A stretch of DNA of 64,000 bases from Eledone cirrhosa (Eukaryota), in the NCBI GenBank assembly GCA_964016885.1, contig OZ024743.1, forward strand, positions 16,492,001 through 16,556,000. Reading direction: 5' to 3'. Position 1 is the stretch's first letter, and every line of letters starts with the position of its first letter. The notes beneath the pieces are model-generated. The model saw nothing but the letters and a program-made list of their open reading frames with translations. It did not search any database and was not told where the DNA came from. Of the stretch, positions 1-64,000 are shown piece by piece. Both the position numbers and the translations under genes were made by a program.

Positions 1-782
1 GGAACCAGCAGTGCCATAGCGTTGACATTTGGCCGGTGGCGGGGTCACTAAGTCAATCTATTTATATATTTTGCTAGCCTCTCCCTTGTCTAGTGATATC
101 GCCATTTTCCCCTCTCTTAAGTTAACAGATGTTAATGGGGGAATAGTGGTGGTAGCAATGAAGGAATGGTGGCGGCGGTGATGGGATAGTGGTAGCAATG
201 ATGGAAGGAGTGGTGGCGGCGGTGACTATAGTAATGGCGTTGTCGTTACTGAGTTTTGTTGAATAGATTGTAGTTAGTTTGATCTGTGTATCTATACGGT
301 TTGTCGCGTATGTTTAATATATGTGTTGACATATTTTCTTAATATTGGAATTAAACATTTTGTGAAAACTTGAGACAATAATAATAGTAATTATTATTAT
401 TATGCTGGGATTGGTGGTGGTGGTGGTGAAATTGCTGTTATCTGGCTGTTGTATTTAATGTACACAGAAGGGTGATGGGATAGGTGGTGTATTTCGTTTG
501 TGGTGTTGGTGAAATTGCTGTTATTTGGCTGTTCTATATAGTGTAGACAGAGGGGTTTTTTTCTTCCATTTATAACCATTTTCTTTTTTTAATATTTATA
601 ATACAAAATTGAATATTTGAGCGATATAACAGGATATTATGGATCCGAATTTCCTGAGAGCTGGGTCTGGTGCTTTATGTACCATTTATACTAAGAATTG
701 TTATTTCACAATTGATTTAAATATGTTAAAAATCAAAAACTTACGGGAGCGATTTCATGACCTTCTATCCACCACGTGCGTT
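1..782 (-). mobile_element. possible 5' end and ORF1 N-terminus of another LINE, head-to-head with copy A1
   Basis: Minus strand has an AT-rich leader, ATGs near 569-578 and ACC/AAC-rich low-complexity coding-like sequence resembling the ORF1 N-termini of B and C; starts at the (GAA)n tract; no diagnostic domain in the window. Confidence 0.3.
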
Positions 783-837
783 TTCTTCTTCTTCTCCTTC
801 TTCTTCTTCTTCTTCTTCTTCTTCTTTTCTTCTTCTT

Positions 838-868
<31 letters not shown>

Positions 869-885
869 TTATTATTATTATTATT
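783..885. repeat. compound (TTC)n-(TTA)n microsatellite abutting the 5' end of Tx1 copy A1
   Basis: Read directly: (TTC)n about 783-865, then (TTA)n 866-885, then GAATGC element start. Confidence 0.95.
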
Positions 886-1101
886 GAATGCTATGGTTGA
901 CGGAGGCTCGGTTCTGTAAGGTATTGTAAATTTTGAACGCTATAACAATTGTAAATTGTTTAAAACTTTAACGAACTTGTAGACAAAAACACCCTCCTCC
1001 TCGTGAGAGGCATCTTTCTGCCCGTTATTTGGCCCTTCGGGGTTAAATAACTGCTTATTGGGGTTTTGTGCCCAATATTTATTTTAAACAAAAAAAACAA
1101 C

Positions 1102-3218
1102 ATGGCTACGAAAAAGAATTTTCATAGGTCACTCCCACTTATCCGTCTTCTTCTTCCTCAATCATCACTACAGCAGAGAGAAGATTGTCTCTCTCCCTCC
1201 CTTCTTTAAATGTGTCTCTCTCCCTCCCTTCTCTTTCGCAAGCGACGACAGAAAAGAAAAGTCTCGTGCAAAGCGTGCAAGATTTCTCCACGACGACGAC
1301 GACAACGACGAAACAGGTGTGCGGGATACACGAAAACCTATTTCATTCGTCGGACGTCAGGAATAATAGCAGTAGCAGCCGTAATAACAACAGCAACAGT
1401 GACAATGAAAACAACAGTAGCAGCCGCAACAGCATCACCAGCAGCATAAACAACAACAGCATTAGCAGCAGCAACACCAACAACAACCACAGCAACAGCG
1501 GCGGAGGCAGTAGTCGTAGTACCTGCAGCGACAAAAAAAGTAACAGCAGCTCTGACGACAACAACAACAACAGCAGCAAAGAAAAACCAATCTCGTTTGC
1601 AAGTATCGCGAAGAACCTGGAAACAATCCTCATAACAAATGAGGAATTAGAGGAAGCGAAGAAGATGGTGACAAAGACTGGACACCGAGCAATCTGCAAG
1701 GCAGGGGGAAAATTTTTCGAAACCCAACAGCACTGTACGGTCACGTACCGTACAGTAAGTACAAAATCCCATAGTGTTGAAAGAGCCACAGAGGCTGAAA
1801 TACAAAAAGCCTTGGGGTTTGTGTGGCAGCGGAAAACGCACATCACCCGAGGCAAAAAATATGCCACCGTAGACGTACTTTTTGCCACACCCCAGGAGGC
1901 AAAGGCTCAATCCATAGTGACCCTAAGGAGCGAGGAAATGGTGTTGGTGCCCTCCTACTGCGGGCAAAAAATTGTGAGGGTCAAACTGACCCACGTCCCC
2001 CCCTCCCCCCCCCCCCCCGGGATGGCCCCTTCTTGGCTGGCCGCGTCCGTCCTCGTCGGAATCGAGGACAAAACAACTGTACTGCAAGTACAGAAAAAAG
2101 TAAGAGAAGATTGGGTCGGCACCTCCATTGAGATGTTAATCCAAACCAACCAGGAGTGCATCGAAGCTATCCCGGATGTGATAGACTTCGATAACGGCAC
2201 TCAACTGCCCATAAGTGTTGAGGGCAAACGCCCGAATTTCTTTCGCTGTGGATCGAAGACTCACCTCAGGGCCTTCTGCAACGAGAAGACCCTGAGAAAG
2301 GAGAAAACCCCCCTCCTTCCGAAACCGGTTCCACGGCTACCAGCAACAGGACAAGCGGCAACCAGGAACGATAGGTCCGTGGCACCCATACCTACGCCAC
2401 GGAAATCAAAAACAGCAGCAGCAGTAGAAATATTAACAACAACAACAGTAATACCAACTGCAGCTGCAACAGAGACTCCAGTGCAAACATCACCAACAAC
2501 AACAAGTGAAAGAGTGGAGCAGGTAACCCTCCCCGACCTCACATAATCAGACATGGAGTGTGAGGTGGGAGAGGGATGGCAAAAGGTCGTAAGAAGGCAC
2601 AAACGCAGAAGCAGCGCATCGTCGCCTTTGAAAAGGGAGGAAAAGAAATGAGAAAAGGGTAAAGTCTACTGCAAAGAGACTCACAGCAGCAATACCACTA
2701 ACACCATCACCACCCACACTAGAACCACCATCACCACCGGCGACAACCCCACCGCCAACAACACCTTCAACACCACTACCACAAGCACCAACATCGCGAA
2801 CACAACAACAAAACACACACACCCAGCAACAACGACAAAAATTAGCAGAACCACACCCCACCTCCAGAAAAACAAATGCACGGCAATAAATACACACAAC
2901 AAGAAACTAATGACTTACATAATTGAACACACAGACATTTCACAACACGACTACATAATATCAGCACCGATCAAAACGCCAACTAACATAAGACTGCTAA
3001 AAATAGCACAGAAAAAATACACAGACATTAAAACGAAATTCCCCAACGCGGTTGGTGATTTCAGGGACCTAGGAGGAACTATCAATCGAAGAGTATATTC
3101 GGACATACTCATAGAAGAGCCGACGACCAGCCGAAGGGACGATTCAACGGTCCCTTCACCAGACGATCAAGTGAAAAGGGATGTAAAAACCATCCCTCCT
3201 CTACGAAAAGTACGGTAA
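1102..3218 (+). pseudogene. ORF1 (gag-like) of copy A1, disrupted
   Basis: ATG at 1102; N/S-rich tract, central conserved domain, degraded knuckle (FFRCGSKTHLRAFC), T/P-rich tract; frameshifts and stops (e.g. TAA 2544-2546) relative to A2. Confidence 0.9.
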
Positions 3219-3253
3219 GTGGACTTTCCTATCTTTTCCACTCTATTTTAAAC

Positions 3254-6200
3254 ATGAACTCACTCAGAATAGGCAGCATAAATGCTGCTCAACGACCTCA
3301 GGTCACTAAACATAGATGTAGTGGCCATCAGCGAGACCAGAATCTCCGAAGGACGGGCCTTCGCACCGATCTTCGGCGGCTACGATGTGTACGCATCTCC
3401 CAGCCGTCCTGTATCGGGGGGAGGAGTTGCTGTGCTTTTTCGGAGAGGTTTGGATCTCGCCATACGGGCCATCTTCCTGGACCCAGAGGGTAAGCTGGTG
3501 GTGCTGGACGTGACCAGCGGAGACGGGCAAGCTTTCAGACTAGTGGCCGTCTATGCTCCAACAGGAGCAGGGCGGCCTGATTTCTTCCGGCGTCTGGAGA
3601 CCTTTCTTGGAACGTCCCGCTCTTTAGTGTTAGTGGGCGACTGGAACGGGATCTTAAATGCACGCTGGGACTGTGTGGGATTAGCGGATAGGGGTGGAGG
3701 GTGCAAGAACCTCACCAACCTACTCAGGTGTTTTGAACTGTCTCACAGGTACCGATTGGATTTCCCGAATGTGCCAATGTGGACTTGGACAAATCGCATA
3801 GGGTCATCCAGATCATATCTAGAAAGAGTATTTTGTAGGGAAATAGATAGGTCTAGCATAGGCTGTCCACAATTCAAGATAGTCAGCTACACGGACCACA
3901 AATTCGTGATCTGTGTGCTTGACTTAGATAGGCTTCATAGACGAGGACCCGGCTACTGGAAGCTAAATGCGTCCTTACCAGCGCGCAAGGCCTACAGAGA
4001 CTGGATTAGCGAACTAGTTAAGCGGGCGTTGACGGGGCCCATCGTCAACAACAAGTGGCGGTTTGCTCTGAAAAGAGCGATTAGAATAGAATCCATTAGG
4101 TTTAGTAAGGCTTTAGCAAATAGAGAAAAATAGGGCAGAGGGAGAACTAGTTAGAAAATTAGACGAGGCGCTTAGCAAAGGCATTGCGACCGACGTGCTT
4201 GCGGCGAAATTGGCCCTTGACCAATTCTTCAATGCAAAGCACGAAGGCTGCGTTGTCAGAGCAAGGGTGCGTGCTCTCAGACACGAGGTGACGAAAGCCG
4301 TTCAATGGGCCCGAGTGGCGGAGGCGCGTCGTGGCAACACAGCCACGATCCGGTCTTTAGTGGACCACGACGGGCGCATGCTACTCGATCCCGGGCAAAT
4401 GTGTGAAGCTTTTCAGCGACACTTCGCTCAGCTGTTCGGGGGCAGCGCTGGGCTGGGTCGAGGGATGGATTTTAGTGTCTACCTCGACGGACTGCCGCGG
4501 CTCTCGGCCACTGAGGCGAAGTTTTGCGAAAAGCCGATAACAGCCGCTGAAGTAAGGGAGGCAATGACTGGCTGCACAAGGGGTAAATCGCCTGGTTTGG
4601 ATGGTCTGCCCTATGAACTTTACGTACAGATGCCAGACTTGTTCGGAGGCCTCTTGGCGGACGTCTACTGCAGTTGACAACAGAACGGGAGAATTCCCAG
4701 TTCTGTGAGCCGAGGAGCGGTGGCACTGCTGAGAAAGAATCCGAACAAGGGGGATAACGCAGATAATTTCCGGCCCATAACTCTGCTAAACACAGAGTTC
4801 AAGATTTTGGCCATGGTGCTAGCAAAGAGGTTGGCGCTTGTCGTTGGTGGTCTGGTGAGAGGGGCGCAGACATGTGCCATTCCCGACTGATCCATACACG
4901 ACAACCTCCACCTCATGCGATACATCGTAGATAGGGTAGCTAGGGAACCTGGCACGGGTGGGTCCTTGATCAATTAAGATCAGTCGAAAGTGTTCGATAG
5001 GGTCGACCATCGTTACATAGCGGCAGTCCTGAGGGCGGCTGGCTTTGGGCCCGTCTTCAGAGGCTGGATCGCTGCCATGCACAGCGACATCTGCTCTGTG
5101 GTGAGAGTGAACGGTCACCTGTCGGAACCGTTCAACATCATGCGCTCGGTCCGCCAAGGATGCCCCCTCTCGTCCCTCTTGTACGTATTGACTCTCGAAC
5201 AATTACTGCACATACTGGAGACGTTGAGGGGCGTCCCGCGCGAACTAGGATGCGGAAGATCCGTGTCAGCATATGCGGACGATGACACCGTAGTGGTGTC
5301 GAACGCCAAACACATCGAGGCGATCGGCACTACACTAAGAGAATACGAAGCGGTGACAGGAGCAATGATCAACCAGGAAAAGTCAGTGGGCCTGCTGCTC
5401 GGCAACTGGAGAGGCAGGTCCATGCCGTCCAACAGCGTCGTCGGACGCTGGACGAGCGGACCGGTTAAATTGCTAGGGGTCTGGTTCGGTCCGGACCTCC
5501 AGACGGACAAGAACTGGGACGAGGTGACGAGCAGGGTGGCTTCTCTCACCCAGAAATGGGCGTAGAGGAAGCTATCCCTGAAAGGTCGAGCGGAGGTGGC
5601 TAACGCGTACATCGCGTCTGTCATCTCCTACCGCCTGACCGTCGTACCTTGTCGTAAGCCTCGCCTGACTGCGCTGGAGAGTTTGCTCTTTCGCTTTTTG
5701 TGGAAGGGACGCGCTCCGATGGTCAGGCGGTCCATCTGTTGTCAACACCCGCTACATGGAGGGCTGGGCATGCCGTGGCTGATGATGCGCAGGCACGCGC
5801 TCAGGCTACGACATCTCCACCTCTTCCTCGACGGTGATCACCGTTTGGTGGTCGCCGTTTGCTAGACACGTATTTCCCCAGCTAGTTTCCTTGACGGAGC
5901 TGCAGTCCTGGGTCAAGCGAGGACCGAGAGGGAGCGCCTGGAGACTGGAATGTCTTCAGGCGCTCACAGCCCTCGACCAATCGGGCAATGTGATCGGTGG
6001 AAACTCCACCTTGGCGTTCTATAGAGGATTAGTGGAGGGGAAGAGCGACGACGTACTTGGGGAAACTCTAGGCGTCGACGAAATTCAACTAGCCATTCTC
6101 TTAGGAAGAACTTTCGGGCCAGGGCCTATGGACAATTTCCAGAAATCTCTGGCCTGGCAGTGCTACCGAGGAGCCTTGCCAGTTCGGGATAAACTCTACA

Positions 6201-6642
6201 GGCATGGAGGTGCCGTCAGCCGGGCATGTCCGAGATGCGCGCAGGGCGACGAAACCGTCCTGCGCGCACTCGTCCAGTGTCCGAAAATTGCTGACTTGTG
6301 GGTTTATGTCGAACACCTGCTGTCGCGTTTAGGACGGTTCCGGCTATCATCTGAGTCCATCGTGAGGATTGCTCCGCCCTCCTCCTTTAGCCGGGAAGGG
6401 CAGGCAGTTTTTAACTGTCTGGTGGCCATGGCGAAAAGATAGTATGGTGGACACGTTTGAAAGGGCTGAAGACGAACACTTACCTCTTCGGTGATGCTCT
6501 GATTGACTTTTTCAAATTTCATTTGAAAAGGAAAATCAGAGTAGAGAGGGAAGTGCTCTCTTCCCAGCATTTTGTTGAAAGATTGGTGAGAGAAGCAAGA
6601 ATGGCCCGAGTGAATGGGCCTACTCTGAGTATATATCTGTAA
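3254..6642 (+). pseudogene. ORF2 (APE endonuclease + reverse transcriptase + C-terminal Cys/His zinc motif) of copy A1, disrupted
   Basis: ORF-track fragments 3282-4133, 4195-4677, 4990-5565, 5834-6442 and 6457-6642 match the intact ORF2 at 41892-45311 (GDWN, TDHK, SPGLDG, QGCPLS, YADD). Confidence 0.95.
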
Positions 6643-7132
6643 ATTAAAGGTGGACAACTGGGAGAGGGCACTTGCCTTGGTGGTCAGGGTCATTGTGGCT
6701 TTTTAATGGGCTTTCTCCACAAATCTCCCTCCGAAGTCTCAACCCTATTGGGGAATTTTTCATTGTTATTTTTTGTTACATCCTCTGTTTTTGTTTTTTA
6801 CACGCAGAAATGCCCATTTGTACCGTCCTGTATTGTCCTGCACTGTCCTTAATGTCTACTTTATGTAAACCCTTGTGGTTAATAAAGAAATCATTATTAT
6901 TATTATTATTATTATTGAATGCCATGGTTGACGGAGGCTCGGCTCTGTAAGGTATAGTAATTTTTAACCGTTAAAACAATTGTAAATTGTTTAAAACTTG
7001 AACGAAATTGTTGATAAAGACACCCTCCTCCTCGTGAGAGGGGTCTTTCTGTCCGTTATTTGGCCCTTCGGGGTTAAATAACCAGTTATTGGGGTTTTGT
7101 ACCCAAAATTTCATTTTAAACAAAAAAACAAC

Positions 7133-9229
7133 ATGGCTACGAAAAAGAAATTTCATACGTCACTCCCACTCATTCCGTCTTCTTCTTCCTCAATCATCAC
7201 TACAGCAGAGAGAAGATTGTCTCTCTCCCTCCCTTCTTTAAATGTGTCTCTCTCCCTCCCTTCTCTTTCGCAAGTGACGAAAGAAAAGAAAAGTCTCGTG
7301 CAAAGCGTGCAATGTTTCTCCACGACGACGGCGACAGCGACGAAACAGGTGTGCGGGAAATACGAAAACCCAGTTCATTCGTCTGACGTCAGGAATAATA
7401 GCAGTAGCAGCCGTAATAACAACAGCAACAGTGACAATGAAAACAACAGTAGCAGCCGCAACAGCATCACCAGCAGCATAAACAACAATAGCATTAGCAG
7501 CAGCAACACCAACAACAACCACAGCAACAGCGGCGGAGGCAGTAGTCGTAGTACCTGCAGCAACAACAAAAGTACCAGCAGCTCTGACAACAACAACAAC
7601 AGCAGAGAAAAACCAATCTCATTTGCAGGTATTGCGAAAAACTTGGAAACAATCCTCATAACAAATGAGGAATTAGAGGAAGCGAAGAAGATGGTGACAA
7701 AGAACGGACACCGAGCAATCTGCAAGGCAGCGAAAAATTGTTTCGAAACCCAAGAGCACTGTACGGTCACGTACCGTACAGTAAGTACAAAATCCCGTAG
7801 GGTGGAAAGAGCCACAGAGGCCCAAATACAAAAAGCCTTGGGGTCTGTGTGGCAGCGGAAAACGCACATCACCCGAGGCAAAAAATATGCCACCGTAGAC
7901 GTACTTTTTGCCACACCCCAGGAGGCAAAGGCCCAATCAGTAGTGACCCTAAGGAGCGAGGAAATGGTGTTGGTGCCCTCCTACTGTGGGCAAAAAATTG
8001 TGAGGGTCAAACTGACCCACGTCCCCCCCGGAATGACCCCTTCTTGGCTGGCCGCGTCTGTCCTCGTCGGAATCGAGGACAAAACAACTGTACTGCAAGT
8101 ACAGAAAAAAGTAAGAGAAGATTGGGTCGGCTCCTCCATTGAGATGCTAATCCAAACCAACCAGGAGTGCATCGAAGCTATCCCGGATGTGATAGACTTC
8201 GATAACGGCACTCAACTGCCCATAAGTGTTGAGGGCAAACGCCCGAAATGCTTTCACTGTGGATCGAAGACTCACCTCAGGGCCTTCTGCAACTAGAAGA
8301 CCCTGAGAAAGGAGAAAACCCCCCTCCTTCCGAATCCGGCTCCACGGCTACCAGCAACAGGACAAGCGGCAACCAGGAACGATAGGCCCGTGGCACCCAT
8401 ACCCACTCCACGGAAATCAAAAACAGCAGCAGCAGTGGAAATACTAACAACAACAACAGCAATACCAAATGCAGCTGCAACAGAGACTCCAGTGCAAACA
8501 TCACCAACAACAACAAGTGAAAGAGTGGAGTTGGTACCCCTCCCCGACCTCACAGAATCAGACATGGAGTGTGAGGTGGGAGAGAGACGGCAAAAGGTCG
8601 TAGGAAGGCACAAACGCAGAAGCAGCGCATCGTCGCCTTTGAAAAGGGAGGAAAGAAATGAGAAAAGGGTAAAGTCTACTGCAAAGAGACCCACAGCAGC
8701 AACAACACCAACACCATCACCACCCACACTAGCGCCACCATCACCACCGGCGACAACCCCACCGCCAACAACACCTTCAACACCACCACCACAAGCACCA
8801 ACATCGCAAACACAACAACAAAACACACACACCCAGCAACAACGACAAGAAAATAGCAGAACCACACCCCACCCCCAGAAAAACAAATGCACGGCAATAA
8901 ATACACACAACAAGAAACTAATGACTTACATAATTGAACACACAGACATTTCACAACAGGACTACATAATACCAGCACCAATCAAAAAGCCAACTAACAT
9001 AAGACTGCTAAAAATAGCACAGAAACAATACACAAATATTAAAACGAAATTCCCCAACGCAGTTGGTGATTTCAGGGACCTAGGAGGAACCATCAATCGA
9101 AGAGTATACTCAGACATTCTCTTAGAAGAGCCGACGACCAGCCGAAGGGACGATTCAACGGTCCCTTCACCAGACGATCAAGTGAAAAGGGATGTAAAAA
9201 CCATCCCTCCTCTACGAAAAGTACGGTAA
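7133..9229 (+). pseudogene. ORF1 of copy A2, about 698 codons with a single premature TAG at 8294-8296
   Basis: ORFs 7097-8296 and 8390-9229 are in the same frame; CCHC knuckle CFHCGSKTHLRAFC; A1 and A3 have GAG at the stop position. Confidence 0.92.
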
Positions 9230-9264
9230 GTGGTCTTTCCCATCTTTTCCACTCTATTTTAAAC

Positions 9265-12200
9265 ATGACCTCACTCAGAATAGGCAGCATAAATGCGCGT
9301 GGCTTGGGGTCGTCATGGAAGCAGGGTCACCTGCTCAACGACCTCAGGTCACTAAACATAGATGTAGCGGCCATCAGCGAGACCAGAATCTCCGAAGCAC
9401 GGGCCTTCGCACCGATCTTCGGCGGCTACGATGTGTACGCATCTCCCAGCCGTCCTGGATCCGGTGGAGGAGTTGCTGTACTTTTTCGGAGAGGATTGGA
9501 TCTCGCCATACGGGCCATCTTCCTGGACCCAGAGGGTAAGCTGGTGGTGCTGGACGTGACCAGCGGAGACGGGCAAGCTTTCAGGCTAGTGGCCGTCTAT
9601 GCCCCGACAGGAGCAGGGCGGCCTGATTTCTTCCGGCGTCTGGAGACCTTTCTTGGAACGTCCCGCTCTTTAGTGTTAGTGGGCGACTGGAACGGGATCT
9701 TAGATGCACGCTGGGACTGTGTGGGATTAGCGGATAGGGGTGGAGGGTGCAAGAGCCTCACCAACCTGCTCAGGCGTTTTGAACTGTCTGACAGGTACCG
9801 ATTGGATTTCCCGAATGTGCCAATGTGGACTTGGACAAACCGCATAGGGTCATCCAGATCATATCTAGATAGAGTATTTTGTAGGGAAATAGATAGGTCT
9901 AGCATAGGCTGTCCACAATTCAAGATAGTCAGCTACACGGACCACAAATTCGTGATCTGTGTGCTTGACTTAGATAGGCTTCATAGACGAGGACCCGGCT
10001 ACTGGAAGCTAAACGCGTCCTTACCAGCGCGCAAGGCCTACAGAGACCGGATTAGCGAACTAGTTAAGCGGGCGTTGACGGGGGCCATCGTCAACAACAA
10101 GTGGTGGTTTGCTCTGAAAAGAGCGATTAGAATAGAATCGATTAGATTTAGTAAGGCTTTAGCAATAGAGAAAAATAGAGCAGAGGGAGAACTAGTTAGA
10201 AAATTAGACGAGGCGCTTAGCAAAGGCATTGCGACCGACGTGCTTGCGGCGAAATTGGCCCTTGACCAATTCTTCAATGCAAAGCACGAAGGCTGCGTTG
10301 TCAGAGCAAGGGTGCGTGCTCTCAGACACGAGGGGACGAAAGCCGTTCAATGGGCCCGAGTGGCGGAGGCGCGTCGTGGCAACAAAGCCACGATCCGGTC
10401 TTTGGTGGACCACGACGGGCGCATGCTACTCGATCCCGGGCAAATGTGTGAAGCTTTTCAGCGACACTTCGCTCAGCTGTTCGGGGGCAGCGGTGGGCCG
10501 GGTAGAGGGATGGACTTTAGTGTCTACCTCGACGGACTGCCGCGGCTCTCGGCCACTGAGGCGAAGTGTTGCGAAAAGCCGATAACAGCCGCTGAAGTAA
10601 GGGAGGCAATGACTGGCTGCACAAGGGGTAAATCGCCTGGTTTGGATGGTCTGCCCTATGAACTTTACGTACAGATGCCAGACTTGTTCGGAGGCCTCTT
10701 GGCGGACGTCTACTGCAACTGGCAACAGAACGGGAGAATTCCCAGTTCTGTGAGCCGAGGAGCGGTGGCACTGCTGAGAAAGGATCCGAACAAGGGGGAT
10801 AACATAGAAAATTTCCGGCCCATAACTCTGCTAAACACAGAGTTTAAGATTTTGGCCAAGGTGCTAGCAAAGAGGTTGGCGCTTGTCGTTGGTGGTCTGG
10901 TGGGAGAGGCGCAGACATGCGCCATTCCCGACAGATCCATCCACGACAACCTCCACCTCATGCCATACATCGTAGAGAGGGTAGCTAGGGAACCTGGCAC
11001 GGGTGGGTCCTTGATCAATTTAGATCAGTCGAAAGCTTTCGATAGGGTCGACCATCGTTACCTAGCGGCAGTCCTGAGGGCGGCTGGCTTTGGGCCCGTC
11101 TTCAGAGGCTGGATCGCTGCCATGCACAGCGACATCTGCTCTGTGGTGAGAGTGAACGGTCACCTGTCGGAAACGTTCAATATCATGCGCTCGGTCCGCC
11201 AATGATGTCCCCTCTCGTCCCTCTTGTACGTATTGATACACGAGCCATTACTGCACAAACTGGTGACGTTGAGGTGTGTCCCCTGTACTAGGATGCGGAA
11301 GATCCGTGTCAGCATATGCGGACGATGTCACCGTAGTGGTGTCGAACACCAAACACATCGAGGCGATCGGCACTACACTAAGAGAATACGAAGCGGTGAC
11401 AGGAGCAATGATCAACCAGGAAAAGTCAGTGGGCCTGCAGCTCGGCACCTGGAGAGGCAGGTCCATGCCGTCCAACAGCGTCGTCGGACGCTGGACGGAC
11501 GGACCGGTTAAATTGCTAGGGGTCTGGTTCGGTCCGGACCTCCAGACGGACAAAAACTGGGACGAGGTGACGAGCAGGGTGGCTTCTCTCACCCAGAAAT
11601 GGGCCGAGAGGAAGCTATCCCTGAAAGGTCGAGCGGAGGTGGCTAACGCGTACATCGCGTCCGTCATCTGCTACCGCCTGGCCGTCGTACCTTGTCCTAA
11701 GCCTCGCCTGACTGTGCTGGAGCGTTTGCTCTTTCGCTTTTTGTGGAAGGGACGCGCTCCGATGGTCAGGCGGTCCATCTGTTGTCAACACCCGCTACGT
11801 GGAGGGCTGGGCATGCCGTGGCTGATGATGCGCAGGCACGCGCTCAGGCTACGACATCTCCACCTCTTCCTCGACGGTGATCAGGTGTGGTCGCCGTTTG
11901 CTAGACGCGTGTTTCCCCAGCTCGTTTCCTTGACGGAGCTGCAGTCCTGGGTCAAGCGAAGACCGAGAGGGAGCGCCTGGAGACTGGAATGTCTTCAGGC
12001 GCTCACAGCCCTCGACCAATCGGGCAATGTGATCGGTGGAAACTCCACCTCGGCGTTCTATAGAGGATTAGTGGAGGGGAAGAGCGACGACGTACTTGGG
12101 GAAACTCTAGGCGTCGACGAAAATCAACTAGCCAATCTCTTCGGAAGAACTTTCGGGCCAGGGCCTATGGACAACTTCCAGAAATCTCTGGCCTGGCAGT

Positions 12201-12682
12201 GCTACCGAGGAGCCTTGCCAGTTCGGGATAAACTCTACAGGCATGGAGGTGCCGTCAGCCGGGCATGTCCGAGATGCGCGCAGGGCGACGAAACCGTCCT
12301 GCACGCACTCGTCCAGTGTCCGAAAATTGCTGACTTGTGGGTTTATGTCGAACACCTGCTGTCGCGTTTAGGACGGATCCGGCTATCATCTGAGTCCATC
12401 GTGAGGATTGCCCCGCCCTCCTCCTTTAGCCGGGAAGGGCAGGCAGTTTTTATCTGCCTGGTGGCCATGGCGAAAGAGATAGTATGGTGGACACGTTTGA
12501 AAGGGCTGAAGACGAGCACTTACCTCTTCGGTGATGCTCTGATTGACTTTTTCAAATTTCATTTGAAAAGGAAAATCAGAGTAGAGAGGGAAGTGCTCTC
12601 TTCCCAGCATTTTGTTGAAAGATGGGTGAGAGAAGCAAGAATGGCCCGAGTGAATGGGCCTACTCTGCGCATATATCTGTAA
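9265..12682 (+). pseudogene. ORF2 (APE-RT-Zn) of copy A2, broken only by TGA 11203-11205 and a frameshift near 11285
   Basis: 646-aa and 468-aa ORFs are almost identical to the intact ORF2. Confidence 0.95.
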
Positions 12683-12930
12683 ATTAAAGGTGGAAAACTG
12701 GGAGAGGGCACTTGCCTTTGTGGTCAGGGTCATTGTGGCTTTTTACTGGGCTTTCTCCACAAATCTCCCTCCGAAGTCTCCCCCCTATTGGGGAATTTTT
12801 CATTGTTATTTTTTGTTACATCCTCTGTTTTTGTTTTTTACACGCAGAAATGCCCATTTGTACCGTCCTGCATTGTCCTGCACTGTCCTTAATGTCTACT
12901 TTATATAAACCCTTGTGGTTAATAAAGAAA

Positions 12931-12975
<45 letters not shown>

Positions 12976-13197
12976 TTATTATTGGCGACCTACGTAGTAA
13001 ATCGTATCATCGTAAGATTCGCAAAGTTTTGTTATTTTCAGTTGTTTAAAAATGCCATTCATGGAAAATTGTTATTGTTAACTGTATATAAGTGCACATA
13101 CATTGTTATCTGAAAAAGACACCCAAAAAGATTGGGGCCTTGAGCCCAAAACTTAAACTTTTATAATTATCAAACAAACATTTTTCTTTGAAAAATC

Positions 13198-15136
13198 ATG
13201 GCTGACTCAGAGTCACTCCTTTCTCACAAACTAAAACCTCACACCGAGACCACCATTGTAAATATTACTACGTTTGCCAACACTGAAATATAAACAGTAG
13301 CAATATTTTTAATTTGTCTCTGGCAGACATTCATTTCCCACCATTACCAATGACTGCAGATGTTAAAGCCGCCACCACCACCACCACCGCGACAACCACC
13401 ACCCTCACCACCACTGCGACAACAGAAACAAAAGAAAAAATAAATTAACTCGTGATATCGAAATGAATTCAACCAAAATGAACTCTTCCACACCGAACAC
13501 CACTGACGCCACCACCACCACAACTGAAACTAAAATTAATAATAACAAAAATAACGATAACAACAACAGCAACAATGACATTAAGAAAACCACCCTGATT
13601 TTGCCACAGTAGCAAAACAGTGCGAAGCATTTCAAGTAACTTAGGAGGAATTAGAAGAAACCAAAACAATAGTAAAGAAAGATGGGTACGGGGTCAGCCC
13701 CCCCCCACACCTAATAAAATGGAGTATCGGCGCCTATGCACCGTGTCCTATCTAACAATTAATATAAAATCGCGCCGATTGGAACTGGCATCCGAGTCTC
13801 AAATCCCAAATGCTTTGGGACATGTGTGGGCAAAAAACCCCACATCAGTCGTGGGCAGAAGTATGGAACCGTGGACGTGTTCTTTGAAACACCACAGGAG
13901 GCTAGAAAACACTCCATGGCCCCATTAAGAAGTGACGACTTCACACTCGTCCCAAGCTATTGTGGCCAGAGACTCGTAAAGATCAGCGTCACCCATGTTC
14001 CACCGACCCTGAAATTCCCTGGCTAATAGCTGCCGTCCTCGCCAGCATCGAAGCCAACACCAAGATAATCGAAATAGCGAAAGAAAAGCAGGAGAACTGG
14101 TCCGGATCTGGGATGGAGCTCCTGATCCAAGCGGACCAAAAAAGCATTGAGGAGATCCCAGAGGTAATAGACCTCACTGACGGCAGCCACCTCACCGTAA
14201 TTGTCGAGGGCAGAAGGCCTAGGTGTGTCGTTTGTGGTGAAGGAACCCACCTAAGGGCTTTCTGCCCTCAGGCTAAAAGGTTGAGGCCACCTCTCCTAAC
14301 CATCCCAGTGACTCAACCATCAACACCGCCAGCAGCAGAGATGGCAGCAACAACTGTAGCAGCAACAACAGAAGCAACTGTAACCACAACAACCCCAGCA
14401 AAAGTAGCAAAACCAACATCACCACCACCCAACGCGTCAGAACTAGCACCAGCGCCTACACCATCCACCACGCCACAACCAAAACTAACGCCTGTGGAGG
14501 ATCTTCCACTCCCCGGCCTATCACAACTGGAGACAGATTGTGACGACGAGGAGTGGTAAACGGTATCAGGAAAAAAGTAAAAAAGAACCCCAAAAGAAAA
14601 AAATTCTCTTCCTTCCCCTTCCAAAAACAAAATACAGAGGCAAACAAATATACTATCAAACAAAAAAGTTAGGACAGATATGCCACCATCCACACCAGCA
14701 TCATCAACCCCATCACCCCAAACACCAACACCATCACCATCATTAACCACAACACCACCATCACCTACAACACAAAAGTCACCAAAAAGCGAAACAGAAA
14801 CAAACCCACAACAAACACAAATAAAACAAAACAACCAAAACTATACACACTACACAGCATTAAATTTGAACAACCAATTATTACACTACATCCAACACAA
14901 CACCAGCATCACAGAAAAAAATACACAAAAACCCAAAAGTTCACACCAACTCCACAAAACAAACCACTCGCTTCATACAGAAAACGTACATGACACTAAA
15001 ACAAAAATTCCACAAAGAAATCGGAGACTTCCGACAAGCACTCTCCAGGAGGATTTATAAAGACATCCTTCCTGATGAGGCCACAAGCAGTGAAAATGAT
15101 GGAGAAACCGTCCTTCCTCTACGAGAAGGAAGGTAA
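13198..15136 (+). pseudogene. ORF1 of variant B, frameshifted
   Basis: ATG 13198; fragments 13826-14026, 13960-14559, 14680-15060; CCHC knuckle; ends AGG TAA, equivalent to CGG TAA in A. Confidence 0.85.
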
Positions 15137-15170
15137 GTGGTCTTTCCCATCTTTTCCACTACATTTCAAC

Positions 15171-18100
15171 ATGACCTCACTCAAAATAGGCAGCATAAAT
15201 GCGCGTGGCTTGGGACCGTCATGGAAGCAGGGCCACCTGCTCAACGACCTCAGATCACTAAACATATATGTAGTGGCCATCAGCGAGACCAGAATACGGA
15301 AGCACGGGCCTTCGCACCGATCTTTGGCTGCTACAATGTGTACGCATCTCCCAGCCGCCTGGGATCGGGGGGGGGGGCGTAGTTGCTGTGTACTTTCGGA
15401 GAGGTTTGGATATTGCCATACGGGCCATCTTCCTGGACACAGAAGGGAAGTTGGTGGTGCTGGAGGTGACCAGCGGAGACGGGCAAGCTTTCAGGCTAGT
15501 GGCCGTCTATGCTCCGACAGGAGCAGGGCGGCCTGATTTCTTCCGGCGTCTGGAGAACTTTCTTAGAACGTCCCGCTCTTTAGTGTTAGTGGGCGACTGG
15601 AACGGGATCTTAGATGCACGCTGGGACTGTGCGGGATTAGCGGATAGGGGAGGAGGGTGCAGGAGTCTCACCAACCTGCTCATGCGTTTTGAACTATCTG
15701 ACAGGTACCGATTGGATTTCCCGGATGTGCCAATGTGGACTTGGACAAATCGCATATGGTCATCCAGATCATATCTAGATAGAGTATTTTGTAGGGAAAT
15801 AGATAGGTCTAGCATAGGCTGTCCACAATTCAAGACAGTCAGCTACACGGACCACAAATTCGTGATCTGTGTGCTTGACTTAGATAGGCTTCGTAGACGA
15901 GGACCCGGCTACTGGAAGCTAAACGTCTCCTTACCAGCGCGCAAGGCCTACAGAGACCGGATTAGCGAACAAGTTAAGCGGGCGTTGACGGGGGCCATCG
16001 TCAACAACAAGTGCTGGTTTGCTCTGAAAAGAGCAATTAGAATAGAGTCCATTAGGTTTAGTAAGGCTGTAGCAATAGAGAAAAATAGAGCAGAATTAGT
16101 TAGAAAATTAGACGAGCCGCTTAGCATAGGCATCGCGACCGACGTACTTGCGGCGAAATTGGCCCTTCACCAATTCTTCAATGCAAAGCACGAAGGCTGC
16201 GTTGTCAGAGCTAGATTGCCTGCTCTCAGACACGAGGGGACAAAAGCCGTTCAATGGGCCCGAGTGGGGGAGGCGCGGCCTGGCAACAAAGCCACGATCC
16301 GGTCTTTGGTGGACCACGACGGGCGCATGCTACTCGATCCCTGGAAAATGTGTGAAGCTTTTCAGCGACACTTCGCACCGCTGTTCGGGGACAGCGGCGG
16401 GCCGGATCGAGAGATGGATTTTAGTGTCTACCTCGACGGACTGCCGCGGCTCTCGGCCACTGAGGCGGAGTGTTGCGAAAAGCCGATAACAGCCGCTGAA
16501 GTACGGGAGGCAATGACTGGCTGCATAACGGGTAAATCGCCTGGTTTGGATGATCTGCCCTATGGACTTTACGTACAGATGCCAGACTTGTTCAGAGGCT
16601 TCTTGTCGGACGTCTACTGCAACTGGCAACAGAACGGGAGAATTCCCAGCTCTGTGAGCCGAGGAGCGGTGGCGCTGCTGAGAAAGGATCCGAACAATGG
16701 GGATAATATAGATAATTTCAGGCCCATACTGTGCTATACACAGAGTTCAAGATTTTGGCCAAGTTGCTAGCAAAGAGGTTGGCGCTTGTCGTTGGTGGTG
16801 TGCGCCATTCCCGACAGATCCATCCACGACAACCTCCACCTCATGCGATACATCGTAGAGAGGGTAGCTATGGAACCTGGCACGGGTGGGTCCTTGATCA
16901 ATTTAGATCAGTCGAAAGCTTTCATTAGGGTCGACCATCGTTACATAGCGGCAGTCCTGAGGGCGGCTGGCTTTGGGCCCGTCTTCAGAGGCTGGATCGC
17001 TGCCATGCACAGCGACATCTGCTCTGTGGTGAGAGTGAACGGTCACCTTTCGGAACCGTTCAACATCATGCGCTCGGTCCGCCAATGATGTCCCCTCTCG
17101 TCCCTCTTGTACGTATTGATACACGAGCCATTACTGCACAAACTGGTGACGTTGAGGTGTGTCCCCTGTACTAGGATGCGGAAGATCCGTGTCAGCATAT
17201 GCGGACGATGTCACCGTAGTGGTGTCGAACGCCCAACAAATAGAGGAGATCGGCACTACAATAAGAGAATACGAAGCTGTGACAGGAGCAATGATCAACC
17301 AGGAAAAGTCAGTGGGCCTGCAGCTCGGCACCTGGAGAGGCAGGTCCATGCCGTCCAACAGAGTCGTCGGGCGCTGGAGGGACGGACCGGTTAATTTGCT
17401 AGGGGTCTGTCAGACGGACAAACACTGGGACGAGGTGACGAGCAGATTTGCTCCTCTCACCCATAAATGGGCGGAGAGTAAGCTATCCCTGAAAGGTCGA
17501 GCGGAGGTGGCTAACACGTACATCGCGTCCGTCATCTACTACCGGCTGACCGTTATAACTTGTCCTAAGCCCCGCCTGACTGCACTGGAGCGTTTGCTCT
17601 TTCGCTTTTTGTGGAAGGCACGCGCTCCTATGGTCAGGCGGTCCATCTGCTGTCAACACCCGCTATGTGGAGGGCTGGGCATGCCGTGGCTAATGATGCC
17701 CAGACACGCGCTCAGGCTACGACATCTCCACCTCTTCCTCGACGGGTATCAGGTGTGGTCGCCGTTTTCTAGACACGTCTTTCCCCAGAGCTGCAGTCCT
17801 GGGTCAAGCGAAGACCGAGAGGGAGCGCTTGGAGACTGGAATGTCTTCAGGCGCTCACAGCCCTCGACTAATCGGGCAATGTGATCGGTGGAAACTCCAC
17901 ATTGGCGTTCTATAGAGGATTAGTGGAGGGGAAGAGCGACGATGCACTTGGGGAAACTCTAGGCGTCGACGAAAATCAACTAGCCAATCTCTTCGGAAGG
18001 ACTTTCGGTCCTGGGCCTATGGACAACTTCCAGAAATCCCTGGCCTGGCAGTGCTACCGAGCAGCTTTGCCAGTTCGGGATAAACTCTACAGGCATGGAG

Positions 18101-18534
18101 GTGCCTTCACCCGGGCATGTCCGAGATGCGCGCAGGGCGACGAAACCGTCCTGCACGCACTCGTCCAGTGTCCGAGCATGCTGACTTGTGGGTTTATGTC
18201 GAAGACCTGCTGTCATGTGTAGGACGGCTCCAGCTATCAGCTGAGTCCATCGTGAGGATTTGCCGGCCCTCTCCCTGTACCCGGGAAGGGCAGGCATTTT
18301 TTATTTGTCTGGTGGCCATGGCGAAAGAGATAGTATGGTGGACACGTTTGAAAGGGCTGAAGACGAGCACTTACCACTTCGGTGATGCCCTTATTAAGTT
18401 TTTAAAATTTCATTTGAAAAGGAAAATCAGGGTAGAGGGGGAAGTGCTCTCTTCCCAGCATTTTGTTGAAAGATGGGTGAGAGAAGCAATTATGGCCCGA
18501 GTGAATGGGTCACACTCTGAGTTTTTGTCTGTAA
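15171..18534 (+). pseudogene. ORF2 (APE-RT-Zn) of variant B, multiple frameshifts
   Basis: MTSLKIGSINARG start; fragments 15388-16770, 16786-17088, 17159-17884, 17881-18222, 18117-18539. Confidence 0.92.
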
Positions 18535-19068
18535 ATTAAAGGTGGAAAACTGGGAGAGGGCACTTTCCCTGGTGGTCAGGGACACTGTGGCCTTTTAATG
18601 GGCTTTCCACAAATGTCCCTCGGAAGTCTCCCTCCTATTGGGAAATTTTTCATTGTTATTTTTTATTACATCCTCTGTTTTTTTTACACGCAGAAATGCC
18701 CATTTGTAGCATTCTGTATTGTCCTGTACTGCCCTTAATGTCTACTTTACGTAAACCATTGTGGTTAACAAAGAAAGCATTATTATTAATATTATTGTTA
18801 TTATTATTATTATCTTGTCATATTATTCTTTTAATATTGATTTAGGCATTAAATAACAATTTAATTTTTATTAAACCAAAATCTTAGTCACCATCTTGTT
18901 ACGGCAAAAACAATAACAGTGTATGTACGTTTAATGATTAGAATCTACACAACCTATCCATCAAGAATTTTCTCAATTCACATTTCTCTTATAAAAAAGA
19001 GAATTTCATTTTACCAATCGATTTTTTATTTCTTGTTATTATGGAATTATCTTATTATCTCTCTCTTC

Positions 19069-19108
19069 ATATATATATATATATATGCACATAGATACAA
19101 ATAAATAA

Positions 19109-19170
<62 letters not shown>

Positions 19171-19207
19171 TTGTATCTATATATATATATGCACATATAT
19201 ACAAATA

Positions 19208-19249
<42 letters not shown>

Positions 19250-19272
19250 AACATATATATGTATGTGTGTGT
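19069..19272. repeat. (TA)n microsatellite cluster
   Basis: Read directly. Confidence 0.95.
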
Positions 19273-20748
19273 GACAAGTCTGTCTATTTAAACATATCGC
19301 ATCACGACAAGCTAACTTTCTGTTTTTTCGTAACGAAAACATACGTAGTATGAATTAAATTCGCAAGGCATAAAATTGCATGAATTTAAATGCCCCTTAT
19401 GTACTCCTTTGCTAGAACAAATAAAGTACCAAAATAGTGGGATTAAAAATATACAATATACTTAACCAGTAAAATTTGGGGTTATAATGCCTGAATGTTG
19501 GTCTCTGAGTAACGTACTTAAATTGTGATTTGCTCGAATAAGGCCACCAAAAGCTGCAGCTATGTTACATTGATTTTAAACAATCATGTAGCATCGTCCT
19601 TCAAGTGTGGTAACAAGGCATGCTTTCGAGACATAAAGGGTTCCGTTCGAAATATATAACACAAACAAATAGGCGATGTGAGGAGCGAGTTAAATGCAAA
19701 CAGCTTGCGTATCCCAGAATGGAAGGGAGAACATTTAATGGTGTGCAAATGGAATGTTATGACCCCTACATCTAAGGAGCAATACTGGATGAAGGAGCAT
19801 AGGTATTACTGGGTTTCCTGCAACAAAACGTTGTACATTTGTTATTGTAGGTTGATCTAGATGAATTTTGCAAATAACACTTTTCATGTTTGGTGTCAGA
19901 AAAGAAGGCGGGAGTGCGGATGCTCACAAACCACCGCCTCTCTGAATTAATTATTGAATGGAACATATTTGTATGGAAGATTTCCTTATTGAATCTTAGG
20001 CTGAAAGAAATGCATCTGTGTATATTGCAAGTATATTAACAAATCAGAGTGACCGAATACAGATTCTACATTGATTGATTCGCTGTCTGTGTGTGATGAA
20101 TCTAAATTTGAATTCAAGAAATGGCAGCACGACCACTGACACAAACACTGACAGGTAAAAACAGTTTTATTAGTATCATGCTGTATAAATATATAGTTAA
20201 AAACAGTCAGACACCCACACAGGCACTCACAACCATAAGTTTATATACATAAATCGCAATGTGTTTGTATATGCGTGCATATACTTAAGTCTGAGTTGGT
20301 CTGAGTGGGTTACAATTGCCATTTGCAGTGTTGTCAGTTTGGAAGTAAACAAAGTATATAACATTATTTACTGAATATCATATGTCTACCAAATGTGTAT
20401 TCCGTTAGTAGAGTCTGTTTCAGTTAAAGTTATGCAGGCAGAAATAGAGAGATATAAATAGAGGAGAGACAGATACATAGAGACACAAATAATAAATATA
20501 TTTCTGATGTTTATGTTGAATGTGATAATGGCGAATAACAGTGCCGATGTTTATCGTGACTGTTTGATTACATTTCATGACGTGTAAATGTGTGATGACG
20601 GCTGCTATTGTGATATATATTGATGGTGAAGTTAGTAATGATTAAGAAAATACAGAAAAAACAAGGATAAAGTATGTACATCCGTTTGTTTATTTCATAC
20701 ATTATTATTATTATTCTATAACCATGAGCATATAACACACACACACAT

Positions 20749-20782
<34 letters not shown>

Positions 20783-21037
20783 TAAAATAACAGATTAAAG
20801 TTTATGCTAAGAATCGATGCTTTCACCCTTAACGGGATCTTCTGAAACTACAAAAATCAATCTGTGAACGTAGAAGTAAATATTTCGAAAAATGTTGCAG
20901 CCAAAGGAAGACAGGAAGACGATACTTTAGTTCGTGGAGACGTTACCTGGCAAATAACGAAAAAAAACGAACATAATATGTCATTATTTGCAGGGCCGGA
21001 TTTAGATTTGATGAGGTCCTAAGCTATTTGAGATAAT

Positions 21038-21128
21038 TGTTTCTTCTATTGGCACAAGGCCAGCAATTACCCAGTAGATTACTGGTACTTTATTTTATCG
21101 ACCCTGTAAGGATGAAAGGCAAAGTTAA
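21038..21128 (-). mobile_element. 5'-truncated SINE inserted in the hAT subterminal region
   Basis: Matches the 3' half of the SINEs at 33505 and 53607; flanked by a 19-bp TSD CTAAGCTA(T/G)TTGAGATAAT (21019-21037 and 21129-21147). Confidence 0.9.
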
Positions 21129-21499
21129 CTAAGCTAGTTGAGATAATGGGGCCCTTTATATGTCCAGATGTCCTATGTCAACGACAAGTTGTCGCTGTCT
21201 TTTGTGTTTAATATACTATATGATTTTTAAGACCTAATAGATCTCGGAGCCATTTGCACTTGATCAAATATGTATTTTATCAAAGTAGTTGTTAAATTGA
21301 AATACAATTAAGAAGAAGTATATTAATAGTGAAATAATCATTAATCTTTAACTCAAATTTGTTTTTTATTCATAATAAACTTAATAATGCACAACTTCGG
21401 TAAAAAAACAAAAGTTATTTTAAAGAACACAATTTACAAAGGCTTATAATCTAATCTCTAGAAACTTGCTATAAGGAATAATTATATTAATGCATCTAC

Positions 21500-23933
21500 T
21501 CTATGTTGTGCCTTTGCCAGAGCAAAATCACTGATGATATCATGAAATGATAAACTGCGTAGTTTGTCACTTTCTATGCACATGAGAGTGAGGGAACATA
21601 ATTCATCTTGAGTCATTGTTGTTCTCAATTAATTTTGTATACTCTTCAGATGAGAAAAAGATCTTTCTCCAGAGCAATTTGCAATCATCAAACTAAGAAA
21701 CATTCTCAAAATTGCTTCTACATTAGGGAATGCTGATTGGACATGATCGTTAAATATTACTCGATACAGATCTTGGGGTGTCAGATTATCATGTTCCTCT
21801 GAATCATTGCTTTGACTATGTCTAACATATTGATGAAAATGCTGAAGCTCTCCAACAAGGTTTATGTCCACATCTTCAGGATATGTTTGACATAGAGCAC
21901 TAACTCCTTCCCGAATCTCTGTAGTATTTAATTTTGTTAAGAACGAAAATGCTTTTGCAGCATCATTGTATACTGATTCCCTATGTGCCAGATTTGACTC
22001 TAATGCACCCAACACAGGTATAAATGCTTTGACTCTGAACTTATCTCTTGGCTCAAGGTTCTCTAAAGCATCATCTTCATCATCGATATGCCTTCTTATA
22101 GATCTGCGTTTCTTGTAATCAATGTAAAACAATTTTTCCTTTGCTTGTTGTTCCAAATGATCGAAAAGGTCATTGGTACCTTTAATAAAATCCGAAAGTG
22201 AAGCATACAATCTCCCACATACATCTAAACAAACTTGGGGTCTTGCAATGATTGACTAGTCTTGTGAAATTCATCCAGCAAATAACTCCACAAATATAAC
22301 ATTACCATGAATTCAAACTCCTCAATTTTATTCAAAATATGTATGGCTTGATGCAATGCAGGAATTATTCCATCATAACTATCAAGTATTGCACTTGTGA
22401 CCATTGAATGTGCTTCCCATCAAGCCTTTGACAAAGACTTTGGAACTTTTGAATCATCTTTGAAGAATGACAACAGTATTGCCCATCTATGTGTAGAAGA
22501 TGAAAAGAAATTGTATATTTCTTGAACAATTCCAAAAACGTTTACTGCATCTAAGCAACAGTCAACTGCTGGTCTACCAACACGATTCAAAGAATGACCG
22601 GCTCATAGAATATACATAGCATACTTATTAATCTTCAATATTATTCCTCAATACTCTTGTATTTGCCAGACATATTGGTAGCATTATCATATGACTGGCC
22701 TCGACACTTACTAAAATCTATTTTTCACTCATTTGTAAGGTAGTCGTGCACCATTCTAGCCATACATTCCCCTGTATGGCTACCCATCTCTAGGTCTAGG
22801 AAGGTTAGAAAACGTTTAATAGGGAGTCCATCATCTGGTGAAACATACCTCACAATAACAGTGAGCTGATCGATATGGGACCGGTCTGGAGTGCAATCTA
22901 CAGATAAACTGAAGTACCATGCAGTTCTTAAATCATCAAAGATTGATTCCCTTACTTTATATGCATTAATTTGAATAAATTCATCACATATTGTTTTAGA
23001 AAGATAAGATGTGACACCTGATCCTTTATTCCCAAATTCTTTTATATGGTTTGCTAGATAAGGATCACATTTTGCAATAAGTTCAAGTAATCCAAGGGAA
23101 TTGCCATTTGTGAGGAGAACCAAATATTTCCTTATCTCCTCTGAAAGGTAAACCACGCTCTGCCATATTAACTATGACTGCCATAACACGTTCAAGAACA
23201 TGTTTCCAGTACGGCCGTGTAGTATTTATCTGTTCTGCTAGTTGGCAGTCAATTGTTGAGCCACGTTTTCTTGTAAGATATGTTACCGAAGCTGTTCTAT
23301 GGTCTACAGAGTTTTCATGACTTTGAACTAAATAGGTGTTGCGCCAATCACAAAATCTATCGGATGATAATGCTGTAGAATAATTTGAAAAGAGTTTGCA
23401 CATAAAACAGTATACACGACCAGTTTCTGGTGAATATACTAACCATTCTCTGCAGTATTTTTCACCATTAGCCCGTTTGGGATAGAACAAGCTTTTTGGG
23501 CAATATCTGTCTTGGTTTGCAAAAAGCTTCTTTGACTTTTCAAATGAACCATTTGAGTGCTGACACCCTGACGGACCTTTTTCTACCCAGTATATAATGT
23601 CATATTTGCTTAAATCACCCCATATCCCAACATCATGTTTGTTTTTTGATGTTGAATATTCTGTGCTTGCACTACTCTCTGGTTTGTAAATCTTAATATG
23701 TCTTGCTTAATTCGTTGAAGCTGATTCTATAGAACTAGATGTACCAGGTTATGTATCAGTCATGGAATGAATATCCCATGACGGACTCACTGTGGTAGAG
23801 GATGTGGGTTCATCAGGCCCCTTATCTATCTTTGTTAAGACACTTTCTAATTTTGGTAAGTTGCTAAGCTCTTCTTCAGCTTTCTGCTTCTTCTTCCTCT
23901 TTTGAGCTCCACTTTTATAACTTCTGGTTGACA
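21500..23933 (-). pseudogene. hAT transposase (TTF-type zinc finger, DUF4371-like region, C-terminal dimerization domain), fragmented
   Basis: WLVYSPETGRVYCFMCKLF...HENSVDH; AERGLPFRG; FSLSVDCTPDRSHIDQLTVIVRYV; FPNVEAILRMFLSLMIANCSGERSFSHLK. Ends approximate. Confidence 0.9.
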
Positions 23934-25019
23934 TTTTGTAAACTGTAGGCAAACAATTTAAAATAACTATAAACATATATTTAAAATGTATTGCTGACAT
24001 TATTAAGAATTCATAATTTTTATTAGATATATCTTTAATTTGTGTTAGTTATATATTTAATTATTAATAGTAAAATGCATGAGAAATATGGAATGATGTT
24101 CATTGATCAACTACAATAATTATAAATATAATGCAGGAAAAATGTTTCCCCCATTCTTTACTCCTCCCTGGAACTGTATTAGTAAATAATAATACAGGTA
24201 CAGGTCTACTAAGTATACAGATGAATATTTTTTAAAGTAATATTTAATAGGATCAAAATAAATAAATTATATATTATCTCTATATATATAAAGTTGTAGT
24301 GTCTGTCTGTTTGTTCACAAAGAATAGAACATGAGAAAATGTTATAAAAAGTGCAAAACGTTCAATATTAAAGCAGAAAACTGTTTAAAACTATACCATT
24401 ATTTTAGTTCTTTTTTTATCTTATATTTTGGAAATGTACACACCGTTTTTTTTTTTCGAGGCGCCAAGACAGTGGGGGCCCTAAGCTATAGCTTGTTTAG
24501 CTTATACGTAAATCCCACTATGATTATTTAGAGCGGTGAAAACAATTGCACGCAAAGACAAAACCACGTTTATGGTATAAACGAAGTCGTAGACTAATAT
24601 TACTATTAGGTGGTTCGTGGAGACGTTTCCTGGCAATGAAGGGAAAAACGAAGATAATACGTCATTATGTGGAGGATGAGAACAATTACATGCAAAGACA
24701 AAACCACGTTTATGGTATAACTGAAGTCGTAGAGTAAAATTCTATTTAGGAAACCGAATCATTCTCGGCTTCAGAGTTAAGAATAATGTAAATAAATTAC
24801 AGAGGTTATTGCAATCAATAAATTATTAAATATATACATGCACTCATCCATATATGTACATACAGAGGCATACGCGAAAGCACCCTCCATGGATATGCAA
24901 ATACAGGCACGTACACAAAAACACGCGCACACATACGAAAACCCATGCAACGCCAGTACCCGCACACATACGAATGTATACACAAGATACACATAGAACA
25001 TATATAAAAAAAATATATA

Positions 25020-25055
<36 letters not shown>

Positions 25056-25449
25056 TATACATATAATTATATAAACGTATATAAATATACACACATAAAT
25101 ACGTATATAACGCGCGCACACACACACACCTACATTTAAATAAACATATGTTCGCTAAACGCACAACCAAAACACAATGTATACATGTACACACACCCTA
25201 CATACGTGCAAACCCGCATACACACACAAACACAAAACTCACGTATACACATAACCAAACCCATGTACCAGTATATATAATATATACGCCTATAACAAAT
25301 ACAAGCATATATGCGTACGAGAAAGTTTACGTACCTTCACAATACATACATGTAATATATACTTACCTATACAAATAAGTAATGGTATAAACATAAAACA
25401 TACTTAGATACCACATCAAGACGTAGCTTTACGCGTATAGTTCGTACTA

Positions 25450-27530
25450 TCCGTTAGGGTATAATGTCAGGCTGTAATACAGGAAAGTGTTGTGCAATTT
25501 ATGTTTACAAGCTGAAATTACCTCTGATTTTTTGTTTAAGATATTATTATTGGCGTATAGTATTTCCAAGTCTTCGGTGGCACAGAGGTCACATGGTCTT
25601 TTATTTCCGTTATACGGGATCTCCAGATATAAGTTGGAAGTGACGTTATATTCCTTCTTAAAGGATTAAGAAAAGAATGGGTAGGCAGGTAAAGACGCTG
25701 CTTGAATCTATTGGCGGTTAACCCTATGTAGGCCCTACGGATCGTGGGTGTTTCAATCTTACATCTGTAGACAATGTTACTAGAGAGGCATCTCCCGGAC
25801 AGGGGGCAGTCAACCAGATTCCTACAATTACAGTTAGTACTAGCTACAGGGTTGCACGTGTTCCTACGGATAGGTAATTTAGCTAAATTTTAAGCAGTGA
25901 TGTTATGTGCACTGTTAGGAGACGTAGTGTAAGGAAGTTTAATGTTATTTCTATTAAAAATGTTATTATATTTATGTGCAGGGGGAAATGCTTCATAATA
26001 AGAGAGAGAAAGATCTTAGCTAATGGTGTGGCCACCTCCATATTATATGGTGGATTATACCATATAATGCGTCGGGAACTATTTTTCCTGGGTCTATGCT
26101 CATACTCGGTATATGCTACCTTATCGCCAAAACTACTCCGCGCAAGAGCTTCATTGTAATATGCGGAATGGTCGGTGAAAATATAATCGTTAGTAGATAG
26201 ACGGGAAAGCATCAAAGAAAGATTTCTTACCAGTTTCTTGGTTATGCTGGCAGGATGGTTAGAATGCTTACTTATGTAATTAAACGTATCATTCAGCTTT
26301 CTATACGGATAGTGCAAGCCTTTCAACAAATTGAGAGTAACGTCGAGGTAATTAACGACCGGGACGTTGGCCTCAACCTGTATGGATAGGTTGAAGCCTT
26401 TTAAAGAATGCTGTGAGTTCTTTTCTGAACCTGACGCAATATCGTGGGCCGCACTTTGTAATGGTCAAAATACCTTCATCACGGTACAAACCACCGGCCA
26501 CGTTGAGGAATTCTTCAGTGATAGAGAAAAGAAGGAAAAGGCCGATAAGATCAGTAACCGCCGTAGAGTCGCTGGCGCCCATAGTCACGTCAAATGGGAT
26601 ACTATTATATTTTTTAATCCTAATAGAGTCGTCGAATTTAATCACCGATTTACGGGCATTGAGGATGACATCAACTTCGAAATCCTTAACAACCGTGAGC
26701 GTTTTAGCGAAATTGATAGCTCTAAGAAGAAGTGGTAAGATGATTGAGGAGTAGTAATTATTGATGTCGAATTGGATAAAACGGCAATGTTTCTTGTTGC
26801 ATATGCCGCTGAACCAATCAATCACCGCGAAAGAATTGTTTCACAGTGCAAGAGGGGCCAAGCTTCTTATTTTGGGTATAATTATATCTAAAATCTTTTT
26901 ACTAAGTCTACCTAAATCGGACTTAGTAGTGTTAATAAGCCGAATAGAAGGGACGTTCGCGAAATTGGATTTGTGATCCTTCATGGTAAAGTGGGGAGAA
27001 ATAGGGTCCAGAGCTTCAGTTCGGTCCATGATGTTGAGATCAGAGGTGATTTAAAGCCAGCATCGTTGATGTCATTAATGACACTCCGATTAGTTTAACG
27101 GTAATCCTTAGTTACAGCATTATGTATTGATGGTAAGTACTGCGCTCCACTTGATATAGATTGCCAATTTTGTCGGAAAAGACGTGCACGGCTTTAGAAT
27201 CCTTAATATAACGAATTCTATTCTTCAGCTCCTGCTGGAAGGAATTGCTCCTCTTCCGAAATGTGATACTCCGTATGAGTTCCAAGACATTATTTTCGAA
27301 GGTTAGAAATGCTGGGTTACTCGGTGGGTTATTGTAGGTTTTAAACCCAAATTTATCCTGTTTGTTGTCTGCTTTTCCTTGATGATAGCCAACGCAAACT
27401 TTTCCCTGATTATCGCCAACGCAACCTTTTAATGAACGAGTCACTTTTTTGTATCAGGAGTTATAGGTATTACTTCCTGCTTGATACGGGTATGTTCTTT
27501 CAGAAATATTTAGATGTTGTTTCTGCATGA
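25450..27530 (-). pseudogene. PLE1 reverse transcriptase + GIY-YIG endonuclease, fragmented
   Basis: FSDKIGNLY, RLINTTKSDLGRLSK, FIQFDINNYYSSI, FDVTMGASDS, GGLYRDEG, YISKHSNHP, IIWYNPPY; CNC..CP..IVYRCKI..AYIG read by eye near 25700-25830. Ends approximate. Confidence 0.88.
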
Positions 27531-28220
27531 TGAATATGAGTCAATAGAGTGCTCAACCGAGGGAGCCAAATAATAATAATAATAAATTGGTAGACTAAAA
27601 TCAAAAGAGGGCTCGATAAGGATAAATATATATCAAATATATAAGAACCGTAGAGCAAATATTTATTAAAATAACAGATTAAATTTTAAGCAAAGAATCG
27701 CTGCTTTCTCCATTAACGGGATCTTCTGAAACTAAAAAAATCAATCTGTGAACGCAGAAGTAAATATTCCGAAAAACGTTGCAATCGAAGGAAGACACGA
27801 ATACGATACGTTGGTTCGTGTAGACGTTCCGTGGCAAAGAACGGAAATAAACGAAGATAATACGTCATTATTTGGAGTGGTGAGAACAATTACACGCAAA
27901 GACAAAACCACGTTTATGGTGCCAGAGATAATCTCCACGAACTAAAGTATCGTCTTCCTGTCTACCTTCGGTTGCAACCTTTTTCAAAATATTTACTTCT
28001 GCGTTGACAGATTGATTTTTTTTTATTTTCAGAAGATCTCGTTAAGAGTGAAAGCAGCGATTCTTTTCTTAAAATGTAATCTGTTATTTTAATAAATATT
28101 TGCTCTACGGTTCTTATATATTTGATATATATTTATCCTTATCGAGCCCTCTTTGGATTTTAGTCTTCAAATTTATTATTATTACTATATATATATACAT
28201 ATATATATATATATTCTATT

Positions 28221-28397
28221 CTAAGGCGGGTAAAATTCCCGAGATCCATGGACGAGTTCTCTCCAGCGGTCTCTGTCCCTCATTATCGCTGCCATGTCCT
28301 CCGTATCCAACAGACCAGTGTCTGTCCTTAGGGCTTCAACATACGTTAACCTTGGTCTTCCTCTTCTAGTGTGTCCATGTAGGGTCTCCCAGAGTTG

Positions 28398-28400
<3 letters not shown>
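28221..28400 (-). mobile_element. 3' fragment of an RTE-like LINE
   Basis: Peptide [22 protein letters not shown]...[11 protein letters not shown] has the RGRP...DR..WR C-terminal motif typical of RTE-clade ORFs; flanked by (TA)n. Confidence 0.7.
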
Positions 28401-28573
<173 letters not shown>

Positions 28574-29319
28574 ATCCAGTTGTGAACCAACAACCAAACT
28601 TAATCAAATATATATATATATACATCAAGAGAGAGAGAGAGATAGGGAGGAGACGGAGAGAGATGGGAAGAGAGAGAGGGGGGAGAGAGGGGGAGAGAGA
28701 TGTTGTTATTCAAATTATAAATGGAAGCAAATATAAATGAGATGGAGCAAATAAGTGCGGGGAAAATTAAGTAAAAGGTGTGTTGATTGTTACACATATT
28801 GGTAATTAAGACGATTCATTGCCTTAGACGTGACGATGGCTAAATCATGTTGATTTGGGGAGGTATACTCTGAGCTAGTTATACACAGTTTTCTGACCAT
28901 AGTGGACAAACCTACTATTTTATACGAGAAGTAAAAACGCCTCTTCCGACATAGGATTTCTTACCATCTTCCTCCAAATACAAATATGATCAGTTCTTTT
29001 ACACTCAACAACGATGAACCAGCATTTTCAGAAGGTCTTTAAGCCATTAGTGAGGTGAACGTGATGAAATCATTAACGAATGATTCAGCAGTTTTCATAA
29101 CATCAGAGAAAGATAGTAGTAAGTGTGCCTACACAGTAAAACAACAACAATCACATCAAAAACAAAAATAACAGCAATAACAACAAAAGCAACAACCAAA
29201 AAATATTTACTAACTTAGTCTCCTACATCAACGCCGTCTTCACCAACAACACCATTGCTACCATTGCCAAAAAAGCAAACAAATATGCTGCAAAGGCAGC
29301 AACAGGCAGCAAGATGGGT

Positions 29320-29830
29320 TAAGCTGTCTTCAGAGACCCGGAGCGTCTCATATAGGGAAACGGCAATAGAGTCCAAATAGCTGTGTCAGAAGGTGACTTG
29401 TGGTTAGAGTGAATGGTTCCCTCTCGGAACTGTTCAACATCATGCACTCGGTTCGGCAAGATTATCCCCACTCGTTCCTGTTGCATGCAATAACTCTCAA
29501 GCCCTTACTACACAAATTGGAGACGTTGAGGGGGCATTCAGGGAAATGTAGGGACCAGGGTGATCCATGTTAACATATGTCGACGATATCACAGTCAGTG
29601 TGTTGAGGAGCAAACATATCAATGTGATCGGCACTGTCCGAGTAAATACGAAGAGTTGACAGGAGCGAACATTAACTAGGAAACGGCATTGGGCTTGCAG
29701 CCCGACACATGAAGAAGCAGACGCATGTCGTCCAACAGCCTCGTCTGATGCTAAATAGGCAGACAGAGCGGCAAATTGCTCGGAGTCTGGTTCGGTCCAG
29801 ACCTCCAGATGGAGAAGAACTGGTAATATC
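29320..29830 (+). pseudogene. old Tx1-family RT fragment
   Basis: DNA similarity to A ORF2 (GTTAGAGTGAATGG..TCGGAACTGTTCAACATCATGCACTCGGTTCGGCAAG; TATGTCGACGAT = YVDD; GGAGTCTGGTTCGGTCCAGACCTCCAG); preceded by an AAC/ACC-rich ORF1-like tract. Confidence 0.85.
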
Positions 29831-30686
29831 TGACAAACACTGTAGCCACTCTCCAAATAAGTGTGCGCCTCGAATACCTCATCCCTATTTAGGAATTCTC
29901 ATTCTTCAAATTTTTGTTGATATCCTTCATTTATTATGGTTTAACCGGTTTACAGGAAACGCCCACGCAGTGACACACACAAACACAAGCAAACATATAC
30001 ATTCTATGTGTGTGTGCTCTATCGTTGTAAGCTTTTCTATATGTCAAACCTTTGAGGAGAAAATAAAAATCACGATTAATATTGTCATTCGTAATTCCTT
30101 TTGCTTTGTGAAAAGAACGAGCCATAGCCAAGGTCATTTGGGTCATTTTTACTCATTCCACTTTCTCGCACCCAGCTTCGAAACCTTGCTGTTCAAAGCA
30201 AGGCTATTTTCTGCAACAATCCTGTCCTGGGGGTTATTTCTTGCTTTTCAAGCCATGCATCAAAACTTTACTAAATATTACCAATGCTACAACCAAAATC
30301 GTTATCAATTCTACGTGTTTGATTATCCATAATTGTTTGATTTCCATTTTCAGTTCCTGCTATTTCTCATCTTTCTCATTTTCATTTTTTATTCACATTT
30401 TGGTCCAACGGTGAAACACTATCCACAATAATTGCCTAGTTATTCTACGACAACAATGTCATGTTTTCTAGTCTCAATAATGTTGTCGCATTTGAGGGTA
30501 TGTCTGACAAGATCCTATATTGTTATTTTTCATCTACGCTTTCTGGTTGTGGCTAATATCATTTCTCACTTATGCTAATGCTATACTAATGACAGAGTAT
30601 CCAATGAACCAGCCTAGCAATGTTGTCCTACCTTCTCTTGCAGTCATTATGTGCAAAAATCTTACAATCAGTAATAATAGTGTATA

Positions 30687-31121
30687 ATAGCAGTGTTACC
30701 CGGCGTTGCACGGGATAAGGTATTTTGGAACGCAGGCCGCCAATAGACCTAAGAACTGCGTGCCTGGACAATATGTAAAGAAAATAAACCGAATACTCTG
30801 ATAGCTGGATAATCTTTAGGATTTTCCTTGATGAAGCAGGGAAAATGCAGGTTTTCACCTAATGCAGGCCCTAGGGGATAAAGAAAATGAATTTTTTTTA
30901 TGTGCATAATATGCCTTGAAATTTCGGGAAAATCGGCTAGACGTAACGCCTAAAAAAAAAACCCTAAAAATGTTAAACAATGCAGTTTTCCAACTAATGT
31001 GGGCCCTAGGACATAACATGTTGAATTTTGTATGTGCCTAACACTCTCTGAAACATAAGTAATACACATGTAAAGATTGAAAAAAATCGGTTGGGTACTT
31101 CTCGAGTTTTAGGGATTCAAA

Positions 31122-31204
<83 letters not shown>

Positions 31205-31492
31205 ACACACATACATCCTCAAGGAAGTGACCTATGCAGACAGTCATACATACAGACAGATATTATAAGGGCGCGACGATATAAGTATGTATCTATCTAA
31301 AAAGAGAACCACTAAGAAATATAGAGCGAGAATGCTAAACCGCGTAATGTGGTGCCTGGGGCATAGAACACTCCCTGAAACACAAGGATTACATGTGCAA
31401 AGTTTGAAAACAGTCGGTTGGGTGGTTCTCTAGTTTTAGGGATTCGAACTCATGCCCACACAGACAGACATCCTCAGTGTTATATATATAGA
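30687..31492 (-). mobile_element. non-autonomous Helitron with internal (CA)n and an internal duplication
   Basis: On the - strand starts TCTATATATATAACAC after A and ends with hairpin CCCGTGCAACGCCGGG then CTAT (degenerate CTAG); termini resemble the element at 55040-56589. Confidence 0.75.
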
Positions 31493-32012
31493 TTATTTTA
31501 CGTTTCCTACTACACAACCGCAAAAGTGTAAAATTTGTTGACTTGTCAATATTGAAATTCCACTTTTATTTCTCAGTTTGCTCATTATTTCGTAGTACTA
31601 TTTTATATTTTATGATATCACAATACATGGCTTATTATTCCAGGTTTTATTACTAGATATCGTACTGCCAATGTTCACTATTCATGTTCCGTTGTTTCCT
31701 TCATTCCTATATTGATGCTACGGTACTATTGTCCCATGTAAGGCTTTTACAACTGCATGAACCTCTGGCAGAGTCTAATGTATATTCTAGTGTATCCAAA
31801 ATGAGTATTTTCGAACATCGCGATTATGTGTGCATGAAAGAGATAGAGTGTGTGTGCGTGTGTATGTATATGTGAGTGTATATATACTACACAAATTGAT
31901 AATGTGAGAGTCAGTGAAGTGGTAATGTGTGCATGATGTAAAAACAAAGGAAAATATCAGCGTAAACATTACCCATTTGAATATCTTTTTTCTCGTCATC
32001 ATATAATTGTAT

Positions 32013-32240
<228 letters not shown>

Positions 32241-33504
32241 TCGTACATAAAAACACGTCTACACGTAAAGTGATGGGCGAAGCTGAGAAATAATATATTC
32301 TTCGTCACGTCACTCTCTGACACAAATTAAAATGAAACATTGGTAAGGTGCCTATAGCGAAATCGATTATTACATAGTTTTACTGGATATTCATGACCAT
32401 TACTGCAAGCACACCTATATGGATTGAGTAACAAAATGTGATTTATTTTGTATGAATATATATTTTCTTTGTGTACTATACATTACTCGTATATATCTAA
32501 ACTGCAATGAAGTATGGAGCGCGGGACTGCGTACGGTTTATAATTGTTTATCCCATTAGTAAAACAAGTTGGATTACTTTGAAACATAATGAATGAATAT
32601 TACATAATTTATCTACTAAATTTCGTGGATGTTGATTAAATATATTTTGTTTATTTAAAGATTCACTTCTTAAAAAATTCTGAAATGTCAACTTCCCGTT
32701 GGCCATCGCTTAAATATACATACTAATTTTATGTCACTAATTTTCTTCTAATGCAGTTTATATATAATATCGTATTTTTTTAATGTATCATGGATTACGT
32801 TAGTGATTACATAAGACCGTAACGCAGTCTTCGTTGAATTTCTATGTATTATATATTGTCAATTACTATTTTATTTGATGCATCATATCTACATGTATAC
32901 ATACGTGCGTATAATATCAATATACACACTACATATGCTAGCAGAACACCACCAGAGGGTGGTTTTTCTGCTAGTATATATAAAACATTTTGTGCATCAT
33001 CAAATGAATATTTTCCACGTATATATATATATATGTGTGTGTGTGTGCATGTGTGTGTGTATGTATGTGTGTGTGTGTGCGTGCGTGTGTGTGTGGGTGT
33101 ATGTGTCTGTGTGTTTGTATGATCGTGTATGTATGTGGATTTAATGTGTGAGGGGTTGCTTGTAATTAACAACCTGCATTTTTATGTTTGGGTCAACGGT
33201 GACTAAAGTGGGACGCTCATCAGCCTGTCGTTTTAGGATACTCGATAGAAACCCATCAGAGCAAAATCAAAATTAATGTATGAACGAAATAACACATTAC
33301 ATTGTCAAAGATTATCTACAATAGATTCTATTGCAAAGACTTATAATCCTGTTACTGAAGGTCTGCTCAGGACCTCCGTCATCTATTCCGAAGTGGGAAA
33401 TCTCTAAATTCAATTAAATTCAATAAAATAGTCTAATATGGAAACAGAATAATTGGTATGACCCAGCTGTAATATTTCTTCATGCACCTGTAAATACCTA
33501 TTAA

Positions 33505-33696
33505 AATGAGATTGCAGTATCGGTGGAGGGTCGGACGCCATGCGTTGCAGCAAAGAGTTACGTCCCTTTATGGTCTGAGTTCACATCCAGCTGAGGTTAA
33601 CTTTGCCTTTCATTCTTACGGGGTCGATAAGATAACGTACCAGTAATACACTGGGGTAATTGCTGGCCTTGTGCTAAAAGTAGAAACATTTATTTA
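33505..33696 (+). mobile_element. tRNA-derived SINE, near full length
   Basis: A-box-like TTGCAGTATCGG, B-box-like GAGTTCACATCC, body TTTGCCTTTCAT..GGGGTCGATAA..GTACCAG, end GGCCTTGTGCTAAAAGTAGAAAC; homologous to 53607-53775. Confidence 0.85.
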
Positions 33697-35623
33697 CAGG
33701 ACGATTTGAATTGTTTCATGAACACACCTTCACTTATAGGTTCCTTCTGGTAATGAGTCATTTTCCATCGAGTTCGTTTCTTCTAACTTGTGAGTGAGTT
33801 ATTATGAAATTCGTCTCCAACCATATATATACATCCATATGCACATACATAAATGCATAAATACTTTACCCCAATTACAGATTCATTGAAAATGATCATA
33901 GACACTCCCCTACTTTCTCTTGAAAAATATAAATAAACTGTTGACATCGGATTATGTACTGGAAGGCAACGTTTGATATAATCTGACAAAACTATTATTA
34001 CATACATATTAAATGTAAAGAGTTACATTTTCCTCAACTTGTTTTTATAGGATTTCAACTAAATCTCGTAATATAGATGAGGTGTAGAGTACGATAATTA
34101 AAATGATTCATGGATGTGATAAATATCATTAGCAGAATGTATTAACAGGATCGTAATCTCCTCCTAGTTTTTTCAATATATCATATTGGTGGCTATATAC
34201 AAAACCCTTAGTCATAAGAAAGGTTTTATTAGCAAATGTCTTAATCTCACTTTGACCTTCCACAAATAAATCTTGCACATATAGATATAACCTTGTACAT
34301 ATTTAAAATTGTACATTTGCTTTATAAGTGTTTCTAATTTAGGCATGAAGCCATTAGATTTGAGGGATGGGAAAGTAACTAAATGATATTTGATTTTACT
34401 GACATCGGAATGATGAAAGGCAAATTGAACCCATAATTCAATAAGCTGGAGCAAATGCTGATAAACATGATTTCGACGCCCTAACGACTCTTCAAATGAT
34501 CACCCGAGAGTGACATTATAATTATGTCGAATAAAGTAGTATTTAGTTATGAATATTTAGTGAAATTAAATCGTATTAAAATCTAACATTTTAGCTCATC
34601 CTTCATATTCAAATATGTGCAAATCTTAAACATTTGTTTCCTTTTTAAATGAAAGTTTACACAAAGCTAGGGCATCATACATTTTCACGTATTGATTGAT
34701 TAGACATATGAGATCTATAAGAAAACTTGATTTCCAATTCTACTGCAAAGAACATTATTCTCCCTGTACAGCGTTCGACACTTGTTGATTTCACACAATA
34801 AACAACAAATGAACTGACCATAAAAATCGACTACTTAATTCCGTTTATTTATGAGTTCATTTTAAAGTATGCATTAGTAAAAATAACACATAACATGTAA
34901 TAAATAATGTTGCCAGGAAACCTTCATAAATCGCAACTATAAGGAACATGCAAAGAAATCAAAAAGAGAAACAAAATGAAAGAATCGCAGTCATAAAATA
35001 TTAGATAATAAAAAAGTAATTGACAGAACTGAAAAGACTGCTATCGAAATAAAATGTCCAAACAAAATTATTAATTCAATAGCACATTTTGTCAACAATA
35101 AAATCAATAGTTTTACAACATGGGAGGGCTGAGACCTCCATAGTTTCTCGATATTTTTACGAAACGTCAAACAATCTAATCACGTGAAATCGACCATAAT
35201 GAAAATATAAAATACCTCATAGACAAATAGTCTGATATCTTCTGCACAAACAAATATGTCCACCAAGTCTGAGAATCTATGGGAATTCAATGCCTCGGCC
35301 CGAAAATATTAATCAATAATAATAATAATAATAATAACAATAACGATTTCATTTATTAGCCACAAGGGCCGACATGTAGGGGACAGTACAAAGACAGGGA
35401 CAGTGGGGGTTTACAATAAGGTCAAGTAAAATTGCACAATGTCAAGACTAATTTAACAAAGAAAATATAAAAATATAAAATAAACTATGTATAAATATAA
35501 CAAAATAAATTCCCCGATAGGGGGTAGAAGACCCTGGGGTGACTCGGGTACCCCACCAATCCTGAACCACCCTGCGCTTCTAGGGCACCGAGAGAGAGCA
35601 CCCCTCTCCTCAAGTTAGCTAGC

Positions 35624-38600
35624 CTATAGGCGCATGGTCAGAGTAGGCCCATTCACACGAGCCATTCTCGTCACATTCACACCCACCTTTTAGCAAATCT
35701 ACTGGGGGGAGGGGGGGGGGCATCATTTCTCTCTCCACCCTCACCTTCCTTTCTATGTGAAACTTGAAGAAGTTGATGAAGGGTTGGCCGAAGAGGAAAG
35801 TGTCTGTCTTCAGACCTTTTAACCTGGTCCACCATATAACCTCTTTCGCAACTGCCACCAGAGAGAGGAAAATGTACTGCTCTTCCTGACCTAAGGAGGG
35901 CGGTGGATCGATCTTCACTATGGACTCGGCCGATAGCCGGATTCGTTCCACACGCGACAGTAGCTGTTCGACATAACTCCACAAGTCAGTAATGCACGGA
36001 CATTGGACAAGTGCGTGCAGAACGATTTCGTCGTTCTGTGCGTATCTTGGGCAGGCCCGTCTGACAGCACTTCCGTGCCTGTAGAGTTTATCCCGAACCG
36101 GCAGTGCCTCCCTGTAGCACTACCAGGCGAGGGATTTCTGGAAACTGTCCATCGTTCCCGGCTCAAAAGTCCTCCGGTACAGACTAGTCAGTTCGACTTC
36201 GTCGAGGCCCAAAGCTTCTCCGAGGGCGTCATCGCAATTTCCCACCACTAATCCTCTATAGAACTCGAGAGTGGAAGTTCCACTGATCGCATTGCCCGCT
36301 TGGTAGAGGGCAGTGAGTGTCTGGCAACATTCCAGGTGCCAGTCACCCAGTCTCGGTCTCTTCTTGACCCAGGACTTCAGCTCAGTCAAAGAAATGAGCT
36401 GGGGAAAGGTCCGTCTGATAAACGGCGACCACACCTGTTCACCGTTGAGGCAGAATATCTGGAGATGCCGCAGCCTCAACGCATGTCTGCGCATCATCAG
36501 CCACGGCATGCCCACCCCTCCGCGTAGAGGGTGTTGGCAGCAGATGGACCGCCTCACCAACGGAACTTGTCGTCTCCACAAGAATTTGAAGAGGAGCCGT
36601 TCCAACTTGACGAGGCGCGGACGGGGGCAAGGGAGGACGGTCAGGCGGTAGTAGATGACGGACGCGATGTACGCATTCGCCACCTCCGCGCGACCTTTTA
36701 GTTATAGCTTCCTCCCAGCCCATTTTTGGGAGAGACTCTGCCCGTTACCTCGTCCCAACTCTTTTCCACCTGGAGGTCTTGTCCGAACCGAACCCCGAGC
36801 AACTTTACCGGTCCGTCCGTCCAGCGCCCCACGACGCTGTTCGACGGCATGGGCTTGCCTCTCCAGGTTCCCAGCTGCAAGCCCACCGACTTTTCCGGGT
36901 TAAGTTTGGCTCCTGTCAACCTTTCATATTCCTTCAATAAGGTGCCGACCACCTCGATTTCTGAGGTGTTCGAAACCATCACGGTGACGTCGTCCGCATA
37001 AGCCGACATCGCCTTTCCACGTCCCGGTTCGAGCGGGATGCCCTGCAACAGCTCCAGCTTCCGCACTAAAGGCTCGAGAGTCAATACGTACAGAAGGGAA
37101 GAGAGAGGGCATCTTTGACAAACCGATCGGGAGAGCCGAAATGGTCCCGAGAGGTGGCCATTAACCTTGACCACCGAGCGTGTGCCGCTGTGCATTGCAG
37201 CGATCCAGCTTCTGAAGACAGGGCCGAAGCCAGCTGCTTTGAGTACAAACTCCAGATACCGATGGTCGACACTATCGAATGCTTTCGATTGATCTAAATT
37301 GATCAGTGCCCCACCGAAGCCAGGTTTACACCCTACCCTCTCTATGATGTATCGCATGAGGTGGAGATTGACGTGTATGGACCTGGCTGGGATTGCGCAA
37401 GATTGCGCCTCCCCAACCAAATCCTCGACGACAAGCGCCAATCTCTTTGCTAACACCTTGGCCAAAATCTTAAACTCTGTGTTGAGCAGCGTTATGGGCC
37501 TGAAGTTGTCTAATGTATCCCTATTTTTCTCGTCTTTCCTTATCCGCGTCACCACTCCCCTGCTCACAGAACTGGGAATACTCCCATTCTGCTGCCAGTT
37601 GCAGTAAAGTGCTTCGAGGAGTTCGGAGAAGAAGTCTGGCATATTTACGTAAAGCTCTGGGCAGGCCATCCAAACCTGGTGACTTACGCCTTATGCAGCC
37701 GACAAGGGCGTCTTGAATGTTGGCTGAAGTAATCGGTCTTTCGCACCGCTCAGCGTCGACCGTCGAGATGCGCGGCAAGCCGTCAAGGTAGGTACTGACA
37801 TCCGCTAATCTCTCTGACTCGCCACTCTCCCCGAACAACCGAGCAAAGTGCTGGCGAAATGCCTCACACATCAGCTTGGAATCGCTTATCTCGTGTCCGT
37901 CTCGGTCCGCCAAGGACCGAATTGTGGTTTTATTACCACGCTGCGCCTCCGCCACGCGGGCCCATCGAACAGCTTTGGTTCCCTCGTTTCTCAGCGCACG
38001 CGCTTTAGCTCTGACAATGCAACCTTCGTGTTTCGCATTGAAGAAATGGTCTAATGCCATGCTCGTCGCCGCTAGCACGTCAGTTCCGATACCACTACAA
38101 ATAGCCTCGTCTAACTTATCTACCAGCTCCCCCTCCTTTCTATTTTTCTCTAACGCTAGTCCTTTGCTGAACTCTAACGATGTTACTCTAATCTCTCTTT
38201 GAGAGCCCCCCACCATCTGTTGTTGATGATCCACCCTGTCAACTTTTGCTTAACTAAATTGTTGACTCGGGCCCTGTAAGCCTTACGTGCCGGAAATGAC
38301 ATGTTCAGCTTCCAGTAACCCGGTCCTAACCTACGCCTTTTATCTTGGTCAATCGTACAGATCACAAATGTGTGATCTGAATAGGCGACCGTTTTAAAAA
38401 GTGGGCAGCCCACACTCTTTCTATCTATTTTCTTAATGAAGATCCTGTCTATATACGATCTAGATGACCCCATTCGGTTGGTCCATGTCCATACTGGCAC
38501 ATTGCGGACATATAGTCGATATCTTTCAGACAGTTGGAACTGGCTGAGTAGGTGCTTGAGGCTTTTGCACAACCGCGCTCCTATCGACTACTCCCACACA

Positions 38601-38917
38601 ATCCCAGCGTGCGTCTAAGATGCCATTCCGGTCCCCCGCTAACAGTAAAGGGCGAGACGTACCCAGAAAGGACTCCAGGCGCCTAAAGAATTCCGGTCGT
38701 CCGGCCCCACCTTCCATTCCCGGTCTGCTAACAGATGCTAAGATCTGATAGTCGTCGAAAACGGGGTTTAGTGTGCGCGTGTCGAAAATTCTGGTCTCGC
38801 TGACGGCAATCACATCCATTTCCAGCGACCTGACCTAAGGTCGTTGAGCAGGCGACCCTGTTTCCAGGGTGACCCCAGGCCGCGAACATTTAAACTTCCT
38901 CCTCTTAATATGACCAT
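35624..38917 (-). pseudogene. ORF2 (APE-RT-Zn) of family C, frameshifted
   Basis: MVILRGGSLNVRG start; fragments 38526-38819, 38183-38572, 37521-38234, 36698-37669 (DQSKAFD, YADD), 36120-36683, 35619-35984. Confidence 0.92.
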
Positions 38918-38946
38918 ATTGGTAAGCTAAGAGAGAGAGGGAAGGT

Positions 38947-40946
38947 TTACTTACCTCCCGGGGTCTTGTGGTGGTCGGGTCGTTCGACCTCCATGGTTGG
39001 TGGAGTTTCTTTTGGGAACCCCTTTAAAAGTCTTGATGTGGGTTTCACATTCGGAATTCCCACGTCTTGAGGAAAGCTCTCTCGAATTTCTTTGAAGGAA
39101 TTGAGTGACATTCGGACCAGAAACAAATCTTCTGGCACGCAAAATGTGCTCATTTCAAAAATCTCCCCTTCTGTTTGAATGTCCTCGCTCCGTGCTAAGA
39201 TGTGCATCAGTTTATCGTTGGCCCTTCTGACAAGCACGAAGTTTTTAACATTTTGTTGGTGTGGTTTTATTTGTTTTCGTTCTGGTGACTGTGGTGGTGA
39301 TGGTTTTGGTGGTGTTGTTTTGGGTATGTCTGTGTTTGTTGTAGGTGTGGTGTCTGCAATTTCCGGTATTTGTGTGTTTATTTGTACTTGTGTTTGTTTA
39401 GGTTGTTTGCGTTTCGGGGATTGTGGAGGTGGTGTCGATGTTGCTGTTGGTGATGATGTTATTGGGGAAGTGTTTGCGTTAGTGGTGTCTGTATTTTTGG
39501 TTGTGTATGTTTTTGTGTTTTGTTGGGGCTTTTTTTTTTGAGAGTTTTCTCTGTTCTTTTGCACTTTGCGATTTTCCTTCATCTTCGCTGCTGGAAGACA
39601 AAGGGTTTGTGGCTGTGAGTGTCTCTGTGTCTGTGTGTGCCTTTATTGTTTTGTCTATGTGTATAATTGGGGGGGGGGGGTAGGGGAGGGGGATAGTTTT
39701 CCTCGTTTTCCCCTTGGATTGGTTTTGGTGTTGGTGGTGATCCGGCTGTTTTTGATGTTGGTGTCCGTTTTTTTGTTAGTTTTGGTTTTGGTGGTGGTGG
39801 TGCAGCTTTCCGTGCTAACACTGGCGTTGGCAACAAAGAAGGTTTGCGACCCCCTGCATTTTTGCGCTGAGGGCAGAAGGCTTGCAGATGCGTTGCTTCC
39901 CCGCAGACGAAGCAGCGTGGCCTTCTTCCGTCAATGATTAGTTGGATTGTTGTCCCGTCCTGCAGGCGGGAAAAATCCAGGATGTTGTTCATGTCCTCCG
40001 GTTTCATTTGGAGAAGAATCTCCAATTCCATTCCGTACCACTCCTCTCTCTCTGTCCTTTTGATACCCAGGACGGTAGTGTATGTCCCATCCTCGATTAC
40101 GTATCCCATCAGCCAGCATATGTTCATTCCTGGTGAATTGCTGGGAATGCGGACCTTTACTGTCCTTTTACCCATGTAGGACGGATGCACGATGATGCGT
40201 TCCGTTCTGCAGGGGGCATTCGAGTGCTTAATAGTGAGGGCCCCGGTTTTGAACAGTACAGAGATGGTACCGAACTGTTTGCCTCTTGCTCTATACTCTA
40301 TGTTACTTCCGATGCACTCCATAGCAGCCTCGACCTCTGCTTGGCTGGCAAGTTCCACTTTTCGTGTCTGCACCTATATGGATCGAAAGAACACCGTCCT
40401 CCTTTGCATGGCCGCTATTGCCTCGTCCAGGATGGTCAGGTTTGCCCAGGACTTCTCCCGTTTAATTAGCCTCCACGTTTGGGCCAACTGTTTGTCTTTA
40501 TCGCTAATATCAATATCAATATTCAATAAGCGCTTTGTTTTTGCTGCTGCTGCAGCAAATGTGGTGTTTCTGATGCTCTTATTGTCGGTGTTGTCATTCT
40601 TGCTGTTGTTATTGGTGTTGTTGTTGTTTTGTTTGTTGATGATGTTGCCACTGCCATCTGTGTGTACATTGAAGCTGTCGGTGTTATTGTCGTTATTGCT
40701 CTGAGTTGTTGTTGTTGTTGTGGTGGTGGTGGTGGTGGTGGCGGCGGTGGTGGTGATGTCGTTTTCAGATGATACTGCTGCTATCACAGAAGGTTGTGAT
40801 GGTAGTTTTTTAGTTTTGCCTTCACATTCAGTTGAGTGGATGACAGGCATGACTGTAGCCGTCGTAGTCGTGGTAAAATCTACAGTGGCTGCCTTTACAC
40901 TTTTGACCTGAACGTTGTTTACCGTTTGAAGGTCGAAAATTTCCAT
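38947..40946 (-). pseudogene. ORF1 of family C, disrupted
   Basis: Fragments 40374-40946, 39579-40373 (ARGKQFGTISVLF, PSYMG, CFVCGEATHLQAFC) and 38947-39582. Confidence 0.88.
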
Positions 40947-41173
40947 AATTTGTTGGGGGGTGGGGAGGCGATTTTTTTTCGAAGTTTTTTAAAAATAAAT
41001 CTGAATATTTGGGCTTAAAGCCCGAATATTGAGAGGTATCCCGCTCTTTAAATCAAGATGTGTACCTTAAGTTTCGTTAACGACAAGAAAATACAAAAAA
41101 TGACACTTTAAACATCTTAAAGTTACGAAACATTTCCCCTGCAGATTTGTACTGTCTTCACACATGTGCAGCC

Positions 41174-41572
41174 ATAATAATAATAATAATAATGTATTCT
41201 TTATTAACCACAAGGGTTTACATAAAGTAGACATTAAGGACAGTACAGGACGGTACAAATGGGAATTTCTAGTGTTGGCAAACGTAGTAATATTTACAAT
41301 GGTGGTGTCGGTGTGAGGTGTTAGTTTGTGAGGAAGGCTCTCAGCTGCTTGGTGCAGAGGTGAATCAGCCATGAATTTTTGAAAGAAATTTTTTGATAAT
41401 CATAAAAGTTTAAATTTTGGGCACAAGGCCCCAATCTTTTTGGGTGTCCTTTTGGGAAAACAATGTATGTAGAGTTAACAATAAAAAATTTCAATAAATG
41501 GCAATTTTTAACAAAGGGAAACAACACACTTTTGCGGAGCTAACCATGATACGATTTACTACGTAGGTCGTC
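41174..41572 (-). mobile_element. 379-bp internally deleted non-autonomous derivative of variant B (41194-41572) plus (TTA)n tail
   Basis: 41572-41270 matches the B 5'UTR/ORF1 start (12984-13288); 41270-41194 matches the last about 75 bp of the A/B 3'UTR. Confidence 0.9.
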
Positions 41573-41588
41573 AATAATAATAATAATG

Positions 41589-41631
<43 letters not shown>

Positions 41632-41891
41632 TTTCTTTATTAACCACAAGGGTTTACATAAAGTAGACATTAAGGACAGTGCAGGACAATGCAGGACGGT
41701 ACAAATGGGCATTTCTGCGTGTAAAAAAACAAAAACAGAGGATGTAACAAAAATAACAATGAAAATAACAATGAAAAATTCCCCAATAAGGGGGAGACTT
41801 CGGAGGGACATTTGTGGAGAAAGCCCAGTAAAAAGCCACAATGACCCTGACCACCAAGGCAAGTGCCCTCTCCCAGTTTTCCACCTTTAGT

Positions 41892-44800
41892 TTACAGATA
41901 TATACTCAGAGTCGGCCCATTCACTCGGGCCATTCTTGCTTCTCTCACCCATCTTTCAACAAAATGCTGGGAAGAGAGCACTTCCTTCTCTACTCTGATT
42001 TTCCTTTTCAAATGAAATTTGAAAAAGTCAATCAGAGCATCACCGAAGAGGTAAGTGCTCGTCTTCAGCCCTTTCAAACGTGTCCACCATACTATCTCTT
42101 TCGCCATGGCCACCAGACAGATAAAAACTGCCTGCCCTTCCCGGCTAAAGGAGGAGGGCGGGGCAATCCTCACGATAGACTCAGATGATAGCTGGATCCG
42201 TCCTAAACGCGACAGCAGGTGTTCGACATAAACCCACAAGTCAGCAATTTTCGGACACTGGACGAGTGCGTGCAGGACGGTTTCGTCGCCCTGCGCGCAT
42301 CTCGGACATGCCCGGCTGACGGCACCTCCATGCCTGTAGAGTTTATCCCGAACTGGCAAGGCTCCTCGGTAGCACTGCCAGGCCAGAGATTTCTGGAAGT
42401 TGTCCATAGGCCCCGGCCCGAAAGTTCTTCCGAAGAGATTGGCTAGTTGATTTTCGTCGACGCCTAGAGTTTCCCCAAGTACGTCGTCGCTCTTCCCCTC
42501 CACTAATCCTCTATAGAACGCCGAGGTAGAGTTTCCACCGATCACATTGCCCGATTGGTCGAGGGCTGTGAGCGCCTGAAGACATTCCAGTCTCCAGGCG
42601 CTCCCTCTCGGTCTTCGCTTGACCCAGGACTGCAGCTCCGTCAAGGAAACGAGCTGGGGAAAAACGCGTCTAGCAAACGGCGACCACACCTGATCACCGT
42701 CGAGGAAGAGGTGGAGATGTCGTAGCCTGAGCGCGTGCATGCGCATCATCAGCCACGGCATGCCCAGCCCTCCACGTAGCGGGTGTTGACAACAGATGGA
42801 CCGCCTGACCATCGGAGCACGTCCCTTCCACAAAAAGCGAAAGAGCAAACGCTCCAGCGCAGTCAGGCGAGGCTTAGGACAAGGTACGACGGTTAGGCGG
42901 TAGCAGATGACAGACGCGATGTACGCGTTAGCCACCTCCGCTCGACCTTTCAGGGATAGCTTCCTCTCCGCCCATTTCTGGGTGAGAGAAGCCACCCTGC
43001 TCGTCACCTCGTCCCAGTTTTTGTCCGTCTGGAGGTCCGGACCGAACCAGACCCCTAGCAATTTAACCGGTCCGTCCGTCCAGCGCCCGACGACGCTGTT
43101 GGACGGCATGGACCTGCCTCTCCAGGTGCCGAGCTGCAGGCCCACTGACTTTTCCTGGTTGATCATTGCTCCTGTCACCGCTTCGTATTCTCTTAGTGTA
43201 GTGCCGATCGCCTCGATGTGTTTGGCGTTCGACACCACTACGGTGACATCGTCCGCATATGCTGACACGGATCTTCCGCATCCTAGTTCGCGCGGGACTC
43301 CCCTCAACGTCTCCAGTTTGTGCAGTAATGGCTCGAGAGTCAATACGTACAAGAGGGACGAGAGGGGACATCCTTGGCGGACCGAGCGCATGATGTTGAA
43401 CGGTTCCGACAGGTGACCGTTCACTCTCACCACAGAGCAGATGTCGCTGTGCATGGCAGCGATCCAGCCTCTGAAGACGGGCCCAAAGCCAGCCGCCCTC
43501 AGGACTGCCGCTAGGTAACGATGGTCGACCCTATCGAAAGCTTTCGACTGATCTAAATTGATCAAGGACCCACCCGTGCCAGGTTCCCTAGCTACCCTCT
43601 CTACGATGTATCGCATGAGGTGGAGGTTGTCGTGGATGGATCTGTCGGGAATGGCGCATGTCTGCGCCTCTCCCACCAGACCACCAACGACAAGCGCCAA
43701 CCTCTTTGCTAGCACCTTGGCCAAAATCTTAAACTCTGTGTTTAGCAGAGTTATGGGCCGGAAATTGTCTATGTTATCCCCCTTGTTCGGATCCTTTCTC
43801 AGCAGTGCCACCGCTCCTCGGCTCACAGAACTGGGAATTCTCCCGTTCTGTTGCCAGTTGCAGTAGACGTCCGCCAAGAGGCCTCCGAACAAGTCTGGCA
43901 TCTGTACGTAAAGTTCATAGGGCAGACCATCCAAACCAGGCGATTTACCCCTTGTGCAGCCAGTCATTGCCTCCCGTACTTCAGCGGCTGTTATCGGCTT
44001 TTCGCAACACCTCGCCTCAGTGGCCGAGAGCCGCGGCAGTCCGTCGAGGTAGACACTAAAGTCCATCCCTCTACCCGGCCCCCCGCTGCCCCCGAACAGC
44101 TGAGCGAAGTGTCGCTGAAAAGCTTCACACATTTGCCCGGGATCGAGTAGCATGCGCCCGTCGTGGTCCACCAAAGACCGGATCGTGGCTTTGTTGCCAC
44201 GACGCGCCTCCGCCACTCGGGCCCATTGAACCGCTTTCGTCCCCTCGTGTCTGAGAGCACGCACCCTAGCTCTGACAACGCAGCCTTCGTGCTTTGCATT
44301 GAAGAATTGGTCAAGGGCCAATTTCGCCGCAAGCACGTCGGTCGCAATGCCTTTGCTAAGCGCCTCGTCTAATTTTCTAACTAGTTCTCCCTCTGCTCTA
44401 TTTTTCTCTATTGCTAAAGCCTTACTAAATCTAATCGATTCTATTCTAATCGCTCTTTTCAGAGCAAACCACCACTTGTTGTTGACGATGGCCCCCGTCA
44501 ACGCCCGCTTAACTAGTTCGCTAATCCGGTCTCTGTAGGCCTTGCGCGCTGGTAAGGACGCGTTTAGCTTCCAGTAGCCGGGTCCTCGTCTATGAAGCCT
44601 ATCTAAGTCAAGCACACAGATCACGAATTTGTGGTCCGTGTAGCTGACTATCTTGAATTGTGGACAGCCTATGCTAGACCTATCTATTTCCCTACAAAAT
44701 ACTCTATCTAGATATGATCTGGATGACCCTATGCGGTTTGTCCAAGTCCACATTGGCACATTCGGGAAATCCAATCGGTACCTGTCAGACAGTTCAAAAC

Positions 44801-45311
44801 GCCTGAGCAGGTTGGTGAGGCTCTTGCACCCTCCACCCCTATCCGCTAATCCCACACAGTCCCAGCGTGCATCTAAGATCCCGTTCCAGTCGCCCACTAA
44901 CACTAAAGAGCGCGACGTTCCAAGAAAGGTCTCCAGACGCCGGAAGAAATCAGGCCGCCCTGCTCCTGTCGGGGCATAGACGGCCAGTAGCCTGAAAGCT
45001 TGCCCGTCTCCGCTGGTCACGTCCAGCACCACCAGCTTACCCTCTGGGTCCAGGAAGATGGCCCGTATGGCGAGATCCAAACCTCTCCGAAAAAGTACAG
45101 CAACTCCTCCACCGGATCCAGGACGGCTGGGAGATGCGTACACATCGTAGCCGCCGAAGATCGGTGCGAAGGGCCGTGCTTCGGAGATTCTGGTCTCGCT
45201 GATGGCCACTACATCTATGTTTAGTGACCTGAGGTCGTTGAGCAGGTGACCCTGCTTCCATGACGACCCCAAGCCACGCGCATTTATGCTGCCTATTCTG
45301 AGTGAGGTCAT
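41892..45311 (-). CDS. ORF2 polyprotein, 1139 aa: APE endonuclease, reverse transcriptase, C-terminal CCHC-like zinc motif
   Basis: Uninterrupted ORF; GSINARG, ISETR, VYAP, GDWN, YLDRVF, TDHK; SPGLDG, FRPITLLN, DQSKAFDRVDH, VRQGCPLS, YADD, KLLGV; CPRCAQGDETVLHALVQC. Confidence 0.97.
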   Translation of the reverse strand: MTSLRIGSINARGLGSSWKQGHLLNDLRSLNIDVVAISETRISEARPFAPIFGGYDVYASPSRPGSGGGVAVLFRRGLDLAIRAIFLDPEGKLVVLDVTSGDGQAFRLLAVYAPTGAGRPDFFRRLETFLGTSRSLVLVGDWNGILDARWDCVGLADRGGGCKSLTNLLRRFELSDRYRLDFPNVPMWTWTNRIGSSRSYLDRVFCREIDRSSIGCPQFKIVSYTDHKFVICVLDLDRLHRRGPGYWKLNASLPARKAYRDRISELVKRALTGAIVNNKWWFALKRAIRIESIRFSKALAIEKNRAEGELVRKLDEALSKGIATDVLAAKLALDQFFNAKHEGCVVRARVRALRHEGTKAVQWARVAEARRGNKATIRSLVDHDGRMLLDPGQMCEAFQRHFAQLFGGSGGPGRGMDFSVYLDGLPRLSATEARCCEKPITAAEVREAMTGCTRGKSPGLDGLPYELYVQMPDLFGGLLADVYCNWQQNGRIPSSVSRGAVALLRKDPNKGDNIDNFRPITLLNTEFKILAKVLAKRLALVVGGLVGEAQTCAIPDRSIHDNLHLMRYIVERVAREPGTGGSLINLDQSKAFDRVDHRYLAAVLRAAGFGPVFRGWIAAMHSDICSVVRVNGHLSEPFNIMRSVRQGCPLSSLLYVLTLEPLLHKLETLRGVPRELGCGRSVSAYADDVTVVVSNAKHIEAIGTTLREYEAVTGAMINQEKSVGLQLGTWRGRSMPSNSVVGRWTDGPVKLLGVWFGPDLQTDKNWDEVTSRVASLTQKWAERKLSLKGRAEVANAYIASVICYRLTVVPCPKPRLTALERLLFRFLWKGRAPMVRRSICCQHPLRGGLGMPWLMMRMHALRLRHLHLFLDGDQVWSPFARRVFPQLVSLTELQSWVKRRPRGSAWRLECLQALTALDQSGNVIGGNSTSAFYRGLVEGKSDDVLGETLGVDENQLANLFGRTFGPGPMDNFQKSLAWQCYRGALPVRDKLYRHGGAVSRACPRCAQGDETVLHALVQCPKIADLWVYVEHLLSRLGRIQLSSESIVRIAPPSSFSREGQAVFICLVAMAKEIVWWTRLKGLKTSTYLFGDALIDFFKFHLKRKIRVEKEVLSSQHFVERWVREARMARVNGPTLSIYL

Positions 45312-45346
45312 GTTTAAAATAGAGTGGAAAAGATGGGAAAGACCAC

Positions 45347-47435
45347 TTACCGTACTTTTGGTAGAGGAGGGATGGTTTTTACATCCCTTTTCACTTGATC
45401 GTCTGGTGAAGGGACCGTTGAATCGTCCCTTCGGCTGGTCGTCGGCTATTCTAAGAGAATGTCTGAGTATACTCTTCGATTGATGGTTCCTCCTAGGTCC
45501 CTGAAATCACCAACTGCGTTGGGGAATTTCGTTTTAATATTTGTGTATTGTTTCTGTGCTATTTTTAGCAGTCTTATGTTAGTTGGCGTTTTGATTGGTG
45601 CTGGTATTATGTAGTCCTGTTGTGAAATGTCTGTGTGTTCAATTATGTAAGTCATTAGTTTCTTGTTGTGTGTATTTATTGCCGTGCATTTGTTTTTCTG
45701 GGGGTGTGGTTCTGCTATTTTCTTGTCGTTGTTGCTGGGTGTGTGTGTTTTGTTGTTGTGTTTGCGATGTTGGTGCTTGTGGTGGTGGTGTTGAAGGTGT
45801 TGTTGGCGGTGGGGTTGTCGCCGGTGGTGATGGTGGCGCTAGTGTGGGTGGTGATGGTGTTGGTGTTGTTGCTGCTGTGGGTCTCTTTGCAGTAGACTTT
45901 ACCCTTTTCTCATTTCTTTCCTCCCTTTTCAAAGGCGACGATGCGCTGCTTCTGCGTTTGTGCCTTCTTACGACCTTTTGCCATCCCTCTCCCACCTCAC
46001 ACTCCATGTCTGATTCTGTGAGGTCGGGGAGGGGTACCAGCTCCACTCTTTCACTTGTTGTTGTTGGTGATGTTTGCACTGGAGTCTCTGTTGCAGCTGC
46101 ATTTGGTATTGCTGTTGTTGTTGTTAGTATTTCCACTGCTGCTGCTGTTTTTGATTTCCGTGGAGTGGGTATGGGTGCCACGGGCCTATCGTTCCTGGTT
46201 GCCGCTTGTCCTGTTGCTGGTAGCCGTGGAGCCGGATTCGGAAGGAGGGGGGTTTTCTCCTTTCTCAGGGTCTTCTCGTTGCAGAAGGCCCTGAGGTGAG
46301 TCTTCGATCCACAGCGAAAGCATTTCGGGCGTTTGCCCTCAACACTTATGGGCAGTTGAGTGCCGTTATCGAAGTCTATCACATCCGGGATAGCTTCGAT
46401 GCACTCCTGGTTGGTTTGGATTAGCATCTCAATGGAGGAGCCGACCCAATCTTCTCTTACTTTTTTCTGTACTTGCAGTACAGTTGTTTTGTCCTCGATT
46501 CCGACGAGGACAGACGCGGCCAGCCAAGAAGGGGTCATTCCGGGGGGGACGTGGGTCAGTTTGACCCTCACAATTTTTTGCCCGCAGTAGGAGGGCACCA
46601 ACACCATTTCCTCGCTCCTTAGGGTCACTACTGATTGGGCCTTTGCCTCCTGGGGTGTGGCAAAAAGTACGTCTACGGTGGCGTATTTTTTGCCTCGGGT
46701 GATGTGCGTTTTCCTCTGCCACACAGACCCCAAGGCTTTTTGTATTTGGGCCTCTGTGGCTCTTTCCACCCTACGGGATTTTGTACTTACTGTACGGTAC
46801 GTGACCGTACAGTGCTCTTGGGTTTCGAAAAAATTTTTCGCTGCCTTGCAGATTGCTCGGTGTCCTTTCTTTGTCACCATCTTCTTCGCTTCCTCTAATT
46901 CCTCATTTGTTATGAGGATTGTTTCCAAGTTTTTCGCAATACCTGCAAATGAGATTGGTTTTTCTCTGCTGTTGTTGTTGTCGTCAGAGCTGCTGGTACT
47001 TTTGTTGCTGCAGGTACTACGACTACTGCCTCCGCCGCTGTTGCTGTGGTTGTTGTTGGTGTTGCTGCTGCTAATGCTGTTGTTGTTTATGCTGCTGGTG
47101 ATGCTGTTGCGGCTGCTACTGTTGTTTTCATTGTCACTGCTGCTGTTGTTATTACGGCTGCTACTGCTATTATTCCTGACGTCAGACGAATGAACTGGGT
47201 TTTCGTATTTCCCGCACACCTGTTTCGTCGCTGTCGTCGTCGTCGTGGAGAAACCTTGCACGCTTTGCACGAGACTTTTCTTTTCTTTCGTCGCTTGCGA
47301 AAAAGAAGGGAGGGAGAGAGACACATTTAAAGAAGGGAGGGAGAGAGACAATCTTCTCTCTGCTGTAGTGATGATTGAGGAAGAAGAAGACGGAATGAGT
47401 GGGAGTGACGTATGAAATTTCTTTTTGGTAGCCAT
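45347..47435 (-). pseudogene. ORF1 of copy A3: open for about 575 codons, then a small deletion (frameshift near 45705) and a stop at 45446
   Basis: ORFs 45639-47477 and 45446-45655 compared with A2 ORF1; knuckle CFRCGSKTHLRAFC is intact. Confidence 0.88.
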
Positions 47436-47649
47436 GTTTTTTTTGTTTAAAATGAAATTTTGGGTACAAAACCCCAATAACTGGTTATTTAACCCCGAAG
47501 GGCCAAATAACGGACAGAAAGACCCCTCTCACGAGGAGGAGGGTGTCTTTATCAACAATTTGGTTCAAGTTTTAAACAATTTACAATTGTTTTAACGGTT
47601 AAAAATTACTATACCTTACAGAGCCGAGCCTCCGTCAACCATGGCATTC

Positions 47650-47698
<49 letters not shown>

Positions 47699-50600
47699 TT
47701 TTCTTTATTAACCACAAGGGTTTACATAAAGTAGACATTAAGGACAGTACAGGACAATACAGGACGGTACAAATGGGCATTTCTGCGTGTAAAAAAAACA
47801 GAGGTTGAAATAAAATAACAAAGAAAAATTCCCCAATAGGGGGGAGACTTCGGAGGGACATTTGTGGAGAAAGCCCATTAAAAGGCCACAGTGATCCTGA
47901 CCACCAGGGCAAGTGCCCTCTTCCAGTTCTCCACCTTTAATTTACAGACACATACTCAGAGTAGGCCCATTCACTCGGGCCATACTTGCTTCTCTCACCC
48001 ATCTTTCAACAAAATGCTGTGAAGAGAGCACTTCCCTCTCTACCCTCATTTTCCTTTTCAAATGAAATTTGAAAAAGTTAATCAGGGCATCACCAAAGAG
48101 GTAAGTGCTCGTCTTCAGCCCTTTCAAACGTGTCCACCATACTATCTCTTTCGCCATGGCCACCAGACAGATAAAACTGGCTGCCCTTCCCGGCTAAAGG
48201 AAGAGGGCGGGGCAATCCTCACGATGAACTCAGCTGATAGCTGGATCCGTCCTACACGTGACAGCAGGTTTCGACATAAACCCACAAGTCAGCAATTCTC
48301 GGACACAGGACGAGTGCGTGCAGGTCGGTTTCGTCGCTCTGCGCGCATCTAGGACATGCCCGGCTGACGGCACCTCCATGCCTGTAGAGTTTATCCCGAA
48401 ATGGCAAGGCTCCTCGGTAGCACTGCTAGGCAAGGGATTTCTGGAAGTGTCCATAGGCCCCGGCCTGAAAGTTCTTTCCGAAGAGATTGGCTAGTTGATT
48501 TTCCTCCACGCCTAGAGTTTCCCCAAGTACATCGTCGCTCTTCCCATCAACTAATCCTCTATAGAACGCCGAGGTGGAGTTTCCACCGATCACATTGCCA
48601 GATTGCTCGAGGGCTGTGAGCGCCTGAAGACATTCCAGTCTCCAAGCGCTCCCTCTCGGTCTTCGCTTGACACAGGACTGCAGCTCAGTCAAGGAAACGA
48701 GGTGGAGAAAGTCGCGTCTAGCAAATGCCGACCACACCTGGTCACCGTCGAGGAAGAGGTGGAGATATCGTAGCCTGAGCTCGTGTCTGCGCATCATCAG
48801 CCACGGCATGCCCAGCCCTCCACGTTAAGGGTGTTGACAACAGATGGACCGCCTGACCATCGGAGTGCCTCCCTTCCACAAAAAGCGAAAGAGCAAACGC
48901 TCCAGGACAGTCAGGCGGGGCTTAGGGCAAGGTACGACGGTCGGGCGGTAGCAGATGACGGACGCGATGTACGCGCTAGCCACCTCCGCCCATTTCTGGG
49001 TGAGAAAAGCTACGCTCTCGTCACCTCGTCCCAGTTCTTGTCCGTGTGGAGGTCCGGACGGAACCAGACCCCTAGCAATTTAACCGGTCCGTCCGTCCAG
49101 CGCCCGATGTCGCTATTGGACGGCATGGACCTGCCTCTCCAGGTGCCGAGCTGCAGGCCCACTGACTTTTCCTGGTTGATCATTGCTCCTGTTACCACTT
49201 CGTATTCTCTTAAATGTATTGCCGATCGCCTCGATGTGTTTGGCGTTCGACACCACTATCGTGACATCGTCCGCATAGTTGACACGGATCTTCCGCATCC
49301 TAGTTCGCGCGGGACGCCCCTCAACGCCTCCAGTTTGTGCAGTAATGGCTCGAGAGTCACTACGTACAAGAGGGACGAGAGGGGACATCCTTGGCGGTCC
49401 GAGCGCATGATATTGAACGGTTCTGAAATGTGACCGTTCACTCTCACCACAGAGCAGATGTCGCTGTGCATAGCAGCGATCCGTGCCTCTGAAAACGGGC
49501 CCAAAGCCAGCCGCCTTCAGGACTGCCGCTAGGTTACGATGGTCGACCGTATCGAAAGCTTTCGACTGATCTAAATTGATCAAGCACCCACCCGTGCCAG
49601 GTTCCCTAGCTACCCTCTCTACGATATATCACATGAGGGGGAGATTATCGCTCATGGATCTGTTGGGAATGGCGCATGTCTGCGCCTCTCCCACCAGACC
49701 ATCCAACGACAAGCGCCAACCTCTTTGCGAGCACCCTGGCCAAAATCTTGAACTCTGTGTTTAGCAGAGTTATGGGCCTGAAATTATCTATGTTATCCCC
49801 CTTGTTGGGATCCTTTCTCAGCAGCGCCACTGATCCTCGGATCACATAGCTGGGAATTATCCCGTTCTATTGCCAGTTGCAGTAGATATCCGCCTAGAGG
49901 CCTCCGAACAAGTCTGGCATCTGTACGTAAAGTTCATAGGGGAGACCATCCAAACCAGGCGATTTACCCCTTGTGCAGCCCGTCATTGTCTCCCGTACTT
50001 AAGCGGCTGTTATCGGCTTTTCGCAACACTCCGCCTCAGTGGCCGAGAGCCGCGGCAGTCCGTCGAAGTAGACACTAAAGTCCATGCCTCGACCAGGCCA
50101 ACCGCTGCCCCCGAACAACTGAACGAGGTGTCGTTGAAAAGCTTCACACATTTGCCCGGGATCGAGCAGCATGCGCCCGTCGTGTTCCACCTAAGACCGA
50201 ATCGTGGCTTGTTGCCACGACGCTCCTCCGCCACTCGGGCCAATTGAACGGCTTTCGTCCCCTCATGTCTGAGAGCACACACCCTAGCTCTGACAACGCA
50301 GCTGTCGTGTTTGCATTGAAGAATTGGTCAAGGGCCAATTTCGCTGCAAGTACGACGGTCGCGATGCCTTTGCTAAGCGCCTCGTCTAATTTTCTAACTA
50401 ATTCTCCCTCTGTTCTATTTTTCTCTATTTCCTAAAGCCTTACTAAATCTAATGGACTCTATTCTAATCGCTCTTTTCAGAGCAAATCACCACTTGTTGT
50501 TGACGATGGCCCCCGTCAACGCCCGCTTAACTAGTTCGCTAATCCGGTCTCTGTAGGCCTTGGGCGCTGGTAAGGACGCGTTTAGCTTCCAGTAGCCGGG

Positions 50601-53585
50601 TCCTCGTCTATGAAGCCTATCTAAGTCAAGTACACAAATCACGAATTTGTGGTCCGTGTAGCTGACTATCTTGAAATTGTGGACAGCCTATGCTAGAACC
50701 TATCTATTTCTCTACAAAATACTCTATCTAGATATGATCTGGATGAGCCTATGCGATTTGTCCAAGTCCACATTGGCACATTCGCTACTTGTCAGACAAT
50801 TTAAAACGCCTGAGCAGGTTGGTGAGGCTCTTGCCCCCTCCTCTCTATCCCCTAATCCCACACAGTCCCAGCGTGCATCTAAGATCCCGTTCCAGTCGCC
50901 CACTAACACTAAAGAGCGGGACGTTCCAAGAAAGGGCTCCAGACGCCGGAAGAAATTAGGCCGCCGTGCTACTGTCGGGGCATAGACGGCCACCAGCCTG
51001 AAAGCTTGCCCGTCTCCGCTGGTCACGTCCAGCACCATCAACTTACCTTCTGTGTCCAGGAAGATGGCCCGTATGGCGAGATCCAAACCTCTACGAAAAA
51101 GCACAGCAACTCCTCCCCCTGATCCAGGACGGCTGGGAGATGCGTACACATCTTAGCCGCCGAAGATCGATGCGAAGGCCCGTGCTTCGGATATTCTGGT
51201 CTCGCTGATGGCCACTTATCTATGTTTAGTGACCTGAGGTGGTTGAGCAGGTAGCCCTGCTTCCATGACGACCCCAAGCCACGCGCATTTATGCTGTCTA
51301 TTCTGAGTGAGGTCAAGTTGAAATGGAGTGGAAAAGATGGGAAAGACCACTTGCCTTACTTTTAGTAGAGGAAGGATGGTTTCAATTCCCTTTTCACTTG
51401 ATCGTCTGGTGAAGGGACCGTTGAATCGTCCCTTCGGCTGATCGTCGTCTCTTCTATGAGTATGTCCGAATATACGCTCTGGTTGAGAGTCCCTCCTAGG
51501 TCTCTGAAATCCCCAACTGCGTTGGGGAATTTCGTTTTAATTTTTGTGTATTGTTTCTGTGCTATTCTTACCAGTCTTATGTTCGTTGGTGTTTTGCTTG
51601 GTGCTGGTATTATGTAGTCGTGCTGTGAAATGTCTGTCTGTTCAATTATGTAAGTCATTAATTTCTTGTTGTGTGTATTTATTGCTGTGCCTTTCTTTTA
51701 GTGGGGTGGGGCGTGATTCTGCTATTTTCTTGTCGTTGTTGCTGAGTGTGTTTGTTTTGTTGTTGTGTTTGCGATGTTGGTGCTTGTGGTGGTGGTGTTG
51801 AAGGTGTTGTTGTTGGCGGTGGGGTTGTCGCCGGTGGTGATGGTGGTGCTAGTGTGGGTGGTGACGGTGTGGGTGGTGTTGCTGCTGTGAGTCTCTTTGC
51901 AGTGGCCTTTACCCTTTTTTTATTTCTTTCCTCCCTTTTCGAAGGCGACGAATCGCTGCTTCTGCGTTTGTGCCTTCATGCGAACTTTTGCCATCCCTCT
52001 CCCACCTCAAACTCCGTGCCTGATTCTGGGAGGTCGGGGAGGGGTACCAACCCCACTCTTTCTCTTGTTGTTGTTGGTGATGTTTGCAGTGGAGTCTCTG
52101 TTGCAGCTGCAGTTGGTATTATTGTTGTTGTTGTTAATTATTCCACTGCTGCTGCTGTTCTTCATTTCCGTGGCGTGGGTATGGGTGCCACGGACCTATC
52201 GTTCCTGGTTGCCGCTTGTACTGTTTCTGGTAGCAGTGGAGCCGGTTTCGTAAGGAGGGGGGTTTTCTCTTTTCTCAGGGTGTTCTCATTGCAGAAGGCC
52301 CTGAGGTGAGTCTTCGATCCACAGCGAAAGCATTTCGGGAGTTTGCCCTCAATATTTATGGGCAGTTGAATGCCGTTATCGAAGTCTCTTCCATCCTGTA
52401 TAGCTTCGATGCACTCCTGGTTAGTTTGGATTAGCATCTCAATGGGCGTGGGTCAGTTTGACCCACACAATTTTTTGCCCGCAGTAGGAGGGCACCAACA
52501 CCATTTCCTCGCTCCTTAGGGTCACTAAGGAGTGAGCCTTTGCCTCCTGGGGTGTGGCAAAAAGCACGTCTACGGTGGCATATTTCTTGCCTCGGGTGAT
52601 ATGCGTTTTCCGATGCCACACATACCCTAAGGCTTTTTGTATTTGAACCTCTGTGGCTCTTTCAACCCTACGGGATTGTGTGCTCACTGTACGGTACATG
52701 ACCGTACAGTGCTGTTGGGTTTCGAAAAAAATTTCGGCTGCCTTGCAGATTGCTCGCTGTCCTGATTTCATCACCATCTTCTTTGCTTCCTGTAATTCCT
52801 CATTTGTTATAAGGATGGTTTCCAGGTTCTTTGCGATACCTGCAAACGAGATTGGTTTTCTTTCTTGTTGTTGTTGTTGTTGTCGTCAGAGCTGCTGTTA
52901 CTTTTTTTGTTGCTGCTGGTACTACGACAACCGCCACCGCTGTTGCTATGGTTGTTGTTGTTGTTGCTGCTGCTGTTGTTGTTGTTGCTTCTGTTGCTGG
53001 TGGAAATATTTATGCTGCTGCTACTATTGTTTTCCTTGTCACTGTTGCTGCTGCTGCTGTTATTACGGCCGCTACTGCTATTATTCATGACGTCAGACGA
53101 ATGAAATGGCTTTCCGTATTTACCGAACACATTATTAATGGTTGTCGTCGTCGTGGAGAAATGTTCCTCGGTTTGCACGTGCTCGAGGAAACTATCAGAA
53201 ACTATATTTTTCTTTTTCTTTACTGGCGTCGTTTCCGAAAGATATGGGAGGGAGAGAGACACATTTAGAGAAGGGAGGGAGAGAGACAATCTTCTCTCTG
53301 ATGTAGTGACGATTGAGGAAGAAGACGGAATGATTGGGAGTGACTTGTGAACATTATTTTTTGTAGCCATGTTTTTATTTGGTTTAAAATGAATATCGGG
53401 CACAAAACCCCAATAACTGATTATTTAACCCCCAAGGGCCAAATAGCGGGCAGAAAGAGCCCTCTCACGAGGAGGAGGGTGTTTTTATCTACAATTTGGT
53501 TAAAGTTTTAAACAATTTACAATTGTTATAGCAGTTAAAAATCACTGTACCTTACAGAGCCGAACCTCCGTCAACCATGGCATTC
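47650..53585 (-). mobile_element. Tx1-clade retrotransposon family A, copy A4 (full length, heavily decayed) with (TTA)n tail
   Basis: 5' GAATGCCATGG at 53585; ORF1 remnants about 53370-51350 with a deletion near 52441; ORF2 remnants 51316-47942; tail 47650-47697. Confidence 0.93.
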
Positions 53586-53768
53586 AATAATAATAATAAT
53601 AATAATTGTTTCTACTTTAGGCACAAGGCCAGCAATTACCCAGTGCATTACTGGTACTTTATTTTATCGACCCCGTAAGGAGGAAAGGCAAAGTTAACCT
53701 CGGCGGGATTTGAACTCAGATCGTAAAGGGACGTAACTATGCTGGAAAGCATGGCGTCCGACCCTCTA

Positions 53769-53775
<7 letters not shown>
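53586..53775 (-). mobile_element. tRNA-derived SINE whose (TTA)n tail (53586-53606) abuts the 5' end of the minus-strand Tx1 array
   Basis: B-box GAGTTCAAATCC on the - strand; homologous to 33505-33696; ends GGCCTTGTGCCTAAAGTAGAAAC(AATT)(ATT)n. Confidence 0.88.
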
Positions 53776-53804
<29 letters not shown>

Positions 53805-53825
53805 TTATCATTTTATCATTATTAT

Positions 53826-53906
<81 letters not shown>

Positions 53907-54027
53907 CATCGAAATTATGTTTTGCCATGTTTAAAAAGTCGCAAAATTCAATAACCGTTTTTGTAAAACAACGGCAATATTCAGCAACATTTCATAATAC
54001 CTGGTGTCAAGATAAAAGTGCACTGTT

Positions 54028-54188
54028 GTGTTAATCTATATAAAATGTTTCCAAAAATTTCAATAAAGTATGCATCCCTTAGACACACATACCCTTTTTA
54101 TATGGCTCTTCCCAAATGATTACGGTAGCTTAAAATAGGAAGGTTATCGTAGAGATTGTTTCTATATTTTCCATGCAAAAGTAGAATA
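54028..54188 (+). repeat. about 160-bp local duplication; paralog of 55033-55039 + 56590-56743 (empty site of the Helitron)
   Basis: TGTGTTA..TCTATATAAAATGTTTCC..TAAAGTATGCATCCCTTAGACACACATACCC occurs in both places. Confidence 0.85.
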
Positions 54189-55039
54189 ACAAAATGCTGC
54201 GTGTCTTTAATGAAGTCCATTGTGTTACATATATTCAGTACAAATCTCTAATCTCAGGATAATTTATGAGATGCAGTGTCTTTCTGTACTATACAAGAAA
54301 CATTCTAAGGGGACACTGAAAATATCATTCTTGCCCTTTCCCCTGTAACTAAGCCATACAAATCAATTATTTATGGGCAATTATTGAAAGTGTGTTACTG
54401 TCATGCTATCATAGTAATAGCATCTGCTTCAAAGTAATGCTACATTCCAATTTTGTGTGGATTTATATAAATGTGTAGAAGGATGTATAATAGAGCGTTA
54501 GTTTTTTTGGTTTTTTTAATAGGCACCGATTTACTTCTTTGTTAACATAACATATATTATTATTTTAATGATCTTCCTGTAGTCGAAGAGTGTACCATCT
54601 GAACCTTTACCTTTTGCTTCCCATCTTTAAATCTGCCGGCTTCATTTTGTTAATGCATAATTTCTGTCTATTGTTTGCACTTTATTTCTCTTAAGGTGGA
54701 TAAACTGAGAAAGAATACATCAATTTTTTACTTGACATTTATTCTATTTTCATAAACGAATAAATCCATTTCCCATTCATTATTTTTATTTCTTTTTTGA
54801 CACGAAGAAGCCCATATGAAATTATTTGAAGTTGATATGGAATTTAATTGCTTGTTAAATATCTAGTAATATTCTGTTGCGGTTTTGATATTGTTTAGTC
54901 ACAGATGTGGCCACAAAATGCTCATCTACTACGATTCAATCCATTGTATATCAAATATTCTATTGGGGAGCATATGGAGGAGAAATAAACCTTTATCGGA
55001 AAAAAATAATTTTGAAACCGAAAACAAATATTTGTGTTA

Positions 55040-55956
55040 TCTATATATATAAAACTGTGGTTGTCTGTCTGTCTATCGATTTTTGGCACACATCTCCTCT
55101 TAGAATCTCTCACGGAATTGCACCGAAATTGCTATACTTGTACATTGAGCCCTAGCGAAGACATCGGAAAAAAATATTTCAAATTGACCCACCCTATGTG
55201 ACGAAATCGAATATAATGTATCGATTTTTGAGCGTAAGTGATCAGTTATTTCCCTTTGTTCTGTTTACATTGAGCGTCTTACGTAAAAAATTACGCTGGC
55301 TTTAACAGTTGTCGAGCCAGCAAAATATTGACCTGCAAAATTCATCAGTTCGAACACTAACCTTCCGTTTTGCTTCATTTCCATTTAAAAGCATTTTAAA
55401 ACAATATTTTTACTTGAAAACAAGCCTATTTAAAGACTACGTAAAACAAGCAAATATTTCGTCGTTAGGCGTGCAGACAGACAGTCGTGCAGACAGATAG
55501 TCGTGCAGAGAGGTGATATACGCGTGCAGACAGAAAGTCGTGCAGAGAGGTGATATAGGCGTGCAGACAGACAGTCGTGCAGAGAGGTGATATACGCGTG
55601 CAGACAGACAGTCGTGCAGAGAGGTGATATAGGCGTGCAGACAGACAGTCGTGCAGAGAGGTGATATAGGCGTGCAGACAGACATAACTGATAATTTGGT
55701 TACGCTAATGTTTTACTCTGCGTTGCAGTGTTTACATTTTCGATCTTTGTTAATAAATAACCAGTGCAGTTTCTATCCCCAGCATCCTCTTTTGTTATAA
55801 CATTCGGGTTATCGTTATGTTTTCTTAACTTCATAAGGCATATTGTTGGTTGAGGGAATATTAATCAAAAACACCACATGCAAGTCTGCACAGTAGACAC
55901 TACAGTTTTTAAGCCAAGAAAGAAACTTAACATTGTAACTTTAACACATGTATATA

Positions 55957-55992
<36 letters not shown>

Positions 55993-56589
55993 ATAAGAAA
56001 ATGTATGAAAAATGCTAAACATGTCATATTGAAAACAAGTCTATTTAAAGACTACGTAAAACAAGCAAATATTTCGTAAAAAAAAGCAAAAATTATATAA
56101 GTTTATTTAAAATATATGTATCTGTAAATTTCGTTAGGCGTGCAGAGAGGTGATATACGCGTGCAGACAGACAGTCGTGCAGAGAGGTGATATACGCGTG
56201 CAGACAGACAGTCGTGCAGAGAGGTGATATACGCGTGCAGACTGACAGTCGTGCAGAGAGGTGATATAGGCGTGCAGACAGACATAACTGATAATTTGGT
56301 TACGCTAATGTTTTTCTCTGCGTTGCAGTGTTTACATTTTCGATCTTTGTTAATAAATAACCAGTGCAGTTTTTATCCCCAGCATCCTCTTTTGTTATAA
56401 CATTCGGGTTATCGTTATGTTTTCTTAACTTCATAAGGCATATTGTTGGTTGAGGGAATATTAATCAAAAACACCACATGCAAGTCTGCACAGTAGACAT
56501 TACAGTTTTTAAGCCAAAAAAGAAACTTAACATTGTAACATTAACACAGCTACTGAGCGACCCCGAGCAACGCCGGGCTTTACTGCTAG
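55040..56589 (+). mobile_element. non-autonomous Helitron with a 37-bp minisatellite and an about 0.6-kb internal tandem duplication
   Basis: A|TC 5' end; subterminal hairpin CCCGAGCAACGCCGGG; CTAG|T 3' end; no TSD; empty-site paralog at 54028. Confidence 0.88.
55468..55684. repeat. 37-bp minisatellite (GCGTGCAGACAGACAGTCGTGCAGAGAGGTGATATAS); second block at 56136-56284
   Basis: Read directly; unit starts at 55522 and 55559. Confidence 0.92.
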
Positions 56590-56787
56590 TTCTATATAAA
56601 ATGTTTCCATACATTTCAATAAAGTATGCATCCCTTAGACACACATACCCTTTTTATATGGCTCTTCCCAAATGATTACGGTAGCTTGAAATAGGAAGGT
56701 TATCGTAGAGTTTGTTTCTATATTTTCCAAGAAAAAATAGAATATGAAACGAAATATGAACATGAACATGTTACACAGCCACACAAA

Positions 56788-57291
<504 letters not shown>

Positions 57292-57322
57292 AGATCAAAA
57301 GATGGTTAAAGGAGTTCCATGT

Positions 57323-57391
57323 ATTTTATTATGCGCATTTCAAAAACAAACATCATCATGCAATAATATTTGTGTTTCCATCAGATAAAAC
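57323..57391 (-). ncRNA. hammerhead ribozyme motif, sense-strand PLE2 copy with core change CTGATGG
   Basis: Reverse complement of 61020-61088 except A9>G in the core. Confidence 0.7.
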
Positions 57392-58364
57392 AGGAGAACA
57401 TGATATGAAGGCTAAAAAACACTTGTGGATAGTGCAGTTTTAAATCAACATATGAAAAGGGGTTTTAGATTGATGTGTGATATTGGGAAATATATTTTAT
57501 TTAGAAAGGGGGGGGTGGAAAGGATGAAAAAGGGGAGGAGATGAGAGGGAGAGATGGGTGATAGAGAGAAAGAAAGAGATAGTTTTTATAACTGAGAGGA
57601 GATATATTGTTTTACATAGAGAGGTTGAAAACCGTTGGAAGATAATGTATAAATTAAAAATTTGAAATTAACGAAGGGAGGATATGTGCGAGGAAAGAAT
57701 ATTTTATTTGTGGAGGGGGGGGGTGAAAAAGGGGGGAGGAGATGAGAGTGAAGGTGGAGAGGGAGAGATGGGTGATAGAGAGAAAGAGATAGTTTTTATA
57801 ACTGAGAAAAAGATATATTGTTTTACATAAATTAAAGGAATTTGAAAATTAACGAAGGGAATTTATGTATGAAGATAGAGAGAAAAAATAATAATTGTGG
57901 ATGAATATTCTAACGTAAAAAAAAGTGTGTGTTGATAAGTATTGTGGCAATTTCAAAATTAACGAAGAGAAAAATTATTAAGGTTTGTGTGTAGAAGGAT
58001 TTGAGAAAAATAATGTGAAGTTAAAGTTTGTATATTGAAGGAATTGATAATATATGCGAATAAAGAGTTAATATGTATTAAGAATGAGTTCGTTGATGGG
58101 GAGAAAAAAAAAATAATAATAAATTAAGGATGAAATTGAGATTAAAAAGATAATGATTGCGGATGAATATTCTAACGTCAAAAAAATAAATGTATATGTT
58201 ATGAAGGATTTTACAAGGTGAAGATAGAATGAGGGTAATGAGTAAACAAGTATTATAGAGTGTATAATGCCCTTTAAAGTAAGGTGGGAAGATGGGTATA
58301 TTTTAAAGAGGTGTATGTATATGTGCCTTTGAGAAAAGATTCTAAATTGATAAAGAATTGAATA

Positions 58365-60010
58365 TTAACTGTATACTTTGTGAAAAGTCCTATGGAATTT
58401 ATGGAGGCAGATAGAAAATAAATCTGTACGTCTATTTATTATAGAATCTAGGTTAGAGATAATGGTACATTTTTCATTTAGGCAGAGATTACAGATTTTA
58501 GATAGAGAGCTGTTCAACTATGAGGATGCAGAAGAAACCTTCTTCCAAAAGATGGTATATTTAATGTTTTTGTCTTTTAAGGACCATATGAGTTCTGAGA
58601 GAGCAGTGTTGGTTCTTTTAAGTTTGTATTTGAAAGATGAATGATGATTATAGAGACGAGCTTTAAAAGAGGTGGAAGTGGAGCCAAAATAGGTGAAGGA
58701 ATTGGTGCTAGTTATAATTTTACATTCATAAATTAAGTTTTTATCGAGACAATGGTTGTTGAGAGGACATTTATTTTTAATGCGGCAGTTGCAATTAGAG
58801 AGATTATTAATGAGTGACCTAGTGTTATCTATAGAAGGAATTGGATTGGAGAAGTTGTTTGCGATAGGAATAATAGGAATAATAGTTTCTTGATTTAGAG
58901 TTGGATTATGAACATTTAACGAAGTTGTGTTTGACGTTGTATTTGTGTTTACAGAAGTTAGCCTAGGGTTTACAATGACGTCGGGAGTACTATTACTGTT
59001 ATTATGAAATTCAATGTTGGAAGGAAGAGATTTAGTATTTAGTATTTTATTGTTGTGTTTAGAGATGATGTTGGAAATATTGGAGGATGTAGAATAAGAA
59101 AATTTGATGGTGTGTTTGTTAAATATTTTACTATAGATATGTGAGGGAGGGAAGCATTTATTTAAGGCACTAAAAAATAATTTAGGAATATTGTTATTAA
59201 TAGAGATGGAGAAAGGAGCATTATACCAGATTATGTTTTTGTATCTAGGTCTTTATTTAAAATTATTGGAATGATCATGATTAATTATTCTACTGTAAGT
59301 TTTTCTAGAATTTGTTTCTTTACTATATTTGATTTTATCTGGATAGCCGGCTTTAGAAAGTGCGTTATTATAGTAATTGGCGTTAGCATCAAAGATGTTT
59401 TTATTAGAGGATATGTTAGATATTCTTTTTCCAATATTACTAACTATAGCATTCTTGATATTGGTAGGATGGTTAGATTTAAAGTTAACATAATTTAGGT
59501 TCTCATTGTTTTTATGGTAAGGGTAATATAGGCCAGTGTCAAGATTAAGAGATACATCCAAGAAATTAGCTAGTTTGATACTATTATCAAATTCAATTTT
59601 TAGGTTATGTTGGTTAAAGAGATTACGTATATTGTTCTTAATAATATTAAGGTTAACTATATTGCAATTTAGGATAGTAAAGAGTCCATCGTCACGATAA
59701 ATTCCACCGCGAAGTTGAGGAATTTTCCGACTCAAAGAGTTCAAAATGAAGATACCAATTAAATCAGTCAATTGGGATGAATCGGATGCTCCCATTGTGA
59801 TATCGAAGTTGTTAGAGGTATCGGCTCTGGTCCAATATTCGTTGTTGAACTCTAGGATGGTTTTACGTGCGGTGAGGATGATATGAAGTTCATCTGTGGT
59901 GATGTCAGAATATTTAAGTGCGAAAGATAGAGCATTATTGAGAAGTGAAGGCGAAATGGAGGAATAGTAGCTGGCAATATCAAATTGAATAAATTTTAGT
60001 TTGTTTTTAT
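58365..60010 (-). pseudogene. PLE2 RT (C-terminal part) + GIY-YIG endonuclease
   Basis: FIQFDIASYYSSI, FDITMGASDS, GGIYRDDG, NFLDVSLNL, YVNFKSNHP; after the break at about 59253, IIWYNAPF and CNCRIKNKCPLNNHCLDKNLIYECKI..TYFGSTSTSFKARLYNH read by eye. Confidence 0.9.
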
Positions 60011-61019
60011 TATGGATAATAAAATCATTATTATGGATAATAGAATCTTTTCTCAAAGTCACATATACATACACCTCTTTAAAATATACCCATCTTCCCA
60101 CCTTACTTTAAAGGGCATTATACACTCTATAATACTTGTTTACTCATTACCCTCATTCTATCTTCACCTTGTAAAATCCTTCATAACATATACATTTATT
60201 TTTTTGACGTTAGAATATTCATCCGCAATCATTATTATTTTTTCTCTCTATCATAAATCTTTTTAATCTCAATTTCATCCTTAATTTATTATTATTTTTT
60301 TTTTCTCCCCATCAACGAACTCATTCTTAATACATATTAACTCTTTATTCGCATATATTATCAATTCCTTCAATATACAAACTTTAACTTCACATTATTT
60401 TTTCTCAAATCCTTCTACACACAAATCTTAATAATTTTTCTCTTCGTTAATTTTGAAATTGCCACAATACTTATCAACACACACTTTTTTTGACGGTTAG
60501 AATATTCATCCACAATTATTATTTTTTCTCTCTATCTTCATACATAAATTCCCTTCGTTAATTTTCAAATTCCTTTAATTTATGTAAAACAATATATCTT
60601 TTTCTCAGTTATAAAAACTATCTCTTTCTCTCTATCACCCATCTCTCCCTCTCCACCTTCACTCTCATCTCCTCCCCCTTTTTTCACCCCCCCCCCCTCC
60701 ACAAATAAAATATTCTTTCCTCGCACATATCCTCCCTTCGTTAATTTCAAATTTTTAATTTATACATTATCTTCCAACGGTTTTCAACCTCTCTATGTAA
60801 AACAATATATCTCCTCTCAGTTATAAAAACTATCTCTTTCTTTCTCTCTATCACCCATCTCTCCCTCTCATCTCCTCCCCTTTTTCATCCTTTCCACCCC
60901 CCCTCTCTAAATAAAATATTTTTCCCAATATCACACATCAATCTAAAACCACTTTTCATATGTTGATTTAAAACTGCACTATCCACAAGTGTTTTTTAGC
61001 CTTCATATCATGTTCTCCT

Positions 61020-61088
61020 GTTTTATCTGATGAAAACACAAATATTATTGCATGATGATGTTTGTTTTTGAAATGCGCATAATAAAAT
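61020..61088 (+). ncRNA. type I hammerhead ribozyme motif in the PLE2 inverted pseudo-LTR
   Basis: Stem I TTTTAT/ATAAAA; core CTGATGA 61027-61033; long stem II; GAAA 61070-61073; palindromic stem III ATGCGCAT; AUA cleavage triplet ending at 61081. Confidence 0.85.
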
Positions 61089-61956
61089 ACATGGAACTCC
61101 TTTAACCATCTTTTGATCTTATATTATGTATACTCCAGTCCTACAAACTGTAGAGTGCTTCTTATCCGATATCTGCATTGCTTTATTGTACTACAATAAA
61201 AGTCACCTCCTACATATATATATATATATATGGGGGGGGGGGGGGTGTCTGATGATAGCTAAGATGCTTCCATAGGCGGTGTGCCGGTTGAGCATCTTAT
61301 GCTCTTTCAGACCACAGTATGATAAAATAGAAAATGAAAATTCAGATGCATCTGAACTCAATTTATTGTGTGTTACAATTGTTTTCCCGGAGGAAAATGC
61401 AACAACACAGCTCGCCATTGTTGATTCATATATGCTTTCCCCTTCGCTGTGACCTGTCTGTTTTCTCTTCTCTTACTGCTATCCCCTTTCTCTGGCCCCA
61501 TTCTCTCTCCTACTCCCTCTTACTTTCACCTGACCCCCTCTGCTAGTCACCCTCTCTCGGCTAGCCTCTTCCTCACACTTTCATCCACTCACTCTCTGCT
61601 ACTCATCGTCTCTCTCACCTCCTACATCGCCACACACCGTACGCGATCCTTTTCCTCGCTCACATCCGTACGGCTAAGATGTGTCTTTACATTCTCGTCA
61701 AAATTCGCCAATTCTTATGTCCGAAATGAATTATTGACTTGAATGTTCATTTGTTTCCTCTCTTTACGTCGCCTCACCATTCGTGTCTGTTTTCATGTCT
61801 TTCTCTTTCTCCACCCAACTCTTTTTATCCCAATAACTTATTTTAGTCATTGTATCGCCCTAGCTGGAGGTATATGGTCTGTAATGCGAAGAAATACCTA
61901 TGGAGGCTAGTAGACAAGTGATGTCGGATAATCCTAACTTCAATTTCTAAATCTTC

Positions 61957-62039
<83 letters not shown>

Positions 62040-62289
62040 TATATAATATTCAGGATACTATTTATGATTATGTATATTTTAAACTTTTTATAGTTATGTA
62101 TATTTTAAACCTTAAACAGTGAAGGTCAGTAATTTATTACTACCGTATTACCAGTAGTATTACTACCTGATTACCGAAGACTCCAAGCCTAGGTTTGGAT
62201 GAAACAATTGTAAGCGAATAAATGCTTTGAACATAACTTCGATTCTTGTGAATTGTATATAAATGTATATCTATCAAAAAAGAGAAATA

Positions 62290-64000
62290 GGACGAAGGTA
62301 AACAGTTACAAAAGGATTTAATCCACGTATTAACAATTGTTTCATCATAATTTCAGTCCATTATTGCTACATTATGTAATAATAGGCAATCAAGAAAGAT
62401 ACTGTGGCATCCGAATTTTCAAAATACAAAGTTGAAATGACCTTAGGAAATGAAATAAGGGGTAGTAGTGTAAGATAGAGGAACAGAGAGAGAGAGGGGC
62501 AAAAGTGAGGGAGAGAGAGAGAAAGAAAAGGGACGGAGGTAGGGAGAGAAAGAGAAAGAGATATGGTGGTGTGAGAGGATTTGTATAGAATATAGTTAAG
62601 TTACAATAAGGGAGGGGGAGGAGGGTTGTGTGCTAAAACTTGTGATGAGTAGAGGGAGAGAGAAGGAAGATAGAATTTTAAGTGGCAGTTGGTAGTGGAC
62701 AGGCGAAAGTTTTACCAGAGAATAGATGAAGGAAGAAAGTATTAAATTTCATATATAGTCTATTTTTAGGAGTGTAGAATTGTTATTTAGGGTAGAAAAG
62801 GAAGAGAGGTAGTGTTAGGATTTAGTTGAAGGTTTGAAGTGAGAGAAATTCGCTTTTAGTTTGTACTGGCAAAAGATTGACCTTTCAATTTTGTTGTTGA
62901 GTAGTTGGTGGCCTGAGCTTAGGATATGGAAGAGCTCATTATTACACAACGGGCACGTTTTCATCCCACTCTGGTATGGAGGAGTATGTGAGAGTTTGGT
63001 CCATTTAAGGGTGTATTGTCGGTTACTCCCTTTTAAGTGCCAAATTTTGTCGGCGAGAGTCGTTACGTAACAGTGTTGGGGTGCTTTATTCCGTAACGAT
63101 GCGTGTACCAACGAGTTTTGAAGGTGTTTGCAGTGCTGCCTATGTAGTGCCAGGTTTGGTTGTCCGACTCAACCGAGCACCTGTACACTAGGTTTGAATG
63201 CAAACATTCATTATTCAATGGACAAGTCTCTGGAAGCTGGCAATTACAATTTCTGTTATGGGCAGTCGTGGAGTTATAGGTGGGCTGAGATGTGTGTGTG
63301 AGTGTGTTTTGTGCATACTGTTTGTTAGTGGGTGGTTGTGTATTAGGTGTATTATTGTGTTGAGTGATTGGGGTGTTGTTGTTACGGAGTTTTTTGGCGT
63401 TGAGCATCTTAATGTGTGTGTCTAGGTTTGGTGCAGTGGAATAAGATAGTCTAATTGTTTTGGTATTAAGTGTACTACTATATTTATGTGAATTTGGAAA
63501 GTGTTTTTTTATAATTTTGTAGAATGTGGAAGGTAAGTTAGAGCTAATAGAAGAGTTAAAAATAGGATTATACCAAATGTAAGACCTACTCCGTGTTCTG
63601 TTTTGTTTTGGTGTTGCTGTTGTATTTGTGGTGTGGTTAGTATTAGGGGGTATAGGTGCGTGTGTGCGGGTGTTTGTGGGGCGTTTGGCGTGTCTATGGT
63701 TATGTGTTTTATGGTTGTGTCGGTCTATGTATTCTAGTTTGTCGGTGTGGCCAGCCCGTTCTAATGCAGTGTTGTAATATTCAGCGTGTTGATCAAATAT
63801 TTGTTGGTTAGATGAGAGGCGGGATATTCTAAGTGATATACTACATGGCACGGACCTTATAATAGATAGTGGGTGGTTAGAGCTAGTGTGGATATAGGTG
63901 AGGTTCTCATTGTTTTTGTGAAAGGGTGTGATCATTTGGGTGTTGAGGTTGAAGGTGGCATCTAGGAAGTTAACTACTTTGGTACTATATTCGTAGGTGA
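62290..64000 (-). mobile_element. Penelope-like element PLE3 (3' portion, runs off the window)
   Basis: RT end and GIY-YIG ORF followed by a pyrimidine-rich (sense) 3' region; left boundary uncertain. Confidence 0.85.
62815..64000 (-). pseudogene. PLE3 RT thumb + GIY-YIG endonuclease, frameshift near 63070
   Basis: YIHTSSNHP, YIWYNPIF, CNCQLPETCPLNNECLHSNLVYRC..HYIGSTANTFKTRWYTH, CPLCNNE. Confidence 0.9.

What the first reader, a model, noticed from the sequence alone, without database searches (positions are those of the whole stretch)
886..18813. Self-stacking (TTA)n-associated Tx1 retrotransposons: plus-strand head-to-tail array
Seen: three full-length units (A1, A2, B), each ending in (TTA)n and each starting at a G immediately after (TTA)nTT, with no spacer DNA. 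The first unit also has (TTA)n upstream. The least mutated copy is in the middle and the units differ in divergence and ORF1, which argues for successive insertions rather than tandem duplication. Known: Tx1-clade families include sequence-specific elements (Kibi and Koshi in microsatellites, Keno in U2, Mutsu in 5S, Dewa in tRNA spacers). Inference: an endonuclease targeting (TTA)n, combined with a (TTA)n tail, makes each insertion regenerate its own target and builds interstitial arrays. I cannot tell whether this family is already catalogued.
Basis: partly seen in the sequence, partly recalled or inferred. Interest (0 to 1): 0.75.

Follow-up and report, generated by a model that had tools for sequence, protein, structure and literature searches.

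The report
(TTA)n-targeting LINE that stacks on itself
A 6-kb LINE retrotransposon family that ends in (TTA)n lies almost only inside (TTA)n microsatellites of this 3-Gb animal genome, so separate insertions pile up head to tail; its endonuclease is predicted to nick that repeat, which would make it a further example of the known microsatellite-targeting LINEs rather than a new kind of element.

Summary
Window 886-18813 holds three abutting plus-strand LINE copies (886-6916, 6917-12983, 12984-18813). Each ends in (ATT)n and each starts at a G directly after ...ATT. A second three-copy array lies on the minus strand (35305-53585).

The intact copy encodes ORF1 (598 aa, CCHC knuckle) and ORF2 (1139 aa: APE, RT, zf-RVT). 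Its best solved relative is human L1 ORF2p.

Genome-wide evidence:
- 2815 of 2928 family-A 5' ends and 2805 of 2961 family-B 5' ends are preceded by ATTATTATT.
- 14 of 23 5'-truncated copies also abut ATT repeats.
- 4 solitary copies inspected show no unique-sequence target-site duplication.
- Array neighbours are not each other's closest relatives, so the arrays come from successive insertions.
- At least 326 stacked junctions exist.

Tx1-clade membership could not be tested with named references.

New points:
- The array continues leftward as two opposite-strand Dong-like (restriction-like endonuclease) LINEs that use the same tract.
- A SINE with about 184,000 copies has duplications starting ATTAT, which suggests the nick site.

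Verdict: a new member of a known kind, of moderate interest.

The parts
1..867 (-). 5' part of an opposite-strand Dong-like (restriction-like-endonuclease) LINE. Its own 5' end is an expanded (GAA)n, read as (TTC)28 at 783-867 on the + strand. The element continues upstream of the window.
   Evidence: Window 445-788 matches the first 368 nt of the minus-strand element in L063 (74%). tblastn of that element's RT and C-terminal ORFs hits the upstream stretch L065 at about 43% identity. The same 5'-end sequence precedes (ATT)n in L063, L107 and L138.
866..885 (+). (TTA)6.7 tract upstream of the first unit; the remaining target repeat
886..6916 (+). Unit A1, full-length family-A copy with broken ORFs and a (ATT)8 tail at 6893-6916
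   Evidence: 94.9% to M2
6917..12983 (+). Unit A2, full-length family-A copy and the youngest of the plus array; ORFs interrupted (387, 221, 646 and 424 aa pieces); (ATT)17 tail at 12933-12983
   Evidence: (98.4% to M2)
12984..18813 (+). Unit B. The 3' 3.8 kb is like family A (91%). The 5' 2 kb is of a second 5'-end type (GGCGACCTACG...). Imperfect (ATT)11.7 tail at 18779-18813.
47650..53585 (-). Unit M3, an older family-A copy (about 92% to the others) with tail (AAT)16 at 47650-47697; first unit of the minus-strand array
41573..47649 (-). Unit M2, a copy with both reading frames open: ORF1 45639-47435 (598 aa) and ORF2 41892-45311 (1139 aa); tail (AAT)19 at 41573-41629
35305..41572 (-). Unit M1, a diverged family (about 75% nt identity to M2), same 5'-end type as unit B, tail (AAT)12.7 at 35305-35343
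53586..53606 (-). (ATT)7 tract (read on the minus strand) between a SINE and the 5' G of M3
53607..53771 (-). tRNA-like SINE copy, 5'-truncated by about 17 nt. The array M3-M2-M1 sits in its ATT tail.

Best explanation
Window 886-18813 is three separately inserted copies of a ~6-kb LINE family (APE endonuclease + reverse transcriptase, L1/Tx1-like) whose copies end in (TTA)n and lie inside (TTA)n tracts genome-wide; its endonuclease is predicted to nick the complementary (TAA)n strand, so that each new tail would serve as the next target.

Shown:
- The anatomy of the element: two ORFs, the second with APE, RT and zf-RVT domains.
- The precise junction ...ATTATT|G at every full-length 5' end sampled.
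- ATT repeats on both sides of full-length copies and of most 5'-truncated copies.
- No duplication of unique flanking sequence.
- Array neighbours that are not sister copies.
- Hundreds of stacked junctions, and arrays of at least 5 units elsewhere in the genome.

Inferred:
- Target-primed reverse transcription in which the (UUA)n RNA tail pairs with a 3' end made in the (TAA)n strand.
- The nick position. A 184,000-copy SINE with the same tail orientation has 6-30 bp target-site duplications that begin ATTAT after a pyrimidine. This would place the bottom-strand nick at 5'-ATAAT^R, which is T^AA in every repeat unit. The constant ...ATT|G 5' junction would place the top-strand break at ATT^ATT.
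- A (TTA)n tract is therefore a tandem array of nick sites. Each insertion leaves such tracts on both sides: 18-81 bp upstream and a 5-65 bp tail.
- This explains both self-stacking and mixing with other elements that use the same repeat.
For: Domains:
- Pfam finds Exo_endo_phos at 22-210, RVT_1 at 511-754 and zf-RVT at 974-1026 in the 1139-aa ORF2.
- The best solved relatives are human L1 ORF2p (E 1e-52, aligned 5-855), against R2 at 1e-21.
- The APE alignment to L1 EN keeps the N (SINARG), E (ISETR), Y (YAP) and D-x-N (GDWN) positions.

Target:
- 30 of 30 5' flanks on contig C1 are (ATT)n directly before GAATGC.
- 2815 of 2928 family-A 5' ends and 2805 of 2961 family-B 5' ends have ATTATTATT in front. 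Reversed-pattern controls gave 0.
- 14 of 23 truly 5'-truncated copies are ATT-flanked.
- 4 solitary full-length copies inspected (L098, L109, L111, L112) show no unique-sequence duplication outside the repeat.

Independent insertions: the tree and identities.

Stacking:
- 10 of 30 5' ends are preceded by another LINE 3' end.
- 326 exact stacked junctions, with runs of 4 junctions about 6.05 kb apart.

Nick site:
- 27 of 30 SINE copies have ATTAT right after the SINE end.
- 20 of 30 have a detectable duplication. 19 of these begin ATTAT, and the preceding base is C or T in 20 of 20.
Against: - No biochemical test of the endonuclease was possible.
- The SINE-LINE partnership rests on tail orientation and a weak 3'-end resemblance (CCTTGTG.CTAA at the same offset; shuffle p about 0.03 for M1 and 0.28 for family A). 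No shared hairpin was found. The nick site may therefore belong to another LINE.
- 9 of 23 truncated copies are not ATT-flanked. They have (TTC)n, (ACT)n or unique sequence instead.
- The SINE and some truncated LINE copies (L043, L045, L049) use short ATTAT sites, whereas about 95% of full-length LINE 5' ends have at least 3 units upstream. This difference is unexplained.
- The sampled loci are the first listed on one contig, not a random genome sample.
- The arrays were not checked against long reads.
Confidence: 0.78

Rival explanations
1. The specificity would come mainly from base-pairing of the (UUA)n RNA tail with (TAA)n DNA, not from the endonuclease. The endonuclease would recognise only a short, common site (Y^ATTAT), or pre-existing breaks in fragile AT-rich tracts would be used. 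Long tracts would win because they pair best with the tail.
For: - SINE copies and some truncated LINE copies (L043, L045, L049) sit at short ATTAT sites, so the minimal cleavage site is only about 5-6 nt.
- Full-length copies nevertheless need at least 3 units upstream in about 95% of cases. This hints at an additional length-dependent step.
Against: - The 5' junction is in one phase (...ATT|G) in 32 of 32 sampled copies. This suggests a sequence-specific second-strand break as well.
- The APE catalytic positions are kept.
- The two models cannot be separated in silico.
Confidence: 0.2
2. The arrays arose by local tandem duplication or unequal crossing-over between (TTA)n tracts of one original insertion.
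For: Units are the same length and are separated only by a recombination-prone microsatellite. One 395-bp local tandem duplication of a 3' fragment exists elsewhere (L066).
Against: - A1-A2 identity is 96.1%, but A2 is 99.1% identical to a copy at another locus (L108) and 98.8% to M2 on the other strand. A1's nearest copy is L107.
- Unit B has a different 5' 2 kb.
- The arrays mix families and even opposite-strand LINEs of another superfamily.
Confidence: 0.04
3. The upstream (TTA)n is carried in by the RNA, through read-through or upstream-initiated transcripts from stacked donors, and integration itself is not repeat-specific.
For: Every full-length copy has the repeat at its 5' end, and many donors sit behind another copy's tail.
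Against: - 5'-truncated copies cannot carry a 5' leader, yet they are ATT-flanked in 14 of 23 cases.
- The 4 solitary copies inspected show no ATTAT-N duplication outside the upstream repeat.
Confidence: 0.04
4. Insertion is random, but copies survive only in microsatellite-rich, gene-poor 'safe' DNA.
For: The window is AT-rich and repeat-rich.
Against: Survival bias cannot give base-precise, phase-constant junctions with one repeat motif in one orientation in about 95% of roughly 5900 5' ends. Many copies are over 99% identical, which is too young for much sorting.
Confidence: 0.02

Closest known systems
Koshi and Kibi (Tx1-clade LINEs of teleosts) and the crocodilian Tx1 families in (TTCC)n/(TTTC)n
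   Same: APE-type L1-group LINEs that insert specifically into one microsatellite motif: (TTC)n, (TC)n, (TTCC)n and (TTTC)n according to passages of PMC4494074 and PMC3812793. The element here passes Kojima's operational rule for target specificity (more than 20% of flanks, PMC4494074) by a wide margin.
   Different: The target motif is (TTA)n and the host is a mollusc-like genome (one named hit points to an octopus). No (TTA)n/(TAA)n-specific Tx1 family was found in the text I could search. Clade membership is not confirmed by phylogeny.
Dong (R4 clade) of Bombyx, Anopheles and Biomphalaria
   Same: It uses the same microsatellite duplex: (TAA)n is Dong's reported target (PMC3812793, passage). 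Dong-like elements flank and interleave with the arrays here.
   Different: Dong-type elements carry a C-terminal restriction-like endonuclease and a (TAA)n tail. The element studied here has an N-terminal APE and a (TTA)n tail, so it enters the same tract in the opposite orientation. The two are unrelated lineages: the RT of the neighbour scores best to R2, while the element here scores best to L1.
Human L1
   Same: Same ORF2 architecture, and it is the best structural relative. The logic is the same: the tail repeat is complementary to the primer strand made by the nick. L1's TTTT^AA site with its poly(A) tail is recalled knowledge. The inferred nick here is also at a T^A step.
   Different: L1 inserts almost anywhere A/T-rich and has a Transposase_22 ORF1. 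Here the tail is (UUA)n, the ORF1 has a CCHC knuckle and no Transposase_22 hit, and full-length copies are confined to (TTA)n tracts.
Tx1 of Xenopus, and Keno
   Same: Target-specific APE LINEs of the L1 group (PMC4494074, passage).
   Different: Their targets are a DNA transposon (Tx1D) and U2 snRNA genes, not a microsatellite. Self-stacking is not a built-in consequence there.
Telomere-repeat LINEs TRAS/SART (R1 clade; recalled, not checked here)
   Same: APE LINEs that insert into a short tandem repeat in a fixed orientation and form arrays.
   Different: A different clade and a different repeat, (TTAGG)n. Their tails are poly(A), so they do not recreate their own target in the tail.

Membership tests
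L1-group non-LTR retrotransposon (APE + RT) | N-terminal apurinic-like endonuclease domain | tested here: met
   Pfam PF03372 at residues 22-210, E 8e-14. It aligns to L1 EN with the N, E, Y and D-x-N positions kept.
L1-group non-LTR retrotransposon (APE + RT) | Reverse transcriptase closest to L1 ORF2p rather than to RLE-type or other LINE RTs | tested here: met
   PDB phmmer gives human L1 ORF2p at E 1e-52 over residues 5-855, and R2 proteins at 1e-21 or weaker. Only solved structures were compared, so CR1, RTE, I and Jockey RTs were not represented.
L1-group non-LTR retrotransposon (APE + RT) | C-terminal cysteine-rich (zf-RVT) region and a separate ORF1 | tested here: met
   PF13966 at 974-1026. 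ORF1 of 598 aa lies upstream of ORF2.
Tx1 clade | RT-domain phylogeny groups it with named Tx1 elements, apart from L1 proper | not testable with these tools
   No named Tx1 or L1 reference sequence was returned by the protein searches or the Atlas. Repbase and Dfam are not available.
Tx1 clade | ORF1 of the RRM/CCHC type (Type I-like), not Transposase_22 | tested here: inconclusive
   A CCHC knuckle (CFRCGSKTHLRAFC) is readable in ORF1. No Pfam family reaches threshold, no Transposase_22 is found, and there is only a weak MBD hit. An RRM is not shown: the single-sequence fold had pLDDT 31. The Type I / Tx1 link comes from passages of PMC5203782.
Tx1 clade | Target-sequence-specific insertion | tested here: met
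Microsatellite-specific LINE (operational rule of Kojima 2015: one sequence type in more than 20% of flanks) | Same repeat in the flanks of most copies | tested here: met
   2815 of 2928 and 2805 of 2961 5' ends. 30 of 30 sampled. 14 of 23 truncated copies.
Dong / R4 clade (considered because of the TAA/TTA target) | Single ORF with a C-terminal restriction-like endonuclease and no APE | tested here: not met
   The element has an N-terminal APE and two ORFs. By contrast, the opposite-strand neighbours have CCHC + RPD...D motifs and an R2-like RT, so they, not this element, are Dong-like.

The most novel reading that the evidence does not exclude
The (TTA)n/(TAA)n microsatellite of this genome is a shared, self-renewing landing pad for three kinds of retroelement. 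An APE-type Tx1-like LINE enters in one orientation. RLE-type Dong-like LINEs enter in the other. A 184,000-copy SINE seeds new ATT sites across the genome. Each insertion would create new target for all of them, so unrelated endonucleases have converged on the two strands of one repeat and together build composite multi-element arrays. One such array is the five-LINE, roughly 28-kb block that includes window 1-18813.
Probability: 0.5. Interest if true: 0.6.

Novelty: new member of a known kind. Interest (0 to 1): 0.45.

Why it matters
- It adds a trinucleotide AT-only repeat to the short list of microsatellites known to be targeted by APE-type LINEs, and does so in a lophotrochozoan.
- Many copies are over 99% identical and one copy in the window has both frames open, so it offers a natural system for asking how an L1-like endonuclease acquires sequence specificity.
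- The built-in positive feedback (tail = target) explains interstitial LINE arrays without invoking duplication.
- The same tracts hold an unrelated RLE LINE in the opposite orientation, and the tail motif matches the insertion-site motif of an extremely abundant SINE. These findings bear on how microsatellites and retroelements shape each other in large cephalopod-type genomes.
- For genome annotation, such arrays should not be merged or treated as misassemblies.

Tried and rejected
- Named references for a Tx1/L1 phylogeny: two large protein searches (single sequence; 19-sequence profile) and the Atlas returned almost only unnamed proteins. No tree with named clades could be built.
- ORF1 fold: a single-sequence AlphaFold model of residues 151-400 had mean pLDDT 31. 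It is unusable, so no fold search was run.
- ORF1 Pfam scan at E<=10: only a weak MBD hit below threshold.
- LINE/SINE shared 3' structure: RNA folds of the last ~100 nt of family A, M1 and the SINE were no better than shuffles (z -0.97, +0.37, +0.49).
- A PDB search with the 186-aa C-terminal ORF of the Dong-like element found nothing. The RLE motifs were read from the translation instead.
- Expression: no RNA holder listed by the look-up of sequencing runs. Read laying was not used, because Logan contigs cannot span 6-kb repeats present in thousands of copies.
- A DNA search of the genome with the first 200 nt found only 2 places because common words are skipped.
- Two junction patterns were too long for the tool. 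A shorter one worked.
- Earlier findings of this scan: nothing on record.
- Considered and rejected (see rivals): tandem duplication, RNA-borne upstream repeat, survival bias, and (TTC)n as an independent second target. The (TTC)n tracts next to copies are the 5' ends of opposite-strand Dong-like elements.
Full report
**1. What is in the window**

- (TTC)28.7 at 783-867, then (TTA)6.7 at 866-885.
- A1 begins at G886 and ends in (ATT)8 at 6893-6916.
- A2 begins at G6917 and ends in (ATT)17 at 12933-12983.
- B begins at G12984 and ends in an imperfect (ATT)11.7 at 18779-18813.

A SINE comes first, then (ATT)7, then M3 (47650-53585), M2 (41573-47649) and M1 (35305-41572). The junctions have the same form.

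blastn of M2 against the window gives:
- A1 94.9% and A2 98.4%.
- B 91.3%, but only over the 3' 3.8 kb.
- M3 about 92% and 85% in two pieces.
- M1 about 75%.

B and M1 share a different 5' end, G[G/A]CGACCTACGTAGTAAATCG. At least two 5'-end types and one more diverged family are therefore present.

**2. What the element is**

Only M2 has both frames open: ORF1 of 598 aa and ORF2 of 1139 aa. The other five units have interrupted frames.

ORF2:
- It carries Exo_endo_phos at 22-210, RVT_1 at 511-754 and zf-RVT at 974-1026.
- Against all solved structures the best matches are human L1 ORF2p (E about 1e-52, aligned over residues 5-855). R2 proteins reach only 1e-21.
- The APE part aligns to L1 endonuclease with the N, E, Y and D-x-N positions kept.

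ORF1:
- It has no Pfam family at threshold and no Transposase_22 hit.
- It shows a CCHC knuckle in the printed sequence.

I could not obtain any named Tx1 or L1 reference from the protein searches. 'L1 group' is therefore tested, and 'Tx1 clade' is only consistent.

One named hit (an Octopus sinensis gene model, 64% identity over 5% of the query) and the 3.0-Gb genome size suggest an octopus. This is a lead, not a determination. Passages of PMC13282606 and PMC8967140 show that 'L1-Tx1' and 'Dong-R4' LINEs are listed among recently active or expanded repeats in octopus genomes. The passages I saw make no remark on target sites.

**3. Is (TTA)n the target?**

Genome-wide pattern counts (reversed-pattern control 0 in every case):

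| Pattern | Count |
|---|---|
| Family-A 5' 19-mer, <=1 mismatch | 2928 |
| Same, preceded by ATTATTATT + GAATGCN (35-mer, <=1 mismatch) | 2815 (96.1%, a lower bound) |
| Family-B 5' 22-mer | 2961 |
| Same, with the prefix | 2805 (94.7%) |

The first 30 family-A 5' ends listed on contig C1 all have (ATT)n directly before GAATGC, always in the phase ...ATTATT|G.

The sequence upstream of that repeat in the same 30 loci:
- Another LINE 3' end in 10.
- The SINE in 4.
- A (TTC)-rich sequence in 4, which is the 5' end of an opposite-strand LINE.
- Other repeats or unique DNA in 12.

Two alternatives to 'pre-existing repeat as target' were tested.

*First alternative.* If the upstream repeat were brought in by the RNA, 5'-truncated copies should lack it.
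- 70 3'-end loci were examined.
- 23 of them are true 5' truncations. Five further breaks are internal deletions, because the upstream sequence is still LINE coding sequence.
- 14 of the 23 abut ATT repeats.
- The other 9 abut (TTC)n (2), (ACT)n (1), a single unit or ATTAT(AT)n (2), or unrelated sequence (4).

*Second alternative.* Such a model predicts a duplication of unique sequence outside the repeats. Twenty full-length copies were fetched whole, and both flanks were printed for 19 of them; no 3' end was found for L101. I compared the two flanks by eye in the 4 solitary copies L098, L109, L111 and L112. None of the 4 shows such a duplication. Across the 19, upstream tracts are 18-81 bp and tails are 5-65 bp.

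The repeat is therefore target DNA, and each insertion leaves it on both sides.

**4. Successive insertion or duplication?**

In an alignment and tree of 23 full-length copies (4 from the window, 19 from contig C1):
- A2's closest copy is L108 (99.1%), then M2 (98.8%).
- A1's closest is L107 (96.9%), while A1-A2 is 96.1%.
- M2's closest is L099 (99.4%).
- M3 is about 92-93% identical to everything.

Neighbours are not sisters, so the arrays were built by separate insertions at different times. The tree is ladder-like with very short terminal branches, which indicates recent activity.

Stacking is general. The exact junction pattern (3' end, 4-34 nt, 5' end) occurs 326 times, with the control at 0. 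There are runs of four junctions about 6.05 kb apart, meaning arrays of at least five units. In all listed matches the spacer is (ATT)n with at most an occasional variant unit.

**5. Mechanism (inferred)**

The SINE in front of M3 belongs to a family whose 24-nt 3' end occurs 183,877 times (<=1 mismatch). In 30 sampled copies:
- 27 have ATTAT immediately after the SINE end.
- 20 have a detectable target-site duplication of 6-30 bp. The script tolerated one mismatch, which can lengthen a duplication by one base.
- 19 of the 20 begin ATTAT, and the base before is C or T in 20 of 20.
- Two of the 30 loci (L077 and L084) look like one duplicated locus.

With target-primed reverse transcription (established for LINEs), this places the first nick at 5'-ATAAT^R on the bottom strand. 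In a (TAA)n strand that is T^AA once per unit. The resulting 3' end is complementary to a (UUA)n tail. The constant ...ATT|G 5' junction would put the second break at ATT^ATT.

The SINE has the same tail orientation as the LINE. It shares only a weak 3' resemblance (CCTTGTG.CTAA at the same distance from the tail; shuffle p about 0.03 and 0.28) and no shared hairpin. The partnership, and hence the transfer of the nick site to this LINE, is an inference.

One point is unexplained. The SINE and some truncated LINE copies (L043, L045, L049) use short ATTAT sites, yet full-length LINE copies almost always have at least three units upstream. A rival reading is that tail-target pairing, rather than the endonuclease, selects long tracts. 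I give that reading about 0.2.

**6. Surroundings: a second, unrelated LINE uses the same repeat**

*Family D.*
- In 8 of 30 LINE tails the next sequence is GTTCTTTGAGTCTCAG.... This is the 3' end of a minus-strand element.
- That element is about 4.8 kb (L063 109-4942) and is flanked by (ATT)n on both sides.
- Its 898-aa ORF has RVT_1 and no APE. Its best solved relatives are R2 proteins (9e-26, against 1e-13 for L1).
- Its C-terminal frame reads CRICGEREETVAHIVSEC ... NRPDLVVVD ... IVDVACPFD, a CCHC plus PD-(D/E)xK-like restriction-type endonuclease (the motif assignment is from recalled knowledge of R2/R4 elements).

*Family D2.*
- It is about 43% identical in protein to family D.
- It has 4242 3' ends in the genome, 4060 of them abutting (ATT)3. 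Read on its own strand this is a (TAA)n-type tail.
- Two D2 copies lie directly left of A1: L065 805-4777, and L065 4858 to window 867.
- Their own 5' ends are (GAA)n. This is what the (TTC)17 and (TTC)28 tracts are.

TAA microsatellites are the reported target of Dong (R4 clade), including a snail element (PMC3812793, passage). The locus is therefore a five-LINE composite in one repeat:

(ATT)5 - D2(-) - (ATT)26 - D2(-) - (TTA)6.7 - A1 - A2 - B

It spans about 28 kb. The APE element and the RLE elements lie in opposite orientations.

**7. Comparison with what is known, and novelty**

Microsatellite-specific LINEs are a known kind:
- Kibi (TC)n, Koshi (TTC)n and crocodilian (TTCC)n/(TTTC)n families in the Tx1 clade.
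- Waldo and Mino in the R1 clade.
- Dong on (TAA)n.
- Togen on (TG)n.

These come from passages of PMC4494074, PMC3812793 and PMC4640811. The original Kojima and Fujiwara 2004 paper was not available to me.

Five full-text searches found no description of a (TTA)n- or (TAA)n-specific Tx1/L1-group element, and none of self-stacking arrays in cephalopods. Repbase, Dfam and the supplementary figures of PMC4494074 were not seen, so the family may already be catalogued.

I file it as a new member of a known kind. The interest is moderate rather than high. The most interesting extension is the shared use of one repeat by unrelated endonuclease types and a very abundant SINE.

Noticed in passing
window 1-867 and upstream locus L065 (G000:C4:16483001-16492000): Two opposite-strand Dong-like LINEs (RT closest to R2, restriction-like endonuclease motifs, (TAA)n tail on their own strand, (GAA)n at their own 5' end). 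They sit in the same ATT tract immediately left of unit A1. Two such families (D and D2) abut 10 of 30 sampled LINE tails. D2 has 4242 3' ends in the genome, 4060 of them next to (ATT)3.
   Followed up: partly
window 53607-53771 (-); loci L067-L096: A tRNA-like SINE with about 184,000 copies of its 3' end. Its copies are dispersed, mostly not in long repeats, and have 6-30 bp target-site duplications that begin ATTAT after a pyrimidine. Many copies are 5'-truncated.
   Followed up: partly
window 35305-53606 (-): A second three-unit head-to-tail array on the other strand, seeded in the ATT tail of a SINE. It contains the only copy in the window with both frames open (M2) and a 75%-identical family (M1).
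   Followed up: yes
window 57300-58344 and 60041-61111: A large inverted repeat with arms of about 1 kb (86-100% complementary in blocks) and about 1.7 kb between them. It matches the alternating GC skew (+0.47, -0.46, +0.46) at 58-64 kb. Purine-rich AG/GA-type short repeats lie inside the arms.
   Followed up: no
window 55486-55684 and 56139-56284: Two arrays of a 37-bp tandem repeat (5.4 and 3.9 copies, 96-97% matches).
   Followed up: no
window 29399-29823 (-): An isolated 425-bp fragment about 75% identical to the ORF1 region of M2. It is a remnant of a diverged family.
   Followed up: no
locus L046 (G000:C1:22029226-22032257): A short 5'-truncated LINE copy lies inside an (ACT)n/(TAC)n tract on both sides, with only one ATT unit after its 3' end. 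This is either an off-target insertion into a related trinucleotide repeat or a mutated tract.
   Followed up: no
locus L066 (G000:C1:45776500-45779500): A 395-bp unit containing the last ~215 nt of the LINE is tandemly repeated 2.4 times at 98% identity. This is a genuine local duplication, unlike the 6-kb arrays. The same truncation point (element position about 5861) recurs at another locus (L045).
   Followed up: partly
loci L004, L009, L097, L099, L145: Another repeat ending ...CATTCCTTCT(G/A)TAGC/TTTTT..GGTCTC recurs directly upstream of the ATT tract in several loci. Its identity was not determined.
   Followed up: no

What the first reader, a model, noticed from the sequence alone, without database searches (positions are those of the whole stretch)
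6868..6898. 3'-terminal CTTGT pentaloop hairpin shared, with compensatory stems, by Tx1 families and the SINE
Seen: A ends AACC-CTTGT-GGTT-AATAAAGAAATC(ATT)n; C ends GGCC-CTTGT-GGCT-AATAAATGAAATC; B has AACC-ATTGT-GGTT; the SINE ends GGC-CTTGT-GCC-TAAAGTAGAAACA(ATT)n (53607-53628 -, also about 21050 - and, less perfectly, about 33666 +). The loop is conserved while the stems covary. The spacing CCTTGTG-N8-AGAAA-N2-ATTATT is identical in A and the SINE at 53607. Known: stringent LINEs such as eel UnaL2 recognise a 3' stem-loop shared with partner SINEs, whereas mammalian L1 is a relaxed poly(A) type. Inference: a stringent-type Tx1 LINE-SINE partnership, identifying a candidate mobiliser of this SINE family.
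Basis: partly seen in the sequence, partly recalled or inferred. Interest (0 to 1): 0.78.

Follow-up and report, generated by a model that had tools for sequence, protein, structure and literature searches.

The report
Tx1 LINEs share tail with SINE
In what is likely an octopus genome, a family of self-copying LINE elements and a short repeat with over 230,000 copies end in the same small hairpin-like motif and leave the same insertion footprint, so the short repeat likely borrows this LINE's copying enzyme, which is predicted to pick its RNA by that motif.

Summary
The motif is real. Every Tx1-type LINE end in the window carries stem-CTTGT-stem, AATAAA and (ATT)n; the SINE ends GGC-CTTGT-GCC, spacer, ATT. 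Genome-wide the SINE motif occurs 237,228 times. A second Tx1 lineage with (ATCT)n tails keeps the hairpin (loop CTNGT), and stems covary between families. A profile built from 16 Tx1 ends scores SINE ends 11-12 bits, 12 other LINE ends -11 to -33, and 1 in 100,000 background positions reach 10. SINE and Tx1 share target-site duplications starting at ATTA (75/183, 13/26); the ATT-tailed CR1 mostly lacks them (2/31). Against: the shared part is only about 22 nt; unanchored covariance search does not find the SINE significantly; the pentaloop is not the predicted fold in 7 of 8 full SINE RNAs; the SINE prefers long (ATT)n far less than Tx1; a Tx1 5' UTR hairpin matches the SINE tail equally well. 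'B' is not independent evidence: it has an A-like 3' half. Tx1 as mobiliser about 75%; hairpin-based stringent recognition about 55%. My literature searches found no Tx1/SINE pair with a shared 3' tail; the scan's notes held none for this DNA.

The parts
886..6892 (+). Tx1-type LINE, family A, full length, ORFs broken
6868..6880 (+). 3' hairpin AACC-CTTGT-GGTT of family A (the finding)
6881..6892 (+). AATAAA signal and AGAAATC spacer
6893..6916 (+). (ATT)n tail, also the target of the next copy
6917..12932 (+). second family A copy, head to tail; hairpin 12908-12920; tail 12933-12983
12984..18778 (+). B: different 5' UTR and ORF1, A-like ORF2 and 3' UTR; 3' hairpin 18754-18766 with ATTGT loop; 5' UTR hairpin 13135-13147
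21038..21128 (-). 5'-truncated SINE, hairpin TGGC-CTTGT-GCCA 21062-21050, 19-nt target duplication starting ATTA
33518..33689 (+). older SINE copy, hairpin GGC-CTTGT-GCT 33665-33675
35345..41172 (-). Tx1 family C (72-75% to A), hairpin GGCC-CTTGT-GGCT 35370-35358
41194..41572 (-). B-type 5' UTR and ORF1 start joined to an A-type 3' end (hairpin 41218-41206); 5' UTR hairpin GGGC-CTTGT-GCCC 41431-41419; this junction is single-copy
41630..47649 (-). family A copy with open ORF1 (CCHC knuckle) and ORF2; hairpin 41654-41642
41892..45506 (-). open ORF2, 1204 aa stop to stop: APE endonuclease, RT, zf-RVT
47698..53585 (-). family A-related copy inserted in the SINE's ATT tail; hairpin 47722-47710
53607..53772 (-). 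young SINE copy, hairpin GGC-CTTGT-GCC 53630-53620, spacer TAAAGTAGAAACA, ATT tail 53606-53586

Best explanation
The Tx1-type LINEs of this genome and its most abundant SINE end in the same short motif (stem, CUNGU loop, stem, 12-13 nt, simple-repeat tail), and the SINE likely took this end from an ancestral Tx1 and is likely copied in trans by ORF2p of the (ATT)n-tailed Tx1 families, which would recognise the predicted hairpin. Mechanism: (1) shown: Tx1 ORF2 has APE endonuclease and RT; thousands of young copies. (2) inferred: ORF2p binds the 3' hairpin with its flanking AGAAA. (3) inferred from footprints: the endonuclease nicks at (C/T)^ATTA, the freed DNA end pairs with the AUU tail and primes reverse transcription, and second-strand cleavage about 8-24 nt away gives the duplication that starts at the tail. 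(4) inferred: the SINE kept hairpin and AGAAAC but lost AATAAA, which a pol III transcript would not need; its short AUU tail would let it use dispersed ATTA sites, while LINE RNAs with long tails favour (ATT)n arrays.
For: Motif: tail-anchored identity over 22 nt, 4 SINE variants against 16 Tx1 ends 10-18, against 12 non-Tx1 ends 5-12. Profile from 16 Tx1 ends only: SINE 11.4-11.9 bits, other LINE ends -11 to -33, background at 10 bits or more 9.6e-6 of 1.77 million unmasked positions. Structure: 4 pairs over 20 ends, 86% paired, covariation 0.386 against 0.133 shuffled (0 of 500), slid controls at most 0.10; Tx1 alone 0.267 against 0.119, 1 of 500. The hairpin persists in an (ATCT)n-tailed lineage 50-62% identical in the ORF2 C-terminus (2,084 exact ends of one subgroup); TGCC-CTTGT-GGCT there differs from the SINE's TGGC-CTTGT-GCCT by one C-G to G-C swap. 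SINE subfamilies change the spacer and delete upstream sequence but keep GGCCTTGTGCC and AGAAAC. Footprint: exact duplication of 8 nt or more beginning at the tail start in 75 of 183 SINE, 13 of 26 Tx1, 2 of 31 CR1 copies, displaced-junction null 3-7%; first four bases ATTA in 58 of 66 non-repeat SINE cases and 5 of 6 Tx1 cases. Both have copies 95-100% identical to the references in 1 Mb of evenly spaced loci.
Against: Only about 22-24 nt are shared; listed pairs share 50-100 nt (PMC3747384). Family A itself gives no significant local alignment with any SINE variant (p 0.09-0.20), 8 of 16 Tx1 ends do for the youngest SINE, and one Dong end did for one variant. A covariance model from Tx1 ends finds SINE ends only at 10-17 bits, E 0.14-10. 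The pentaloop has probability 0.01-0.12 in 7 of 8 full-length short SINE RNAs and 0.74 in one, against 0.17-0.98 in six Tx1 3' UTRs. The two inner pairs never vary among Tx1, the outer pair is broken in 5 of 16, and rows are related, so shuffle counts are not probabilities. Long against very short tails: Tx1 6,476 to 199, SINE 12,121 to 9,024. The B-type 5' UTR hairpin matches the SINE at 14-17 of 22 and scores 10.2 bits. The Tx1 footprint sample was chosen largely by tail patterns and is small.
Confidence: 0.58

Rival explanations
1. Tx1 mobilises the SINE, but through the AUU tail and a short primary-sequence motif rather than a folded hairpin; the hairpin in the SINE is a relic of descent.
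For: Low predicted pentaloop probability in SINE RNA; inner stem and GTG nearly invariant, as expected of a sequence motif; the closest solved relative is human L1 ORF2p (E 1e-52), a relaxed type.
Against: The SINE's difference from Tx1 at pair 2 changes both sides and keeps pairing. ATT-tailed CR1 copies lack the Tx1 footprint, so an AUU tail alone does not visibly recruit Tx1, although cis preference could explain that.
Confidence: 0.22
2. Another LINE is the partner: the abundant (ATT)n-tailed CR1, or a rare or extinct family not sampled.
For: CR1 has 8,043 exact ends with an ATT tail and its own hairpin and inserts at dispersed sites like the SINE. The survey rests on 1 Mb of evenly spaced loci plus targeted searches that score only best candidates; tails of a few families (L334, L293, L297) were not reached.
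Against: CR1 end matches 6-8 of 22 and scores -12.9 bits; duplication at tail start 2 of 31, both from a 113-nt internally duplicated variant. RTE-X, three RTE, four R4/Dong, a second CR1, an L2-like and an I-group family end differently. Of 36 genome-wide GCCTTGTGC..AATAAA matches, 30 were read: 27 SINEs, 3 unrelated, no LINE.
Confidence: 0.12
3. The SINE end comes from the Tx1 5' UTR hairpin, or resembles the 3' end by convergence.
For: B-type 5' UTR has GGCCTTGTGCC exactly, then AAA..AAAC and TTATTATTAT (585 exact copies; alignments). LINE 5' parts inside SINEs are described for RTE and Vingi (PMC5786205).
Against: Across Tx1 families this 5' hairpin has variable loops (TTTT, TTTAA, TTTGT, CTTGT, CTACA, TCCCT), so CTTGT there may be incidental; it lacks AGAAA; the SINE motif sits in 3'-end register before the tail.
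Confidence: 0.08

Closest known systems
Stringent LINE/SINE pairs with a 3' stem-loop (eel UnaL2/UnaSINE; zebrafish ZfL2-1 and ZfL2-2, PMC4176376, abstract and Discussion read)
   Same: Stem-loop just before a short-repeat tail, shared by LINE and SINE; stem may vary, loop more fixed.
   Different: Those are L2 clade with binding and assay data; here L1/Tx1 group, 3-4 bp stem, about 22 shared nt, nothing assayed.
Plant and algal L1 pairs (LINE1-1_ZM with ZmSINE2/3; L1-1_CR with SINEX-3_CR; PMC3472496 passages, PMC3747384 section 1.4 and Table 1 read)
   Same: L1-group LINE with a conserved, covarying 3' hairpin shared by SINEs, inferred from sequence.
   Different: Those share 50-80 nt and the LINEs end in poly(A). 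Table 1 lists no Tx1 and no mollusc pair; only 3 SINEs had L1 tails.
Crocodilian SINEU and Tx1-Mar (PMC4494074, abstract, Introduction, section 16 and passages read)
   Same: Tx1 proposed as SINE mobiliser from shared target choice.
   Different: SINEU has poly(A) tails and no LINE sharing the SINEU-1 3' terminus was found; here tail motif and footprint are both shared.
Microsatellite-targeting Tx1 families Kibi (TC)n and Koshi (TTC)n (as described in PMC4494074)
   Same: Tx1-type elements that insert in simple repeats.
   Different: Targets here are (ATT)n and (ATCT)n, with head-to-tail nesting.
Octopus tRNA-derived SINEs OK/OR1/OR2 and MetaSINEs (PMC4824008 section 9 and passages read; likeness of the SINE body is recalled, not tested)
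   Same: tRNA-like head with A and B boxes, central domain, tail of unknown partner.
   Different: Identity with a named family could not be checked; no consensus library was available.

Membership tests
Tx1 clade LINE | ORF2 with APE endonuclease, RT and C-terminal zinc finger | tested here: met
   PF03372, PF00078, PF13966 on the 1204-aa ORF
Tx1 clade LINE | RT groups with L1/Tx1, apart from CR1, RTE, R4 | tested here: met
   13 genome rows plus P0001 form a clade 100/99 inside a 100/98 group that holds P0004, named Transposon TX1 149 kDa protein
Tx1 clade LINE | Placement in Tx1 rather than L1 proper | tested here: inconclusive
   No L1 or Xenopus Tx1 reference in the tree; rests on one source name (32% identity) and the ORF1 type
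Tx1 clade LINE | ORF1 with CCHC zinc knuckle (recalled feature) | tested here: met
   C-x2-C-x4-H-x4-C in ORF1 of A, B and C
Tx1 clade LINE | Target preference | tested here: met
   (ATT)4 tails 6,476 against 199 very short tails; ATT-rich left flanks and nesting
tRNA-derived SINE | Short, dispersed, high copy, target duplications, repeat tail | tested here: met
   183 nt, 237,228 motif matches, duplications in 95 of 183
tRNA-derived SINE | tRNA-related head and pol III transcription | tested here: inconclusive
   A-box-like TGGCAGTATCGG and B-box-like GAGTTCAAATCC seen by eye; ARAGORN and Rfam found nothing
Stringent LINE/SINE pair | SINE 3' end homologous to LINE 3' end | tested here: met
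   Short but specific match when anchored at the tail; not significant unanchored
Stringent LINE/SINE pair | Conserved stem-loop in the LINE | tested here: met
   Covariation between families and predicted folds
Stringent LINE/SINE pair | Same stem-loop formed in the SINE RNA | tested here: inconclusive
   Pairing possible in all variants, but not the predicted fold in 7 of 8
Stringent LINE/SINE pair | Shared insertion footprint | tested here: met
   target strictness differs
Stringent LINE/SINE pair | ORF2p binds the stem-loop and needs it | not testable with these tools
   Needs binding and retrotransposition assays

The most novel reading that the evidence does not exclude
This is an animal L1-group (Tx1) LINE of the stringent type: its ORF2p reads a CUNGU pentaloop that is kept while target specificity switches between (ATT)n and (ATCT)n, a related hairpin before ORF1 marks the other end of the RNA, and a SINE carrying a 22-nt mimic of the 3' hairpin became one of the most abundant repeats of the genome.
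Probability: 0.45. Interest if true: 0.75.

Novelty: new variant of a known kind. Interest (0 to 1): 0.58.

Why it matters
Whether L1-group LINEs ancestrally recognised a structured 3' end and later relaxed to poly(A) is an open proposal resting on plant and algal pairs (PMC3472496). An animal Tx1 lineage with an open ORF2, a natural series of stem and loop variants and a partner SINE would make it directly testable and comparable with solved human L1 ORF2p structures. It would also name the mobiliser of a SINE with over 230,000 copies; SINEs make up 11.6% of the Octopus vulgaris genome and most active ones are unclassified (PMC13282606, passages read).

Tried and rejected
ARAGORN and Rfam on the window: nothing; weak Rfam matches on the A 5' UTR and on L010 are below gathering scores. 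Metagenome scan for the Tx1 end: 9 matches, none beside an RT, taken as chance. Sequencing runs: no RNA holder listed. Laying contigs of three runs gave no usable cross-species variants; the table missed the known T/A variant after the SINE stem, so its blank over the hairpin is not used. My pattern for full-length long-form SINEs found none, so only an end fragment of that form was folded. Flanks of the 2,505 full-length A starts were not read, so Tx1 target choice lacks an unbiased sample. The internally deleted B/A join is single-copy, not a family. The idea that B's 5' UTR captured a SINE tail is not supported, since related 5' UTR hairpins have other loops. MetaSINE supplement holds no SepiaSINE2 sequence as text (part 1 of 4 read, rest searched); SINEBase supplements were unreadable and may hold the octopus SINE consensus. 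Repbase and Dfam could not be searched. In one search the printed label says 1000 shuffles; 400 were run.

Full report
Setting. The window lies in a 3.0-Gb genome of 1,796 contigs. It is likely an octopus: the SINE resembles octopus SINEs (recalled), and the LINE clades met here (RTE, R4/Dong, CR1, L1-Tx1) are among those listed as active in Octopus vulgaris (PMC13282606, passages). This is inference. The window holds two head-to-tail arrays of about 6-kb LINEs joined by (ATT)n. One copy has an open 1204-aa ORF2 with endonuclease, RT and zf-RVT. Its one named homologue among 7 hits is a TX1 149-kDa protein at 32%, the closest solved chain is human L1 ORF2p, ORF1 of A, B and C has a CCHC knuckle, and the RT tree places all these elements in one clade within the L1/Tx1 group. 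Tx1 versus L1 proper was not separated by a reference.

Observation. All quoted hairpins are present. B is an A-like ORF2 and 3' UTR behind another 5' UTR and ORF1, and its ATTGT loop is a rare variant. The window therefore gives two independent LINE ends, A and C. The genome gives more: family D (AGCC/GGCC) and a lineage with (ATCT)n tails that keeps TGCC-CTNGT-GGCA or GGCT. The SINE is 183 nt, its motif occurs 237,228 times, and a longer form with spacer TAAATCAGAAACC and close variants occurs 5,956 times.

Structure. On 20 ends (16 Tx1, 4 SINE) the 4-pair stem is 86% paired, 3 of 4 pairs change on both sides, and covariation is 0.386 against 0.133 shuffled and at most 0.10 slid; RNAalifold finds the inner 3 pairs. 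On Tx1 alone the two inner pairs never vary and the outer pair is broken in 5 of 16. Rows are related single copies, so this is support, not proof. The pentaloop is predicted in six Tx1 3' UTRs at 0.17-0.98, but in only 1 of 8 full-length short SINE RNAs; in the other 7 it has 0.01-0.12 because GGCCUUGUGC pairs upstream. This is the main weakness of the hairpin-mimic reading.

Which LINE matches the SINE. I sampled 100 evenly spaced 10-kb loci and ran family and protein searches. Ends were read for 12 non-Tx1 families: two CR1, RTE-X, three RTE, four R4/Dong, an L2-like and an I-group family. None has the motif. Tail-anchored identity is 10-18 of 22 for Tx1 ends and 5-12 for the others; the best match is the ATCT-lineage end L164 (17-18), not A (14-16). 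Local alignment was significant for 8 of 16 Tx1 ends with the youngest SINE and 0 of 12 others; A was not significant, and 1 of all 48 non-Tx1 comparisons (a Dong end) was. A profile from Tx1 ends alone scores the SINE 11.4-11.9 bits; 17 of 1.77 million unmasked positions reach 10, and 7 of those are further Tx1 ends. An unanchored covariance search leaves the SINE at E 0.14-10, because the SINE lacks AATAAA. Of 36 matches to a SINE-type stem followed by AATAAA, 30 were read: 27 SINEs, one of them with a Tx1-C-like end (L250), and no LINE. A few rare families had no readable tail, so the survey is incomplete.

Footprint. With one rule for all classes (exact, 8 nt or more, copies at least 88% identical to a reference, junction visible), duplications were found in 95 of 183 SINE, 18 of 26 Tx1 and 7 of 31 CR1 copies, and began at the tail start in 75, 13 and 2; the displaced-junction null was 3-7%. 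Dropping 7 CR1 rows of a 113-nt internally duplicated variant and 2 interrupted by a SINE leaves 2 of 22, none at the tail start. Non-repeat SINE targets read (C/T)^ATTA, and Tx1 copies at non-repeat sites do the same, with 8-20 nt duplications (L003, L208, L216, L221). The Tx1 rows came mostly from tail-pattern searches. Against: Tx1 ends with four or more ATT outnumber very short tails 6,476 to 199, the SINE 12,121 to 9,024. My explanation, tail length steering the annealing step, is untested.

A complication. Before ORF1, Tx1 families carry a 5' UTR hairpin; in the B type it reads GGGC-CTTGT-GCCC and matches the SINE as well as the 3' ends do. Its loop varies across families, so the match may be incidental, which also shows that likeness at this level can arise twice. 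Either origin ties the SINE to Tx1.

Mechanism and odds. Most likely, ORF2p of the ATT-type Tx1 families binds the 3' motif, nicks at ATTA, primes on the AUU tail and copies both LINE and SINE. Domains, motif, covariation and footprints are shown; binding, folding in the SINE and trans-mobilisation are inferred. Tx1 as mobiliser about 0.75; with hairpin recognition about 0.58; relaxed or sequence-only recognition 0.22; another LINE 0.12; 5' UTR origin or convergence 0.08.

Prior art. Searches found no Tx1/SINE pair with a shared 3' tail and no partner for an octopus SINE. Table 1 of PMC3747384 lists none. SINEU/Tx1-Mar rests on targets (PMC4494074). Stringent recognition is shown for L2 (PMC4176376) and inferred for plant and algal L1 (PMC3472496). 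Also seen: PMC4758252, PMC5786205, PMC3531059 (passages), PMC6007223 (abstract), PMC4824008 (section 9, passages, supplement in part). Subscription papers, Repbase and Dfam were out of reach. Earlier scan notes: none on this genome or sequence; two on other genomes that did not affect my reading. Verdict: a new variant of a known kind, interest 0.58.

Noticed in passing
window 1061-1073, 7092-7104, 13135-13147, 41431-41419 (-); L080, L087, L089, L127, L211, L286: Conserved hairpin shortly before the ORF1 start in most Tx1 5' UTR types read, stem GGGY/RCCC with compensatory changes and variable loop.
   Followed up: partly
L120, L164, L166, L152, L105, L190: Second Tx1 lineage with (ATCT)n tails and flanks, apparently targeting (ATCT)n repeats; 2,084 exact ends of one subgroup.
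   Followed up: partly
window about 6743-6754 and Tx1 3' UTRs in L120, L105, L152: Second 3' UTR hairpin CCCC-TATT-GGGG, changed to CCTC-TATT-GAGG in one subgroup; not seen in the SINE.
   Followed up: no
window 53586-53606 (-); L102, L122, L069, L081: Tx1 copies insert in each other's and in SINE ATT tails, and Tx1 and SINE insert antisense in the (AAT)n tails of R4/Dong elements.
   Followed up: partly
window 7022-7083: Family A 5' UTR has a 12-bp UUCG hairpin and a CCTCCTCGTGAG stretch like the L3 loop of HDV-type ribozymes (recalled); Rfam gave no match.
   Followed up: partly
window 12984-15088: B pairs a different 5' UTR and ORF1 with an A-like ORF2, suggesting ORF1 exchange or faster ORF1 change.
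   Followed up: no
window 57279-61132: 1.07-kb inverted repeat around ORFs 58518-60107 (-) with a weak GIY-YIG match (E 0.011), probably a Penelope-like element.
   Followed up: partly
L093, L100, L129, L169: Abundant RTE-X-like LINE with a cysteine-rich insert in the RT region and a (GAT)n tail.
   Followed up: no
window 55486-55684, 56139-56284: 37-bp minisatellite inside a local duplication.
   Followed up: no

Follow-up and report, generated by a model that had tools for sequence, protein, structure and literature searches.

The closest described counterparts of the elements studied here are L1-clade LINEs of the Tx1 group that reside at microsatellites. Kibi, Koshi and crocodilian Tx1 are elements of this same class, and the available part of their description (PMC4494074) gives them two ORFs, an APE endonuclease, a reverse transcriptase (RT), insertion into microsatellites and tandem copies. 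In Octopus vulgaris, 13 recently active L1-Tx1 families are reported, with no detail on structure, in the accessible portion of PMC13282606. LINE 5'UTRs are usually viewed as replaceable promoters without conserved RNA structure. The window, by which we mean the whole 64,000-nucleotide stretch analysed, holds six long elements and one short derivative, arranged head to tail within (ATT)n runs. These share the listed features with Kibi, Koshi and crocodilian Tx1 and differ in the repeat, which is (ATT)n here, or (TATC)n in a sister group; the likeness to Tx1 is one of description.

The elements in the window are Tx1/L1-type LINEs. ORF2 encodes an APE endonuclease, an RT and a C-terminal zinc domain (zf-RVT), as in the intact 1139-amino-acid open frame of copy A3 (41892-45311, minus strand; domain matches to PF03372, PF00078 and PF13966). 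A separate upstream ORF1, a 598-amino-acid open frame in A3 (45639-47435, minus strand), has a core with two RRM-like domains predicted by a structure model and a CX2CX4HX4C knuckle; the Pfam zf-CCHC match falls under the cut-off in family J, and the motif is visible in the ORF1 cores. The target is a repeat, with the reservation that target and tail repeats are not fully separable: intact 5' ends follow (ATT)n in families A-I and (TATC)n-like repeats in J-M.

The genome searched was the 3.0-Gb animal assembly that contains the window. An endonuclease search gave 37,234 candidates at first look, and the 150 that were scored were 99-100% identical. Leaders were gathered through array neighbours and through protein and DNA searches, giving a sample of 14 families: A, B (three subfamilies) and C-I with (ATT)n ends, and J, K1, K2, L and M with (TATC)n-like ends (labels D-M were coined in this analysis). 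All families come from one genome, and the leaders of F, I, K1 and B3 are represented by one copy each. Leader length ranges from 202 to 230 nt. The A2 leader covers 216 nt (6917-7132, plus strand), from the G directly after the (ATT)n tail of A1 to the ORF1 ATG at 7133. An ORF1 tree that included unnamed relatives contained three well supported clades, A/B/D/H, C/E/F/G/I and J-M, across which ORF1 identity is about 30-37%. An earlier note on this DNA had described A, B and C as three families with largely unalignable 5'UTRs. However, their ORF1s are homologous (50-54% identity for B and 36% for C, each against A), and B copies carry an A-type ORF2 that is 93-97% identical, so the three leaders are related. 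A and B form one ORF2 lineage, yet their ORF1s are only about 50% identical (window 12984-18813); ORF1 places A with D and H, and ORF2 places A with B, the pattern of a swapped 5' module. Beyond this genome, an ORF1 word search of other species returned no match, ORF2 relatives in other species were 39-44% identical, and 80 metagenome loci were mostly 22-32% identical.

Several features of these copies and their surroundings should also be noted. Family E is very young (150 scored matches 99-100% identical) and forms a head-to-tail array at G000:C1:423366455-423419604, where the nine matches listed lie about 5.8 kb or double that distance apart, which suggests template jumping or repeated local insertion. 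At L200:3253-3840 an E copy passes, within its endonuclease region, into a truncated copy of A/B type, which makes this insertion chimeric. An A-type ORF2 in family E was considered and rejected, as it came from one chimeric locus. The short derivative, mini-B (41174-41572, minus strand), consists of some 300 nt from the 5' end of a B2 element fused to roughly 70 nt of tail. Its 5' part is most similar in the genome to B2 leaders, at 92% identity, and it looks like a single deleted copy rather than an amplified family. Several copies, as seen around window 750-885, lie directly behind another repeated element with a (TTC)n or TTC-rich end. The window also contains a 1.09-kb inverted repeat (57279-58344 and 60041-61132; 96.6% identity, strong GC skew), 37-bp tandem arrays at 55486-55684 and 56139-56284, and an old RT fragment at 29399-29823 that is about 75% identical to A and C; the best of its 40 scored matches reaches 76%, which leaves it without a close relative in that set.

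All 14 families carry a hairpin at one place in the leader, with the loop starting at +140 to +160, 48-74 nt upstream of the ORF1 ATG. In A2 this core hairpin (7055-7082, plus strand) has 12 predicted pairs, two of them G-U, and a UUCG loop closed by C-G; its pair probability is 1.0, and it folds at -14.4 kcal/mol in the sense direction versus -9.0 kcal/mol in antisense. The same hairpin is found in A1 (1024-1051, plus strand), A3 (47484-47511, minus strand) and the decayed copy A4 (53420-53447, minus strand). In B it lies at 13130-13151 (plus strand; loop at +156), where the fold is marginal and a rival fold shares its 5' arm, and in mini-B, which belongs to subfamily B2, at 41415-41436 (minus strand). 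The C hairpin (41004-41030, minus strand) has 11 perfect pairs in most genomic copies and one mismatch in the window copy. Most families have a further hairpin, of variable sequence, upstream of the core hairpin (7020-7047, plus strand, in A2). For each family, the best 30-nt fold centred in +140-160 was compared with 150 dinucleotide shuffles. It beat all of them in 10 of the 14 families (A, C, D, E, G, H, I, J, L and M); shuffles folded as well in 1-3/150 cases for B, 14/150 for K2, 15/150 for F (one decayed copy) and 88/150 for K1. No Rfam family reached the gathering score for 6500-7400 (13 weak matches) or for eight family loci.

Pairing of the two arms has been kept while their sequences changed. 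Arms of the same lineage pair in 104 of 121 cells, compared with 72.6 +/- 6.0 when arms are exchanged among 11 lineages, a result matched by 1 in 200,000 permutations; slid controls gave 38-56%. This count left out F, G and I and was made with a loop-anchored script because MAFFT misaligned mixed four- and five-base loops, as well as K1 in the alignment of four-base loops. The closing pair is C-G in 11/11 lineages. At the inner positions some lineages have C-G where others have G-C, and G-rich and C-rich arms trade sides. RNAalifold found double-sided changes in 8/12 pairs for seven four-base loops and in 10/11 pairs for five five-base loops, a set that includes the A site singled out in the earlier note (0/500 shuffles). 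Since stems were picked by eye, these covariation tests overstate the signal; that choice has less influence on the shuffle test by position and on the test of variant sites described below. With this reservation about hand-picked stems, compensatory changes are found at a homologous position, and the leader hairpin, whose fold is predicted, is a real, conserved leader RNA structure.

Variation within families is also low in the hairpins. Among A leader variants at a frequency of at least 5% in DNA contigs of one sequencing run, 0/21 fall in the two main hairpins, which make up 55 of 219 nt (P=0.0016). The A core hairpin alone is likewise free of variants (P=0.049), as are the first 39 nt of the A leader, and the sole variant in the B hairpin is a loop base. 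Descent of all families from a common ancestor could leave such hairpins as inherited relics with no function, and the 7089-7106 site in A as a passenger of duplication or recombination. For the core hairpin, retention of pairing through sequence turnover and the avoidance of this site by subfamily variants speak against that explanation, which we regard as highly improbable. Selection on an RNA structure is very probable.

The inverted repeat could alternatively act as double-stranded DNA within an internal promoter. It lies at a fixed distance from the 5' end, and Pol II promoters are usual in LINE 5'UTRs, according to the accessible sections of PMC2881922. In addition, the gap between sense and antisense folding energy is below 1 kcal/mol in C, E, G, H, I, J and L, so most families, which fold alike on both strands, do not tell RNA from DNA. 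K1, K2, L and M have a GGCG(A/G)AA 3' arm in common; K1 and K2 keep this sequence even though their outer pairing is lost, which hints at sequence recognition. However, the arms trade sides among families, a change that would not be compatible with a transcription-factor site. There are 7 G-U cells to 2 A-C cells in the 11-lineage count, and A and H have C-UUCG-G loops, features that point to the sense RNA as the acting strand. A DNA element is therefore distinctly unlikely.

The hairpin described in the earlier note was a different one for family A. All seven 5'UTR motifs that it quoted are present: the 13-nt motif lies at 1061-1073 in A1, 7092-7104 in A2 and 13135-13147 in B (plus strand), and at 41011-41023 in C, 41419-41431 in mini-B, 47462-47474 in A3 and 53398-53410 in A4 (minus strand). 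For the pattern GGGYNTTNNRCCC, the window contains 10 matches versus 0.34 expected, a number reached in 0/100 shuffles, with the limitation that it was derived from the same copies that it counts and that 4/7 motifs are copies of one family. Seven matches are within 5'UTRs and three outside. CTTGT alone is not enriched in the window (139 versus 149 expected).

A covarying, conserved 5'UTR hairpin, as proposed, does exist and extends to 14 families, wider than first seen, whereas the GGGY-N5-RCCC motif itself is restricted to A, B and C (3/14). Nor do these three families share one pentaloop. The probability of the pentaloop closing pair is 0.09 in young A, 0.05 in older A and 0.11-0.19 in B; it is 1.0 in C, the only family in which the proposed pairing dominates, yet there the loop is UUUAA. 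Family A prefers an 8-nt loop, so the A/G change that had been counted as covariation falls inside the loop. The preferred fold of this extra hairpin has five pairs in A2 (7087-7108, plus strand) and a seven-pair stem in A1 (1056-1077, plus strand), each with an 8-nt loop; the corresponding sites are 47458-47479 in A3 and 53394-53415 in A4 (both minus strand). Moreover, the A hairpin that corresponds by position to those of the other 13 families is 7055-7082, not 7089-7106: loops start at +151 in the A core hairpin, +156 in B and +157 in C, compared with +180 for the 7089-7106 hairpin. The latter is a second, weaker hairpin of the same kind, resembling the B hairpin. It may stem from a duplication or be an ancestral third hairpin, D and H having only weak hairpins at the equivalent place. 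In the youngest A subfamily, two of its outer pairs are gone (variant at 7107). With that loss and the weak D and H hairpins in its favour, absence of function is possible, if doubtful, for the extra A hairpin alone.

R2 protein binds 5' RNA as well as 3' RNA, and the earlier note had proposed, by analogy, that the 5' hairpin repeats the CTTGT signal of the 3' end. On that reading, ORF2p binds CUUGU hairpins at both ends and thereby completes full-length insertions. The 3' tail itself, judged by its sequence, qualifies well as a stringent-type signal. Of 153 hairpin-like sites that precede AATAA, 123 have a CTTGT loop; stems covary between families, and a host SINE has the same loop. In A2 the tail hairpin (12908-12926, plus strand) is followed by AATAAA and (ATT)n; its equivalents lie at 6868-6886 and 18754-18772 (plus strand) and at 35352-35370, 41200-41218, 41636-41654 and 47704-47722 (minus strand). 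In contrast to this nearly fixed loop, 5' loops vary (UUCG, UUUU, UUUA, UUCA, AUCA, UUUAC, UUUAA, UUUCU and CUUGA/CUUGU). A CUUG-like loop is found in only two families, and the conserved A hairpin has UUCG. B1 and B3 have CTTGA, and the last B loop letter is A rather than T in 55-71% of depth.

Profile comparisons gave a similar picture. On a LINE 3'-tail profile true tails score 30-35, whereas the best 5'UTRs score 6.5 and A scores 1.8 (28/300 shuffles). The best-scoring leaders do exceed most shuffles (B2 3/300, E 5/300, G 7/300), and in the SINE-tail comparison B alone stood out clearly (shuffles doing as well: B2 0/500, B1 1/500, B3 4/500, F 11/500, E 23/500). In B2, the subfamily of mini-B and the only form to show this, 11 nt agree exactly with the SINE 3' hairpin (BLAST E=0.12), and a C-G closing pair is present at both ends of the elements. 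Capture of a SINE as the leader was rejected, since similarity ends with the 11-mer. Given the base composition of leader loops, 5% of five-base loops are expected to differ from CTTGT at no more than one position. A search with an exact pattern for B copies consisting only of 5'UTR and ending in the hairpin plus (ATT)n, the retrocopies expected from priming use, gave 0 matches for this family; the same kind of pattern search did return matches elsewhere in this analysis. The resemblance between 5' and 3' loops is local to A and B.

The host SINE whose (ATT)n tail received A4 has its 3' hairpin, with the CTTGT loop, at 53620-53631 (minus strand); a second such hairpin is found at 21051-21062 (minus strand). 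As this abundant SINE has both the CTTGT hairpin and (ATT)n, it is likely mobilised by these LINEs, and its tails double as LINE insertion sites. It presumably resembles octopus SINEs. The sister group with (TATC)n ends and targets has CTCGT, CTAGT, CCTGT or CTTGT as 3' loop, and the (ATT)n and (TATC)n groups form a natural pair for studies of target and tail specificity.

Two-ended recognition had been offered as the reason why copies in the window are full length. In sixty evenly spaced 10-kb stretches (600 kb, mostly from the four largest contigs) there were 3 intact 5' ends versus 13 3' tails, showing that truncated copies are the majority and that full-length ones are over-represented in the window. 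The premise is true in part nonetheless, since 3/13 exceeds the human L1 share, about 7,000 of 500,000 copies in the available text of PMC2881922. Among 99 copies selected by ORF1, 78 extend to the 5' end; the break falls upstream of the hairpin in 7, inside the hairpin in 1 and downstream of it in 13, although apparent 5' breaks may also be later insertions. No pile-up of breakpoints at the hairpin was seen in these 99 copies, and the seven breaks upstream of it indicate that passing the hairpin is no guarantee of a complete 5' end. Of C copies retaining ORF1, 33/49 reach the exact 5' end, and families with UUUU or UUCA loops do so as often as any (29/30 in E). Taken together, the wider sample does not support a two-ended signal, which would have been the more surprising outcome, and we consider it very unlikely.

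What the leader hairpin may do is suggested by the ORF1 protein. The ORF1 core model has a pLDDT of 92.7, and Foldseek gave it 18 matches at E<=0.001 to tandem-RRM proteins, HuD and Sxl among them, at a low TM of about 0.33; the best structural matches are binders of U- or AU-rich RNA. The knuckle matches nucleocapsid zinc fingers, so that the core is predicted to comprise two RRM-like domains and a Gag-like zinc knuckle. In SART1, knuckles of ORF1p package the element's own RNA, as stated in the accessible part of PMC4120745. On the basis of the RRM-like core, the nucleocapsid-like knuckle and the SART1 precedent, we propose that the inverted repeat would fold as an RNA hairpin in the leader and that the element's own ORF1p would dock on it. 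Docking would nucleate RNA packaging and RNP assembly and damp further ORF1 translation. The data favour hairpin shape, closing pair and position over loop sequence as what would be read. LINE ORF1 proteins are generally non-specific RNA binders, which counts against docking, as does the finding that the human L1 5'UTR is dispensable once a promoter is supplied (PMC2881922, in the part available). If the hairpin is a selected RNA structure, the case for ORF1p as its partner is evenly balanced; the full sequence of docking, packaging and reduced translation is a tentative proposal, somewhat short of even.

Host machinery alone might account for the same structure, with the hairpin tuning scanning or initiation at the ORF1 AUG or shielding the RNA from 5' decay. 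The distance to the AUG is fixed, the hairpin is followed by an unstructured A/U-rich stretch before the ATG, loop sequence is free to vary, and several leaders contain upstream ATGs. In R2, a stable 5' fold raises template efficiency, which is read as decay protection in the available portion of PMC11331408. On the other hand, a structure that protects from decay should sit at the very start of the RNA, yet the fold there is weak (mean -3 to -4 kcal/mol per 30 nt), and the invariant C-G closing pair is explained no better than by ORF1p docking. We therefore view a purely host-directed role as unlikely.

The leader also contains motifs resembling splice donors. GTRAG occurs within the first 66 nt in 11/14 families versus 1.2 expected, at +31 in A2 (6947-6952, plus strand) and at +26 to +61 in the others. 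It often follows a CTCC-like motif and is absent in C, D and I. A second donor-like motif, G|GTAAGT, lies across the stop codon of ORF1 in A2 (9225-9233, plus strand), with equivalents at 3214-3222 and 15132-15140 (plus strand) and 45343-45351 (minus strand). It is a perfect donor consensus in families A-H, is not visible in J, and is followed by a pyrimidine tract in otherwise diverged neighbouring sequence. No spliced retrocopies of A or B were found: the one match to the A splice pattern is a 2-bp deletion, and eight matches to the ORF1-stop pattern are deletions without an AG acceptor. The search for an in-frame intron between ORF1 and ORF2 likewise gave no spliced copies. These motifs raise the possibility, in our view a slim one, of a retrovirus-like leader with a donor close to the promoter that binds U1 without splicing, a psi-like hairpin read specifically by ORF1p and a second, invariant donor on the ORF1 stop. 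If so, the A-rich transcript would be protected from early cleavage, picked for packaging and, in head-to-tail arrays, read through; RNA selection at the 5' end of a two-ORF LINE would then stand beside the usual 3'-end selection by ORF2p.

That a hairpin is held in place at about 30% ORF1 identity shows constraint at the RNA level. We found no description of a conserved 5'UTR hairpin in these LINEs in the literature covered, Repbase and most subscription papers being outside that coverage. The hairpin families form a small natural panel of compensatory variants for the question of RNA selection by ORF1p, and the clade is young and abundant, with tens of thousands of candidate matches, intact frames and a matching SINE tail, which makes the question directly testable.

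Retroviral psi hairpins are bound by nucleocapsid and lie downstream of the major splice donor. The leaders described here likewise have hairpins downstream of a donor-like motif, and the elements encode a protein that contains a CX2CX4HX4C knuckle. Unlike retroviruses, these are non-LTR elements whose protein has one knuckle plus RRM-like domains, the loops are U-rich rather than G-rich, and no spliced copies of A or B were found. Human L1 likewise has a conserved donor-like site in its leader, known from its 5'UTR splice donor and SpIREs; according to the available part of PMC5860796, that donor overlaps a RUNX3 site and yields spliced copies, whereas here no spliced A copy was seen. Like R2, these non-LTR elements have structured RNA in their untranslated ends, and the analogy goes little further. 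R2 is a single-ORF element that lacks a promoter and has a restriction-like nuclease and an HDV-like ribozyme (PMC11331408 and PMC11194090, in the sections available), none of which applies to these LINEs: ORFs, domains and Rfam matches gave no single-ORF arrangement, no restriction-like nuclease and no 5' HDV-like ribozyme. Stringent 3' stem-loops are described for UnaL2, ZfL2, SART1 and some plant and algal L1 elements, as LINE/SINE pairs, in the accessible portions of PMC3472496 and PMC5135761. In contrast to the leader hairpin, with its variable loop, longer stem and no tail-like score, the 3' tail of the elements studied here resembles those pairs in its covarying stem, its nearly fixed loop and a SINE in common.
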